From Selaginella moellendorffii (lineage: Eukaryota; Plantae; Lycopodiophyta): DNA of 64,000 nt. The translations under genes were made by a program, and so were the position numbers. The notes beneath the pieces were generated by a model that was not told where the DNA came from, did not search any database, and was given only the letters and a program-made list of their open reading frames with translations. Positions within the stretch are counted from its first letter, which is position 1, and each line of letters opens with the position of its first letter. Positions 1 to 64,000 of this stretch are shown here, one piece after another. The DNA lies in NCBI RefSeq assembly GCF_000143415.4, contig NW_003314297.1, positions 969,430 through 1,033,429 on the forward strand, in the 5' to 3' direction.

Positions 1-295
1 TGTAACCTTGATCCAGATGCCCGATCTGGGCATGCGCCCCGACGATCGCATTCCAGGAGAAGAGATTTGGGTGATGAATGGCGCGGAAGACCCCGACTGC
101 GCAATCCAGTGCGGTGCTGCTGCTGCTGCATTTTCCGTAGGCATCGATGAGGTGATTGGCGAGAAAAGTGTCGCGCTGCAGGAGGTGTGCGTCGTGGGCG
201 ACAATGCTGGCGTGGATTTGCCTCACTTGGGCAGTGTCTTTCCCACAGGACTTGAGGGCCGATGCGATCCCCTGCCGGAAGCTCTCCCAGCTCAT
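1..295 (-). CDS. PLS-class pentatricopeptide repeat protein, 5' part (runs off the window)
   Basis: Manual translation from ATG at 295: MSWESFRQGIASALKSCGKDTAQVRQIHASIV...RDTFLANHLIDAYGKCS...AVGVFRAIHHPNLFSWNAIVGAHAQIGHLDQG, typical PPR motifs. Confidence 0.85.
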   Translation of the reverse strand, partial: MSWESFRQGIASALKSCGKDTAQVRQIHASIVAHDAHLLQRDTFLANHLIDAYGKCSSSSTALDCAVGVFRAIHHPNLFSWNAIVGAHAQIGHLDQGY

Positions 296-1555
296 TTCTC
301 CTTTGCAAGCCTCATCAGAAAGATGTGTTTCTTTACTAAACTCACAGTTTTTCTGAAGACCCCTGGCTTGTTTTGCTTGGAACGCGGACTGAAGATACTG
401 ATTGCCGTGACGCTATAAACAACTGCTAGGATCACCATGATGCCATGATGTAATAGGATCAAGGATAGTTTTGTACCTTTGTAGAGCCATCAGAAGGCTA
501 GCTCGCATAGACGTGTTTATGTCTCTTTGGTGACACCAGACGATACAGAGAAGACTAGCATGGCCTCCGCACAAGAAATGGTCATCTATCTTGCTAGCTT
601 TTTCTTTTCGTTTCGAAAGAAAAGTTTCAAAACCTGGAATGGATTAGAAGGGAAACAGGAGAATTTGTTGCTGAATATTCCATCTGTGAATCAACAATAA
701 GGGCAAAAGGTGTGAAGCTGTATCGATGAGAATTGATGATATCATTGATGTGGTTTGGCCATGATTTGTATTCCAGGAAGATCACCTCTTTTATTTTGTT
801 ATTTTTTTCATTTTTTTTTTCTAAACCAACTAATAAAAATACATTGACCACAAGCATACAACAAAGATGAACAAAACTTTTAGCACAACCACAATGGTTG
901 AGTTTAGATAAACAAATCTTTAGACAGTCATTTATTTGCCTTTTTTTGTTAATTTAAGTTTAATGCATGATTTAATTCAATTTTGTAAGGTGTTTGATTT
1001 AAAAGATGAGTTGAACATTGTGAATTATTTACATTTTTCAAGTTCATTTTCTATTAAAAATGCAAAATTTCTTTTTACATTTTCTGCTATTGCACTCAAA
1101 ATAACTGTTAAAAGTATTAGTTTTGTAAAATTTAAATTTATCAAATTATATTTATGTCTATTAGTTTAATAATAAAACACACAAAATAAAAATCACAGTG
1201 ATAATTCTTTTATACTAAATTCTTTAAGAAAAAAGTAAGATTCCAAATACTTAATTTTTATATTTAAATTTTTAATTACATAAAATAAAAAATTATTAGA
1301 CCCCTTTACCCAAATAATAGGTAAATCCAACCAAAATGGGTTCATGTCATATAGTGTTGGGCCATTTCCTAAGCCGCGTTACACCTAGAAAATTCAAGAT
1401 TTAAAATAATTTTTTCTATTGGACAAAAACTTTAATTTTATTCTTCACTTTATTTTTTTTAAAGATGTAACTAAATATTTTTGTGCAAAAGTATTATATG
1501 CTAAATAATCAATTGATTGAAAAATTTGTATACTCATATTATCATTACTCCACAC

Positions 1556-1730
1556 TGTAAGTGCTTGAAATATGGAAAGGGAATACAAAAATGTGCATAT
1601 CAATTAGCCCAAAAACCCTAACTTATATATAAGAGCGAGTGGTCCAGATTGAAACCAATCCGACAGCTGCCAAAATCCCACTACGCTAATATTAGTATAC
1701 GGCATTGTAGCTGTACACTTGGCCCTCACA
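1556..1730 (-). repeat. 3' LTR (175 bp)
   Basis: TGTAAGTGCTTG...GGCCCTCACA, direct repeat of 7989-8154; preceded on the minus strand by the PPT GAGAGGGGGGGATGA. Confidence 0.95.
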
Positions 1731-2064
1731 TCATCCCCCCCTCTCAGAATAATGGAAGACCATCAGAGTTCTCTTGTAGACAGGCTGGGATCTGGAGGAA
1801 CATCAGGAGGGGGCATCGGCGGATCTGTAGGTGGTATTAACTGCTCCTGATCCCTTTGTATGAAGCATTTCAACTGCTACACATGCAAAATCTCTGAAGG
1901 ATCGGCCTGCTGGACGTTATGCTGAACCTTATAAACTTGTGGTCCAACTTGCCGCAACACCCGATATGGTCCTTTCCACTGTGCAAGGAGCCCTTTAGAT
2001 AAACCACGTACCGTAAGATGGGGAAAACAGACTAACACCAAATCATCAACTTTGTACTCTGCAG

Positions 2065-3864
2065 TGTGAGACACAAAATCCCTAGGCCCCAAAGTGGAGC
2101 CGGAAAGGGTGCCACGTGGTAGTGGCTGAAGCGACAGCCAAACAAGCGTAACACGTTTGGACCAAAAGCTCCGACTTGAAAAGTCAAGAGCGGGAGTGGA
2201 ACTCCCAACGAAGTGCTCGAGGAACGAGCACGAAGCGAGCAAAAAGCGAGGCTCCAAAAAGGGACCCAAAAGGACCAACACATGACACGTGGAAGTGTCC
2301 GAGATGGACTCGAGTTGGAGTCCGAAGTGGAGTCCGAGATGGACCCGAGTTGGAGTCCGAAGTGGAGTCCGAGATGGACCCGAGTTGGAGTCCGAAGTGG
2401 AGTCCGAGATGGACCCGAGTTGGAGTCCGAAGTGGAGTTCGAGATGGACCCGAGATTGAGTCCGAGATGGAGTCCGAAGTGGAGTCCGAGATGGACCCGA
2501 GATGGAGTCCGAGATGGAGTCCGAGATGGAGTCCGAGGTGGACCCGAGATGGACCCGAAATGGAGTCCAAGATGGAGTCCGAGATGGACCCGAGATGGAG
2601 TCCGAGATGGAGTCCGAGATGGACCCGAGATGGACCCGAGATGGAGTCCGAGATGGAGTCCGAGATGGACTCCGAGATGGAGTCCGAAGTCGAGACCGAG
2701 ACCGGGACCGAGACCGAGACCGAGACCGGGACCGAGACTGAGACCGAGACCGAGACCAAGATCGGGACCGAGACCGAGACCGAGGCCGAGGCCGAGACCG
2801 AGCCCGAGCCCGAGTCCGAGTCCGAATCCGAGTCCGAGTCCGAGTCCGAGTCCGAGTCCGGAGCCTGAGAGGGTGAAAGCCCAAAGCGTTCGTCTCCCAG
2901 ACCCTGGGGGGTTTGGTGAGCTCCAAAAGTATAGTAAGGGGGAGGACTGCAGTGGAGCCAGTTTGGCCAGGAAAGGCCAGTTTGGCCCAGGAAGGCCGGA
3001 CCCAGTGTTGGGTGATGAGCTGCCCACTGGGAAGTCCAAGACTAGAGTGAACACGGACCGACAAGCGGGGTAGCTTGGTGAAGTGTTCAAGAGCCGGCTC
3101 TAGTTCCCCCGGGAGATCGACTAGCCGATGCTCCCAGTCCAAGTGTGGGTGGCACTACCTACTTGGATACCTGGTGTGGCTCAATGGAACCCGCTCTAAG
3201 CCCATGGCTAGAGCACCCAAGGGCGGAAGGCGAGGAGAGTACCCAGGTGGCTCGCGTAAGGCCACGGTGTTCCGAAATGTTGTCCCAAAGGCCCAGACTG
3301 TGGAAAGGAAGAGGAACAGTCCTCTGGGGTAGTGACCAAGGACACAGTCGTGTGGTGAGGAAGTCCCAGAGGACCGTGGGACTTAGTGGTCGGGCCTGTG
3401 GGTCTCGATCCAGTGGCAGTGTTGGCAAACACGGCCAGGGGCAGAAAGGGACTTAGTGGGGATTGACAGAGGGATATTGGGGAAGGCTATTCCCCTTGTC
3501 AGTGGGCATCCTAAGGATGCTAAGGAGTGGATCTGAGATGACCACTCACGGATGGTTTGCCTAGTCTTGGAGAGCCAAGACGGTGATGCAAGTGGTATTG
3601 GACTACCAGTGTGGCAAAGGTGATTGGGCATGGCCTTAGCGTAATGGGCTGCTATGTCGGTGGTACCTTTGAGTGTCGGTCATGGGATCGGACACGTGGA
3701 GCACTTGGACCAAGTGCAAATGTTGAGTGGCATGGATGCCATTCTCGGGGCTAGCAAGTCCCAAGTCCTGGATTGGACTTATGGAGGTTGTGAATGAGAC
3801 TCCTCCAAGTGGTCAGAGGTGTGGTTAAGTGACTAAAGTAGAATGGAAAATTTAGTCGCTTACA
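2065..3864. mobile_element. Nested 1800-bp solo-LTR-like insertion in the integrase gene
   Basis: Begins TGTGAG and ends CTTACA; flanked by the 5-bp TSD TGCAG (2060-2064, 3865-3869); removing it rejoins integrase ...YNSHHRAPA/EYKVDDLVLV...WKGPY. Confidence 0.88.
2299..2861. repeat. Composite tandem repeat (35-bp, 11/12-bp and 6-bp CCGAGN units)
   Basis: GGACCCGAGTT-GGAGTCCGAAGT-GGAGTCCGAGAT units, then GGAGTCCGAGAT/GGACCCGAGAT, then CCGAGA, CCGAGG, CCGAGC and CCGAGT hexamers. Confidence 0.95.
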
Positions 3865-5099
3865 TGCAGGTGCACGATGATGGGAGTTGTATTGCCATTG
3901 TTGTCCCACTTGTACACGGCCTAAGTGTTCGGTAGACTCCACTTGGACAAGTGGAAGAATGCTCGTCAAATACTAATCCCATGACCTAGCATCTGTAACT
4001 CGTGGCAATTGCGAAGGTAAACCTAGCTCCATTGGTAATATTGGATCATGACCATATAGGAGTTTATATGGTGAAGCACCAATAAAACTCTGCATCCCTG
4101 TGACATATGCATACCGAAGAGACGGCAAATAACCATCCCAGTCCGAATGCTGGAAGTTCACATACTTCACAATCATCCCCTTGAATGTCCGAACGAGCCG
4201 TTCCACCAGACTGTCTGATTGTGGATGATAAGCACTCGTGAAAGTGTGGCGTATCCCCAACCGAGACGTCAAAACATGAAATGACTCAACCATAAATGTA
4301 AGACCATTATCCGAAAGAATCTGCTCTGGACAAGAATGCTGGAACACCACAAGATTGAGGAGAAAGTATCCAACAGCAGTTGCAGAGGCGCTAGCAAGAG
4401 CACCAACTTCAACCCAACGAGTCAAGTAGTCAGAAACAATAATAACATACTCATTGCCAACAGTTGACAGTGGAAAAGGTCCCATAAGATCAAACACCAC
4501 CAACTCAAACGGACGGGAAATTGCAATTGACTCTAACCGTCCTTCTGCAGCCCGAGGGGGAGTATTACGAGCTTGGCACCAAACGCAGCTATGCACATAC
4601 CGGATAATATCACGTCGCATCTCCGGCCAATAGAAAGACCTGCGCAACTTCTCGGTTATATGACGATGTCCCATATGCCCACATAAAACAGGAGAATCAT
4701 GGTAGGCATGGAGAAACCGCAGAATAAAGATAGAAGGCACCATCAGCCGTAAATGATCATAAGGATCCATCCTTACAAAATAAAGAAGGCTGTCTTCAAG
4801 GCGATATTGAGAATGTAAATACCGGAAAGGCAAGTCATTAGCAAGTGATGCAGGATTCTCAAACCCATCTCGAAGCCTTCGAATCCACGGCTCAATCTTT
4901 TGAGCTTCGCAAACTTCATCAAGAGAAGGTAGATCTTGCTCTACACTTTGTGGACACTAAACGTCAAGTACAGCAACTGCCAACGGGACAAAATCCTCGT
5001 CTAGAAAATCCACAGAGGCTGGAACAACAGGCTCATCAGAAACATGAAAAGAGAATGGAAAAGGAAAAGGAGCTCGAGAAAGAGCATCAACATCAGCCA

Positions 5100-6400
5100 T
5101 AGAACTCCCTGGGCGATGAACAACATCAAAATCATATATTTAAAGCTTCAAAGCCCATCGAGCAGTACGACCAACCAGGTTCTTCCGCTTCAATAATGAA
5201 GTAACAGCAGCATAATCACCTTCAAGTAACGTCCGAGAACCATGTAGATATGCATGAAGTTTCTCGAAACCCCAAACTGCTACTAAAGATTCTTTCTCTA
5301 TCGTGGAGTAGTTCATTTCCGCTGGTTGTAATGTACGGCTTATATATCCAATAGGATGGCGCTGACAAAGCACACTCGAGCTCTCTTACATCAACACACC
5401 TCCAAAACCAATGTCAGAAGCATCCACGTGCAAAATAAAAGGTCGAGTGTAGTCAAGATATGCCAAAACTGGAGGAGTCGTCAATAGCTCTTTGAGATCC
5501 CCGAACGCTCGCTCACAATCCGGAGACCAAATGAAAGATGATGTTGATGACTTCAGCAACGCTCGCAACGGTGCAATGAGATCAGAAAGATGATCCACAA
5601 AACGACCAAGATACTACACCTTGCCCAAGAAGTGCTGCACATCATTCACACACTTCGGAGTAGGGAACTTTAGAACAGCCACAAGTTTGTCAGGATCAAC
5701 TTGCAAACCCTCATGAGAAATACGGTACCTAAGATAAGTTGTATCCTTGGACCCAAACACGCACTTCAACCGCTTCAGCTTTAAACCAACATCGCGTAGC
5801 TAATCCAACACTTTACAAACATCACGAATGTGCTCTTCTCACGTCCCCTCCAAGTGAATCAAGACATCATCAATGAAATCAGCAGTCACCTTTGGCATAT
5901 CACAAAGAACCTCGTCCATCATCCGCTGAAAAGTTGTTGGAGCATTGTTCAAAACAAACAGCATCACCAAGAACTCGTACAAACTAAATAGTGTATGAAA
6001 AGCAGTCTTAGGAATATCCTCTTCGGCCATTAGTACTTGCCAGTACCCAGAAGCAAGATTTAGCTTGGTGAACCAATGACTTTGCCCTAGGCGATCCAAG
6101 AGATCAGCAGTGTGAGGAAGAGGGTACACATCCGGGATCATCACTTCATTTAATGGACGATAGTCGATGCAGAAACGAATACTCCTATTAGGCTTCGTCA
6201 TAAGATGAGGTTCACATGCCCAAGGACTCCACGACTTCTGAATAACACCCTTTTCCAACATCTCCTTGACGTTTTCTTGATCTCCTTGGGTTACCGACGA
6301 CAAACAGAAACCTTGATTGGACGAGCATCTCCCGTTTGAATCGGATGATGTGTGGCAATCTTGGCCCCAGATAATAGGTCAAATTCAAAGAGATCAAAAT
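5100..6400 (-). pseudogene. Retrotransposon reverse transcriptase and RNase H (disrupted)
   Basis: RFCIDYRPLN, LASGYWQV, KTAF, FIDDVLI; RNase H LHVDASDIGFGGVL, NYSTIEKE, RTARWAL. Confidence 0.92.
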
Positions 6401-6520
6401 ACTCCTTCATGAGCCGGTCAACAGCTGCAACACAAAGATCATTGGAGGGATCGGAAAAGGGAAGAGTAGAACAAGATAGAAACATATGAGGAAATAGTGG
6501 GGGAACAAAAGTAATGGAAG

Positions 6521-7733
6521 CTAAGGTAGAGGTAGAGGGATGAAGAGGTACGGAAGTGAGAGGAATGGATGAAACATAAGGAAGTATGAGACAAGGGGAG
6601 AAACCTCAAAGTCACATTTGGCATGATTGTGCTGCAACCAATCTATACCAAGAATGAAGTCAAAAGCTTGACTCGACACCACCCACAACAACTGCAACTC
6701 AAGCTCGAGATTGCCCACACGCACAACTAGGTCTGCCTCATCTCGTGCACATGCATGTGTACGGCCGTTGCCATAAAGAATGAAAACTAGATCTGCCACA
6801 CGACGCAAGTGTCGACAACAATGTGTGGCAACAGGTCGAGCAATAGAAGATAAACTCGAACTTGTATCAACCAACATGGAGAAAATAATAGGAGACCTCT
6901 TGTTATTACATTGCTGACGCCAAGGTCTCCACCTAGGAAATGGAGGTCGCCAATCCGGAAAGCACCGACAACACCGATAAGTATGACCAACTTCATCATA
7001 CGCCCAACACGGCCACGACCACGTCCTCGCCCTTGTCCTTGGACTCAAGTAGCAGCAGCATCAACCTCCATTGGAACAGGACCATCACTCTAGGAAGTGG
7101 AGCGGAAGGACGTGCAGCGAGAAGTGGAAGAGGCGACGTCAAATAACGTTATGCCAAGCGAAGAGCATCATTAAGGGTGGCAGGAGCAAGTGCATGCACA
7201 AGGCCGACAAGATCTTGACGAAGCGTTGGCGACAACATTCCTAGCTTGATCCGCTCTGACATATTGGGCTCTGCATGAAGCAAAAGACTTCGGAAACAAA
7301 CGCCAAATTGCATCACCGACTTAAATGGCCTTTGGCAAAGACAATGCAATTGTTGGAAGGCATCGTCACAATCGTCGGCATGTCCAAAGGCGCGTTTGAA
7401 GACGTCCGGAAGAACACTCCAATCCCCACGAGTGGCCACACTCAATCTATTGTACCACTGCAACGCCATCCCTTGGAGACATGTGGGAAACTCACACAAA
7501 CATCGAGCATCATCCCAAAAATGATATGTGGCAATCACCGTGAAATGATCGAACCAATGGTACACATCATCCCCAGGATTCCCACGAAAGAACTCCAGCC
7601 GAACGCAAGGATTGGCACTAAGAGCAAGAGGAGTTGGACCACATGCCTTTAATGCCACCATCAATTGAGTTTGGTTGTTCAATTGCAAACACATAACATC
7701 AAGCAATTGGACCAACTGCTGCTCTAGAGTCAA
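6521..7733 (-). pseudogene. Retrotransposon gag and aspartic protease (disrupted)
   Basis: Gag-like FRGNPGDDVYHWFDHF...LQGMALQWY; protease LVDTSSSLS...FDFILGIDWL. Confidence 0.8.
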
Positions 7734-7988
7734 AGGAGGAGATTGCTAATCTGCTATGAAAACAGATGAAGAAAGAGCAAAAGAAGAGAAATGACAAAAT
7801 AATGAGAAGGAAATGGGAGATCTAGACAATGCAAAAAGCTAAATCTAAACTAAAATCTTGAAAAGGAAGAACAAAAGAAAGGAAATGGAAAAAACTAGAT
7901 CTAGACAATGCAAAAGTTAGATCTAAACTAAAATCCCAAATTCAAGCACTCCTCAAGGACAATCAAAGGTGCCCCTCACCTCCACTAA

Positions 7989-8154
7989 TGTGAGTGCTTG
8001 GAATATGGAAAGGGAATACAGAAATATGCATATCAATTAGCCCAGCTTATATACAGGAGTGAGTAGTCCGGATTGAAACCAATCTAACGGCTACCAAAAT
8101 CCCATTATGCTAATATTAGTATACGGCATCATAGCTGTACACTTGGCCATCACA
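7989..8154 (-). repeat. 5' LTR (166 bp)
   Basis: TGTGAGTGCTTG...GGCCATCACA; followed on the minus strand by the PBS-like TTAGTGGAGGTGAGGGG. Confidence 0.95.
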
Positions 8155-9183
8155 ACACTTGTTTTATAGGAAAATATTACATAATAAAGAAATCTTTTAG
8201 AGTAATTTCCAAAAAGAATTAAATATTATTTTATATATGATGATAGTCCCATAATTTATTTTTATTGTTATTTTTCCAAATTATTATTATAGAAGTTTAA
8301 AAAATTTAATCCATTTATTGCCACGACTTTCATTATATTTAATATAATGTATAATAAAACAAAAATTAAATTAATCCATGGATGAAAAAACAATTTTTTT
8401 AGGGTGTACACTCTTTAAAAATATTTTTAATCCTTTAAAATATTTATAAATGTATAAAATTTAGTTTGCTTAAGTACCTTTTATCACGTTTCTTAAATTC
8501 CTCTTTAATGCAACTTTTGCTTCTTCGTATACATCACTGCTAAGTACTTATGACAAATTTTATTTATGTTATAAAAGTATAAATACATTTTAAGGATAAT
8601 TTGTTTGGCATCTTTGTTTCTTCAGAATATTTTTTTGAGCAAAAAAATTTTCTTAAATTTGGGTTCAACTTCCAATTTAAATAAAATTGGGTAAATAACT
8701 TTGTCAATTTACATATTAATTTTTATGCACATGTGTAAATTTATTTTGATCTGCAAGTATGATCTTGCAGAATTAGTTTGTAAAGTCTGGCACAGCTGTC
8801 CAACCATAGCTAACTTGTTTTAATCATGCTATTGCTAGTGCAGCACAAGGAATAAAATACACTTATAAAGATTCATGACTTAAGAAAAAGAAAAAGGGGC
8901 ACTTCTAAGTTCTTGCTAGCTTTTTTCATGGGTTAGTCTACTTTTGAAACACAAATCTAACCAATTGTATACATGTAATTTTGTAAAACATAGTGATATA
9001 ATTTCTGTTATCACCTGAGGAAACCATGATAGTTCAACTACACAAACTGTAAAGAGCCATGGTAAGCTCGCAGCTTTAAATAAACCATTGTTCTGTAGGT
9101 GAACACTCGAAACTAATCAAACAAGTTGCCTCTTATCAGTAAATCGGCGAGAGGCTTTTAATCTTGCTCAGTTTACAGTAATT

Positions 9184-12100
9184 TTACTTTTCCTTTACTT
9201 TCAAGTATATGCTCGCCACAAGACCCTTGCCTAAACTCACGAGGTTCTCCACGATAGAGTTCTCGTCGTTACGTTTTCTTTTAGTTCCAACAAACACCTG
9301 AGCAGCGTCGTAGGCATAAGCATCAAGACATACAGACATTCACACAATTGTACCTCCTGTTTCTGCAAGGTGAGTCCGATGACGTCGCTTCCCAAAACGT
9401 CGTACCACACGTCATAGTAGTCACCAAATTTTGCCTGTTTTTCCACAGACCATCCTCTTGCAAAGACCAAAAAGCCAATTTGTACCTTGATATCTTGCAC
9501 AAACTCCACGACTGGATTGAAACCGACAAATAGCTGGTTTGTGCGAAACGCGAGATGGCTTCTAACATCCGGACAGACGAACGCAGCTGGTAAATAACAC
9601 GGTCTTAGAAAGAAGATCATAAAACTACTGTCAGCCTACCTTGGAGCTTCCCCAACTCAGGAGAGAAAAGCACACGGCCTGGGTGGGGTAAGCTTTTCCG
9701 TTGCAAGACAAGGACGGCATCGTAACAATTCAGTGGAGTTCGAAACAATGACTACAAGCAAGAAAACGTAGACAACTGAACGTCAACGAAAATTAAGTAG
9801 CAACAACAAACCTGCCATCTGTTGTCCATTCCAGTTATATTGCTCGTCAGCAGTGCCGCAGAGCTTTTGGCATACGCAACAAGCCTTTTCAGAGCCTGTA
9901 AAGCAAGAGAAAAGAAAATTGGCCACTACAAACAAACACAAAGAAAGACACTTACTGGCTTTAAAGGCAAACACCTTGTAGAAGTGACCGACTGCATGTC
10001 ATACGATGTGGCAATAAACATAGCAGGTCCTTTTGAACCCTCGTAGAAGTCGGCGTGTTCACCTCTTCTAGTAGCCTCGAAAAACGCCTGGCACAAGGGA
10101 GGTCTTCAAACTAGGAGATTTAACTCCATGCAACTTACCACTACAGTCTCCCGATCTTTCGAAGACATATCTCCGTTGATGTCCACAATTAAAGGAGAAA
10201 GGTGCCAGTCATAGTTTGCGAGCAACCTAAGAAATCTGAAAAACCGCAGATTGGTTAAATGAATAGCTCATTTAGGCACAAACGAGAAGGTTGCTCAGTT
10301 AACCGCATTCAGAAAACTGAAACTTCATCGAGATCAGTCATGTGGTATCATCATAGCAACCCCGAAATTTTTAGAAGATTTTAGTGTTACCTCAGAAAGC
10401 CAGTAATTCTCGTTGAAGGTGGAAACATTGGCTGTGGTCGAGTGAAAATGTAAGCGACCAGCAACTCAATAGCCTCCTCTGTAATGACGTCGGAGAAAAG
10501 ATGGGCACCAATCCATCTCTTTGCAAGCCTATACATTATGTCAGAACTGATTATGAACACACGCCGTAAAATACCTGACAGTAGGACCATAAGCGGGACA
10601 CCTTCCCTGCAAGCCATTTAATGTGCTGGAATGAACGCTATGAAATATAAGATCATCCTTGATACTGATATTACTGATAGCCGCCATGCCTGTGGACCAT
10701 AACTGTTAGAAATAATCACACTAGTACCCTTACCCTTGTGTTTTATAAGCGTGGGATCCTTTTCGTAGGCTATAGAAATCCGAAATGCAAAGCCATTCAT
10801 CAAAATGTCGACTGCATCTTCAGATACAACAGAATCTAGATGCCACTGCTTGTGCATGCTGAAGAAGCGAAGGAAATCAGCCATAAACCAATCCATGGAA
10901 AAGTTTCACCTATCCGCAATTTTCAAACAAAAGGCCGCTTTTGTTTTCTTGATTGCAATCACGTCGTTTGGCCATCGACCCGATCCCTCTAACTAAAAGA
11001 ACATTAGATACAGTTCATTATGGAAGACAAATGAGTCAGACCTGTATCATTACTTCCAAAGGTTCTAAAAACACGCCTACAACACCTCCCTTGGTAGAAT
11101 GCCTAGGCCGAGGTGTGTACACTGCAGCATGCCTGAAAGCTAAAATAACAATAAATAAATCATGATCATTAAAGCATAAGGACTTACCAGCGCTAATAGG
11201 TTGTACAGAGGAAATTTTTAAAGGAAGAGCAAGCGCTTTGAGGCGCTTTGTAAACTCTTCCAGCGCTTGTAAAATCTTAGGTGTGCTTCCGATGGAATCT
11301 ACAAAACCTCTTGTGACCAGCAAGACTCGAGGATATAGAAAACGCGCACCTTGATTTTTGTCTAGTAAAGAAAAATCTAGTTGGTCAGAAACTGTTTCAA
11401 CCGGTCCTGCGCCAGCAAAGTGCCTGATAAGGATGTATTCCGAAACTCGAGCTATGATAAGATGACGCTTCCATGGTTCACACTCCCACCCTGCGAAAAT
11501 AAAAATAAGTGAGCATTTACAGCATCGACTAGCTCAGCTTACCAACTGCTTCTGCAATTGTTCCGTCCTTGAACCTACGAAGCTCGGCTTTTTTACCCCA
11601 AAAGGATCGAAATTTTGCTGACTACTACAGCATTGAGTTAGAAAGAGCGCAAAGCAGGTAAAATGTTTACCTCTTCTTTTTTGTCTGCGCTTGGCCCCAC
11701 ATCAACCATTCTGTAGGCGTTCTCTATGTCGTTCAGTATAGCTCCAATCTGGATTTTCGAGGGCAGGAACTTCGACAGACCCTGGCAAATCATAAATTTA
11801 AATACAGCTCGTCTAGATTCGGCCACCTTACCTTCTTTGGATTCCAGCCGCTCGCAATAGTTCTCCTGAGAACTCGCACTAGTTTTGTTCTATCTTTCAA
11901 AGCTTTACTTAGGACGTTCTCAGCCTTTCCTTCACTTCCTCTCCACGCCCCATCATTAGAGAAATCACATTTCGACGTGTCGTCGATTTCCAGCCTGAAA
12001 GTTAACGAGGATTAGATTCAGTGAAATGCTATGGAGATGTTGGCTTTTGATAGAGCAGAAATTCATCTTGAATACTGCATGTATCTTCATGCAACACGTC

Positions 12101-13697
12101 AATATTGGCGATTTTCAGCGCTAAATGCACTATAAAATCAGCAGTGCACCAGTGACTCTAGTCCATCGCCAGTACCAAGAAAAAACACATACTCACCTGA
12201 TTTGGCAATCAAAGTAAGATGCAAAGTCAACTGCCGCAAGAAAGGACTCTTGAAAGCCACTGTCAGCGGTTATGGCCTCGAGGGTACGCTCCGCAAAAAG
12301 CTTAAGCTGTAACAGGAGAGTGTTAAAACGAAAAACGTCGATCATCTATTACCTCTTTCAATGAGTTCTTTGTCATCCGAAACAAAAGATTCGTTCCATA
12401 TGTATCAGGAAATAGAACTCGAGACTCGTCAACCTGTGGGTCACAAATAAAACATTGAGGAACGAACATAATCACTTTACCGTCAGAGCTGGTCTCCTTT
12501 CAGTCCCCTGAAGTTCTAGTCTGAAGCCTTTTCCCAACACATCATACTTCGCTGAGTAAGGGAAAAGTTATTACCAAGAGCATTGCAAGCACAAGGCAAG
12601 TCATTACCGATCATCTCTAAAGAAACGCGAAAATTTTGCAAGGCCGTCATGTGATTAGACAGCCGCTGACCACCGGCTACACTACTCAAATGGAGAATCA
12701 TGATCGATAGGAGGAATCCATTCATAGTATCCGGCTGACCATAAGAGCTCCTTTGCCGTAACCATACCTTCAAAAACATTAAAGAAACGTGAACTTGGGA
12801 GCTCAACAAGCAAAAACAACGCACCTTCAAAAGCATCACAGCCTCTTGCAACCTTCTAGAATGGCATAACAAGTTCTTTTCCACAGTGCTGAGTTCTTCT
12901 ACAAACATGTCCTCAAGGATGCTACCGTTATAGCTTGGTGTAGCCTGAAGCGGCTCTCCAGTCCCTTCATTATGCACATTACTTCTTCCATCGTCAAGTT
13001 TCGAGATATCAAAAACGTTGCTAGAGATCGTAGGTATCACACGAAGGTCAAACATTCCTGAGGCTGACTGATACAGTGTTAGAAAGCTACATCAACAAAG
13101 AAAAAGATCATTTACCTGTGTGAAGAACCAACACTGGCTTACGGGCATCATGGTGAAGAAATGCCCACTCGATGCTCTTAAAAAACCCACATTTGGAAAG
13201 GATCTTGAAAACGTACGCCAAGTAAAGAGCGCGCTTAGCATGGTAACGATGGTTAAGGTAGTCCTTCTCGTAGAAACAAGCCTGGGAAGGGAGAAGAAAA
13301 ACATTTCAGTCATAAAACAGCAAACACAAAAGCACAACCTTTGGAATACGCATCGCCAAATCCACGACAGTAGCAGGCCTTGCCATTGTTCGTGTTGAGT
13401 AGCTACCGACTAAAGTGAAAGATTCGGGTCTCTTAAACTCGAGCAAAGACCTGTCCTCAGGAACACCAAGGTCATCCAAGAATCCACTGGCGAGCGACCT
13501 TGGAACCTTCAAGAGAAAAAACAAATGTTTTGAAAATCACATTGGGTACAATGCGGTACCTTTTCCTCCGGGATTTTCATCAGAGCATCCTTGACAGCTT
13601 CGATCGCCGCATCCACTGCCGGCTCAAGATCGCCGTAATCGACACGGATCTCGGCGAGGAGCGCCTCGAGCTTGAGCTGCGCCAGCGCCGAATCCAT
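9184..13697 (-). CDS. NOL6: Nucleolar protein 6 / Nrap / UTP22 (many short introns)
   Basis: Exon peptides LVGSYS..ARPATVVDLAMRIPK, TPSYNGSILEDM, LLKVWLRQR, VDVGPSAD, FWGKKAELRRFKDGTIAE, LEGSGRWP, LAKRWIGAHL, TGFLRFL; last exon ends ...LGKGLVASIYLKVKEK*. Confidence 0.92.
10289..10361 (-). ncRNA. Intronic box C/D snoRNA
   Basis: Minus strand GGTTGC-T-ATGATGA (C)...CTGA (D')...ATGCGGTTAA-CTGA (D)-GCAACC: 6-bp terminal stem and canonical boxes, inside an unusually long 155-nt NOL6 intron. Confidence 0.8.
12035..12171 (-). ncRNA. Intronic box H/ACA snoRNA, SNORA3/snR11-like
   Basis: 137 nt, two hairpins (TGGCGAT...ATCGCCA; GCAG..ATTCA/TGAAT..CTGC), variant H box ATATTG, ACA-TCT tail. The 5' pocket GGACTAGAGTC / GCT is complementary to LSU rRNA AGC-UU-GACUCUAGUCC (rRNA recalled from memory). 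Lies in a 202-nt NOL6 intron. Confidence 0.75.
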
Positions 13698-13938
13698 TGG
13701 TGACTAAAGCCCTAACCCATAAACCCTAGCGCACATTCCGTCCCTATGCTAAACCCAGAGCATATGCCGTCAGAATATACGTTAGGTTTTTTAAATGTCG
13801 AGGAAGAACGCTTTTGCGTGAAGCGGCGGGCGATGCTGCGCTGAGAAAGAGGAGCCGAGGTTTGGCGTAAATGCTCTATCGATGTCTAGCTTGCGATCGA
13901 TCGCAATCTCTTCCTTTTCTTCTCCAGATCGATCATCC
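13698..13938. promoter_or_regulatory. Compact bidirectional promoter (NOL6 / AFG1-like) with telo-box-like motifs
   Basis: 241 bp between divergent ATGs; AAACCCTAG at 13721 and AAAGCCCTAA at 13706. Confidence 0.5.
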
Positions 13939-16447
13939 ATGGCGTTCTTGAGCATCGGCCACTTGCAGCGCTCGCCCAGGCCCTTGCTCACGCTGCTCAA
14001 TCGCTTCCTCCACGAGCTCCATGGCGCGGTCTCCTCCACGGCGCGCATTGAGGACATTCCAGTCGGCACTGCGCCGCTGGACGCCTACCATCAGCTCGTC
14101 AAGGCTGGGACGATTCGACACGACAATGGCCAGCTTGCAGCTCTCCAGCCTCTGGAGCGCTTGCATCGAGAGCTCCAAGGCTACGAGCCGGCGACCTCAG
14201 CTAATCTCACCTCCAAGTTCTTCAGTGCTTTTCGGCTCAAACCATCTCAAGAAGCGCCCAAAGGGTACCAATTTTTTTTCTTCTTCTTCTTCTTCTTTGT
14301 GTTTTTCTTGTCTTTTGTCTTTGAACTTGCAATGGTGTGTTTGCAGGGTGTATATCTATGGAGGAGTCGGCACTGGAAAATCTCTCGTTCAAGATATCTT
14401 CTTTCACTGTAGTCCTGTGAGAAGTAAGAGACGAGTTCACTTTCACCAGTTCATGCTCGACGTCCACAAGAGGTACTTCAACATACATTGTTTTTCTTGA
14501 AGAAGAAAAGAACAAATTCTCTACTCTTGTGTGTGTAGATTGCATGAGAAGCGCTTGCAAGGACAAGGGAAATCAGGCGACTTGATCGAATTAGTAGCTC
14601 GGGACTTGTTGGCGGCTGGTTGGCTGCTTTGCTTTGACGAGTTTCAAGTGCGTGAGCTTTCTCGGTGACGTTTGTTTTAAAGGGATCCTGATCTCGCTTC
14701 ATTTTTTGTCAGGTGTGTACTGTAATTGATTGATTTTTCCAGTAGGAGTGGTCTCTCATTTGTCCCTCACCACGTAAATAAGTTTTCTGTAAGAACCAAA
14801 GCTGCTTGGTCTGCGTGCTCTGGTTGTCCTTTCAAAATACTTTTGTTTCTAACTATTAACGCTCCTGTTCTCTTCTTGCAGGTCATAGATATCGCTGACG
14901 CTATGATACTGAGAAGGCTCTTGGAGAACCTTTTTCGATCAGGGGCAGTGATGGTAGCATCCTCGAATCGTGCACCTTCTGAAGTAAGGACTGAAAATTT
15001 CTTCTTTACGTACTTACTTGCATATACAGCTCTACAAAAATGGTTTGCAAAGAGACCTCTTTCTACCTTGCATAGAGCTTATTAAGAGCCGCTGCGAGGT
15101 CCATGTTTTTCGTCCTAACTCTCCAGACTATCGTCTAATAGGTGCACGTCCCGATGGCTCCAGGTATTCTTTCTTTAGTTGCAATTTCTGCCTGCCTTTT
15201 CTAATCTACGTGGTTTTTGGTAGTTCACTGTCTGTCGTATGGCACATGCCTTTGAACGAAGAGACCTCTAAAGCCCTGGAGCGCTCTTTTCTCGAGCTTG
15301 CAGGTGATAGACCGATTTTTACAACTGTTTTGAAGGAGAGTAACAGGGCCATCTTTGGTATGTATCCAAGCAGCTGACGCAAACCTTGCAGCTAACGATC
15401 GTGACTCGTGCAGTACCAAGGGCCGCTGGTGGAATTGCATACTTCACCTTCTATGAACTTTGTGGAACTTTCAAAGGAGCAGCCGACTACATCGCCATAG
15501 CTGCGTCCTTCCATACCGTGTTTATCGCCGGCATTCCTAGAATGACACGCTCTCATGCTGAAATGGTAAACAACTTTCTCGCCACTCGTTTTCTGACCGA
15601 CGCGTGTGCGCGTTACAGGCAAGGAGATTCATCACGCTTGTTGATGTATTTTACGAGCATGTAAGTTTGACTCTCAGCGGGTTGTTTGTTTATCTCACAG
15701 GAATCTCTTTTGCAGAAAGTTAAACTAATCGTTAGCGCGGACGCACAGCCTGGAGATCTATACCTCCCAAGGTTAGTATTTCTATGAAAAACATTGAAAA
15801 CCACGACTCATTGTCTTTGCAGACTAGAGGACGACCAGCCAGTTGCTGGAGTCGTGAAGCCGAGAGAAGAAAAGGGCGGAACGACCGCATACGAAGAAAA
15901 AGACGAGGAATTTGCGTTTGCCAGGACCGTGTCGCGCCTCAACCACATGCAGTCCGTGGATTATCTGTCCGCGTCTTGGGCAGCACCAGGCAAAGCATTT
16001 ATATGTCATTTGCAGAGCACTAAATTGCAAGAGGGTGACTTGCGAAGGTCGGTTGTTTGTCCCTTCCCTTTTCTTTTCTCTTTTCTTCACAGTCTTCCTG
16101 CTGCACAGGATCTGGGACCGCTACAACATAAACAAAGACACCAAGCTCAGCCGCGACGAGTTGCTTCTGATGATGGAGGATCTCACAGACATCAAGTGCG
16201 GCCATCGAAACGTCCCCGAGGTATGCTCAAAGTTTACTCCAAATCTCTCAAAAGTTTACTCAAATCTCTCATGTGCCTGTTTGCTTTGCTCCATGATAAG
16301 CAAAACTTAGTTTTCTCGTTGGATTTATGACAGGAACTCTTGGAAGACATGTATAAGAAGCTCGACGCCAACGGCGACGGGGACGTGGTGTGGGAAGAAT
16401 TCCGGAATTACTTCCTCGAGTACGGCCTTGAGACTGAGTGCGTGTGA
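13939..16447 (+). CDS. AFG1/LACE1/ZapE-family AAA+ ATPase with a C-terminal EF-hand pair
   Basis: GVYIYGGVGTGKS (Walker A), RVHFHQFMLDVH, LLCFDEFQVIDIADAMILRRL (Walker B), SNRAP, LYKNGLQRDLF, GAADY, FAFARTVSRL; then NINKDTKLSRDE and DANGDGDVVWEE loops, stop at 16445-16447. Confidence 0.9.
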
Positions 16448-16458
16448 TTTATCGTTTT

Positions 16459-16541
16459 TGGTCCGTTGGATTAAACACGATCCAGCGGTTGAGAGTTTAT
16501 GTTCTGGTCCGTCGGATTTTAATACGATCTAGCGGTTGAGA
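16459..16541 (+). repeat. Two-copy ~36-bp direct repeat between the AFG1-like gene and VTC1
   Basis: TGGTCCGTTGGATT-AAACACGATCCAGCGGTTGAGA / TGGTCCGTCGGATTTTAATACGATCTAGCGGTTGAGA. Confidence 0.8.
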
Positions 16542-16720
16542 TTGGTAGTAACTTCTTAAACAATGACCTAATTATCGCCCAGTACCTTTACGGCGCTCAA
16601 CCTTTTTGGTGGGGGTTATTTAAAGAGGGCCATGGAATTAGGATTTTGCTAGAGCAAGGGCGCGAAGAACTTCTTGTCCCTAGAGGCCTAGGTTTCGCTG
16701 CGAGGAGGAAGAAGGAAGAG

Positions 16721-18007
16721 ATGAAGGCGCTGATTCTTGTCGGAGGATTTGGCACCCGGCTGAGGCCGCTCACGCTCAGCCTGCCCAAGCCGCTGGTAGA
16801 TTTCGCCAACAAGCCGATGATCTTCCACCAGGTGCGTTGAAATTTCAATCTAGGGGCTAGATCCAGCTCTCCCGCTGCCAGATCTCACTCTTGTGTGTTG
16901 TAGATCGAGGCGCTCAAGGCTGTGGGAGTCACGGAGGTAGTTCTGGCGATCAGTTACCAGCCAGAGGTAAGATTTGTCAAGGGAATTTGTAGGAAAAGGC
17001 TCACTCTCTTTGTTCCTGTAGGTGATGCTTAGCTTCCTAAAGGATTTCGAGGCGAAGCTGGGCGTGAAGATCACTTGCTCGCAGGAGCGAGAGCCGATGG
17101 GGACTGCGGGGCCTCTGGCTCTTGCTCGCGACAAGCTACTCGACGGCTCTGGGGAGCCATTCTTCGTCCTCAACAGTGATGTTATCTGCGAGTACCCGCT
17201 GGAGCAAATGATAGCTTTCCACAAGCAGCACAAAGGAGAGGCCTCGATCATGGTCACACAGGTAAGCTTCGCTTCCTCCTTTTCGTTGTTCCTTTTTTCC
17301 CTTTGCTCCAGATCTAACAGAGAATCTCTGTGAAGGTTGACGAGCCATCCAAGTATGGAGTCGTGGTGCTGGACGAAGACACTGGCCTGGTTCACAGATT
17401 CGTGGAGAAGCCACAAACGTTTGTCGGAAACAAGATCAACGCCGGGGTCTATCTCCTCAACCCGAGCGTCCTGGACCGGATCGAGCTGCGGCCAACGTCG
17501 ATCGAGAAGGAGGTCTTCCCAGGCATCGCTCAGGAGAAGCAGCTCTTTGCGATGGTCCTGCCGGGATTCTGGATGGACATTGGACAGCCCAAGGACTACA
17601 TCACAGGCCTGCAGCTCTACCTCGAGTCCCTGAGGAAGAAATCTCCAGAGAAACTCGCGAGCGGCTCCAACGTCGTCGACAACGTGATCATCGACGAGAG
17701 TGCCAGCATCGGACAAGGCTGTCTCTTGGGGCCGGACGTTTCGATCGGGCAGGGGTGCGTGATCGAGGATGGAGTGCGGCTCAAGCACTGCACGGTGATG
17801 AGGGGGGTCCGGATCAAGAAGCACGCGTGCGTTTCGTGGAGTATCATCGGCTGGCACTCCACAGTCGGGCAATGGGCTCGTGTGGAGAACATGACGGTCC
17901 TTGGCGAGGACGTGCATGTGTCGGACGAGATTTATAGCAATGGTGGTGTGGTTCTTCCACACAAGGAGATCAAGGCCAACATCATGAAGCCAGAGATTGT
18001 CATGTAA
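16721..18007 (+). CDS. VTC1: GDP-mannose pyrophosphorylase (mannose-1-phosphate guanylyltransferase), 4 exons
   Basis: [64 protein letters not shown]-terminus [16 protein letters not shown]. Confidence 0.97.
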
Positions 18008-18364
18008 AGATTCGATTTGTATTCTATCAAAAAGGATCTGTCGCTTCTACGTTGATGTTTATACATTTCTTGTTGAGCAAGAGCTTGTGGAGATGACGTG
18101 CTTGTTAATGTATGCTTTTAAGTTCTCAGGCTTTTATTCAAGCAAAAAATTCTTATATAAATTCCGTGGAGCTATCGATCAATGGTGGCTGCAAGGGAGA
18201 AAATAAATAGAGCCATGAAAGAATGGATAAACGAAGAACAAAACTAAAGAAATAAAACTAAAGCGAACCACAACACTAACGAAACAACAAAGAACAGAAG
18301 TAAAGAAACACTGCATTGGAACCAGAAGAACAGGAAAATGGCTGAGCTTACCAGTGAGTGAGCA

Positions 18365-20425
18365 TTATAAGTTGTTAAGATCTTCCTTGGACAAAGTTCT
18401 CCGACTCTGCAGCCGCGAGCCGACCTTGAGCTGCATCATTGCGCTGGCGAGATGCTGTGCTCGGCCCAGTCCAGGACCCGCCGGTGGCAATCTCAGCGCA
18501 TCACCCTCCAAGAGCAGCGGCGAGGATGCACGAGGATCCTCGAAGATGTTCTTGGACGGCGTCGGAGCGGGACTTTGCGGCGACTTCACTCCTGCACGGG
18601 TTTCGCTCACAAAATCAGAAGGAAAGCAAACGAGACATGAAAGAAACAGAAGGAAGCTTTTCTTACCACGCCGCACGAAGTTGAGTGGCCACCGCGACAC
18701 TCCTCGCGAGCCTCCTCCATTCGCAGCACCCGGCTTTGAATCAAACGGAAGAATGCTCGAGTACGACGCCTGCCTTCCACACCAGTGAAGTAGCACAACG
18801 AGAACCGCGGCCGCCGAAAAAAGCAGCAGCGTTGGCAGCAAGAAGGACGGGCTATAAAACCACCACCTCTGCCTCCTGTGTGAGCGTGAGCTCTTCTCCA
18901 GCACTCCGGCCTCGAGCAGAGCAGCGCCTTGTGTCCAAGTCACGTCCCCTGGCCCGACTGTTACTTGCTCGTCCCTCAAGTGAAGGCCCTCTCTAAGCAG
19001 CGCCACCACGTAAGGTGCTCGGAAGCAGTAGCGGTCGATAAATCCCTGTGGATCGACGCTGTCCCTGGCAACCGGCCACGGCTTCCCACAAAACTCCTGT
19101 CCTTTGCTCAAGAGATCGTCCAGCGACGCCTTGGAGGACAGGCCGAAAAACTTGTACATGACAAAAAACCCAGCCACCGCGTAAAACTGTCCGATCGGCC
19201 GTGGCTGATACTTCCCCAGCGCGCAGTTACTCTGCTCGCAATCTACTGACCGCGTAGTAAATCTCGACGAGTTGATGACGGAGCGAGCGAGCGCCTGGCA
19301 TTTTCCCCAGTGAGGCTCTCCAACTAAAACTATAGGAACGCCACCTTCGCCTGCTCCCCGGTTAGTGGACGGAGGAGCCACGCAGTACGACGAGCAGGAG
19401 TAAGACTGCTGGTACTCGGAGTGCAAACACGGATGCCTCACTTCCAAAGTCCCGTTTCTCACGTTCGAGTTGTGCATGAGGAGCGCCACGGACTTGTCGA
19501 AGGCATCGTTGAGGCCGAAACCAGAGTGGGAGTACGCATACACCCGATGCTCCTCCTGACCAAAGCTGAGATTCACACCGTAGTCTGGCCGTATCGGCTC
19601 GCCCGGCTCGAAAGTAACCTCCAGGGACGAACCTCCCAGATCCAGAGAACCAACAGTCCCCAGCGTCATCTTCGTCTCGTCCTGTCCCAGCCTCTCGAGG
19701 ATATAGTTCAACGCCACCCATCCATAGTAGGCCTCCTCCACCCCGTTGATGATCCTCAGCCAGCTCCGCCTACACTTGAACGGCGACTTCTCGATGATTC
19801 CCCACGCCTTGTCCAGCAGCCACTCCGAGTCTACAGTCGCCAGCTTCCGCAAGCCCGCCGTTCCCAGGAGAAGCAGCGGCGTCTCCCCGTGCAAGCGAGC
19901 CGGGATCTGCTGCTTGGCCCAGTCGAGCAGCGGCTGGACAGCAGCGCCGAGGCCACTCTCGTTGTGCAGCAGCTGGTGGAAGCCAGGCTCCGTTTCCATC
20001 CGGTGGTAAGCCTTCTTCACTCTCGCATTGTCGCTGCTGTGAGAAGGTGGCCGATACATAACCGGGATAGATCCTCCGTTGTGAACCCATCCATAGACGT
20101 AAACTCTCGTGCTGGTGCTGCCACAGTCCATCACAATCGCGAACTTGATCGGCTCCTCCTGGCTCCACAGACTCCTCCCCCAGAGAAATCCCAGGAACAA
20201 GAGCAGCAGCACCAGCGAGAGCACCAAAAGCCCAGCAGCAACTCGCCATCTGACCGGTCTATGGTACACTGGAAGGCTGAAACCCAAGCTCTTGGACGCT
20301 GTTCCACGGGGATCCTCTTGGAAACAGTCTAGCGAAGACGCGGCCTCGAGATCCGCTGGTGCCGAGATCGTTCGGAGGTCCTGGAGCGAGAGCGAGAGTG
20401 GGAAGCGCCGCAGTTTCCCCTCCAT
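18365..20425 (-). CDS. GDA1/CD39 apyrase, APY7-like, two TM segments
   Basis: ACR motifs DCGSTSTR, TAGLR, GVEEAYYGWVALNY, DLGGSSLEV, TWTQGAAL; probable intron 18592-18666. Confidence 0.93.
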   Translation of the reverse strand: MEGKLRRFPLSLSLQDLRTISAPADLEAASSLDCFQEDPRGTASKSLGFSLPVYHRPVRWRVAAGLLVLSLVLLLLFLGFLWGRSLWSQEEPIKFAIVMDCGSTSTRVYVYGWVHNGGSIPVMYRPPSHSSDNARVKKAYHRMETEPGFHQLLHNESGLGAAVQPLLDWAKQQIPARLHGETPLLLLGTAGLRKLATVDSEWLLDKAWGIIEKSPFKCRRSWLRIINGVEEAYYGWVALNYILERLGQDETKMTLGTVGSLDLGGSSLEVTFEPGEPIRPDYGVNLSFGQEEHRVYAYSHSGFGLNDAFDKSVALLMHNSNVRNGTLEVRHPCLHSEYQQSYSCSSYCVAPPSTNRGAGEGGVPIVLVGEPHWGKCQALARSVINSSRFTTRSVDCEQSNCALGKYQPRPIGQFYAVAGFFVMYKFFGLSSKASLDDLLSKGQEFCGKPWPVARDSVDPQGFIDRYCFRAPYVVALLREGLHLRDEQVTVGPGDVTWTQGAALLEAGVLEKSSRSHRRQRWWFYSPSFLLPTLLLFSAAAVLVVLLHWCGRQASYSSILPFDSKPGAANGGGSRGVSRWPLNFVRRGKKSFLLFLSCLVCFPSDFVSETRAGVKSPQSPAPTPSKNIFEDPRASSPLLLEGDALRLPPAGPGLGRAQHLASAMMQLKVGSRLQSRRTLSKEDLNNL

Positions 20426-20885
20426 CTTTCCAGATATCCAGTCTCACGGAAGGCATACGAAAAGGTCCAAATTCGCAATGTACATGCCCGCTATCCCTGT
20501 GCCCCCTCTTGATGATCCTACCTACATCCAAACCTCTTCCAGGCCAGGACAGGCGATCGCGGCGGCGGCGATCAATGCTGCTGCTCGGCGGGCGACGCCG
20601 GATTCGATCGACGTAGGGCTTGCGATCGCTTGCCACGCACGTACCTGTGGTAGCCGAGAGCGCGCGAGGCCGCTCGCTCCCCCCTCGCGCCCTAGGCTAG
20701 GGCTTGAAGCCTTCCAGCTCCCGCGTGCCCGGGGCTCGCTCCAACGCTTGGAACGCGCAAATGGAGAGTGGAGAAGAAATTAGACAATGCCACGTGTACG
20801 TGTCGGATTCGTGATGGTAAGAAGAGCCCTTTATTTTATCACTATTAGTTAGAACTAAAGTAAAGGTGGACAAACTTTGCGCAAT

Positions 20886-22330
20886 CTCTAGAGAAAACGA
20901 GCATCAACTTCAATAACTTTAGAAAATACATACCAGCCCAGGAAGCCGGTCGATCAGTAGATTGATGGATCGATGGAAGGGATAAATAGATAGCTTGGAG
21001 CTTGGCTCAGCCTCCAAAGCATTCCTGCCCAGAGCTCACATTGTTGTGGCTGCTGCTTTCACTCTCCTCTAGCTCCAGATGAACATGTTTAGGCAAGTGA
21101 AATATGTTGCTCTTGTATTGGCTGCCCTGGAGTAGGGTGCAACATACTTAGCGCAAATAGCGTTTGGGGGCAGCATAATGATCCTGCTGGGGGGTTATGT
21201 CTCTCAGCTCAAGGTCATTGCTTCCAGAAGGTCTGGAGCTAGAGGTCATGCTGGGCTTGAGCTGAGAAACATAACCCCTCATCAGGACCACTGTGGCATT
21301 TACAAAGGCTATTTGCGGCAACCTTAGTCCAGAGCAACAAATACAAGAGCAACATATTCACTTGCCTAAACAGACTCACATGTGTTGGATGACCAAGGAG
21401 GGGTTGGGAACAGTCACGAAGTACGTCGACATAGCCTTGCAGAAGCGCTTCTTGTACTGCTTGGGAGAGATATCAGTCGGTGGCCCTCCAAAGGCATTGA
21501 ACCACGTCTCCAGATGTTTGTCCCATGTGTATTGCTTCATAAAGTCAATGATCCCGAAGACAAGCTCATCTCGTTCTTCATCAATCCCAACGAGTAGCGA
21601 GTAGTCCATGACATTTACGCTCTACAAAACCAGTATAGAGAACTGGACGCGTGAAAAGAGAGAGAAAACAACAAAACAGCACTGCTTACCGCAAAGGAAT
21701 GAGGTGTCGTTCCATACCGTTCGCTCCAAAAGCTCTTGGCTTTGTTCTCGAAAGAAATGGGTGATTCCAACAGGTCCTGTTTTGGATTCTGAGTTGGAAC
21801 GAGAGCGCACTAAGCCTTTCAAATCATATGGCCGAGTAGCGTGTCTGCCATAGAGCAGATTCTTCATGACCATCAAATCCATGCGTCCCTCCTTGCCTCC
21901 CTTTATGATCACCTAGCGTCGAAAGCAACAATGAAACCAGAAATGAGCTTTCCTGGTGAATGACCAAACCTTTACCTCATACATCCCGAGAATCTTAGCC
22001 AGACAGGTCGGGCTGCCAGAGTCTAGAGAATCGAAGAAGTACTCCGGTGCAAACTCCAGGAAAGAGAGAAGCTCCGTCCTCGTCACTTGCTTCACGATGA
22101 ATCTGTCGTCCATCGGCTTGGCAAAAAAGACGACGTTCTTTCCACCCTGTGCTTCCGATTTACGGCACCCAAAGCTTACCAGCGCAGCATTTCTTCCACA
22201 GCGCATCGAAATGCCTGACCCTTGCTGCTATAAAGGATCTTCAACCTTCCCATCTGAAGAAGCGTCTTTGGAACTCTCCTTGGTGAGGACGCCTCCTTAG
22301 ATACTCTCTGTACGTTCCTTTTCTCTCCAC
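20886..22330 (-). pseudogene. Decayed tandem duplicate of the FAB1 3' end
   Basis: Collinear with about 23040-24400 including introns and 3' UTR; [36 protein letters not shown]; internal deletions, frameshifts and an insertion. Confidence 0.92.
21086..21372. mobile_element. 287-bp foldback (MITE-like) insertion
   Basis: Nested inverted arms: TGTTTAGGCAAGTGAA(A)TATGTTGCTCTTGTATT.. at both ends, CGCAAATAGC.TTTG, and a 35-bp inner stem 21179-21213 / 21256-21290; absent from the parental FAB1 sequence. Confidence 0.8.
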
Positions 22331-23143
22331 TGAGCACAAAAGTGCAATTAAAACTATTAAGTTTTGCCATGTGGGTGTTAAAGGTGTTTCAATTTCATAG
22401 TTCATTTTCATTTTTGAACAAGAAGCATATTCCAACGTGGACAGCTGCTCTTCCCTCCGTGCAGGGTGTTTTCCGAACCACCCCTTCGTTACTGCACTTT
22501 TTGCATAGATGAATGTGATTGTGATTGTGATGATCTCATTCAACGAGTTTGATGCTGCAAGTTCGTCGAATGTACTTTTTCAACAATTTCAAAGAGCGAA
22601 GAACAGGTCTTACAAATTTTCGCAGGCAGCACAGTTCCACTTGTTACTCGTGAGAAATCTCAAGTGGCGGAAGTTGGGAAACAACAGCAGCATATGGCAT
22701 GCGAATCCATATCCGAGGAACAAGGACTTTGTAGATTATGAAGACTCTGAATTGAAAACGAAAACATCATTTCAGAAGAGGACCATGAACTGGCACAGGG
22801 TTTGGTTGATCTCAAGATTTCCTGCCGGTAGAGACCTTCTAAACTCGCCTTATCGAAACGGAAGAAATAAAGGAAGAAATAAAGGAAGATGACAATTCAC
22901 TCTATACAATATGCCGAGTAATGAATGAATACACCGACGACGGGGAAATGGCTCCCCAGCGAACTGGACAAAACTTTTTCTTACTTCTCATGCTTTTTAA
23001 TCTGCTACGACGAAACCTTAACGCAAACTTCGCGGACAATCTCTGGAGAAAACGAGCATCAACTTCAAGAACTTTAGAAATACGTACCATTCCAGGAAGC
23101 CGGTCGATCGGTAGATCGATGGATGGATAGCCCGGAGCTCCGC

Positions 23144-26100
23144 TCAGCCTCCAAAGCTTTCACCGTACTCGTCCTGCCCGTTTGTGGTGGAGCTCCCATT
23201 GTTGTGGCTGCTGCTTCCACTCTCCTCCGGCCCCGGACAAGCGCTGATGACCGAGGGAGGAGTCCAGTGGTCGGGAACAGTAACGAAGTACGTCGACATG
23301 GCCTTGCGGAAGCGCTTCTTGTACTGCTTGGGGGAGATCACGGTCGGCGGCGCGTTCTTTGGGCCTCCGAGAATGCCCGAAGCCTTGACCCACGTCTCCA
23401 GATGCTTGTCCCATGTGTATTGCCGCATGAAGTCAATAATCCCGAGAACAAGCTCCCCTCGTTCTTCGTCAATCCCAACGAGTAGCGAGTAGTCCATGAC
23501 ATCTATGTTCTACAAAACCAGTATAAAAGTGTGAGCGCGAAGAAGAAGAAAAAAGAGAGAGAGAGAAACCATTGCTTACCGCAAGGAATGAGGTGTCGTT
23601 CCATACCGCTCGCTCCAAAAGCCTCTTGGCTTTATTCCCGACAAAAATGGGTGCCGTTGGCATGGATTCCAACAGGTTCTGGTCCAACAAAACAGCGTTC
23701 TTTGCCGTGGAGTCTGAGTTGTAACGAGAGCGCACTGAGCCTTTCAAATCATATAGCCGAGTAACGTGTCTGCCATAGAGCAGATTCTCCATGACCATCA
23801 AATCCATGCGTACTTCCTTGCCTCCCTTGACTTGCTTTATGATCACCTAGCGTCAAAAGAAACAATGAAACAAGTTTTCAGGTGAATGACAAAAGTACCT
23901 GATACATCCCCAGAATCTTAGCCAGACAGGTCGGGCTGCCAGAGTTTATGGAATCGAAGAGATATTTGAAGTACTCCGGTGCAAACTCCAGGAAAGAGAG
24001 AAGCTCCGTCCTCGTCACTTGCTTCACGATGAATCTGTCGTCCATCGACTTGGCAAAAAAGACGTTGCTCTTTCCACCCTGTGCTCCCCATTTGCGGCAC
24101 CTGCTCAACGACCGCACGAACTCCAAGTCACCAGCGCAGCATTTCTTCCGCAGTGCATCGAAGTGCTTGGCGTAGTAGGCGGTGACGATGTATTTCAGCT
24201 TCGCATCCGGACCTGTCTCAGAGTTCTCGATCTTCAAGTTCACCCCCTTTGTGCTCAATAAAGGATCCTCAACCTTCCCATTTGAAGAAGCGTCTTTGAA
24301 GCTGTTGGACCTCTCCTTCATGACCCCTTCTTCGAGAACTTGTGAGGACGCCTCCTCAGACACCACCGCACTTCCATTCTCTTTTTCTCCACTTTGTCCC
24401 TTCCCTTTCTCTCCACCGAGCTCGGTCACGTAGTATTGCGACAAAAGTGCATGAGCGATGATACTCGTAGGCTCGTCTTCGTAAACCGCATTCACGGTGC
24501 CATTCACACCAGGTGGCCAGAAAAGCCGTGCTCCACCTTGTAAAGCCTGCTGGGATATAAAAGAGGTTGACGGCGACTGACTTGAAGCCCCTCTACCCCT
24601 GTATAACGTCGAGTATGGTCCATCAATCCAGTTGCCGAGCTCGTCAAACTCCTTTTGCCGTGACGCTGTTAACTCTTCATCGGGTTGGCTTGTCGAGCTC
24701 GTAGGTGAGTGCTCCTTCTTACTTCCATTCTCTCCAGTAACTTCTGCCTCGGAGGCTTTGGCGCTTTCATGGTCTTCCGCATTGCATGGAACCTCTGTAG
24801 CTGCTTGTGTCTCGCCACTCCATGCAGCATCTAGCGTATGAGAGATATCGGCGACAACCGGACAACTGCCTTCAGAGAGTGTCCTCCTGAGGTCTACATC
24901 CAAACCAAGTGCCTCTGTAACCCCTTCGGTACCCTCTGGCTCGGCAGGAGCCACAGGCAAACAAGGAATGCCGTCCACCATATCCATGTTGCAAACCATA
25001 TCATGTACCACGACTGTATCGTCTTTGACGGAAGTTGGTTTGTCCGCTTCTTCGTCGTGGACAAGCGAAGCAAATGGTTGCACATTCGTATTTGAGTATG
25101 TCTTCAATATTGGCTTCACAGACGCGTCCTTGCTCGGGACAGGCTGGTCAGGTAGCATCCCCGGATCTGAACCTGCTGACGTATACTTTCGCTGCTGAGA
25201 GGCAGCAAAGTAATGAAGACGTTTATCCCACTCCATGGCCCGGAGTGCAAGGTCCTTTCGCAGACGACAGAGCTCCAGAATGTCTGCGACTGGCTGTCCT
25301 GGATCAGTATGTGATGGAACAGCTTTCAACAGTGTCTTCTGCCAAACGAACCATGTTATGAGCATTGAATTGCCCGACACCCACCCACCTCAAACTCGGC
25401 CTTTTCTTTTTGGAAGAACGCTTCCAAGTACACAGCACGTTTTCTAGCTTCGGCGTTTCTTCCGCTTCCAGAAAAGGAGCCCGAGCTGGCAATATGTTCG
25501 CCAATAACACGTAAATGATCCAGTATTTCCGTGAAAACCAGCTCTCCCTTGTTGGCAATCTTAACGTCATATGTTAAAAGCCAAATCGTCTTTAAACAAC
25601 AATGTACCTCATTAGCTTCGTCCCTGAGCCACTCCTGTTGGCTCGGATCGTTAAACTCCAACTTTGGAGGAGGAAGATGAATTGAATGCAAATGAACAGA
25701 AGCATAGCGAAAGCACGCTATCATATTGCCGAACCTGTATCAAAACAGTCGTTAGATCTACGAGATTTAAAAAGAGAACAAAACCCTCACCCGTAAAATC
25801 GTAAACAATCTCTGTGAAGTTGGTGGCCACATACAGCGACTCTGCTAGCAGCTGCATGATTAGAGAAGCTCAGTTCCAAAAACTTTCCGAATGATAAACC
25901 CCAGGCGGCATCAGACATCACGATTCTACGAGTCACCGGCGGAAGATCGTCAGTCCGAGGACACTTTAAGCACCTATGCCACATCCATATTTTTCCATCT
26001 CTTTCACCAGGTAAAGTATGGTCGTCCATCCGTCGAACTGAGATCGTCAGACTACCCAAGCGATGGGTATAACAGCGAATGTGTGCGTCGGCGGGTTCAT

Positions 26101-28838
26101 CACAATGTTGGCAGCGATTGTTCTGCATTAAAGCAGGATGAGAAGCGAAGAAAAATTGACGATAGCAACTTACGCCGTCGAACAAGGTGTCTCTCAAAAA
26201 TCTTCCCAGTGGCTTGTCCGAGTTTCCGTAATACTTTATCCGAACTATGTTGGGCCGTTCACAAACAGATCCCTTGGTGAGACACCGTGTTGACAGCGAT
26301 ACGAGAATACTTTGGTGGTCGGAGGGCGTTGGAGGGAAATCGTCTTTTCCACTCTGTTCATCTGCGTCTGATCCTTCTCTATCACCTTCTTGCAAAAAAA
26401 ATGACTCCGCATTTTCCTTTGGAGACCTGTCAGCAGATACGTTCCATTGTTCTGCATTGGTTCTCATTGCCTCCTCACCGAAGGCTCTTCTCAGAGAAAC
26501 TGATAACCCGGAAAGACTTTCCCCAGTAAAATCTGATAAACTCGACTGCCAATCCCTTGTAAAGCCATTTAGACCTGCTGAGTGCATCAACGTATTATTC
26601 GTCTCCGCACCTTTGCTGGTGAGTGTAGAAGGAGAAACTGGAGGAACACGTTGACCTTCTGCGGTCGCTACTGAAAAACCGGGGATCGATGTGATCGACC
26701 GGTCGGAGCTGGATTGCTTGCTAGGCAGCGTGACGACTATAGGCGACCTGTGGTCGGGGAGAGAGGCACCTTCGTCAGCAAGAAATGATGTTTCCAAAGC
26801 CAAATGATAGGATGCAAAGACAGAGAGCTGAAGAACACGTTTAATTTTCTTCAGATCGTCTCCATTAGCGCCCCTCAGTAAAGCCTGTCAATGAAACACA
26901 CATTAGATATAAAGCTCAAACCATAGAGAACGCTTACAGTGCATCCGAGAGGTTTTGGACATCCTTCAAAAAACATCAGTGTCTTGGACATTTGCTTGCC
27001 TGCTTGGCCAGCACTACCGAGCTCCTCTACAAACTTCTCAATGTGGAAAAGCTCGCAGTGACCAGCCTTTGGTGCCGCGAGATTATCTGGTGTGGATATG
27101 ATTTGAGCACCAGTACATCTCGCAATCCTCTCCAGAAGAGGACGCTTGACATTCTGCACCAGCGATATTTCTTTCGCCAGTAAACGGTCTTGCGCAAAAC
27201 GAGTTACTCCTTTCTCAACGAGCACGACATTGGGATGCTGAGCCTCGATCCTTGCCGCAGCCATGTTCAGGTAGTCCCTTTCCTATAGCAGAAGGTTAGA
27301 CAATGCCGCACCTAGAGAGGCATACCTGTTGGAGTAGAGTGTCCATCGACGAAAACTGGTTCGAAACTCTCTGATACTCCAGCGCACCACCAATAATAAG
27401 CAGCCTCGGATTCTTAAACCGCGTAATCATCCTCTTATGTGCAAGGTTCTTTTTGCAAACAATACCTTTGATGATCATGCTGCAACAAGGAACATGTTGT
27501 TTCGTCAGCTTTACAGCATGTCAACGTACCTGTCGGACCGCCGACCAGATGCGATGCATTTCACCTTCACGTAGCCTCCCGGATCCATGCTACCTCCCCT
27601 GCTGCTATCTGGTTTGACGATGCTTGCTGCTTGCAAAGCCAATCCAGTGACGATGTCAAGCCAGCTATCCTTCTCATCTTCATCATCGACGGAAATGTTT
27701 TCACCGCGAAGGAGTTGTGCCACCAGAGCTCTGAAGTGACCGTCAACTACGGCTCGCATGGCCTTTCGATGTTCTTCCGAAGCAGCGCGTTCCCGGCTCC
27801 TATACTCAGTGCTGCTCATACTTCCGGACGACCGTGGAAGACCCCAGCCACCTTCATCATCGTCGTCCTCGTCCTCGTATCCAGGTCCCGTTTCGTCCTC
27901 GTCTTCTTCCGGTGGCGGAGGGTACCAGACATGCTTGTTATTCTCAAAGTCCACCGACTTATCGACCTCCCGACACGCGGCCTCGTAGAGATGGTTCCGG
28001 TAATTGTTCTCGTCATCCAAGCTTTCAATATCATCGCACGAACGCCGGAACGACCTCTCGCTGGGCGGCCTGCTCTCGGACGTATCCCCCTTGTCATCGA
28101 AGCTCTCGGAGCTCTGCGAGTAGTAGCTAGCTTGGCTTTTGAGATGCCTATCCAGACCACCGTCTTGATTACCGCGAGATACATGGTTTTGTTGGCGTCC
28201 TTTCCTCCCTTCGTCTTCATCATCGCTCCTGTGAAGGTTTCCAACGTTGGCGAATCGCAAAAAAAAGGAAACTGGGGAAGCGAACAGACTTACCTCATGC
28301 TTAACGACAAATGTTTGCCATACTCTTCTTGCTTTAAGTCATCGCTCTCGTCACCTCGCCTCTCGGAAGAAGCCAACGCCGCTCGAGGGGAAGCCATGGA
28401 CGTGCTACCGCTGGTGTTACTGCTAATCAAACTACTCCTAGACGACGTTGGAGTGAGAGACGGGCTCGTCACCGCCGGCTCCAGAGAAGAAGAATCCCCT
28501 TTGCCCAGCTGCTGCTGCCTAAGCCTGTAGCAAAAATTACACACCCGGATGCGCTCGCAATCCTCCTCCGGCGCCTCTGGAGGCGCGAGATTGATCGACG
28601 AAGCCGAGATGGTATTGAGCGTGCACCTGCCGCAGAAGACTCTCCCGCAAACCCTGCAGTGATGGCGCCGGTTGAAGATCGTAAAATGCGATTCACACTC
28701 ATAGCAGACACGGCAGCTCTGATCGGGCATCCAAAACTCGCGGGACATGCTAGAATCCCCGGCTCCAGCACCGCCGCCCGGAATCCATGCGCTCAGAGCT
28801 CCCACAATCCCATGCAGCACATTTTCGACTGCATCCAT
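23144..28838 (-). CDS. FAB1: FAB1/PIKfyve 1-phosphatidylinositol-3-phosphate 5-kinase (FYVE-containing, FAB1A/B type)
   Basis: FYVE FWMPDQSCRVCYEC..RRHHCRVCGRVFC; TCP1-like MDPGGYVKVKCI; cysteine-rich region WGLSFGKFLELSF; kinase [35 protein letters not shown]. Confidence 0.97.
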
Positions 28839-29910
28839 GGACCGGAATCCTCCCGCTCATGATGATTGCGCGCCTATACCCTAGCTGGAATCACAAGAAT
28901 CCTGCAAGAACACTAGCGCGCTGCTACATAGCCCCGATTCACGACCCCCCGATTTGGCGCCGCCGACGCCGACGCCTCGATTCCTGCGAATTCAGCTCAT
29001 CGGTCGGGCATCGTCGACGAATTGCGAGGAGGCGCGCCTAGAATCCGCCATTCCTTGGTAGAATGCACACCATCCCTAACCCTAAATTTCCCGGAGACGA
29101 CGAGTTCTCTTTTTTTAGGCCATTAGGATCATTAAGCTCAAAGAAATTTCTTTCTTCCTTCATCCGCCGGTCCTGTGACCCTGGAAGAAGAAAAGCAAAA
29201 CAAAAGCGCAAACAAAGAAGACTGTCAGTGCGAGAAGGGAAGGAAGAGAAAGCTATTCACGACTTAAGAACAAACAAGCCAAGGGGCAAAGATCATCTAT
29301 AACCATACCAATCATCTCCGGAATTTCACGAGAGAGAGAGAGAGAGAGAGAGAATGGAATTAGCGAATTTTTTTTCATCGCTTGGTGGCCCACGCTCGTC
29401 CGGGTTTGTGAACTCGAGGAACAAGGAGCACATTTTACGTGTAGATTAAAAAAGAAGAAAAAAACAAAAAGCGGAGATAAAAAAAACTTGGAAAAATCTC
29501 GACAAATCTCAAACTATAACGCTTGCTTACTCGAGGATCAAGCAGCACACGTCTGCCAATGTCCAAGTTCAGTTTCTTTCTTGGCAGCTCAACGGCTGTG
29601 AATAGGGCGGCGGCTGCTCCTCTCACTCCCTTGTTGATAGCGAAAGTTTGAACACAGCGGAAACACGAGCGAGATTATTTTACTCTGCGCTGCATGCACG
29701 GCAATGGCTTCTTGGAATACGCAAGCGAAGGATTGTAGTTCCTTGATCCATGCATCCAGCTTGCTGGGATTCTTCTCGAGATTGCTGCCTTCGATCATTG
29801 ACAGAGATATTTATGCCAAAAAATGAATTAAAAAATAAAAAACACGAAGAGTGTCAAAGTTCGTACTGGGGTTTGCATGGATCAATTGTCGGCGCAAGTA
29901 TAACAGTGAC

Positions 29911-29941
<31 letters not shown>

Positions 29942-30133
29942 AGTGGAATTGCACAACAACGAGGCCCGCCGGTGCCAAGTGGCGCCGGGCAAAGTCAGAT
30001 GCGAGGGTGGACATGCATTGTGATCCAAAGCGCGTGGCGGCTCCTGGATCGGCTTGCCGGACGAGGTTTGATTCCTGCGCCGCATGTTTAGGGATTTAAA
30101 GACGGATTAATACACATTTGTATGCAAGGAGAT

Positions 30134-30162
30134 GAAACCTCCCTTCCTGGAAGGGAGGTTTC
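30134..30162. repeat. Perfect 14+1+14 palindrome
   Basis: GAAACCTCCCTTCC-T-GGAAGGGAGGTTTC. Confidence 0.9.
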
Positions 30163-31008
30163 TGAGGTGACATGGAAAAATTAATGAATGGCGGTTGGAA
30201 GGCCGCTTTTGATGTTTACAACTTGTTTACGACTTTTAAGCTGATCTAAATAATTCAGTCTCGGAAGATAAGGTGTTCCGCCCCATCAACGACAAAATTC
30301 AAGCTAATCAAGTTTATAAACCCACTGCCATTCCTGCTTTTTTCCCTTTAGAAAAACATCTCTGTGCAAATACCTTTTATAGCCTCGAAACCGTATTTTA
30401 TTCAAATCCGAACATTTGGATGGCCCCCCTTGTCAACCTCTCACTATGTTCCTATTTGTTGCGTATTGCAGAGTTGTTTACAACCTACAAAAAGGCTATA
30501 TTCTAAAACAGTGGTGCTAAAAGTTTAATAGGGGGCGGGCTGGAATAGATATAGTCAGCAACATCATCTCCGAACAATGCCTTCAAACGTCCCGTCTGAA
30601 AGCAGTGAAAAGGTCCAGGCTACAGTACGCAATGGACAATGTGGACTCGTCATCCTGTGCAGGCCCGACTACAAGGATGGCGAGAATGTGTTTTGTAGTT
30701 AATCTCAAGATCTTGGGGATCGTACTGACCCACTTTCAAAAGCACGAAGCGGGTGTGATGTGGGGTGGCGAAGTATTATCTTCAAGCACAGGATGCTGAT
30801 TTGGACCAATCAGTCGGGAATGAAAGGTTGCCTCAATCAGTGAGCCATTACCTTCGAAAACCATCTTGCTTGGGAGAGATTGCGATCAAACATCACAAAC
30901 GAGCTATCGTTGAATGACTCTCCATTTGTATGGAAGAGAAAAAGAATCTTGGAAAATGCGAGCAAGCCCTAAACTTTTAGGGTAGGGCAATCTCGTTTGA
31001 ATCCTTGG

Positions 31009-34000
31009 ATGGCGTCGCCGGCGGCGTGGCAACAGCTCCCAGGGCAAGGATCGCCGTCGCAGGGGCACTGGCAAGCAGGCCAAATGCAGCGCGCCGTGTT
31101 TCCAGGCTACCCAGCGCCACCGCTCCAGCCGTATCGAGCGCCAAACCAGCTCAATTCTACTCCTCCGGTAAGCCTCACAGTCTAGAAATTCTCACTGGAA
31201 AGACGCGCGCTCTCGCGCAATCTCTCTCGCAGGGCGCCTCCTCGCCAAACCTTCCTCTCTATCAGCCTCCATCGCCATCTGGGCAAATGGGCTCGAGCCC
31301 CACGAATGCCACGGGCTACGCGCATGTAAGATGGGACGCTAGCGCTCCTCCGCCATCGATATTTGGAGCACGGCCAACGTCGCAGCCAGCGAGCTCTCCT
31401 TTGGTCCAGCCGCCGCCATATCCATCGAACCACCAGTGGATTCTTCCGGGACAACATCCCCAAAGGCCGTTTCTCTATCCACCGACTTTCTCTCTTCCAT
31501 ACCAGAGGCAAGAGCTCCATCCATCGTTCCGGCCAGTGGGCGATCCTTTCCAAGGTGGTGCTGCGTTTGGAGTGTGGGGTGGCAGTGGCATTGATCTTTC
31601 TGGATCAGCAGCACACCATGAACTTCCAGACTTCCATGCTCACAAAATGCCGGCTGCTGCTGCTGCTACTGGCGAAGACAAAAGTCACACTGCTGTGAGT
31701 GATTCTAAATCGGAGAATGCTTTTCCATTTGAAGTGTCTGAGGAAGATGCTTGGGCTGCGCATAAAACAGAAGATGGAGTCATTTACTACTATAATTCTG
31801 TTACAGGGGATTCTACGTATGAGAAACCCGCGGGCTTCAAAGGAGAGGTAACTTGTTTTCTTCTTAGTTGTGTGTACTATGTTTGCTTTTACGTTCAGGC
31901 TGGCAACGTCACGTCCCAGCCAACTCCAGTGTCCTGGTAAGTTCATCATGAGTTGCATTTGGACCGCAATTCTTATGGGAAATGTTTATTATTTTTCACA
32001 GTGAGAAGCTGAGTGGCACGGATTGGTCTCTGGTGACTACAAATGACGGGAAAAAGTATTACTACAATCCTAAAACGCAGGTACTGGGCAATTTTCTTTT
32101 CAGCTTTTGCAAAGTCATGACATCTTTTTCTTTTCCTGTAAGGCAACGAGCTGGCAAATCCCTGCAGAGATTGTCGACAAAGGGAAGAAGGACGCGTCTA
32201 ATGCTCCTGCGGCTTTGACTGGTGGGAGAGAAGCTAAAGGCACATCAAATACGCCGACAGCTCTTGATACAATAAAGAAGAAACTGCAGGAATACTCTGG
32301 CGGAATTGCGACAGTCTCAGAACCAGAGGTCGCGAAAGCCGGGGCAGATGATACGTCGAAGGACAAGTCAAAAGAAAACGCTGAAGCATCTACATCAGAT
32401 TCATCATCAGATAGTGAAGAGGAGGGTCCAACTGTAACAAAGGAAGAACGCGTCCGGCAGTTTAAGGTGCATTAGTGTAGTACTCTTTGCTCTTTTCTGT
32501 TTTTTTTTTTTTCTCTTGTTATTCCTTGTAGCTAATTGTTTCCTGTTGTGTTTTGTAGGAAATGTTGAAAGAGAAAGGGGTCGCACCATTTTCGAAATGG
32601 GAGAAAGAACTGCCTAAGATTCTCTTTGATCCTCGCTTCAAGGTACGCTTGGACCTCGGTCTGCTTTCTGTCTATTTTGGTTCTGTAGGCTATTGCTGGC
32701 CACACTGAAAGGCGTTCAATATTTGAGCATTATGTTCGGACAAGGGCAGAGGAAGAGAGAAAGGAAAAGAGGGCTGCACAAAAGTTGGCTGTTGAAGGTT
32801 TCAAACAACTCCTGGACGAGGCAAACTCATCCAATGTAAGACTCCTTTTGCTTTCTTCGTTATTCTTTTTTTCTAATACCCAGGGATTGTAGGAGTTTTC
32901 TGCTAGCACCACATATGAGAACTTTGCTAGCATTTGGAATCAGGATCCCCGTTTTGAAGCTTTGGATCGCAAAGAAAGGGAGACGCTGCTCAATGAAAGG
33001 TAAACTGAGTACTGCATCAGTAAAGCTTTTGTTGTGTGGATGGTGCAGATGCTAATTTGCACAGTCTTAAGTCTTGATCAGCCAGAGAAAGCCATGGGTT
33101 TTTCCTTATGTAGGTGAAATGTGTTCCACTTGCGATCGGTGACAGCAGGTATACTTTGTTTCTGTAATGGAAATCGAGTGTTTGGCCGAAGCTTCTGCAC
33201 CATCCACCTTTTCAATGATTACATTTCTAACTAGATGTTTCTGCAGGATCTTACCGCTGAAGAAAGCGGAGGAAGAACGTGCTAAAGCGGCCTATGCATC
33301 TGTATCCTCTGAGTTCCAGGCTATGCTGAAAGAGAGAAACGACATAACTTCTACTACTCGCTGGTCGAAGGTATTAATCTTGTATAAAAAGGTGTACGTT
33401 CGCTCAACTTGTTGGTGCAGATCAAAGATCTCGTGAGACATGATCCGCGATGCAAAGCTGTAAAACACGAGGATAGAGAGAACATCTTCAACAGCTACAT
33501 AGCAGAACTAAGGGCTGCTGAACAGGTAGTCGAGAGAGCTGCGAAAGAAAAACGTGATGAAGAGGTTAGCATGCACAGCTCGCAAGTTTTCGTCCTAAGT
33601 CTTGCAAGTTTCAACTGTCAGAACAAACTGCGGGAAAGAGAACGAGTGATGCGAAAGCGAAAGGAAAGAACCGAGCAGGAACTCGACAGAGTTAGAGCCA
33701 AGGCTCGCCGGAAAGATGCAGTGACTGGTTATCAGGCTCTTCTCACGGAGAAAATCAAAGATGCCGAGGTATGCTCTTGAAAATGCCATGCATCTTATAC
33801 TTTGATTGTTTTTGCCAGGCATCGTGGACAGAGAGCAAGTCAAAGCTAGAAAAAGACGCTCTTGGACGCGCTACAAACCCAGAGCTAGATGCTGCGGACC
33901 GGGAGAGATTATTCAGAGATCACGTCAAGGACCTGTACGAGGTAAACACTTTTCTCATACTGTTTCAGCTCATTGACGGTTGTTCTACACAGCGGTGTGA

Positions 34001-34277
34001 GAAGGAATACCGAGCACTCCTGGCAGAGGCTATAACGCTAGACGCGGCCTCGAAGCTGGCGGAAGACGGCAAAGACATCCTGGGCGTGTGGAGCGACGCC
34101 AAAGACATGCTCAACTCGGACCATCGCTACAACAGGATGCCCCGGCGAGCTCGAGAAACGTGGTGGCACCGCCATGCTCAAGAGCTCCAGCGCCGGCTCA
34201 AACCAAACGACAGGGACAAAGAAAAAGACGATCCAAAAGCCAGAGCTTCTGGTTCTTCATCCAAACGACAGAGATAA
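31009..34277 (+). CDS. PRP40C: Pre-mRNA processing protein 40C (2 WW + FF domains)
   Basis: WW domains WAAHKTEDGVIYYYNSVTGDSTYEKP and WSLVTTNDGKKYYYN..TSWQIP; FF domain [30 protein letters not shown] and further FF repeats. Confidence 0.93.
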
Positions 34278-34441
34278 GCTTCTGTCTATTATTCTTTCTT
34301 TTTTCCTTATTTGGTTAAAACTTTCTCTTTGTTTTGGATATAATTGGAAGAAAGACCCAACGTGTACACAATGTATAAATATCGAAAGCCGCGTTGCGTT
34401 CTAAATCTAAAGTTGACGCGAAGTCCTAAGTAAGCTTAAAG

Positions 34442-35371
34442 TTAGCAGGTAACAGCGGTATAGACCATTCGTCCGTCCGCGGCTTGCTGCAAGCAGTAGA
34501 GCTGGTCCCCGATGACAAACATGTTTTGCGGCACTGCTGGAGGAGGTAAAGGATAGTTCGTCGTCTGATCCTGTGCCGATGGCTCCTCGCTTGCAGGATC
34601 GAAGTTCTTCAGGGACGAAAAGTCGAAGAGATCGTCCGGGAAGTTGTCGAGCTCGCTGTTGTTGTTGGAGGTCGGATCCATGGCTGCAAAGTCGTGTTCT
34701 TCGCTGAAGAAGGGTGTGTTGGCGGCGGCGGCGGCGGCGGAGGCGGCGGTGGAGGAGCCATGATCGTCCAAGTTCGTGGGAGGTAGTCCAAAGTTGACGC
34801 TGTTTTGCAAGAGCTGATGGTGGTCGAAGCCCTGGTAGCCGATGAGGTCCTCGTTCGAAGGTGGCGGAAGTGAAACCGAGAGGGGGATCGCTGCCAAGGC
34901 CGGTGGTGCGTCGAGAGCTTCGATCTTCGGGAGTTTGAAGCCTGTCTGTGGAAGCTCCAAGCCTCCTGGAAGCTTGAATTGGAGCTTTGGAGCCTTGAGT
35001 TTGAGCTTTGGAGCCTTTGATGGAACTTTGATGCCTCGATCGAGCTTTGGAACCGCCCTGGACGCGGGCTTGAGAGCTTTGGCTTTGGAGCTTTGGAGAA
35101 GAGTCGAGCCTTCCTTTGGGGAGGAGGAATCCTTGGGCTTGGATTTGGAGTTGATGTGGTACCTGGGATTGGAGACGTAATCGTTGCGCTTCTCGGAGGC
35201 GTAGATGCGAGGCGTCCCTCCTTCTGGCTCCATCTCCAGCATGAGCTCGGCACCGCAAAGGATGTGGATCTCGTCCGCCTTCTTCATCAGGCCGCAAGAG
35301 CGCTTGCGAAAGGTTGCGTTGCGATTGCTCTTGACGGTGAGGTACTTGATCTCGATCTTGCAGCGTCCCAT
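34442..35371 (-). CDS. Type I (M-type) MADS-box transcription factor, intronless
   Basis: MGRCKIEIKYLTVKSNRNATFRKRSCGLMKKADEIHILCGAE; no K domain; acidic C-terminal region. Confidence 0.9.
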   Translation of the reverse strand: MGRCKIEIKYLTVKSNRNATFRKRSCGLMKKADEIHILCGAELMLEMEPEGGTPRIYASEKRNDYVSNPRYHINSKSKPKDSSSPKEGSTLLQSSKAKALKPASRAVPKLDRGIKVPSKAPKLKLKAPKLQFKLPGGLELPQTGFKLPKIEALDAPPALAAIPLSVSLPPPSNEDLIGYQGFDHHQLLQNSVNFGLPPTNLDDHGSSTAASAAAAAANTPFFSEEHDFAAMDPTSNNNSELDNFPDDLFDFSSLKNFDPASEEPSAQDQTTNYPLPPPAVPQNMFVIGDQLYCLQQAADGRMVYTAVTC

Positions 35372-35431
35372 CTCTCCCCCTCCCCCGCCAAAAGCCCTCC
35401 AAAGTTTCCGGAAGAACCCTAAAAGCGAGGT

Positions 35432-35460
35432 CCAAATTTGGTGGCCGCCCGGCCTTTATA
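35432..35460 (-). promoter_or_regulatory. TATA box and perfect CArG box of the MADS gene
   Basis: TATAAAG at 35460-35454; CCAAATTTGG at 35432-35441. Confidence 0.5.
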
Positions 35461-35662
35461 CCGCGATTGTTTAGGGCTTTGGTATTTGCCCGCTTGCCCT
35501 AATTTTGCCCCAGCGTGGAAGAAGCAAAGAAAAAGCGTCGCTCTCTCCGATCGCGGGCAGGGCGTCATCGCGATCCATGTCTGGTTAGAAAATCCGGCAC
35601 ACTCAATGTAGCTGTAGCGTGCATTGCATTTCCAGGGATTGTAACAAGCAAGGAAGGAATCG

Positions 35663-36971
35663 ATGAGCGCATTTAGGCTCCCTCCTCGAGCCGCGAGGCT
35701 TGTTCTCGTCAAATCCCACCGCTGTGTGAGAGATTTCCATCGTTTTCCGCCGCAGAGAATGACTGCCAGCCGCTTGTTCTGCTCGCTAAAACTTGGGAGA
35801 GTGAGTGAGCTGTGTAGTGGGAGTGGTAGTAGGCGTCCAAAGCATCATCGGCCTCCTCCTTCCTGGTCCTCACTCTTGTCAAGATTTGCTTCAGGATGTA
35901 AGGACAAAGACTCGACCGGAGCGTCGCCCTCGGACATCGCCAGTGGCCTCAACGAGGTATTGGAGCTCTTTCTTTTCTTTGTTATCTATGCTCGTAAGTT
36001 CCATCTTCGTGTTGTAAATATCTACGCTCGTAGGTTTCTTCTTCAATCCCTATGTGTGCTGTAAGCTTCTTTCCTTGTTCTTCTTTGTTTATGTTCTTGA
36101 TTTCCTTGTTCTTCTTATGAATCTATATCTATGCTCGTAAGTTTCTTAAGCTTCTTTTCCTAGTTCTCTTTCATGTTCTTACTGGTTGGCTCTTCATGTT
36201 CCAGGTGAAAATGATGACGCAGCTCGAGGAGGCACTGGGGACGCCTTTCGATGTCGGGCCTCAAGTTCCGGCACCAAAGCCTCTGGTAATTGTCATCAGT
36301 GGCCCAAGCGGTGTTGGCAAAGACTCTGTCATCAAGGTTTGTGGATTGTCTGGTTTCTCGGGCTGATTTCTCCATGGTTGTGTCTTGTGTAGAGGCTTCA
36401 AGAAGTGAGGAAGGAGATACATTTCGTGGTGACCGCCACTAGCAGGCAAAAGCGTCCCGGAGAAGTTCATGGTGTCGACTACTACTTCGTCAGCAAGGAA
36501 GAGTTTGAGGAGATGATTGACAAGAATGAGCTCTTGGAGCATGCACTGGTCTACGGAGATTATAAAGGGATTCCTAAGAAACAAGTAAGCTGGTCTATCT
36601 ATCTCTCCTTCGGTGTTTCTAATTTCATGTAGGTGCGAGATTGCTTGGCCAAAGGGAAGGACGTCGTTTTGAGAGTTGACGTCCAAGGGGCTGCCACAGT
36701 TCGCTCGATACTCGGCTCCAACGCCGTTTTCATCTACATCGTCGCAGAGTCGGAGTTTGCTCTGGTGAAGAGACTGATAGAAAGAAAGACGGAGAGCATG
36801 GAGAAGCTGGTGGTGAGAGTAGCAACCGCAAGAGACGAGCTCAAGAGACTGGAAGAGTTTGATTACGCGGTGGTTAACTCGGACGGGCAACTAGAGAGAT
36901 CAGTGAACGCCATATGCGGGATCATCGACGCGGAAAAGTCTAGAGTGATTCAGAAGCTGGCAAGCATCTAG
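35663..36971 (+). CDS. Guanylate kinase, organellar type (transit-peptide-like N-terminus)
   Basis: [48 protein letters not shown]. Confidence 0.93.
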
Positions 36972-37216
36972 TCGGCAAGTCATTTTCTTTTTTCGTTTTC
37001 TTTTCCTCTTATATTCGAAGGCCCCATGCATTTTGATACTTCTCTCGATCTCAAGGTTCGCTTTATGGAAAGTTTTCTTCTTGCCTTCGAAGCTGCTTGC
37101 TAACGTTTTCTTCAAGCACGAACGATTCCCGAGCCACCGAATAAAGGTAACAACAAACTTTCTCTTTTGTCACTTGAAGAAAATACTAACGCAGATCTCC
37201 TCTTGCATAGATATCC

Positions 37217-38581
37217 ATGAAGAAATCAGTAGCAACAGCAAGTCTGTATTGCTTTCTGGTATCCGGTATGGCGCTGCTGTTCTTTCGCAACTCGAGTCCA
37301 GGAACTCGGGAGCAAACCTCTCAAGAACTTTCACTGGGAAAGAACAGCAGCGTAGACGGCTGCAAAGGCAAGAGGGTCTTCGTCTACAATCTCCCCAGTG
37401 AATTCAACTCGCAGCTGCTCGAGCGATGCAACTCGGGCATTGTCAACTGGCTCAACTTCTGCGATCACGTCTCCAACGACGGATTTGGACAGCCAGTGCC
37501 ACAGGAGTTCGAGCCGCTGCTGGGAAAAGGGTGGTACAAGACCGACTCATACATGCTCGAGGTGATCTTCCACCGGAGAATGGCGAGCTACGAGTGCCTC
37601 ACAGACGATCCAGCTCGAGCAAACGCGTTCTACGTCCCATACTACGCCGGGCTGGACGCCTTGCACTACCTCTACAACCCCGGCGCCAACAAGAGCTTGC
37701 ATGGAGCCGGGGTGGCGGAGTGGCTCGAGAGGAACGCCGCGAGGAAGTTTTGGGATGAAGAACAGGGCGGCGGCGGTCGAGACCACTTCATGGTGATGGG
37801 AAGAACAGCCTGGGACTTTGGAGCTGGATCAAACCCGGACCTTGATCGCTGGGGGACGCCGATCCTCGCGTCTCCAAAGTTCTCGAGCATGAGCGTGCTG
37901 TTCGTGGAGAAGAATCCGTGGGATCCTCGTCGCCGGCAACACGCGGTACCATACCCGACTGCGTTCCATCCGGGCTCTCGCGGCGAGCTGGGCGATTGGA
38001 TCGCGAGAGTCCGGGGCTCGCGGAGGAGCTACTTGTTCGCGTTCGCGGGGGCTCCGCGGCCATCGCAGGAGGCGAGCATCCGGAGCTTACTGCTGGATCA
38101 GTGCGTGGGCGATGCGAGCGCGCGGTGCAAATTCGTCGACTGTGGTGAGCGGCGCTGCGGACACGATCCGGCGCCCATCGCCGCGGCGTTTCTCAGCGCG
38201 GATTTTTGCCTCCAGCCGCGCGGCGATAGCGCCACTCGACGATCCGTGTTTGATGCCATCGTCGCCGGGTGTATCCCGGTGTTCTTCCACGAGGACTCGG
38301 CATATTCTCAGTACACGTGGCATCTTCCGGACGATCCGCGTGGCTACTCTGTGTTCGTCCGTGAGGAGGAGATCAAGGGCGGGAATGTGAGCATCTCCGA
38401 GGTTCTTGGGAGGTTCCCGCGCGAGGAGGTGGCCGCAATGAGAGCGCGCTTGCTGGAGATGGCGCCCAGATTGATCTACGCGCGCGGGGGAGGGTCTGAT
38501 CGGCTGGAGGGTGATGCGTTTGATGTTGCGATCCAGCGGGTTTTGGAGGAAGCAGCCCATGGGTCGATCGCTCGAGGCTGA
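37217..38581 (+). CDS. GT47 (exostosin family) glycosyltransferase, xyloglucan galactosyltransferase-like
   Basis: VYNLPSEFN, WYKTDSYMLEVIFHRRM, FYVPYYAGLD, GRDHF, GRTAWDF, PYPTAFHP, FCLQPRGDSATRRSVFD, GCIPVFF. Confidence 0.95.
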   Translation: MKKSVATASLYCFLVSGMALLFFRNSSPGTREQTSQELSLGKNSSVDGCKGKRVFVYNLPSEFNSQLLERCNSGIVNWLNFCDHVSNDGFGQPVPQEFEPLLGKGWYKTDSYMLEVIFHRRMASYECLTDDPARANAFYVPYYAGLDALHYLYNPGANKSLHGAGVAEWLERNAARKFWDEEQGGGGRDHFMVMGRTAWDFGAGSNPDLDRWGTPILASPKFSSMSVLFVEKNPWDPRRRQHAVPYPTAFHPGSRGELGDWIARVRGSRRSYLFAFAGAPRPSQEASIRSLLLDQCVGDASARCKFVDCGERRCGHDPAPIAAAFLSADFCLQPRGDSATRRSVFDAIVAGCIPVFFHEDSAYSQYTWHLPDDPRGYSVFVREEEIKGGNVSISEVLGRFPREEVAAMRARLLEMAPRLIYARGGGSDRLEGDAFDVAIQRVLEEAAHGSIARG

Positions 38582-38586
38582 AATTG

Positions 38587-40305
38587 ATGAATGGAATCGA
38601 GAGAGTTTCTTTCTTCTTCCTCTCCTCTCGAATTGATGTGTTTGCCGCGAATAAGATGATCGAGAAGCACGGCAGGAGTGGAAGCGTCCATCGCGCGCTC
38701 GAGATCTTTCGCGAGTTGGGATCGCGGAGGGATTCCTTCAGCTGGGATCTGATGCTCGTGGCGGCGCTTCGCAGCGATCGACTCCAGTTGGCGCGGGAGC
38801 TCTTGGCAGCGATGCCGATCCTCACGCCCTGTTCGTGCTCCGCGATGATCACCGCATTGGGTGAGTGTGGGCATTTGCGAGAAGCCGAGCTCTTGTTTGA
38901 TCGGTTTCCGGGAAGGAATCTTATTGTCTGGACCGCACTGCTGGGTGCGTTTGCACGAAATGGTGGCATTAGCCAGGCAGGGGCTCTGTTTGATTTGATG
39001 CCAATGCGAGATTTATATGCATGGAACACAATGCTCATTGCAAATGCCAAAGCTGGGCATCTTACAAAATGTAGGGAGCTCTTTGAAGAGATCCCAGAAA
39101 TTAGTATTATATCTTGCACAATAATTATTAGAGAGTTTACAGATCACTCCTTTTGTTTGGATTTTGTAGCTACAGTGTTTGATCAGATGAAATACAGAGA
39201 TCAAGCTTGCTGGAACGCCATGATTTTTGCATATGCCGAAGATGGTCAACTGTATACTGCTAGGAAACTGTTTGATTCTTGTCCCGGGCATGACTTAATC
39301 TCCTGGAACACGATTCTTGCGGCTTATGCTCGGGCAGAAAACCTTCTCGAAGCAAAAGGAATTTTTGATACGATGCCAGAGCTCAACACGGAGTCCTGGA
39401 ATACAATGCTCTGGGCATATGCCTTGAAAGGGCATCTTGAGGAATCTAAATCCGTGTACCAAAACATGCCGGTTCATAGCCTCCGGTCTTCCACCACAAT
39501 GCTGGCCGCTCTAGCGAATAGTTCCAAACATTTGGGAGACGCAAGGAATATTTTTCATCAACTTCCATTTGTCGATCTTGTCTCGTGCAATGTAATGGTT
39601 GCAACTTTGGCCCGTAATGGAGTGCTCGAGGAAGCACGTCATCTTCATGGCTCCACACTCCCCGTCCAAGATTCCTTCTCCTGCACGGCCATGCTTGTGG
39701 CATATGCCACAACTGGGCATTTGGGAGAGTCATTACAACTATTCCATGGAATCCTGTTCAAGGATCTTGCCAGCTGGACCGCGATGCTTGTCGCATATGC
39801 CCAGGAAGGGCATCTCGATCTCGCTAGATCTATATTCGACAAAATGCCGGAGCATAGCCTGGTTTCGTGTAGCGCGATGCTAAATGCCTACTCGCAAAAC
39901 GGGCAGTTTACCATGGCACTGGAGCTTTTCTACGAGGCCAATCTCATCGTAGATCATGACAATGCCTCATTCTCCCCAATCTTAATCTCTTCCAGCAGCA
40001 GTGGCGTCAACACCAGCAAGAGATTCTTCCTTTCCATGAAATTTGATCATAGCCTGGAACCCACAAAGCAGCACTATTCTTGCTTGTTAGGCATCTTTGC
40101 CAGGGCTGGGTATCTTGACGACGCAAGAGAACTCTTGACGACCATGGCATTTGCGCCAGATTCCCTGGAATGGAGATGCCTTCTATCGAATTGCATTGCC
40201 CACAATGATCTTGCCATTGGATCCTTGGCGGCCGCACAGCTTGGTGGAGAAGATGTGACTGCCTACACACTCTTTGCAAATGCCCTAAACCATACACAGC
40301 GATAG
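38587..40305 (+). CDS. PLS-class PPR protein with partial E domain (start uncertain)
   Basis: Arrayed FD.MP.RD..SWN.ML.AYA repeats; HYSCLLGIFARAGYLDDA..MAFAPDSLEWRCLL; no DYW domain. Confidence 0.85.
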   Translation: MNGIERVSFFFLSSRIDVFAANKMIEKHGRSGSVHRALEIFRELGSRRDSFSWDLMLVAALRSDRLQLARELLAAMPILTPCSCSAMITALGECGHLREAELLFDRFPGRNLIVWTALLGAFARNGGISQAGALFDLMPMRDLYAWNTMLIANAKAGHLTKCRELFEEIPEISIISCTIIIREFTDHSFCLDFVATVFDQMKYRDQACWNAMIFAYAEDGQLYTARKLFDSCPGHDLISWNTILAAYARAENLLEAKGIFDTMPELNTESWNTMLWAYALKGHLEESKSVYQNMPVHSLRSSTTMLAALANSSKHLGDARNIFHQLPFVDLVSCNVMVATLARNGVLEEARHLHGSTLPVQDSFSCTAMLVAYATTGHLGESLQLFHGILFKDLASWTAMLVAYAQEGHLDLARSIFDKMPEHSLVSCSAMLNAYSQNGQFTMALELFYEANLIVDHDNASFSPILISSSSSGVNTSKRFFLSMKFDHSLEPTKQHYSCLLGIFARAGYLDDARELLTTMAFAPDSLEWRCLLSNCIAHNDLAIGSLAAAQLGGEDVTAYTLFANALNHTQR

Positions 40306-41019
40306 AAAAATGTGGTCCCCGGGTTCGTTGTACAAGTTAGAATAGTTCCCAAGGTTATATATTCGATTTTTTTGTTATTGCTGGAACATCAATGTTCTAA
40401 CCATGTGCTGCGTAAAGTTTGGTTAAAGTACGACATCAATGATGCAATGCTAGATCAACACAGCAATGCTGATTGTGATTTTTACCTTGCAGTGGAAAAA
40501 ATCACTCAAAAAGGTAAAAGGTGTGTTGTGAAAAACAGCTGGCCGGTAATTAACAAGAGACAATGACGTACCAGCCTATACGTTCCCTTGATTTACTTGT
40601 CTGTGCTGTGGGATAATATGGGAAATTATAGGCTGGTGTTCGGAAAGACTGCATGCTCTTCCATTCCTTTCCTCTATGAAAGTATGAAAGCCCCACACAC
40701 AACCGACCCTTTCTCGTGTTTATACTTCCTTCGTTTAGGGCTTTGAATGGAGCAGCGGCATTTAAGAGAGGAGCGTGGCGCCTTGAATCGCGTCTCCAGC
40801 AAGCGCAGCAGCGGTAGCGACAATCCATCAAGATCGATGGAGATCACAAGGCGCTCGTGCTCGTGTTCCCGGCCGCGAAATATCTAGCGCCGGTAAGCTC
40901 GGATTTTACCTCTCGGAGCTTTCGTTCTCTCTTCTTTCTCGGGGATTTCGAGCGATTTCTTATTCCCTTGATTGATCTCCAGGTTCCGGGCGAAATTTCT
41001 TAGCGGATAAGCGGAAATT

Positions 41020-41106
41020 ATGATGGATCGCCAGAGCAGCTGCGTGCCTTGTCCTTGCCCTGTCAGTGCCAGATTCCACCCTCATTCCTTCTTTGCCGTG
41101 GAATAG
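41020..41106 (+). CDS. Candidate peptide uORF in the NEK6 leader (MMDRQSSCVPCPCPVSARFHPHSFFAVE)
   Basis: 28-aa ATG-TAG frame at the start of leader exon 2, about 370 nt upstream of the main ATG. Confidence 0.5.
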   Translation: MMDRQSSCVPCPCPVSARFHPHSFFAVE

Positions 41107-41472
41107 ACCAGCTCGCTAACGCGACGGTGTGTCGGCAAGCCGCAGCTCTTCTGATCAGAGGCCCACAGGAAACTCAATGCCGGATGGAAAGGTTATAGAG
41201 ACAAAGCTATAGTCCCCACTCCCTCGACGCGATTATGCTCCTTGTGGAACAGGCTATGGCGGACAGGTTACGGTACTCAGTGAAGAGAGTTCTCTCCGGA
41301 TCTTCGTCCGGGCAATGCAGATCTACCAAGATGAGATAGCGGGCTTGTAATGTAGGTGGCTCAAGTTTCTTTGGATCAAGGGAAGGGGAGTTCTTTAAAG
41401 AGGGAGCGTTATGGCGTGCATTTAGTTTCTTGAGGAGCAGACCACACAGGGTAACAGGAAAAGGCGGATTCA

Positions 41473-44400
41473 ATGGCAATGGAGTCCAGGATGGATCAGT
41501 ACGAGATTATGGAGCAGGTTGGGAGAGGGGCATTTGGTTCTGCGATACTCGTCAATCACAAAATCGAGAAGAAGAAGTGAGTGCTGAGAATTGGCTAAGA
41601 TTTTTCTTCTTGGCTGATGAAGTGTGTTCTCTTGCAGATATGTGTTGAAGAAAATCAGGCTTGCGCGACAGACTGATAGGTGCAGGAGATCTGCTCATCA
41701 AGAGGTAAAGCCTTTTCCTTTCTGGATTCCTTTCACGAGACAGAATTTGTGTAAATTTCGAAGATGGCACTTATCGCTGGGATAACTCATCCATACATTG
41801 TCGACCACAAGGAATCCTGGGTCGAAAAGGTGAGTGTTGCTCTTTGATCTGTTCAGCTTATGGACTATAACTGGATGTAACAGGGATGCTATGTTTGCAT
41901 CGTTACTGGATATTGTGAAGGGGGTGATATGTAAGTCATTTGAACCGTAAGAGGGTGCTCCTTTACGTCTCTATAGAGCACTAAAATGAGTTTGATTTCT
42001 TGCCAGGGCCGAGATGATCAGAAGATCCAACGGAACGTTCTTTCCTGAAGAGGTTTTATAGCTCTATCCATAGCAACAAGAAGCAATCACCACTTTTGAA
42101 ATTTTGCAGAAGCTGTGCAGGTGGTTTACGCAGCTTCTTCTAGCTGTGGAATACCTTCATTCGAATCACGTACTACATCGTGACTTGAAGGTAGGCACCG
42201 TTTTGAACGCTGACAGAATTTGGTTTCAAGCTCTTCTACTTTTCAGTGCTCGAACATATTTTTGACGAAAGATCAAGACATTCGACTTGGTATGCCAGTT
42301 TCAGTTCATTTTGCGTGCTACTTGCTGACGCATATTTTTTATATGAGCAGGAGATTTTGGCCTTGCCAAATTGCTTAAAGCAGATGATCTAGCTTCATCT
42401 GTAAGTTCTATACTGTTTTCTCAGCCAATTTGACAGGAAGAAAACATTGCAGGTGGTTGGGACCCCAAATTATATGTGCCCGGAACTTCTTGCCGACATC
42501 CCATATGGCTTCAAATCAGATATATGGTCGTTAGGTATGCTGATGATGGTTCCAAGCTTGTCGCATTGATTTTCTTGATCTTTTGAAATGCTAGGATGTT
42601 GTATGTATGAGATGGCTGCTCACCGACCTGCTTTCAAAGCCTTCGTAAGTTATGCACCAAAGCTTTCCCAATGATTTACCAATTTATCTTGCAGGATATG
42701 CAAGGATTGATCAGTAAAATCAACAAGTCTACTGTAGGACCTCTACCCAACAACTATTCCAATACCTTGTAAGTCTTTATAAAGCGTAGCGTCCTCTTAT
42801 TACTTAGTGTTACTTGCCTGCAGAAAGTCCATAATCAGGAGCATGCTGAGGAAAAATCCAGAACATCGTCCAACGGTAGGTTGTAGGCATGTTTTATATT
42901 TGTTCTAATGGATTTATAAATCAATAGGCAGGAGATCTGCTTCGTCATCCACATCTGCAGGCACATGTTACACTATGCCAAACTCAAGTTAGCCTTCTCA
43001 AATCTTCTACACCGGATAAGCAGTCAAAACACCGACCTCAAAACGGAGATGCCAGTCGAATAAGCAACTCGAGCAGTGGCAAGGACAGCTATAACAGTGG
43101 AAAGAGCAGTCCTTGTAGAACTTTCGACTCTAGTGATTGTCGCTGGGGTGGTGCTCAGGATAACATGGTAGATTGCTCCAGTCCAATATGGAACGACGCT
43201 GCTTCTGGAAAAGAAACGTCGAGATCGTCCAGTCAGTACCTTTCGGCCAATGCCTTGCCACTGTCACCGACAGAAGATACGGATCTACAAGACGTAGCAT
43301 GGGCCGAAGACAGCCGCATGGGAAAGCGGCACCACTGTGCTATTTCGAAGGGAACGGAAAACACCTCGACTGAAAAGGATGAGGGGGATGAGAAGTTTCC
43401 AATCAGCAGCTCACCGGCTAGAGTGACTCATGTTAGCCGTGCTATAGCTTCTCCGCCTTCCCGGACTCCTGAAAGATCGAGAATGAAAACAGACGTCGGG
43501 TACAAAGCAACTCAAATACCACTACCAAAGCACATAGTAAGCTTTGTTTGCTATTATTATGTTTCTTACTGGTGCTTACTTGTTCAGGCTAAAGTGAAAG
43601 CCGAGCTTGTTGCCACACCTGTCTTCGCTCTACAACCTGTCGAAGAAAAACTCCCAGCTGCAAAAGCCACACGTTCTCCGGCTTTTGGAAGTCCAGCTCA
43701 AAGGTCTACTATGCCGAAGGCGTCCGCTGGAAGAAGAAGCTCCTCGCCACTAAGAAGTCGAATTCCGGCAGCGAGCAACTTCCCGAACGGAACGCCTGTG
43801 AGCAACACGTACAAGAATCGAATTTTTGAGGACGCAGTATGCGATGCACCAGTCTCGACTGAGCCATCAAAACTCGCACCTTTCCATCCTCGGGTGGCGA
43901 ATACTACCAAACGCGGTGAGTTTGTTGTCGACGAGCAGCTTTCTTCTGTTCAGTCCGATTCGGATCAGGTACTTGGCTCGGTCAGTGGGGAGTCTCCAGA
44001 TGTTTCGATGAACGCACCAAGGCTGGATTTGATTCCAGAGTTCCCTCTCGCCAGAGCGGAAACTCTCTGTGGTGTTACCGAAGCAGTCGCCAGAGACTCG
44101 GCAGCAACTGACAGGTTTCAAGCTCCGGAACCATCAGTTGGGCAGTCTCACTTCAAAATGGAGTCTCCATGGCTGAGCTACAAGAAGATCGACTCTTCGC
44201 CAACTTTTCTAAGAATGAACGGGTTCCCGCCTCAGCCTCCATCTCCAGCACTCCCTGCGGTGATGCAACAAGAAAAGCCAAGCTACTCGTCGACGTGTGA
44301 CTATGAAGAAGACAATCTCCGGGAAAGCACCAAATCAGTGACCAAGCTGCTGAATAGTTTCCAGAGGGTGGACGCCGAGGACAAGCCAGAGGAGAAAGAA

Positions 44401-45153
44401 GCGATCCTCCGTCCGGAAACGCCGTGTGCATGCTCCGAAGACCAGGACAAGCCTGCGGCGGCCATGATGGATCGAGAGTGCGAGTCGGAAGAGCTGGCGG
44501 ACAGGTCGACGGAGAAGGAGACGGTCTCTTCCTCGTACAAGTCCTACGACTGCGAGAGCGAGCAAGGCGGCAGCAACAGGTCCCAGGAGAAAGGCACCAT
44601 ACAGGTCTACGACAAGTCCCCGGTCCAGGTCCGGCCAGCTTACAACGACGTGATTCACGTCATCCGCCACAGCACGTTTCGGATCGGATCGGGAGAGCAG
44701 CAGCAGCAGCAGCAGCAGCTGTCGGATCATCCGCTCGACAGCAGCGAGTTGGAGCTGCCAGGCAAAGTTGACATTGGATGCTCGGTGATCGAGCTCCAGA
44801 GCTCGGACAAGGACGTCCTCTCGGTCTCTTCGTCGGGTACGACGGTGAGCAGCAGCCATCCATGCCCGCCAACGCCGGAGGTGTTAGTGTCACAGCAGCA
44901 AGCAAGCGAGGAGAACCGATCGAGCAGCAAAGGGATCGACGTGAAATCGTTCCGGCAGAGGGCGGAGGCGCTGGAGGGGCTGCTGGAGCTGTGCGCGCAG
45001 CTGCTGTCGCAGCACCGGCTGGACGAGCTGGCCATCGTGCTGAGGCCGTTTGGCAGCGACAAGGTCTCTCCGCGCGAGACGGCCATCTGGCTTACGCGCA
45101 GCCTCAAGGGAGTTTTGCAAGCGGAGGATCACAACATCCCAGATCATACATAG
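41473..45153 (+). CDS. NEK6: NIMA-related kinase, NEK6-like
   Basis: [61 protein letters not shown]; plant NEK C-terminal motif [11 protein letters not shown]...[10 protein letters not shown]. Confidence 0.93.
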
Positions 45154-45242
45154 CTTTTTGTGAAAAAAAAAACAGATGATACGAATGCTTTGATATTGTT
45201 TTCATTCATAACCACACTCTCGCGCCAAATGAGGCCACAGAC

Positions 45243-45790
45243 TTGTCGGAAGAGCTGAGCGTGAAGATCTTCACGGCGGACATCATCTATCACTTGTTTG
45301 ACCGGTTCATCGCGTACTTGGCGAACGCAAAGGAGGGCGAGAGAAGGGATGCGGCCGAGGAGGGCGTATTCCCGTGCATTTGCCCAACTGCGCCTTCAAC
45401 AGTTGAATGGATTCGATCATTGTCGGGGTGGGCGTTGCAAAGGTTCATGCGCTCTTTCTTTGTTCTGATTCTCATGTTTTTTCTTCCCATGACCACGTTC
45501 CGGGGAAGGAGTTCGTCGATCTTGGCAGAATATGCGTCGCTGGAAATCAATCACAAGATGGTTGATGTTGCTGGGACGAGGTAGCAATGAAGGTAAGGTT
45601 TAACCTCTCTCGGGAGTTCTTCTGTGGACGAATTGTCTCAGATCATGGGTGAGAGGATGTTTGGAAGGGCCATATCACGCGGACGTGTTGAAAGCCAACT
45701 ACAAAGTACGTGTGCATGGTGAAACTCGCTGCATCTTAATGCTCATCTGTAGACTGAGCTTACAGGCGATGAGTGGAAGCTCGTTGTCTT
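45243..45790 (+). pseudogene. eIF5B C-terminal fragment (intron-containing, disrupted)
   Basis: VKIFTADIIYHLFD..AAEEGVFPC, EINHK, DVLKANY, EWKL. Confidence 0.85.
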
Positions 45791-45940
45791 ATTCATATTT
45801 GTCCAAAAAGGCCATTCGTTTACCGTACACATTGTAAGTACTTTAGACACTTTAATGCCCTAAAAAAGGAAGTGGTAAGCAAGCGAGTTTGAGCTGAAAT
45901 ACTCCGAGTCTGCGACTTTCTCTGGTACGTTTCTCTGACT

Positions 45941-47450
45941 ATGCGCAAAATCTCCACGCCACCGCCACAGCCACCGCCACCGCCGCCTCACCGGGAGCAC
46001 GCGCCGCCCAAACCATCGCCAAAGAGGGCGCCGACAACTTCATCTCCGCCACCAGAGAGGTCCCCGCGGGCGCCAGCCAAGAGGCACAGTCATTCACCAC
46101 CAAAGCCCACAGATGGACACCACTCACCGGCAATGCCACCAGCGAGTTCTCCTGAGCATCATGGAGCTGGACATCCACCACCGAGCCCTCCGCCCATAAA
46201 GAGACACCATGGACATCGACGAGCCGGTGATGGAACAGGGCCACCACCTTCTTCTTCGCCGCCCAACAAGCCCGAGACTGTAGCCTGGCGACCAAGGAGG
46301 GCCGGGTCGCCATCGCCACCACCTTCGAGCATAACGTGGAACCCAAGGCCGCCATCGCCACCACCTTCGACCATAACAAGGCCCCTTGGCTTGGGCACCT
46401 CTCCGCCTACTGCGTCGTCAGCACCATCTTCAGCAGCAGCAGCATTCGTGGCATCACCCGGTGTGCTCGCGGCAGGCATCGTCATGCTCCTGCTCGCGCT
46501 GGTAGCCATCGTCACCGGAGTCTGGATACTCTTGAAGAGGAGAAGGAACAAGGTGCACGACGACATCTTGGTGGAGTATGGCCATCAGCCTGGCAGTGGC
46601 AACAGCAGCAGCAGCAGCAGCTAGCAGGAGCACCTCATTAATATTCTCCCGACCAAAGTATTGCCTCGACCATCTTCGCAGTTGAATGCCGGTAGGAAGA
46701 AGGCGGATGCTGACCCCCGAATTCGCGAGCTCCTGAGGCCACCAAAGCGACTGCCACCGTCTGCTCTTCCCGCTGGTGCTCGCCACAAGTCTGCATCCGG
46801 AAACGATCCACTCTTTCGTGCTGCTGATCCAGTACATGACCAGCAGGGAAGCCGGGAAAACGTCATGATGGAGGATCCTCTCGTCGTCTTTCCTGCGTAT
46901 GAAGTTGACGAGCAGCCAAGGCTGTTCTCAGCCACTCCGGAGGATGATCCACTCTTCTCGACTGGTGGCTACTCTCATCATCCAGCAGGCGAGAAAATGG
47001 CTCCAAACGAGCTCCCAGTGCGCCTATCATCTGGACACGACGGGGTTCCAGAGCAGTTTCATGGACGGGAACAAGGACGAAAGGTGGCGGATCGTTCTGG
47101 CACCGTGTTCGATCCTGGAGATGTCGCAGCACTGGCAAAGTAGCGGGCTCAGATGGAGAAACAAATGCAGAAGTTCATCATGATGGAGCCCCGCATCCGG
47201 CCTTTTTCCCACAGGTTAGTAGTCTCTGCACTTGAGCTGACAATATGGACTGATGAAGCTGAATCGATCATGTGGAGAACAGCCCCGAGATCACGAGCAA
47301 CGAGAACCTCGTCCGGAAAGTGACAGCCAATGATCCCAAGCGGGTCAAGAGTAATTTGGAGCTGGAGCCATCTGCTCCGGGGCACGCTTCTCTGACAGGT
47401 GAAAACGCCGACCAGGTACGAGCCTTTCTGTATCCTGGTGAATTCTTCCA
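45941..47450 (+). pseudogene. Proline-rich single-pass membrane protein, copy A (two in-frame TAG)
   Basis: SPPP-rich N-terminus, TM GVLAAGIVMLLLALVAIVTGVWILL followed by KRRR; TAG at 46622 and 47141 where paralogs have sense codons; 3' end approximate. Confidence 0.7.
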
Positions 47451-47859
47451 CCTCTGAGAGACAGGGAATTTGACGAGGTACGTTTCGTCGAAGTCAATTT
47501 GTATAGATGTTACTCTTTGATTGCAGGCACTGCAAGAGACAAAACCAAGTGAAAAACAAATAGAATGAAGAGCGAAAGCTCGTCATTTATCTGGCTTTCG
47601 GCTTGAGTAAGTCACAGGAAGGTCCTTTTACCTTCCTCGCTTTTCGTCAGGGTACAAAAGTTTAAGAAGAACCATCAATCATTGATATACAATTAACCAG
47701 GATGATCACATATTTATTTTTTTCAAATTTTAGAAATCTAAACTATAGATGCTTTGTTATGCTGTAGTTGGTATTGATTAGACGACACCAGAAATCCTAC
47801 GGCCTCTCAGTTTGTTTTTCTCATGTAACTCAAATCAAATTCCATGGTCGTTTTGGTCG

Positions 47860-48200
47860 CAGGCGCCCAGAATGGCCATTTTGGAGCGGTGTTTGTTATT
47901 GGCGATGTTCTCCCTCACGTGCCTCCCAGATTGTGGGAAGAGCCAAAGGGATGTACATCAACGATGATTCCACCATCACAACCGGTTTGTTCTTGACATT
48001 CGTGGCTGCGTTCAAGGATGGGATATACGCTCTCTATGACATGATCCTAGGTGGCAATAGTGCCACCTCACTGAATCCAGGTGAAATATATTTTAGCTAT
48101 CCTTGAGCTATCCTTGTCCGTTGTAACTTGTGCAGATCTCTTCAATCTTTGATGAAGATTGCGGTAATTGGAGGCTCCGGAGCTTTTTGCATCGGGATAT
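47860..48200 (+). pseudogene. Dirigent-domain gene relic
   Basis: FGAVFVIGDVL, QIVGRAKGMY and IAVIGGSGAF resemble the dirigent motifs FG.V.V.DD, VGRAQG.Y and VVGGTG.F; frameshifted. Confidence 0.65.
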
Positions 48201-48699
48201 TCGCAGATCAAGACCTACACGCTCATTCTTTTCGGCAATCTTGCACTATCAAGTGTTAACTCATCATGTCAAAATTGAACATATATCTCCAACGTCCCTC
48301 TTTTAGCTTTTACAAACTCAAAGTTCCATACAACTTCGATGCTAATATACTCCTAATACACGCTCCAGAGTTCTTATCTTCCATTTCGACCATAGACTTG
48401 GTACGATTGCACGCTGCAAGAAAAGTAGGTAAATGCTACATCGTCTCTTCTGACTGGCAGGCTCTTGACAATCTCTTGGGCAATCCAGCACGTCGATCAC
48501 GCATCAGCGACAGGACCCTCGCGAATGAAAGTGATTATCAAGGTATTATAAGTTTAAAACTATTTTATAAATACTTTTCTGTTACTAATGAAATCTTGTT
48601 AAAGTTACGCTCGTGCACAAGCTAATGAACGAATTTGCTGTTCATCAAGACAATGGACGCCAAGGTGGACGTGTCCGGGCTCGTCTCCTAAATCCGGAG

Positions 48700-50240
48700 C
48701 AGTGTTTATGTTTCTTACTTTTCCTCTTCTTCCTTGGGTGCAGTGTGCTGTCCCAGATCTTGAAAAACCGAGCTGTTGCAAGGCCACGCATGAACGTTGG
48801 AAGGCAAGCTTTCTCTGGAATCCTGCTTTTGCAGATTCGACATGAGCACGTAGAGCGCCGAGTCCCCTGGTTCCATCTCCAAGAGTTTCTCTGCGGCACG
48901 AGCTGCAGCATCGATGTTCTTGCCGCTTGCAACCGCTGATCAAGCTCTTCCACGCGAGGACATGCGGCTGGAAGGGCATCACCAGCAGCAGACCTTCGGA
49001 ATGCTGTGTACTAGGCCACCATAGATCGAAAGTAGTCGACTGCCACACGGCGATGGAGGGCGAAACCAGAAACGAGATAAGTTTCCAGGCGATTCTCCTG
49101 ACTTGCAATCACGGTGGGAAGCTCCATGCTGCCAAAAAACTCAGCTGCTTTTCGCTCATGGCCATTCTGTGCGCAGCCATGGATCATCGCGTTCCACGCC
49201 ACAATGCTCGGATCAGGCAACGTGGAGAAGATCTTCCCGGCCTGCAAGAGATTCCCCCTTTGAGCGCTCGCGGCAATCCAGCTCGCTGTTGCTCTCAGCT
49301 CCCGCGCTTGGACGAGGGCAATTTCTCTGGATCTAAGCGTGTTTCACGCGATGCTATCGTGCTGTGGCATTTGGTCGAACAAGACTCTGGCATCGATCAA
49401 GCCCCCGTGCAAAGCAATTGCCGCCACCATTGCCGTCTAAGCGACGAAATCGCACTGTGGACATCTTCATGCCTTCTTCGAGGTGGCCGTGGTTGGAGTA
49501 GGCCAAGATCATGTCAGTCCACACCACGTCGTCGTGATAGGGAGGTCGTTCGAAGAGAATGCGAGCTTCTTCGAGCTTCTTCTTCTTCTTCTGCTGTGAT
49601 CATTGTCGACCACGATGCAACGTTCTTCTGTGGCATGGCATCAAACAGCTTCTTGCAGGCTGGACGTTGCCGCTAGCATTGCGTTCCACGAGATTAAGTC
49701 GCGGTGTGGCATTTTTCTGAAAATCTTCTTGGCTTTTTCAATATGCCCAAGATGGGCATATGCAGTGACAAGAACAGTTCAACCCAGCTCGTTGGTTTCG
49801 GGGATCGTCATAAACAAAATTAGCACTTATTTAACAAGAAATGTTCTTGCATACCCAGAAACCATAACAGCCCAAGAAACTATGTTGTGTTCTAGCATTC
49901 CATCAAAGATCTGGCTCGCTTGATCCATATGCCCGTTATGGGCATATGTGTTTCAGAGTGTTTCTGAAATTTCCGTCCCATTCTGGAACCTGATCAACAA
50001 TGCTTGGCATTCCTCCACGTTTCTATGGTTTGCACGAGCCGTAATAAAAATCATCCAAGAAACAATATCCCTTTGTGGCATCTGATCAAACAGCACTTTT
50101 GCTTTCTCAAGATACCCATAAGCGCCAAGCATCAAGTTCCACGAGAATCTGTTGGGCTTGTGGATGCTGATAAACACCTGCCATTCTCGATCCGAGCGCT
50201 CGCACCTTCCATAGAGTTATGCAAGCTGTGAGGAATTGCG
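48700..50240 (-). pseudogene. Fragmented PPR gene(s)
   Basis: PNRFSWNLMLGAY, FDQMPQRDIVSW, IVAWNAMIHGCAQNGH and MPFQPHVLAWKSLISGC in shifting frames. Confidence 0.8.
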
Positions 50241-50544
50241 CGTAGCCGTCGCGGAGCGACGACGCCAGCTGCTCTAGATCTGTTCTAGAGGCTTGAATCG
50301 GTACGTCTGCGTGGGATTCCTGTCATCTTACCGGCGTTTTCCTGGAGACTGACAAGATAGAACTTTGATTTGTCAATGGCAAATAATTGTTTCCAAAGAC
50401 ATGGGACAATTTGTGCATGAGGTTGGCGCACTAAACGGTGGTCATTTCACCGACTTTATCCATAATCCGTTAACTTCGTATCGCTCCTATTTGCGCTTTC
50501 AAAGAACACGTTGTCGCCAAAATTTGCAAAACAATCCCTTACGA

Positions 50545-50706
50545 TCACAGAGCATACCAGCGCCGTCCTCGAGGGCATCGGTGGCAACTATCGGACTGGC
50601 AGCCTTGGGCAGCAGCCTTTGCGATTCCTCCCACGCCCACTCCCATGGCCAGCATCACCAACATGGCGAGAACCGAAAACAACACCAGGCAAGCCTTGTT
50701 CTCCAT
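50545..50706 (-). CDS. Divergent, shortened paralog of the secreted Cys/Trp peptide (53 aa; may be a pseudogene)
   Basis: MENKACLVLFSVLAMLVMLAMGVGVGGIAKAAAQGCQSDSCHRCPRGRRWYAL*; TATA (CTATAAATA) about 65 nt upstream. Confidence 0.6.
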   Translation of the reverse strand: MENKACLVLFSVLAMLVMLAMGVGVGGIAKAAAQGCQSDSCHRCPRGRRWYAL

Positions 50707-51502
50707 GAAACTAAGAGTTCAACGAACTCTAGTATATTCGAGGGAAGTGATTTGATCTGTGAGGCCGCTCGTATTTATAGCTCGAGGCAGCATACAATGC
50801 TAGAGTGGCGCCTCTTTTGAAAGTTAGTCGAGGAAGTCGTTTCCTGGGACATAGAACAACACACGAAATGAAGCTGTGAATCCAGATGAGTAAAGACAAC
50901 ATTTGAGTTTTTTCACAGTTTATATAATATATGAACACACGCCATTGCTATAGATTTCACTACCACTGAAAATAACAAAAATCCAAATAAATATCTTTAG
51001 AAGAGAAGTGTCATTTTCGATTGTGCTTTATATACATGGGTGTATATAATTGCTAGACTTTGTCTTGGGAAAGAGATCAGATTCGTTGAAAAACTTGTCT
51101 CCACTACTGCGTCATATTTCCATCTGGTTGCTTTTCCAAGTTCCACGTCGAGACTAAGATGGCAGAGTGTCCACAACTTTCATTGACAAAAATATATATG
51201 ATTTTAGTTAATATTATATAAAATAATTTGAGCCCAGATAGATTGACTTGGCTTTCTTTTCAAGTTTCTTGACTGAATATATGACGTTCTTATATATTAA
51301 AAGTCCATACATTCCGAACGTTACACTGCAACAAAAACTCTCCAGAAAATGCATCATATTTATCATTGACAGTCTCAGGGCACCAAACACGTGAATAGAC
51401 TCCAAAACATCTTCGTTCACTCTTATTCTATATATATATATCACTTTTCATGATTCGAGATTCGCTCCCGTGGTTCTTCGAGGCCCGAGCTTTGGCAATT
51501 CT

Positions 51503-51652
51503 TCAGCGGATGCAGCGGCCGCCATTCCAGCGCCACCCTCGATGGCAGCTGTTGTCATACCCGTACCAATCGCATTGCACGCAGCGAAATCCATTCCAGT
51601 ACCAAGCGCTGCGCCATCCCCTTGGTGATGCCCCTGACCTCCACTCCCACCG
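51503..51652 (-). pseudogene. 5'-truncated three-repeat paralog of the Cys/Trp peptide
   Basis: GVEVRGITKGMAQR / WYWNGFRCVQCDWYGYDNSCHRGWRWNGGRCIR*; no ATG or signal peptide, frameshift. Confidence 0.7.
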
Positions 51653-51974
51653 CTAGGTGTGCCTGGGCCTGGTTTGATGCTCCAATCGAGTGTTATTGCT
51701 TGCCGATCATTGGAGCAATTGATTGGAAGTCGAGGGATTTGGAGAAGAGAGGAGAAGGACCAAGGACAGATTCAGACATTTTATATTAAGGCTTGGACAA
51801 TTTATATTTTATTCCTGGAACTCATGCAATACTATGCAACATTGCACGATACAGAAAACACGTCATCAGTGTCTTTATTCTTGTTTCCAGACCCTTGGCA
51901 CTGCAGAACGATAAAATCAAAGGCAATTACGATGCTGATTCTTAACTTGGGCTTACCCCGTGAAACGAGAGGTT

Positions 51975-52172
51975 TCAGTTGCGCGAGCAGCGATTGTTGC
52001 GCCAGCTCCAACCCCTCTGGCAACGGTGGCAACTGTTGTCATACCAATACCACCCCGACTGGCAGCGCTGGGCAGCAGCCTTTGCAATTCCTCCCACGTC
52101 CACGCCCATGGCCAGCATCATCACAAATATGGCAAGCGCCAAAAACAACACGAAGAAAGCCTTGTTCTCCAT
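51975..52172 (-). CDS. Small secreted Cys/Trp-rich peptide, copy 1
   Basis: Signal-like N-terminus followed by QRCQSGWYWYDNSCHRCQRGWSWRNNRCSRN; TATA upstream; intact in three copies. Confidence 0.85.
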   Translation of the reverse strand: MENKAFFVLFLALAIFVMMLAMGVDVGGIAKAAAQRCQSGWYWYDNSCHRCQRGWSWRNNRCSRN

Positions 52173-52835
52173 GATTTGCTGCTAGAGAAGTAAGCTTGTT
52201 ATATTAGAGAGAAGTGGTTTGATTTGGGCTCATATTTATAGCTCGAGCCAGCACACAATGCTAGAGAGTTGTTGTGGGAGTCCTTATCTATTTTGGTTCC
52301 GTGTTTGAAAATTTCTTCTCTTTTTTATAATGCTCATTTCTTAGTCCTTATCTATTTTGGTTCCGTGTTTGAGAATTTCTTTTCTTTTTTATAATGCTCT
52401 CCAACCCTTCAATTGAGGATCATTAAGTTCCACAAAATCGCATGTTGCTAAAACTTTACAAATTCATACTACAAGCTTGCAGATAGAGAAAGCCATAGAG
52501 TTTAGCTCGAAAAGATGAAAGCAAGTAGTGTTTGATAGCAACACGTGTACCATATCATCAGTTAAATATGGTACGGACATTTCAGATCATGTTAGATCGA
52601 CGGCTTTGATTTAATTAATACGTTTTACACAATGGGCGGCTCAGATTGTATACAAATAAACGGTCTAGATTGTACATGAATGAGATGATCTTGTATTCTT
52701 CTATTTGTACGAAAAGGATATCTGTACCATGTACACGTTAATGCCCTAAAAAACGGAAAGTAAGCAAGAGCGCGGTAAGCAAGCGAGCTTGAGCTGAAAT
52801 ACTGCGACTTTTTCTGGTAAGCTTGATCTCTGACT

Positions 52836-53865
52836 ATGGCGCACAAACTCTCCACGCCACCACCCCCGCCGCCTCACCGGGAGCACGTGAGGAGGACGCC
52901 GCCGCCCAAACCATCGCCAAAGAGGGTGCCGACAACTTCATCTCCGCCACCAAAGAGGTCTCCACCGGCGCCAGCCAAGAGGCACAGTCATTCACCAACA
53001 AAGCCCACACTCACCAGCAAAGCCACCACTGAGTTCTCCTGAGCATCATGGAGCTGGACATCCACTGCTGAGCTCTCCCGAGTATCATGGAGCACCACCG
53101 AGGTCTCCTGAGCATCATGGAGCTGGACATCCACCACCGAGCTCTCCGCCCACCAAGGAACATCCAGCAGCAGAGCCAAAGAGGCACCATGGTGATGGAG
53201 CTGCTACAGGGCCGCCACCTTCTTCTTCGCCGCCCAACAAGGCCGGCACTGTAACCTGGCGACCAAGGAGGGCCGGGCCGCCATCGCCACCACCTTCGAG
53301 CATAACGTGGCAACCAAGGCCCCTTGGCTTGGGCACCGCTCCCCCTACTGCGCCGTCAGCACCATCTTCAGCAGCAGCTGCATTCGTGGCATCACCTGGT
53401 GTGCTCGGGAGGCATCGTTATGCTCCTGCTCGCACTGGTAGCCATCGTCACTGGAGTCTGGATACACTTGAAGCGGAGAAGGAACAAGGTGCACGGCGAC
53501 ATCATCCTGGTGGCCATCAGCCTGGCGGTGGCAACAGCGGCAGCAGCAGCAGCCAGGAGCACCTCATTACCAAAGTGGAGCCTCGACCATCATCGCAGTT
53601 GAATGCCGGCAGGAAGAAGGCGGCTACTGGAGGCCCGCTGGTGCTCGCCACAAGTCTGCATCCGGAAACGATCCACTCTTTCGTGCTGCTGATCCAGTGC
53701 ATGGCCAGCAGGGAAGCCGGGGAAACGTCATGGAGGATCCTCTCGTCGTCTTTCCTGCGTATGAAGTTGACGAGCAGCCAAGGCTGTCCTCAGCCACTCC
53801 GGAGGATGATCCACTCTTCTCGACTGGTGGCTACTCTCATCACCCAGCAGGCGAGAGAATGGCTG
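52836..53865 (+). pseudogene. Proline-rich membrane protein, copy B (frameshifted, 3'-truncated)
   Basis: Collinear with copy A; several indels; fused to an eIF5B fragment at about 53870. Confidence 0.8.
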
Positions 53866-53871
53866 ACAACG

Positions 53872-54090
53872 AGACAAGGTAGCAATGAAGGTAAGGTTTA
53901 AGCTCTCTCGGGAGTTCTTCTGTGGACGAACTGTCTCAGTTCATGGGTGAGGATGTTTGGAAGGGCCATATCATGCGGACATCGATCGATGTGTTGAAAG
54001 CCAACTACAGAGTCCGTGTGCATGGTGGAACTCGCTGCATCTTAATCCTCATCTATAGACTGAGCTTACAGGCGATGAGTGGAAGCTCGT
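53872..54090 (+). pseudogene. Second eIF5B fragment
   Basis: Near-copy of 45578-45785; RTSIDVLKANYR. Confidence 0.8.
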
Positions 54091-54802
54091 CGTTAAGCTC
54101 AAGAATATACTATTCTTTTCGCGAATCTTATTCATAGACCCAATTCTACCCTTCGCTGTGAGCAATTTCGGTTGCATCTATAAATGTAACATAGTCTGCA
54201 AATATTTATAACTTTAACAAGATTTAATATCAGAAAATAATTATTAATTAATAAATTTTAAACGGATAATACCTCCCTGCTGGATGGCTGAAGCATAGAC
54301 CACTTTCTGGTCCCGTCACTGATCACTCTGCGTGATCAATCTGTTTGGGTGCTGGATTGCCCAAGAGATTGTCAACAGCCTCCCAGTGAGAAGAGACGAC
54401 GTAGCATTTACCACTTTTCTTGCAGCGTATACACTCCTAATATATACGCTCCAGAGTTCTTGTCTTCTATTTCGACCACTGACTTGGTTCTATCGAGCTT
54501 TGAGTTTAAGCTAGAACAGGGACTTCAGAGATATAGATACATTTTCGGCTTGTTCAATTTTGACATGATCGTTAACACTAAATAGTGCGGCATCAATAGT
54601 TTAGATTTCATAAAAAACAGAATAAAAATTAACAAAATAAATTTGTGATCATCCTGGCTATTGTATACCGATGATTGATGGCTCCTCCTAAACTTTTGTA
54701 CCCCGATGAAAAGTGAGGAAGGCAACAGGACCTTCCTGTGACTTACTCAAGCCCATAGAAGGGACTGAAGAGAAAGCCAGATAAATGACGAGCTTTCGCT
54801 CT

Positions 54803-56205
54803 TCATTCTACTAACCTGTGGGAAAAAGGCCGGATGCGGGGCTCCATCATGATGAACTTCTGCATTTGTTTCTCCATCTCAGCCCGCTCCTTTGCCAGTG
54901 CTGCGACATCTCCAGGATCGAACACGGTGCCAGAACGATCCGCCACCTTTCGTCCTTGTTCCCGTCCATGAAACTGCTCTGGAACCCCGTCGTGTCCAGA
55001 TGATAGGCGCACTGGGAGCTCGTTTGGAGCCATTTTCTCGCCTGCTGGATGATGAGAGTAGCCACCAGTCGAGAAGAGTGGATCATCCTCCGGAGTGGCT
55101 GAGAAAAGCCTTGGCTGCTCGTCAACTTCATGCGCAGGAAAGACGACGAGAGGATCCTCCATCGTGACGGTTTCCCGGCTTCCCTGCTGGCCATGTACTG
55201 GATCAGCATCACGAAAGAGTGGATCGTTCCCGGATGCAGACTTGTGGCGAGCACCAGCGGGAAGAGCAGACGGTGGCAGCCGCCTTGGTGGCCTCAGGAG
55301 CTCGCGAATTCGGGGGTCAGCAGCCGCCTTCTTCCTGCCAGCATTCAACTGCGATGATGGTCGAGGCTCCACTTTGGTAATGAGGTGCTCCCGCTGGTCG
55401 CTGCTGCTGCCGCTGTTGCCACCGCTAGGTTGATGGCCATACTCCACCAGGATGTCGTCGTGGTGGATGTCGCCGTGCACCTTGTTTCTTCTCCTCTTCA
55501 AGAGTATCCAGACTCCAGTGACGATGGCTACCAGTGCGAGCAGGAGCATAACGATGCCTGCCGCGAGCACACCAGGTGATGCCACGAATGCTGCTGTTGC
55601 TGCTGCTGCTGCTGAAGATGGTGCTGACGACGCCGTAGGCGGAGAGGAGGTGTCGAAGCCAAGGGGCCTTGGTTGCCACGTTATGGTCGATGGTGGTGGC
55701 GATGGCGGCCTTGGGTTCCACGTTATGGTCGAAGGTGGTGGCGATGGCCTTGGGTTCCACGTTATGCTCGAAGGTGGTGGCGATGACACCCCGGCCCTCC
55801 TTGGTCGCCAGGTTACAGTGTCGGCCTTGTTGGGCGGCGAAGAAGAAGGTGGCGGCCCTGTAGCAGCTCCATCACCAGCTCGTCGATGTCCAGGGTGCCT
55901 CTTTGGCTCTGCTGCTGGATGTTCCTTTGTGGGCGGAGAGCTCGGTGGTGGATGTCCAGCTCCATGATGCTCGGGAGAGCTCGGCGGTGGATGTCCAGCT
56001 CCATGATGCTCAGGAGAACTCGGTGGTGGCTTTGCTGGTGAGTGATGTCCATCTGTGGGCTTTGGTGGTTAATGACTGTGCCTCTTGGCTGGCACCGGTG
56101 GAGACCTCTTTGGGGGCGGAGCGCCCTCTTTGGCGATGGTTTGGGCGGCGGCATCCTCCTCGCGTGCTCCCGGTGATGCGGCGGGGGCGGTGGCGTGCGA
56201 GCCAT
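54803..56205 (-). pseudogene. Proline-rich membrane protein, copy C
   Basis: Long open 3' frame (TM and cytosolic tail), but a 13-nt deletion and TAA near the 5' end and a 3' deletion relative to copy A. Confidence 0.7.
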
Positions 56206-56756
56206 AGTCAGAGATCAAGCTTACCACAGAAAGTCGCAGTATTTCAGCTCAAGCTCGCTTGCTTGCTTCTCCTTTTTTAGGGCATTAAAGTGTCTGAAAG
56301 TACTTCTGATGTGTACGGTAAACGAATGGTAGAGATATCCTTTTCGTATAAATAGAAGAATAGTATATTCTTGAAAGCTAGTCACAATCTAGACCGTGCA
56401 ATTAAAACATTCTGGACCGTTCCTTTATATACAATCTGAGCCGTCCACTGTAATATTTAAATCAAAGCCGTCGATCTAAAATGATCTGAACCGTCCCATA
56501 TTTAACTGATGATATGGCACACACGTGGCCAATGCAGGGATTCTTCGGAACTTGTAACGTGGAATGGCGATTTTGTGGAACTTCATGGAGAGATTTTATG
56601 TGGATCCCAGCATTATAAAAAAGAGAAGAAATTCTCAAACACGGAACTAAAATAGATAAGGACTCCGTCCCATCTAGCATTGTGTGCTGGCTCGAGCTAT
56701 AAATATGAGCCCAAATCAAACCACTTCTAACAAGCTTACTTCTCTAGCAGCAAATC

Positions 56757-56954
56757 ATGGAGAACAAGGCTTTCTTCGTGTTGTTTTTGGCGCTCGCCAT
56801 ATTTGTCATGATGCTGGCCATGGGCGTGGACGTGGGAGGACTCGCAAAGGCTGCTGCCCAGCGCTGCCAGTCGGGGTGGTATTGGTATGACAACGGTTGC
56901 CACCGTTGCCAGAGGGGTTGGAGCTGGCGCAACAATCGCTGCTCGCGCAACTGA
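56757..56954 (+). CDS. Small secreted Cys/Trp-rich peptide, copy 2
   Basis: MENKAFFVLFLALAIFVMMLAMGVDVGGLAKAAAQRCQSGWYWYDNGCHRCQRGWSWRNNRCSRN; CTATAAATA at 56697. Confidence 0.85.
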   Translation: MENKAFFVLFLALAIFVMMLAMGVDVGGLAKAAAQRCQSGWYWYDNGCHRCQRGWSWRNNRCSRN

Positions 56955-57278
56955 AACCTCTCGTTTCATGGGGTAAGCCCAAGTTAAGAATCAGCATCGT
57001 AATTGCCTTTGATTTTATCGTTCTGCAGTGCCAAGGGTCTGGAAACAAGAATAAAGACAATGATAACGTGTTTTCTGTATCGTGCGATGTTGCATAGTAT
57101 TGCATGAGTTCCAGCAATAAAATATAAATTGTCCAAGCCTTGATATAAAATGTCTGAATCTGTTCTTGGTCCTTCTCCTCTCTTCTCCAAATCCCACGAC
57201 TTCCAATCGATTGCTCCAATGATCGGCAAGCAATAAGACTCGATTGGAGCATCAAAACCAGGCCCAGGCACACCTAGC

Positions 57279-57427
57279 GGTGGGAGTGGAGGTCGGCGGC
57301 ATCACCAAGGCGATGGCGCAGCGCTTGGTCCTGGAATGGATTTCGCTGCGTGCAATGCAATTGGTACGGGTATGACAACAGCTGCCATCGAGGGTGGCGC
57401 TGGAATGGCAGCCGCTGCATCTGCTGA
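57279..57427 (+). pseudogene. 5'-truncated three-repeat peptide paralog (mirror of 51503-51652)
   Basis: VGVEVGGITKAMAQR / WSWNGFRCVQCNWYGYDNSCHRGWRWNGSRCIC*. Confidence 0.7.
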
Positions 57428-58247
57428 AGAATTGCCAAAGTTTGCGAGCCTCGGGCCTCAGAGAACCACGGGAGCGAATCTCGAATCATGAAAAGTTGGG
57501 TTGACAGCCTGGATGAGATATATGTAGAATAAGAGTGAACGAAGATGTTTTGGAGTCTATTCGTCTTTGATGCCCTGGGTCTGAGACTGTCAATGATAAA
57601 TATGGTGCGTTTTCTGGAGAGTTGTTGTTGCAGTGTAACGTTCGCAATGTATGGACTTTTAATATATAGAGACGTGATATACTCAGTCAAAAAGCTTGAA
57701 CCAGAAAGAAAGCCAAGTCAATCTATCTGGGCTCAAAATTATATTATAATATTAACTAAAATCATATATATTTTTGTCAATGAAAGGTTTGGACAGTCTG
57801 CCATCTTAGTCTCGACGTGGAACTTGGAAAAGCAACCAGATGGAATATGAAGCAGTAGTGGAGACAAGTTTTTCAACGAATCTGATCTCTTTCCCAAGAC
57901 AAAGTCTAGCAATTACATACATCAACCACGTATATAAAACACAATCGAAAATGAAATGACACACACTTCTCTTCCAGAGATCGTCAAGATCCAACTATTT
58001 ATTAGATTTTTGTTCTTTTCAGTGGCAGTGAAATCTATAGCAATGGTGAAAAAACTACATTTTGTGTGTTGTTCTATGTCCCAGCATTATAGAAAAGAAA
58101 AGGAATTGACAAATACGAACGACTTCCTAGAATAACTTTCAAAGGACAAACTTCCCAAGAGGCACCACTCTGGCTATAAATACGAGCGGCCTCACAGATC
58201 AAATCACTTCTCTCGAATATACTAGAGTTCGTTGAACTCTTAGTTTC

Positions 58248-58415
58248 ATGGAGAACAAGGCTTGCCTGGTGTTGTTTTCGGTTCTCGCCATGTTGCTGAT
58301 GCTGGCCATGGGAGTGGACGTCAAAAGCACTGCAGCTAGCTCCTCTAAGTTTCCTCTCGGGGATTGTTTTGCAAATTTTGGCTACAACGTGTTCTTTGAA
58401 AGCGCCTTTAAATAG
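58248..58415 (+). CDS. Peptide paralog retaining the signal sequence with a replaced C-terminus (55 aa; may be a pseudogene)
   Basis: MENKACLVLFSVLAMLLMLAMGVDVKSTAASSSKFPLGDCFANFGYNVFFESAFK*; CTATAAATA at 58174. Confidence 0.5.
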   Translation: MENKACLVLFSVLAMLLMLAMGVDVKSTAASSSKFPLGDCFANFGYNVFFESAFK

Positions 58416-59189
58416 GAGCGATATGAAGAAACAGTTAATAAAGTCGGTGAAATGACCACCGTTTAGTGCGCACTTCCTTGCGACAAATCAAAGCTCTATC
58501 TTTAGTCTCCAGGTAAGATGGCAGGAATCACTACTTACCGATTCAAGCCTCTAGAACGGGCTGTGGACGATCTAGAGCAGCGCACAGATCTAATAACAGA
58601 AAATTATTATAAATTAATTAATTTTAAATGGATAGTACCTCCCAATGGCTGAGCTGATCCCTACTGGTGCGTGATCGATCGGGTGTGCTGGATTGCCCAA
58701 GAGATTGTCAAGAGCCTACCAGTGAGAAGAGATGATGTAGCATTTACCACTTTTCTTGTAGCATATATAATCCTACTATATATGCTCCAGAGTTCTTGTC
58801 TTCCATTTTGACCACAGACTAGGTTCTATCGAACTTTGAGTTTGTAAAAGCTAGAAGAGGGACTTTGGAGATAGATACATTTTCGGCTCGTTCAATTTTG
58901 ACATGATCAATTACCACTCAATAGTGCAAGATTGCCAAAAATGGTGGAATGAGCGTGTAGGTCGAATACCCCAATGCAATCTGTAAGCTCAAGTGCCTCC
59001 AATTACCGCAATCTTCACCAAAGATTGAAGAGATATGGAGCAGCTACAACAGAAAAGGATGATTTAAGGATAGCTAGAATATATTATCATAGCCAAATAT
59101 ACTGATCAAGAGACATGCCACACCTAGATCAATGAGGTGGCACTATTGCAACCTAAGATCATGTCATATATAGAGCATATATACTCAAT

Positions 59190-61400
59190 AAAAATGCTGT
59201 CTTACCCACACATGCTCATTGTTGCCTCTTATTAAACACCATCTTATATCACTCTCTCTCCACTTACTTTGGTAGTGACTTTGCATTTATTTGTGACTTT
59301 CTGGGGATGATTCAAGGCATCAAAACACCTGCCTGTTTGCAGCTCCCACCTGGATGTGGCCAGACTTAAATTTAATTGACCTAAAAAAGTTTATGGTTTT
59401 TCCATGGTGGAAACATATTAGTTTCCAGAAGAAAACAAATAATTTATCTTGATATTGATTATGTAGTTGATAAGTTGACAGTGAATACTTTCTATGCAAA
59501 TTATTAATATGTTGTGTAATTAGAAAATTATCCTAACAAAAAAGTTCATCACAATTTATATATGCTCATTATAAATTTAAATTGATGTGAAATCCTGATA
59601 GATTATATGAATTCCTCCAGTTGGATCAAGTTGACCATGACAAGAAATCCCATTTGTATCATAATTAGGCTATTTATAAAACATTTTGACCAAAAAATTG
59701 CAGACCCACTTGTTAAAACTTTGATCTGGTTTACTCAAGTGTAATGGATGTTTCATGAGTATTTTACTTTCTATATTCACACCAATGCTTGTGTCAAAAT
59801 GTTTGTAATTATATTTTATTATTATATAAAATACCTGATTAATGATAAAAAGCTTGTGTTTTTTTCTGGTTTTAAATCTCTATGATCATAATTTTTGTTA
59901 GAAAATTGCCAAAAATCCATCTTATCACCCCTTCTGTCACCATCTAGAAACTTATTCAAATATTTATGTAACATATACATAATAGGAGCTATAATTTCAT
60001 TTTATTTAGACAAATCTCACTAAATTATGTGCACACAAAAATTCCTCTTCATGGAATTTTTACACCTCATAATGGATCTTAAATAGCTTTCTTCAAAAAT
60101 AATGCACAAAGTGTATGTATTTGGAAGAGTGTATGGATTTAGAAGAACACAAATCCTAAGAAAGTATTTAGATGATTGAGCTAAATATTGTTTTACTATT
60201 GAGATTTAAATAACTTGGCAATTGCAAAAGATAGTAAAATTTGCAAATAATAATTTATTGAGTCTTGATGCAACTTTTGGAACTAATCAGGTAAAGTTTT
60301 CATTTATTTTAAAGTGAATAATCTTTAAAAGTTTATAATTTTTATAGAACACCATATTTGTTTTTAATTATCATAGAAATGGTATCTCAATTATATAGGG
60401 TTTAATTTCTAGTGAGAAAGAACAACATATGAAGAATTGGATGATAGTTTTTAAAAATTGAGTTTTAAAACACATGTCAGATTGAAAATCACATACAATA
60501 ATGATTGATGATTAAATATATTATAATATATTTAATTTTTATATAGAGTTATATTTGATTATCAAATTTTATTGTGCATTTAACACATAAGGAGGAACTA
60601 GCTTAAATATATTATTTGTAAGGTGGAATCATGGGATATTAGGATGTATATATAGAAATATTTTAAAGATATTATGTATCATTTAATTCATATAGTTTTT
60701 TATGATGATACTATTAAATAAGCTAAGATTAAGAAACTTATCAAACATTTCAAAATTAATTTTCAAAATGAAAAAACATTTATCAAGTATTTTTAAGATG
60801 AATAGAATGATAAAGTTGGTAAGTGAATCAATATTTTAACTTTTATAATTTTTTTTGTATTTGATAGATATGTAGGTTGTTGCTACTCAAAATTTCCCTC
60901 ATGTTAATAAGAAGATAAATAGTTCATTAAGGTATTTCATACCAATATAAAATTTATACTCTCGTCCAAAAAAATAAAAACATTTGAAGTATAGATTAAG
61001 CAATTCATCAATTTACTACTAAAGTTTATGTGAAGTATTGATTTTACTACTTATTGCAAAGATCATAGTTTTATTTGAAATTATGAATACCAAAAATTAA
61101 TCAATTGTGTGATTGTTAAAGCAAAAAATATTAATAACTCTCAAGTAAGATTTGATAAATACAATGTTCACAAATCTTATGTATAATCATTTCAAATCCA
61201 ACTATATGGTATCTCATTGTCACAGTAATTAAGTTTTTTCAACTTAGTGTAATTTTTTATGGTCAACTATAAGATAATTTTGCAAACATTAAGTCACATT
61301 TATTATGTTGAAGCAAAGAGAGCAAAAATTTACTAGATTAAAATTAATTATAAAACTTAATATTAAAACTTGGGCAAAATGGATTCTGGGGAAAATGAAC
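59190..61400 (+). mobile_element. Highly decayed AT-rich MULE/SWIM transposase relic
   Basis: LSLDATFGTN (about 60258-60287), MIDD (60501), C-x-x-H (about 60575) and CKH (61281) in MULE order; interrupts a second dirigent relic (about 58980-59185 and 61405-61460). No TIR found. Confidence 0.6.
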
Positions 61401-61799
61401 TTGCAAGGGAGAACATCATTGATGACAAACACCACTCCAAAATGCCATTCTGGGGCTTGTGACCAATATCTATGCCATAAAATGCATAGATAAAATGCCA
61501 TTCTGGGGCCATTCTGGGGCCAATCTATTAGTGCAATAATACAGCATAAAATAGCTTCAAAACAGAATAGAAATTAACAAAATAATTATGTGATCATCCT
61601 AATTGTATATCTATGAAAAGCATTTAAGGTAAGTAAGGGACTGAAGAGAAAGCCAGATTTCGCTCTCAATTCTATTTGTTTTTCACTTGTTCTTATGTTT
61701 TGTCTCTCGCAGTGCCTGCAATCAAAGAGTAGCATCTATACAAATTGACTTCGAAGAAACGTACTTCATCAAGTTCCCTGTCTCTCTCAAAGGTGGAAG

Positions 61800-63020
61800 A
61801 ATTCACCTGTCAGAGAAGCGTGCCCCGGAGCAGATGGCCCCAGCTCCAAATTACTCTTGCTTGGGATCATTAGCTGTCAACTTCCAGACGAGGTTCTCGT
61901 CTCTCGTGATCTTGGGGCTGTTCTCCACATCGCGCTTCCTGGCTCAAGTGCAGAGACTACTAACCTGTGGGAGAAAGGCCGGATGCAGGAGTCCATCATG
62001 ATGAACTTCTGCATTTGTTTCTCCATCTCAGCCCGCTTCTTTGCCAGTGCTGCGACATCTCCAGGATCGAACACGGTGCCAGAACCTTTCGTCCTTGTTC
62101 CCGTCCATGAAACTGCTCTGGAACCCCGTCGCGTCAAGATGATAGCAGCACTGGGAGCTCGTTTGCAGCCATTTTCTCGCCTGCTGGATGGTGAGAGTAG
62201 CCACCAGTCGAGAAGAGTGGATCATCCTCTGGAGTGGCTGAGAACAGCCTTGGCTGCTCGTCAACTTCATTTGCAGGAAAGGCGACGAGAGGATCCTCCA
62301 TCATGACGTTTCCCCGGTTTCCCTTCTGGCCATGCACTGGATCAGCAGCACGAAAGAGTGGATCCACTGCGAGCTTGTTTCCGAATGCAGACTTGTGGCG
62401 AGCACCACCGGGAAGAGCAGACGGTGGCAGTCGCCTTGGTGGCCTCAGGACCTCGCGAATTCGGGGATCAGCAGCCGCCTTCTTCCTACCGGCATTCAAC
62501 TGCAAAGATGGTCGAGGCAATACTTTGGTCAGGGGAATATTAATGAGGTGCTCCTGCTGGCTGTTGCTGCTGCCGCTGTTGCCACTGCCAGGCTGATGGC
62601 CATACTCCACGAAGATGTCGTCGTGCACCTTGTTCCTTCTCCGCTTCAAGAGTATCCAGACTCCAGTGACGATGGCTACCAGTGCGAGCAGGAGCATAAC
62701 GATGCCTGCCACGAGCACACCAGGTGATGCCACGAATGCAGCTGCTGCTGAAGATGGTGCTGACGGCGCAGTAGGCGGAGAGGTGCCCAAGCCAAGGGGC
62801 CTTGTTATGGTCGAAGGTGGTGGCGATGGCGGCCCGGCCCTCCTTGGTCCCAGGTTACAGTGTCGGCCTTGTTGGGCGGCGAAGAAGAAGGTGGCGGCCT
62901 TGTAGCAGCTCCATCATCAGCTCGTCGATGTCCATGGTGCCTCTTTGGCTCAGCTGCTGGATGTTCCTTGGTGGGCGGAGAGCTCGGGGGTGGATGTCCA
63001 GCTCCATGATGCTCAGGAGA
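61800..63020 (-). pseudogene. Proline-rich membrane protein, copy D (5' deleted, internal TGA)
   Basis: ORF 62134-62790 with TM and KRRR, followed by GTVFDPGDVAALAKKRAEMEKQM in 61877-62137. Confidence 0.75.
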
Positions 63021-63767
63021 ACTTGGGCTTTCTGTGCCTCTTGGCTAGTGCCGGTGGATATACGAAGAAGTCGCAGTATTTCAACTCAAGCTTGCTTGCT
63101 TACCATTGTGCTCAAGTTTGCTTGCTTACTTCCCCTTTTTTAGGGCATTAAAGTGTCTGAAATCCCTTTTCGTACAAATAGAAGAATAGTATATTCTTAA
63201 AATCTATAAGATCTGAGAACTTGAAATCTGGGCCGTCTATTGGACAGTCATTCATGTACAATCTAGACCGTGCATTTAAAACACTCTGGACCGTTTATTT
63301 ATATACAATCTGAGCCGCCCACGGTGTAAAATCTGGGCTGTCGTATTAATTAAATCAAAGCCGTCGATCTAACATGATCTGAACCGTCCCATATTTAACT
63401 GATGATATTGCAATGCCATGTGTTGCTTTCAAACACTACTTAGGATTGTTTTCATCTTTTCGAGCTAAACTCCATGGCTTTCTCTATCTGCAAGCTTGTA
63501 GTACGAACTTGTAAAGTTTTAGCAACGTGGAATGGCGATTTTGTGGAACTTAATTCCATTTGAAGGGTTGGAGAGATTTATGAGTATTATAGAAAGAGAA
63601 GAAATTTTCAAACACAGAACCAAAATAGATAACGACTAAGCAATACCGTCCCACAACAACTCTCTAGCATTGTGTGCTGGCTCGAGCTATAAATACAAGC
63701 CCCTCCCACCTCACAAATCAAACCACTTCTCTCTAATATAACAAGCTTACTTCTCTAGCAGCAAATC

Positions 63768-63965
63768 ATGGAGAACAAGGCTTTCTTCGTGTTGTTTTTG
63801 GCGCTCGCCATATTTGTCATGATGCTGGCCATGGGCGTGGACGTGGGAGGACTCGCAAAGGCTGCTGCCCAGCGCTGCCAGTCGGGGTGGTATTGGTATG
63901 ACAACGGTTGCCACCGTTGCCAGAGGGGTTGGAGCTGGCGCAACAATCGCTGCTCGCGCAACTGA
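63768..63965 (+). CDS. Small secreted Cys/Trp-rich peptide, copy 3
   Basis: Protein identical to copy 2; CTATAAATA at 63687. Confidence 0.85.
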   Translation: MENKAFFVLFLALAIFVMMLAMGVDVGGLAKAAAQRCQSGWYWYDNGCHRCQRGWSWRNNRCSRN

Positions 63966-64000
63966 AACCTCTCGTTTCATGGGGTAAGCCCAAGTTAAGA

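Follow-up and report, generated by a model that had tools for sequence, protein, structure and literature searches.

The PRP40C gene of Selaginella moellendorffii raises the question of what a single long intron does in a gene whose other introns are all short, and how its splicing is decided. An initial annotation of this locus had proposed a poison cassette exon, looped out by a long-range RNA duplex. We analysed the locus within a window of 64,000 nt (GCF_000143415.4, NW_003314297.1:969430-1033429); all positions are those of the window, and a slash within a motif or between two positions marks a splice boundary.

The 13 joined exons of the model encoded 791 aa with no internal stops. Exon-by-exon Pfam searches gave WW or FF matches, plus a WW_TCERG1 match, in exons 2, 4, 6, 8, 9, 10, 12, and 13, and the resulting layout of two WW domains followed by an FF series (WW-WW-FF) is that of PRP40C/TCERG1-type proteins. 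The span and product length of the model equalled those of an annotated gene on S. moellendorffii scaffold GL377601.1 (GCA_000143415.2). NCBI names the identical 791-aa product "pre-mRNA-processing protein 40C", in agreement with the gene identity first assigned, and the best land-plant relatives are all named likewise. A single-exon MADS-box ORF (34442-35371, minus strand) neighbours the gene.

Introns 1 to 12 of PRP40C measured 65, 51, 65, 62, 92, 46, 57, 247, 50, 57, 50, and 51 nt, so that intron 8 is unusually long, as originally noted, at 247 nt versus 46–92 nt for the other eleven. The features discussed below are as follows.

31009-34277, plus strand: PRP40C gene, given from start to stop codon; product of 791 aa from 13 exons, with two WW domains and five to six FF domains
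32893-32999, plus strand: exon 8, ending ...RKERETLLNE in phase 2, with AG; junctions 32835/32893 and 32999/33247
33000-33246, plus strand: intron 8, GT..AG, 247 nt, the sole long intron of the gene (exon model and contig junctions)
33000-33005, plus strand: productive upstream donor AAG/GTAAAC; junction 32999/33247 in contigs of runs X1 and X8
33001-33003, plus strand: stop codon TAA, read when donor 33000 is unused (AGG TAA); the retained form translates as ...LLNER and stop
33036-33053, plus strand: arm 1 of the predicted duplex (GTGGATGGTGCAGATGCT), starting 36 nt after donor 33000
33114-33148, plus strand: 35-nt candidate cassette; its 3' boundary (donor) is used, and its 5' boundary is a TAG acceptor (33113/33114) without RNA support
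33149-33154, plus strand: alternative downstream donor CAG/GTATAC; joint 33148/33247, GT..AG, in all four runs
33190-33207, plus strand: arm 2 of the predicted duplex (AGCTTCTGCACCATCCAC), ending 22 nt before the likely branch point
33227-33231, plus strand: likely branch point CTAAC (consensus only), its A being 33230 and lying 16 nt upstream of the acceptor AG
33236-33246, plus strand: acceptor TGTTTCTGCAG/, common to both junctions (contig junctions)
33247-33370, plus strand: exon 9 (exon model and contig junctions)

Splice forms of intron 8

RNA evidence came from assembled contigs of four runs from four studies (X1, X2, X8, and X12) placed on 32400-33900. Such contigs show presence only: they give no isoform ratios, and rare variants may drop out. 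The runs behave as RNA because the neighbouring introns were precisely removed, introns 5, 6, 7, 9, 10, and 11 being absent at their exact modelled GT..AG borders in all four.

Besides the productive junction, the contigs revealed an extended form in every run, in which the sequence continued unbroken from 32893 to 33148 and was then joined to 33247. This joint skips 98 nt, the distance from the alternative donor to the acceptor, and confirms the use of the CAG/GTATAC donor predicted at 33148/33149. The long contigs of X2 and X12 (1872 and 2492 nt) carried the extended form with all other introns removed, and X1 additionally yielded one contig that retained 33149-33246. The initial annotation had also predicted a splice from 32999 to 33114, the other half of its proposed junction check; this junction was absent from the contigs of all four runs in these presence-only data. 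Because acceptor 33113/33114 was unseen in all four runs while the contigs ran through to 33148, the event amounts to use of an alternative 5' splice site, lengthening exon 8 by 149 nt (33000-33148 retained), and not a 35-nt cassette exon with both of its boundaries in use. Inclusion of such a cassette would indeed read AG/G TGA by translation, as had been stated.

In the extended form, AGG (32998-33000) is followed directly by TAA (33001-33003), so an isoform with a premature stop is really made. The earlier expectation of such an isoform from intron 8 thus held as to its donor at 33149 and failed as to its form, an extension of exon 8 taking the place of the cassette. Under the usual rules in plants, a stop codon more than ~50 nt upstream of a later junction, or a long 3' UTR, leads to nonsense-mediated decay (NMD). 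The next exon junction (33148) lies 145 nt downstream of this TAA and is followed by four more, and by these rules the extended PRP40C message is a predicted NMD target. Any protein made from it should be, at most, a truncated WW-WW-FF-FF form. No truncated isoforms ending in ...LLNER were present in other species among 176 retrieved proteins.

An inverted repeat around the alternative donor

The inverted repeat described in the initial annotation was reproduced in the sequence: 33036-33049 and 33194-33207 pair perfectly over 14 of 14 bp, and extension to 33036-33053 and 33190-33207 gives 17 of 18 bp, enclosing a loop of 136 nt. Among 2000 shuffles of intron 8 that kept its dinucleotide composition, none had a perfect inverted repeat longer than 12, and separated inverted repeats of at least 14 nt occurred at only ~5 loci in the 64-kb window. 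Folding of 32980-33270 placed the 14-bp stem in both the minimum free energy and the centroid structures (z = -3.56 versus shuffles), and the isolated duplex had a predicted energy of -30.9 kcal/mol. The duplex thus dominates the predicted fold of intron 8 and, as had been proposed, encloses donor 33149.

In the predicted ensemble from exon 8 to exon 9, the 14 bp had pair probabilities of 0.91–0.94 at 10, 20, 25, 30, 37, and 45 °C. A temperature-sensitive switch had been suggested for this intron; because predicted stem pairing stays above 0.9 over this whole range, there is no support for a simple melting thermometer, and on this thermodynamic prediction a thermal switch was rejected. Rfam covariance models gave no match to 32700-33500 up to E = 1, and with no Rfam match no aptamer or ligand is evident for intron 8.

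The position of the stem relates it to both ends of the intron. CTAAC is the only good branch-point consensus of intron 8 and is predicted to be unpaired with a probability of 0.88. Taking it as the branch point, 36 nt separate donor 33000 from the stem and 22 nt separate the stem from the branch A, and with this total of 58 nt the 14-bp stem agrees in all three positional respects with yeast zipper stems. Closure of the stem would leave ~75 unpaired nt between donor 33000 and the acceptor, a length inside the 46–92 nt range of the other introns. The alternative donor lies in the 136-nt loop, where it is predicted to be mostly paired in a local hairpin abutting arm 2. Complementarity to U1 was -6.8 kcal/mol for donor 33000 and -8.6 kcal/mol for donor 33149, within a gene range of -5.3 to -10.9 kcal/mol; judged by site strength alone, the unproductive donor 33149 would if anything be preferred. 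Both donors are therefore ordinary for U1, the downstream one being slightly stronger, and proximity or structure must decide between them.

We propose that intron 8 is a two-donor splicing switch in which the 14-17-bp duplex acts as a zipper that favours the productive donor, a reading to which we give about even credence and in which the part played by the duplex is putative. As the RNA shows, use of donor 33000 removes all 247 nt and leads to the full-length protein, and use of donor 33149 removes the last 98 nt and leaves 149 nt, placing TAA directly after exon 8. As introns in this genome are ~50–90 nt long, the downstream donor would be the natural partner of the branch point. Pairing of 33036-33053 with 33190-33207 would loop out 136 nt including that donor, leaving ~58 nt of linker between the upstream donor and the branch point and an effective intron of ~75 nt, so that the productive splice would be favoured. 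If the duplex were kept open, for which helicases, bound proteins, and early U1 binding are candidates, more of the unproductive form and a lower PRP40C output would be expected; feedback of PRP40C on its own splicing is plausible. The donor in the loop is still much used despite a nearly constant predicted duplex, and looping-out is therefore at best partial in vivo. The stem alone is not decisive for donor choice.

The same heavy use of a donor looped out by a stem predicted to be very stable would fit an incidental duplex. On this explanation, which we regard as rather unlikely, the two donors compete by strength and branch-point distance, and the repeat is a neutral remnant, for example of a small inverted duplication at the site or of a hairpin that was inserted long ago and made the intron longer. 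Without its 172-nt stem-loop the 247-nt intron would measure 75 nt, a usual size, as an insertion would predict. However, no direct repeat adjoined the duplex arms when target-site duplications of a MITE or hairpin transposon were sought, and in the 64-kb window neither the arms nor intron 8 occurred a second time; on these two grounds a transposon copy was provisionally set aside. An incidental stem would also have to sit by chance exactly where functional zipper stems are defined to lie. Two further observations, one on either side, come from the comparisons below.

Haplotypes and homologous introns

A second haplotype, scaffold GL377572.1, was found through the allele of the MADS-box protein. 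Intron 8, including both duplex arms, showed no differences over its 247 nt between the two haplotypes, whereas the other eleven introns had ~15 events over 646 nt (~2.3%) and the exons 11 over 2376 nt. At the intron rate, ~5.7 differences would be expected in intron 8 (Poisson p ~0.003). A neutral insertion should vary between haplotypes like the other introns, and this identity argues against an incidental duplex. The haplotype-identical run around the intron (32989-33397, 409 nt) ranked eighth by length in 20.8 kb; among the seven that exceeded it, five were almost fully open reading frames and two were stop-free over 61–71%. The identity of intron 8 is suggestive of selection, and the identity over 409 nt could, given two haplotypes, also reflect a local gene-conversion tract.

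Neither a word search with exon 2 nor word and representative searches of annotated proteins found PRP40C of other Selaginella species; the annotated-protein searches returned the two S. moellendorffii alleles and then relatives at no more than 61% identity. Small exon 13-like fragments in large-genome plants were rejected as 3'-end contigs or a partial paralogue. The comparison therefore covered orthologous loci of the liverworts Marchantia paleacea, Calypogeia fissa, and Riccia fluitans, of Amborella, tomato, and Adiantum, and a moss-like metagenome contig.

All three liverwort orthologues showed the 13-exon structure of the Selaginella gene, and in each the intron homologous to intron 8 (after ...LLNER, phase 2) was the longest of the gene: 1084 nt in M. 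paleacea (other introns 116–534 nt), 1024 nt in C. fissa (97–625 nt), and 1016 nt in R. fluitans (109–702 nt). Within it, a block of ~280 nt, at 4636-4919 of the retrieved M. paleacea locus, was better conserved than coding exons 6-12, with identities of 84.6% versus 75.8% between Marchantia and Calypogeia and 92% versus 80.9% between Marchantia and Riccia. The block contained invariant ACAG/GTATAG and AAG/GTGATGA motifs and three CTGAC branch-like motifs, and it showed no long ORF and no Rfam match. Outside the block, Marchantia intron 8 gave a sub-threshold Rfam match to snR41.

Alignment of Selaginella intron 8 with the liverwort block revealed colinear matches at three places: TTGTGTGGATGG, the 5' half of Selaginella arm 1; AG/GTGA, the in-frame stop at the candidate acceptor of the cassette; and CAG/GTATA.TTT, at the alternative donor. 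The TTGTGTGGATGG box lies 113 nt from the alternative donor in Selaginella and 118–119 nt from it in the liverworts. An unbiased search of the window with a liverwort HMM (nhmmer) did not find Selaginella intron 8, and a targeted rank test of Selaginella–liverwort similarity against random 247-nt windows gave p ~0.013–0.024; the similarity is only suggestive.

No equivalent strong duplex was present in the three liverworts, as would be expected if the Selaginella duplex were incidental. Two 11-bp inverted repeats of Marchantia, examined as a conserved long duplex, were missing from Calypogeia, and an RNAalifold helix (CATGTGGT/ACCACTGA) was invariant in sequence and not robust in single folds; both candidates were rejected. 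The homologous intron of Amborella measured only 97 nt, and neither there nor in tomato, Adiantum, or the moss-like metagenome contig could the element, if present, be recognised.

Tentatively, and with rather less confidence than in the zipper reading, these matches may reflect an ancient module, an ACAG/GTATA donor after an AG/GTGA in-frame stop, common to liverworts and lycophytes for more than 450 million years. Selaginella would have kept the module while its introns shrank to ~55 nt and would then have evolved the 14-bp zipper for productive splicing. The yeast founder of the PRP40 family bridges the two ends of the intron. If the ancient-module reading were true, a member of this family would be dosed through an intron whose own ends need bridging. 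The liverwort block is a new lead in its own right, suggesting that in non-seed plants PRP40C dosage has long been controlled post-transcriptionally.

Alternative routes and known systems

A different route to the same products would be a nested removal in two steps, in which the 98-nt piece is excised first, the extended form is an intermediate, and donor 33000 then removes the remaining 149 nt. The first junction (...CAG/G) would regenerate a 3' splice site, and since AG precedes both donors, the second step would restore the exact productive junction. The extended form was abundant in contigs with other introns removed, as for a last slow step, and a 247-nt intron is unusual for the Selaginella spliceosome. 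However, the pyrimidine tract before 33148 is weak and the branch candidates there are poorly placed, the dominance of the extended form in the assemblies of two runs fits an end product better, and loss of arm 2 in the first step would leave the duplex without a role. We consider this route improbable. Equally doubtful is a cassette poison exon at 33114-33148, included by splicing of 33000-33113 and 33149-33246 and left out of the message whenever the duplex places it in the loop. In favour of it, 33114 follows a good pyrimidine tract and a TAG acceptor, inclusion gives the AG/G TGA stop, the AG/GTGA arrangement is invariant in three liverworts (AAG/GTGATGA) ~50 nt before the conserved donor, and contig assembly may have dropped rare variants, but four runs yielded no 32999 to 33114 junction and their contigs ran uninterrupted from exon 8 to 33148.

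As a two-donor switch with a zipper duplex, intron 8 can be compared with several known systems. Unproductive splicing coupled to NMD and poison exons are established in splicing-factor genes, for example those of SR proteins. The SMNDC1 poison exon is conserved across kingdoms (PMC11357089). PRP40C resembles these cases in that it belongs to the machinery of splicing and its coupling to transcription and makes a premature-stop isoform from an intronic region that may be unusually conserved, and differs from them in that its event is an alternative 5' splice site and not a cassette, with NMD being a prediction.

A close parallel in arrangement is the TPP riboswitch intron of Neurospora crassa NCU01977, in which an alpha-alpha' pairing loops out proximal 5' splice sites (Li and Breaker 2013, PMC3597705). 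There, the pairing moves the distal donor close to the 3' splice site, so that the ORF is contiguous; if it does not form, splicing from the proximal donors is non-productive. Mutational analysis established this pairing, which acts over ~530 nt in competition with a ligand-bound aptamer stem (PMC3597705). The Selaginella duplex likewise encloses a proximal donor beside a distal productive one. Unlike NCU01977, intron 8 has no evident aptamer or ligand, its loop is 136 nt, and the role of its pairing is putative. Yeast zipper stems (RPS17B/RP51B; Rangan et al., bioRxiv 10.1101/2022.07.22.501175, PMC12350175) aid the efficiency of a single donor, and a shortened distance to the branch point has been proposed for them too. 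The Selaginella stem fits them in position, with linkers of 36 and 22 nt and 14 bp, whereas it would also choose between two donors, in a plant, and is known from a predicted fold.

The plant DEAD element of DRH1 helicase genes (Burgardt et al., bioRxiv 10.64898/2026.01.23.701338) is conserved, experimentally validated, and sensed by its own helicase. A drop in PRP40C output on opening of the Selaginella duplex would resemble the action of this element. Both it and the Selaginella duplex are pre-mRNA structures at an alternative splice site of a land-plant RNA-processing gene, control being predicted in Selaginella; unlike the DEAD element, the Selaginella duplex is not known to be sensed by any factor or to be conserved. 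In the long-range intronic pairings of Drosophila and human (Raker et al. 2009, PMC2724269; Kalmykova et al. 2021, PMC8052449), complementary boxes hundreds of nucleotides apart loop out or approximate splice sites. Unlike the Selaginella duplex, these pairings were defined by conservation and compensatory changes.

No unproductive-splicing element and no intron-8 structure was found described for PRP40C or TCERG1 in the literature searched, which for the Arabidopsis PRP40C study comprised its phylogeny and TCERG1 passages. Intron 8 joins unproductive splicing in a splicing-related gene with a putative long-range intronic pairing; both kinds are already known, and the mechanism is not new in kind. 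Few plant cases combine unproductive splicing with an RNA pairing that chooses the splice site. With 247 nt, two donors, and one 14-bp stem, intron 8 is a compact and easily mutated test case, and it could show whether zipper stems allow genomes with short introns to accommodate long regulatory ones.

Arm resemblances and predicted donor fold in intron 8 of Selaginella PRP40C

The 10-mer TGGTGCAGAT is common to arm 1 of the intron 8 duplex (33041-33050) and the intron 9 acceptor (33413-33422), and the intron 8 acceptor together with the start of exon 9 (TTCTGCAGGATC) is similar to arm 2 (TTCTGCACCATC). These resemblances between arms and acceptors arise in part because CTGCAG is self-complementary. 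In the predicted fold, positions 33026-33034 (CUUUUGUUG), immediately 5' of arm 1, pair with the 9 nt at the 3' end of exon 8 (32991-32999, CAAUGAAAG), so that the productive donor would, as a prediction only, lie within a hairpin that stacks onto the long stem.

Other inverted repeats and the MADS-box neighbour

Nested long inverted repeats at window positions 21066-21372 form a hairpin of ~300 nt, possibly a MITE or else the precursor of a hairpin RNA. The nested repeats are as follows:

40 nt at 85%
38 nt at 87%
16 nt, perfect
14 nt, perfect

An intergenic 14-bp perfect hairpin with a 1-nt loop (30134-30162, arms GAAACCTCCCTTCC and GGAAGGGAGGTTTC) precedes the start codon of PRP40C by ~850 nt, and an 18-nt inverted repeat with 94% complementarity and a 45-nt loop (37272-37352) falls within the coding ORF of a GT47 galactosyltransferase-like gene. 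Downstream of PRP40C is the following gene:

34442-35371, (-), single-exon type I MADS-box gene

This gene and PRP40C are arranged tail to tail, with 165 nt separating it from the PRP40C stop codon, and its alleles in the two haplotypes are unequal in length (309 vs 306 aa).

PRP40C-like sequences elsewhere

A partial PRP40C-like gene, probably a truncated paralogue, was found at loci in large-genome plants (assemblies GCA_026651695.1 and GCA_047456115.1):

L003:10001-15437, partial PRP40C-like gene, FF domains only
L007:3221-10333, partial PRP40C-like gene, FF domains only

The model at these loci comprises 285 aa and skips from ...LLNER to the final FF domain, and the gene has a PPR gene on one side and an LRR-kinase gene on the other. 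Selaginella PRP40C (P0005) shares its 90% protein cluster with a bacterial fragment of 44 aa labelled 'DUF1540' and with several 54-aa peptides from metagenomes; their inclusion is most likely a clustering artefact. A metagenome contig (L014) represents a moss-like spliced PRP40C mRNA from which introns 8-12 are absent; the non-coding sequence immediately 5' of its exon 8 (L014:1-148) looks as if intron 7 had been retained.

Liverwort intron 8

Within intron 8 of liverwort PRP40C, a non-coding block of ~280 nt showed higher conservation than the flanking coding exons:

L008:4636-4919, conserved block, Marchantia paleacea
L009:5162-5447, conserved block, Calypogeia fissa
L010:4732-5086, conserved block, Riccia fluitans

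The intron bearing this block is the longest PRP40C intron in each of these species.

Follow-up and report, generated by a model that had tools for sequence, protein, structure and literature searches.

The window, the whole 64,000-nucleotide stretch of Selaginella moellendorffii DNA that we analysed, encodes a family of small peptides that is real and previously undescribed (Table 1). Between positions 44511 and 64000 its sequence matches scaffold GL377601.1 of S. moellendorffii at 100% identity. The preliminary description had counted three intact 65-aa ORFs, two identical and one with two amino-acid changes, and these we found again: genes B and C are identical, and gene A differs from them by L29I and G47S in the protein and by five nucleotide changes in all (three synonymous, two nonsynonymous). 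The four divergent relatives were likewise present: two are ATG-bearing variants that are truncated, and two are three-unit relics with frameshifts. In six-frame translation of the window the motif C..GW.W....C occurs eight times, against none in 100 shuffles.

Table 1 Features of the peptide family and its surroundings. Positions are those of the window except for the four-unit paralogue.
Feature	Position	Strand	Basis
Intact gene A, 65-aa ORF	51975-52172	-	ORF list, alignment
Intact gene B, 65-aa pre-peptide	56757-56954	+	ORF list, sequence
Intact gene C, identical to B	63768-63965	+	ORF list, alignment
ATG-bearing variant, 53 aa	50545-50706	-	ORF list
ATG-bearing variant, 55 aa	58248-58415	+	ORF list
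Relic downstream of A, three-unit	51490-51675 (approximate)	-	alignment, translation
Relic downstream of B, three-unit pseudogene	57244-57440 (approximate)	+	sequence, translation
TATA-box block GCTATAAATA of gene A	52233-52242	-	motif count
TATA-box block GCTATAAATA of gene B	56696-56705	+	motif count, alignment A1
TATA-box block GCTATAAATA of gene C	63686-63695	+	motif count
TATA-box block GCTATAAATA of 53-aa variant	50772-50781	-	motif count
TATA-box block GCTATAAATA of 55-aa variant	58173-58182	+	motif count
Candidate intron, 56 nt, GTAAG...CAG	56973-57028	+	read by eye
Two candidate poly(A) signals AATAAA of gene B	57050-57055, 57116-57121	+	sequence reading
Gene-conversion tract, 332 nt	56728-57059	+	identical to 63739-64070 of copy C
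Proline-rich single-pass membrane-protein gene (SELMODRAFT_417965 family), head-to-head with B	54803-56205	-	
Proline-rich membrane-protein gene copy beside A	52836-53901	+	
Proline-rich membrane-protein gene copy beside C	62134-63007	-	
Four-unit paralogue	L009:9078-9347		locus elsewhere

None of the family ORFs in the window is present in the annotation of GL377601.1, and in GenBank/RefSeq gene models the family is absent or mis-modelled. Many small peptide genes in plant genomes escape annotation pipelines. Two mis-modelled Selaginella entries were found: one is a family member read in the wrong frame, and the other (XP_024531936.1) has a family-member N-terminus fused to a pectinesterase. 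We considered the RefSeq name of the latter, 'pectinesterase 11', as a hint of cell-wall binding and rejected it, since the model is probably a chimera: the match to family loci in L009 is confined to the first ~52 residues, and the pectinesterase part does not occur within 10 kb of those loci.

The divergent relatives have decayed in different ways. The 53-aa variant keeps its signal and pro segments intact and has lost GWYWYDN from unit 1, leaving three Cys in an ORF that stops early; the same deleted form recurs in another module (L006:2621-2770). In the 55-aa variant, homology is limited to the signal part, a deletion of ~94 nt having taken out the Cys/Trp units. The relic downstream of B has TTG in place of ATG, a deleted hydrophobic core, a frameshift after an ...AMAQR segment and a third unit that lacks its first Cys. 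The relic downstream of A has these defects too and aligns with that of B at 96% identity with no gaps; this decay therefore predates the inverted duplication that separates them. Each module holds two decayed relatives, and a nearby copy (L006:1043-1240) lacks one Cys, which indicates that birth and death are under way in the family.

A promoter-like block marks the ATG-bearing members. GCTATAAATA has exactly five matches in 64 kb, where 0.04 would be expected, and these lie ~60–70 nt 5' of the five ATG-bearing genes, one each and on the correct strand, and nowhere else; the TATA box ascribed earlier to the intact genes and both ATG-bearing variants is thus present upstream of all five. The genes had also been called intronless, which is right for the coding part. 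Beyond it, we noted a candidate intron in the 3' untranslated region (UTR) of gene B, beginning 19 nt past the stop codon, which is absent from the 3' UTR of the four-unit paralogue. Antisense ORFs of 68–155 aa were considered as genes in their own right and set aside, because it is the sense strand that agrees with the promoter motif, with the poly(A) signals and with scaffold conservation.

That four-unit paralogue, which stands beside the two-unit genes and three-unit relics, bears out the earlier suggestion of a modular repeat number. Among two- or four-unit paralogues that are only ~50% identical, Cys, Gly and Trp keep their positions in frame, and paralogues at a synonymous distance (dS) of about 0.7–0.9 still retain the reading frame along with the Cys/Trp scaffold. 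Local segmental duplication probably produced the copies; the duplicated module would comprise an intact gene together with a relic, one truncated variant and a gene for a proline-rich membrane protein. We rejected carriage by a transposon, as the copies are local tandem or inverted segmental duplicates and are not dispersed. Genes B and C share a tract with 0/332 differences inside flanks that are 5–10% diverged with many indels, a pattern that indicates gene conversion between them; beyond the tract, C has character states in common with A. For copy C the end of the tract was read from L008, which continues past the window end. Conversion had been put forward, as had selection, to explain why the ORFs stay intact, and between B and C it is demonstrated by this tract, which starts at about the expected transcription start and reaches the first AATAAA. 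The locus is a clean case in which a short gene-conversion tract and a transcription unit coincide.

The membrane protein encoded in the module is Selaginella-specific, and its gene stands head-to-head with the peptide gene, with starts about 550–800 nt apart, in at least seven modules (three in the window, two in L005, one in L006 and one in L007). Such recurrence could point to a peptide that serves as an endogenous ligand in signalling and not in defence, perhaps acting via this single-pass protein, and the strong conservation of the mature peptide (2/96 variable sites) is what a ligand with a fixed partner would have. However, segmental co-duplication accounts for the pairing with no need of a functional link, no ligand-binding or kinase domain is recognisable in the membrane protein, two of the three copies of its gene in the window are frame-shifted or truncated beside intact peptide genes, and the peptide clusters in L009 have no membrane-protein neighbour among the called genes. 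We consider a signalling role of this kind unlikely, though the peptide and the kinase-less proline-rich membrane protein may be a co-amplified ligand–partner pair specific to lycophytes.

Selection on the coding sequence was assessed across copies, eight of which together vary at 15 coding sites. In the seven intact copies (one decaying copy excluded), nonsynonymous and synonymous changes stand at 6:6 against ~4:1 expected (dN/dS about 0.25, p = 0.019), and mature-peptide codons are ~5-fold less variable than adjacent transcribed non-coding DNA (2/96 versus 18/175 variable sites, p = 0.014). These tests draw on few substitutions, in copies that exchange sequence by conversion, and as evidence that purifying selection acts on the mature part they are modest. 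The case for selection made in the preliminary description was that the ORFs stay intact while neighbouring genes have decayed. That argument is weak, because the relics decayed before the duplication and copies that are 97–100% identical would stay open by chance; the low variability of mature codons and the deficit of nonsynonymous changes lend the claim what modest support it has.

Taken as a pair, A and B differ by 2.5% in the coding sequence and by 2–3% in the immediate flanks (Fisher p = 1). This equality would suit ORFs that are non-functional, recently duplicated and converted remnants, open merely through youth, as would the identity of B and C through conversion, the decay of four of the window's seven family loci and the absence of the exact family proteins from the databases in which they were looked up. 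Such remnants are hard to reconcile with the ~5-fold lower variability of mature codons and the under-representation of nonsynonymous changes, with a frame and Cys/Trp scaffold retained between paralogues as distant as those above, or with a conserved promoter block, and we regard this explanation as improbable. We favour functional genes whose copies would be kept alike by gene conversion together with purifying selection on the mature part.

The precursor encoded by gene B consists of K4, 18 hydrophobic residues (A5–M22), a conserved GVDVGGLAKAAA and a 31-aa predicted mature part. By eye, K4 would form an n-region and A5–M22 an h-region, which is long (18–20 residues), and the small residues of AKA and AAA precede Q35. 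The signal peptide would probably be cut after AAA34, freeing a cationic peptide of ~4 kDa with an N-terminal Gln. Its calculated mass is 3964 Da when reduced, which two disulfides would lower by 4 Da and cyclisation of the N-terminal Gln by another 17 Da. Cleavage at this point had been predicted before, and it gains support from the four-unit paralogue, in which a short h-region (~14 residues) is followed by A-S-A|Q. An uncleaved N-terminal signal anchor that displays the double hairpin at the cell surface would make use of a hydrophobic stretch long enough to span a membrane, and three virus-like metagenome proteins (P0003, P0005 and P0006) do pair a double hairpin with a C-terminal transmembrane segment. 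The typical short h-region of the four-unit paralogue and the small-residue A-x-A motifs kept in all copies argue instead for cleavage, and we hold an anchored form to be very unlikely. The product is probably a secreted, cationic, double-hairpin peptide; signal cleavage, disulfide pairing and pyroglutamate formation are all inferred from the sequence.

The mature part comprises two 14-aa Cys/Trp units (C37-Q-S-G-W-Y-W...C48 and C51-Q-R-G-W-S-W...C62) with the spacing C-x10-C-x2-C-x10-C. It contains four Cys, four Trp and six Arg, and has a pI of 9.7 and a net charge of about +5 (+4.8 computed). The two Trp beta-hairpins that had been proposed are both predicted by AlphaFold2, which models the mature part as four strands with no helix (pLDDT 85) and the full precursor as a helix at residues 3–21 followed by strands at 41–44, 47–50, 55–58 and 61–64. 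The hairpins would be stacked, each probably closed by its own disulfide (C37–C48 and C51–C62), with the four Trp and two Tyr at alternating strand positions and the six Arg around them.

The scaffold has some precedent: each unit resembles a minimal beta-finger with a single disulfide, of TNFR A1 or furin-like type, a likeness that is statistically non-significant. The best Foldseek matches were the insulin-receptor CR, R-spondin, the EphA2 CRD and TNFR, all with E > 1. Superposition on the AlphaFold2 model gave Z 2.2 for the mGluR CRD (r.m.s.d. 1.9 Å over 31 residues) and Z 2.1 for the TNFR-like UL144 (2.1 Å over 31 residues), the peptide domain being too small for significance. Sequence search of solved structures gave no significant match, and in the ESM Atlas there was none by features and none by shape above TM 0.5. 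In the TNFR module nomenclature, an A1-type module spans ~12–17 residues, has a Cys at each end and opens with C-x2-G-x-aromatic. The peptide units fit this Cys-bounded definition, and they share with A1 modules, with the furin-like 'C1' modules (the furin-like/cysteine-rich regions of EGFR and the insulin receptor) and with R-spondin FU repeats an architecture of tandem, stacked short hairpins with one disulfide each (here predicted) and two-residue linkers; the FU repeats also align with them unit for unit in sequence. Unlike these modules, the peptide units are minimal (12 residues from the first Cys to the second) and contain a W-x-W pair, and unlike receptor cysteine-rich regions, the peptide has no two-disulfide modules and is a free chain of 31 aa, not part of a large ectodomain. 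Pfam TNFR_c6, Furin-like, GCC2_GCC3 and similar families did not match it even at E <= 10, and among cysteine repeats only DUF4215 came up, scoring 13.8 bits where the cut-off is 27.

Comparison with described plant cysteine-rich peptide (CRP) families agreed with the earlier view that none of them fits: there was no Pfam match, the Cys spacing is different and no homologue carries the name of such a family. Pfam searches with the precursor and the mature part returned no family, including defensin, thionin, hevein, snakin/GASA, RALF, EPF and LTP. In protein sets of 5.8 G and 1.84 G, significant matches were limited to a few virus-like proteins from metagenomes and to the two Selaginella entries described above, and no homologue was named as a known plant antimicrobial or signalling CRP. 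A word-index protein search with the 65-aa precursor gave no match, all ten family proteins looked up were absent, as exact matches, from 15 G predicted proteins, among them proteins derived from assembled public sequencing runs, and we found no description in the literature. Small size, positive charge, richness in disulfides and a signal (both predicted here) are common to plant CRP families, as are tandemly duplicated clusters subject to birth and death. Alpha-hairpinins, however, have the spacing C-x3-C...C-x3-C and are helical, whereas the Selaginella peptide is predicted to be all-beta, and other plant CRP families carry 6–12 Cys, compared with its four. Ib-AMPs likewise have four Cys and are rich in Trp and Arg. 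We also considered a ribosomally made precursor (RiPP) of BURP/lyciumin type and rejected it, there being no BURP domain by Pfam and no core-peptide motif.

In sequence, a single unit is most like the N-terminal hairpin of long-form C-type lectin domains (C-P-x-x-W-x(6)-C), whether the single sequence or the family profile is used, with sub-threshold values of E = 2.1 for convulxin alpha and E = 0.13 for CLEC12A. Unit and lectin hairpin alike contain Trp and have one closing disulfide, which in Selaginella is predicted. In C-type lectins a single accessory hairpin accompanies a lectin core, whereas in the Selaginella peptide the hairpin is repeated and the chain ends without a lectin domain.

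Another likeness was found in proteins of uncultivated viruses. P0003, P0005 and P0006 are metagenome proteins with GWYWYDNxCH hairpins (IMG/VR contig L010), and they have the same two-hairpin C...C-x2-C...C layout, spaced as C-x11-C-x2-C-x11-C. P0003 and P0006 match unit 1, GWYWYDNGCHRC, at 11 of 12 residues, the sole mismatch preceding the closing Cys. The viral proteins differ from the peptide in having no N-terminal signal, a C-terminal membrane anchor and a dissimilar second unit, and the sole independent significance value, E = 2.6e-4, lies within a W/C-rich match. The 43 pattern matches in 185,579 prokaryotic species genomes included no relative, tblastn against phage records gave no match, and PHROGs held no informative family for virus-like contig L004. 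Either convergence on a very stable hairpin sequence or shared ancestry may account for the likeness. Taken jointly, a ligand–partner pair with the membrane protein or a horizontal exchange of the hairpin unit with uncultivated viruses appears quite unlikely.

We favour the reading that these are real, lineage-specific, protein-coding genes of S. moellendorffii and give it, jointly with the rest of the explanation set out here, a probability of roughly 0.55. The most likely role of the product would be extracellular binding, with a putative aromatic and cationic face that sticks to microbial envelopes or polysaccharides, and through such binding the peptide would act in defence. Counting against defence, the mature part is conserved and not diversified, unlike many peptides caught in arms races. 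If expressed, the family would contribute a class of secreted cysteine-rich peptides that is specific to lycophytes and built on a modular scaffold of very small size. The 14-residue Trp hairpin units lend themselves to easy synthesis and to antimicrobial and polysaccharide-binding assays, and may serve as a minimal stable beta-hairpin framework.

The Cys/Trp hairpin-repeat peptides form a genuine family, specific to Selaginella and missing from gene annotation, of small peptides with a putative signal peptide; gene conversion and probably purifying selection keep the three intact two-unit genes of the window (A, B and C) alike. The preliminary description of their open reading frames (ORFs), truncated variants and relics was accurate. 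Translated in six frames, the window contains the motif C..GW.W....C, which marks the 14-aa unit, 8 times, versus 0 in 100 shuffles. The string GCTATAAATA occurs 5 times in 64 kb versus 0.04 expected, in all cases on the right strand and ~60–70 nt ahead of an ATG-bearing ORF, of which there are five. The B and C proteins are identical, and A versus B differs by L29I and G47S (five nucleotide changes, three of them synonymous).

Positions 44511–64000 are 100% identical to scaffold GL377601.1 of Selaginella moellendorffii (assembly GCA_000143415.2). For this stretch the GenBank gene set has a kinase and the three genes for proline-rich membrane proteins, and it leaves the peptide ORFs without a gene model. 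Ten family proteins, half of them from the window and half from paralogous loci, were all without an exact counterpart among ~15 billion predicted proteins, and full-text literature searches turned up no account of such peptides for Selaginella or other plants.

Features of the peptide locus and of virus-like contigs with similar hairpins
Feature	Position	Strand	Remarks
Intact gene A	51975-52172	-	65-aa ORF
Intact gene B	56757-56954	+	65-aa ORF
Intact gene C	63768-63965	+	65-aa ORF
Truncated variant, 53 aa	50545-50706	-	ATG-bearing ORF; N-terminal part shared, Cys/Trp units lost
Truncated variant, 55 aa	58248-58415	+	ATG-bearing ORF; N-terminal part shared, Cys/Trp units lost
Relic	~51490-51675	-	three degenerate units; no ATG, hydrophobic core deleted, frameshift
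Relic	~57244-57440	+	three degenerate units; no ATG, hydrophobic core deleted, frameshift
TATA box of B	56698-56705	+	read from sequence
Stop codon of B	56952-56954	+	read from sequence
Candidate intron, 3' of B stop	56973-57028	+	56 nt, GT..AG; read from sequence
AATAAA signals of B	57050 and 57116	+	read from sequence
Proline-rich membrane-protein gene	52836-53901	+	SELMODRAFT_417965 family
Proline-rich membrane-protein gene	54803-56205	-	SELMODRAFT_417965 family
Proline-rich membrane-protein gene	62134-63007	-	SELMODRAFT_417965 family
Proline-rich membrane-protein gene	~45850-48000	+	SELMODRAFT_417965 family
Virus-like contig L001	2624-2875		small GWYWYDNxCH hairpin protein
Virus-like contig L002	3761-4018		small GWYWYDNxCH hairpin protein
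Virus-like contig L004	5014-5268		small GWYWYDNxCH hairpin protein
Virus-like contig L010	3001-3051		small GWYWYDNxCH hairpin protein

Given the position of its TATA box, transcription of B is predicted to start probably near 56730, leaving a 5' UTR of ~25 nt as read from the sequence. Introns of 56 nt are of typical size for Selaginella moellendorffii; the one 3' of the B stop is taken as a candidate only, because it is missing from the family's four-unit paralogue. This paralogue, an intact unannotated gene at 9078–9347(+) of a second cluster (L009, scaffold GL377595.1), confirms the proposal that repeat number is modular. The same cluster contains two or three decayed, frame-shifted multi-unit copies (about 10001–10260, 10915–11000 and 11736–12010), one of which is modelled in the wrong frame as SELMODRAFT_416301.

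The precursor begins with MENK and 18 uncharged hydrophobic residues (A5–M22), followed by GVDVGGLAKAAA, which is kept even in distant paralogues, and then Q35. Because the four-unit paralogue has a 14-residue h-region and then A-S-A↓Q at the aligned position, the comparison supports predicted cleavage before Q35, with pyroglutamate possible at the N-terminal Gln of the mature part. The long h-region of the precursor would also suit an uncleaved signal anchor, a possible alternative to a cleaved signal peptide. With cleavage before Q35, the mature part has 31 aa, a pI of 9.7, a charge of ~+4.8 and, when reduced, a mass of 3964 Da. AlphaFold2, with shallow alignments, modelled it as two hairpins, made up of four strands and turning at D45-N46 and N59-N60 (pLDDT 82–84 within the full precursor, 85 alone), and by analogy with single-disulfide modules we infer that disulfides pair within each unit.

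The locus is built from a repeated module. Downstream of its intact two-unit gene come a three-unit relic, ~300 nt away, and a truncated variant ~1 kb beyond that; on the side opposite the relic, a gene for a proline-rich single-pass membrane protein faces the intact gene head-to-head. Modules A and B are an inverted duplication (51011–52334 versus 57954–56609), whereas module C copies B in direct orientation and continues beyond the window end, where its relic and truncated variant are also present (read through the continuation, L008). Since the two relics in the window have the same defects and match at 96% without gaps, their decay preceded the duplication of the module. The head-to-head module also occurs in the neighbouring and allelic loci L005 (twice), L006 and L007.

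Gene conversion, earlier suggested as one reason why the ORFs stay intact, is directly supported. A 332-nt stretch (56728–57059, 63739–64070 at C) is the same in B and C, amid flanks with ~10% divergence and many indels directly upstream and with 17 substitutions and 12 gap openings over ~340 nt directly downstream. At 5–6% background divergence, 332 identical bases would arise by chance with a probability of ~1e-9 to 4e-8. Because C matches B inside the tract and outside it has the character states of A, not of B (a 9-nt insertion before 56728 and positions 57060, 57164, 57196, 57295, 57297 and 57330), the identity reads as a short conversion tract. The tract matches the predicted transcription unit almost exactly, beginning ~30 nt past the TATA box, ending at the first AATAAA and taking in the candidate intron; the coincidence may reflect chance or transcription-associated recombination.

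The other suggested reason, selection, would require coding sequence to diverge less than its flanks. A versus B alone is without power for this (5/198 coding differences versus 2–3% in flanks; Fisher p = 1). We set A, B and C beside five copies from L005–L007, and the eight coding sequences vary at 15 sites. In L006:1043-1240(+) the 65-codon frame is still open, but with D45V, R50C and C62W this copy has lost a scaffold Cys; it is probably decaying, seemingly caught early, and was left out of substitution counts and per-site variability. Among the remaining seven, nonsynonymous and synonymous changes stand at 6:6 versus ~4:1 expected (dN/dS ~0.25, binomial p = 0.019). Variable sites number 2/96 in mature-peptide codons and 10/102 in codons of the signal and pro parts, as against 18/175 in the stop-proximal DNA, candidate intron and 3' UTR taken together, so that mature codons are less variable than transcribed non-coding DNA (Fisher p = 0.014) and than all other aligned DNA (p = 0.005). 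Between the two-unit genes and the four-unit paralogue (dS 0.7–0.9, dN/dS ~0.45–0.55), Cys, Gly and Trp are retained. These modest but consistent signals, from few events and with conversion ongoing among copies, suggest that the mature peptide is probably under purifying selection. A conserved mature part with a signal part free to vary is the opposite of many fast-evolving defence peptides. Extracellular binding for defence is the most likely putative role; the peptides may instead have a signalling role, or the genes may be non-functional.

No Pfam family matched; the best cysteine-repeat match was DUF4215 (13.8 bits versus a cut-off of 27). Sequence searches of the PDB, with a single sequence and a 14-row family profile, gave no match above threshold; below it were the N-terminal hairpin of C-type lectins (E = 0.13–2.1) and R-spondin furin-like repeats. 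Foldseek with the predicted model gave no match at E < 1, its sub-threshold list being mostly insulin-receptor CR domain, R-spondin, EphA2 CRD, TNFR and EGF modules, and no Atlas shape exceeded TM 0.5. An exhaustive structure aligner placed all 31 residues on the mGluR cysteine-rich domain and TNFR-like UL144 (Z 2.1–2.2, rmsd ~2 Å). From these weak structural and sequence neighbours, the unit resembles a minimal beta-finger with a single disulfide, like those of TNFR A1 or furin-like modules, a resemblance below significance.

Exhaustive phmmer across 1.84 billion representatives returned four matches: XP_024531936.1, the 83-aa metagenome protein P0003 and two low-complexity repeat proteins. 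The first ~52 residues of XP_024531936.1 (S. moellendorffii 'putative pectinesterase 11') are the family signal, pro segment and first unit, from the exon type of the L009 cluster; the gene model is probably chimeric, because its pectinesterase part was not found within 10 kb of matching loci. P0003 and its relatives P0005 and P0006 have a two-hairpin domain and then a transmembrane helix, and lie on densely packed virus-like contigs; in P0003 and P0006, 11/12 residues of unit 1 are the same as in the plant unit. An IMG/VR contig carries GWYWYDNACH hairpin repeats; such repeats are absent from cultured prokaryote genomes, and a scan of 185,579 prokaryotic species genomes yielded no relative. 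The family-profile E-value for P0003 is circular, P0003 being among the query rows; as the sole independent value is E = 2.6e-4, the likeness may reflect convergence or shared ancestry, which this value does not tell apart.

Of the four proline-rich gene copies, three are head-to-head with peptide genes, and a frameshift or truncation affects two of these three. No Pfam domain matches the encoded single-pass membrane protein, and its relatives are from Selaginella only (SELMODRAFT_417965-417975 and allelic 407769-407780), one being named 'PERK9' in RefSeq although its record lists no kinase domain. Elsewhere the window holds ordinary plant genes: retrotransposon integrase, apyrase, a PIP5K fragment, GT47 exostosin and PPR proteins. 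The integrase ORFs (Integrase_H2C2, rve, p58_C), at 1877–4833(-) and 2200–2750, lie beside a G+C-rich, internally repetitive stretch that a low-complexity repeat protein matches weakly in tblastn.
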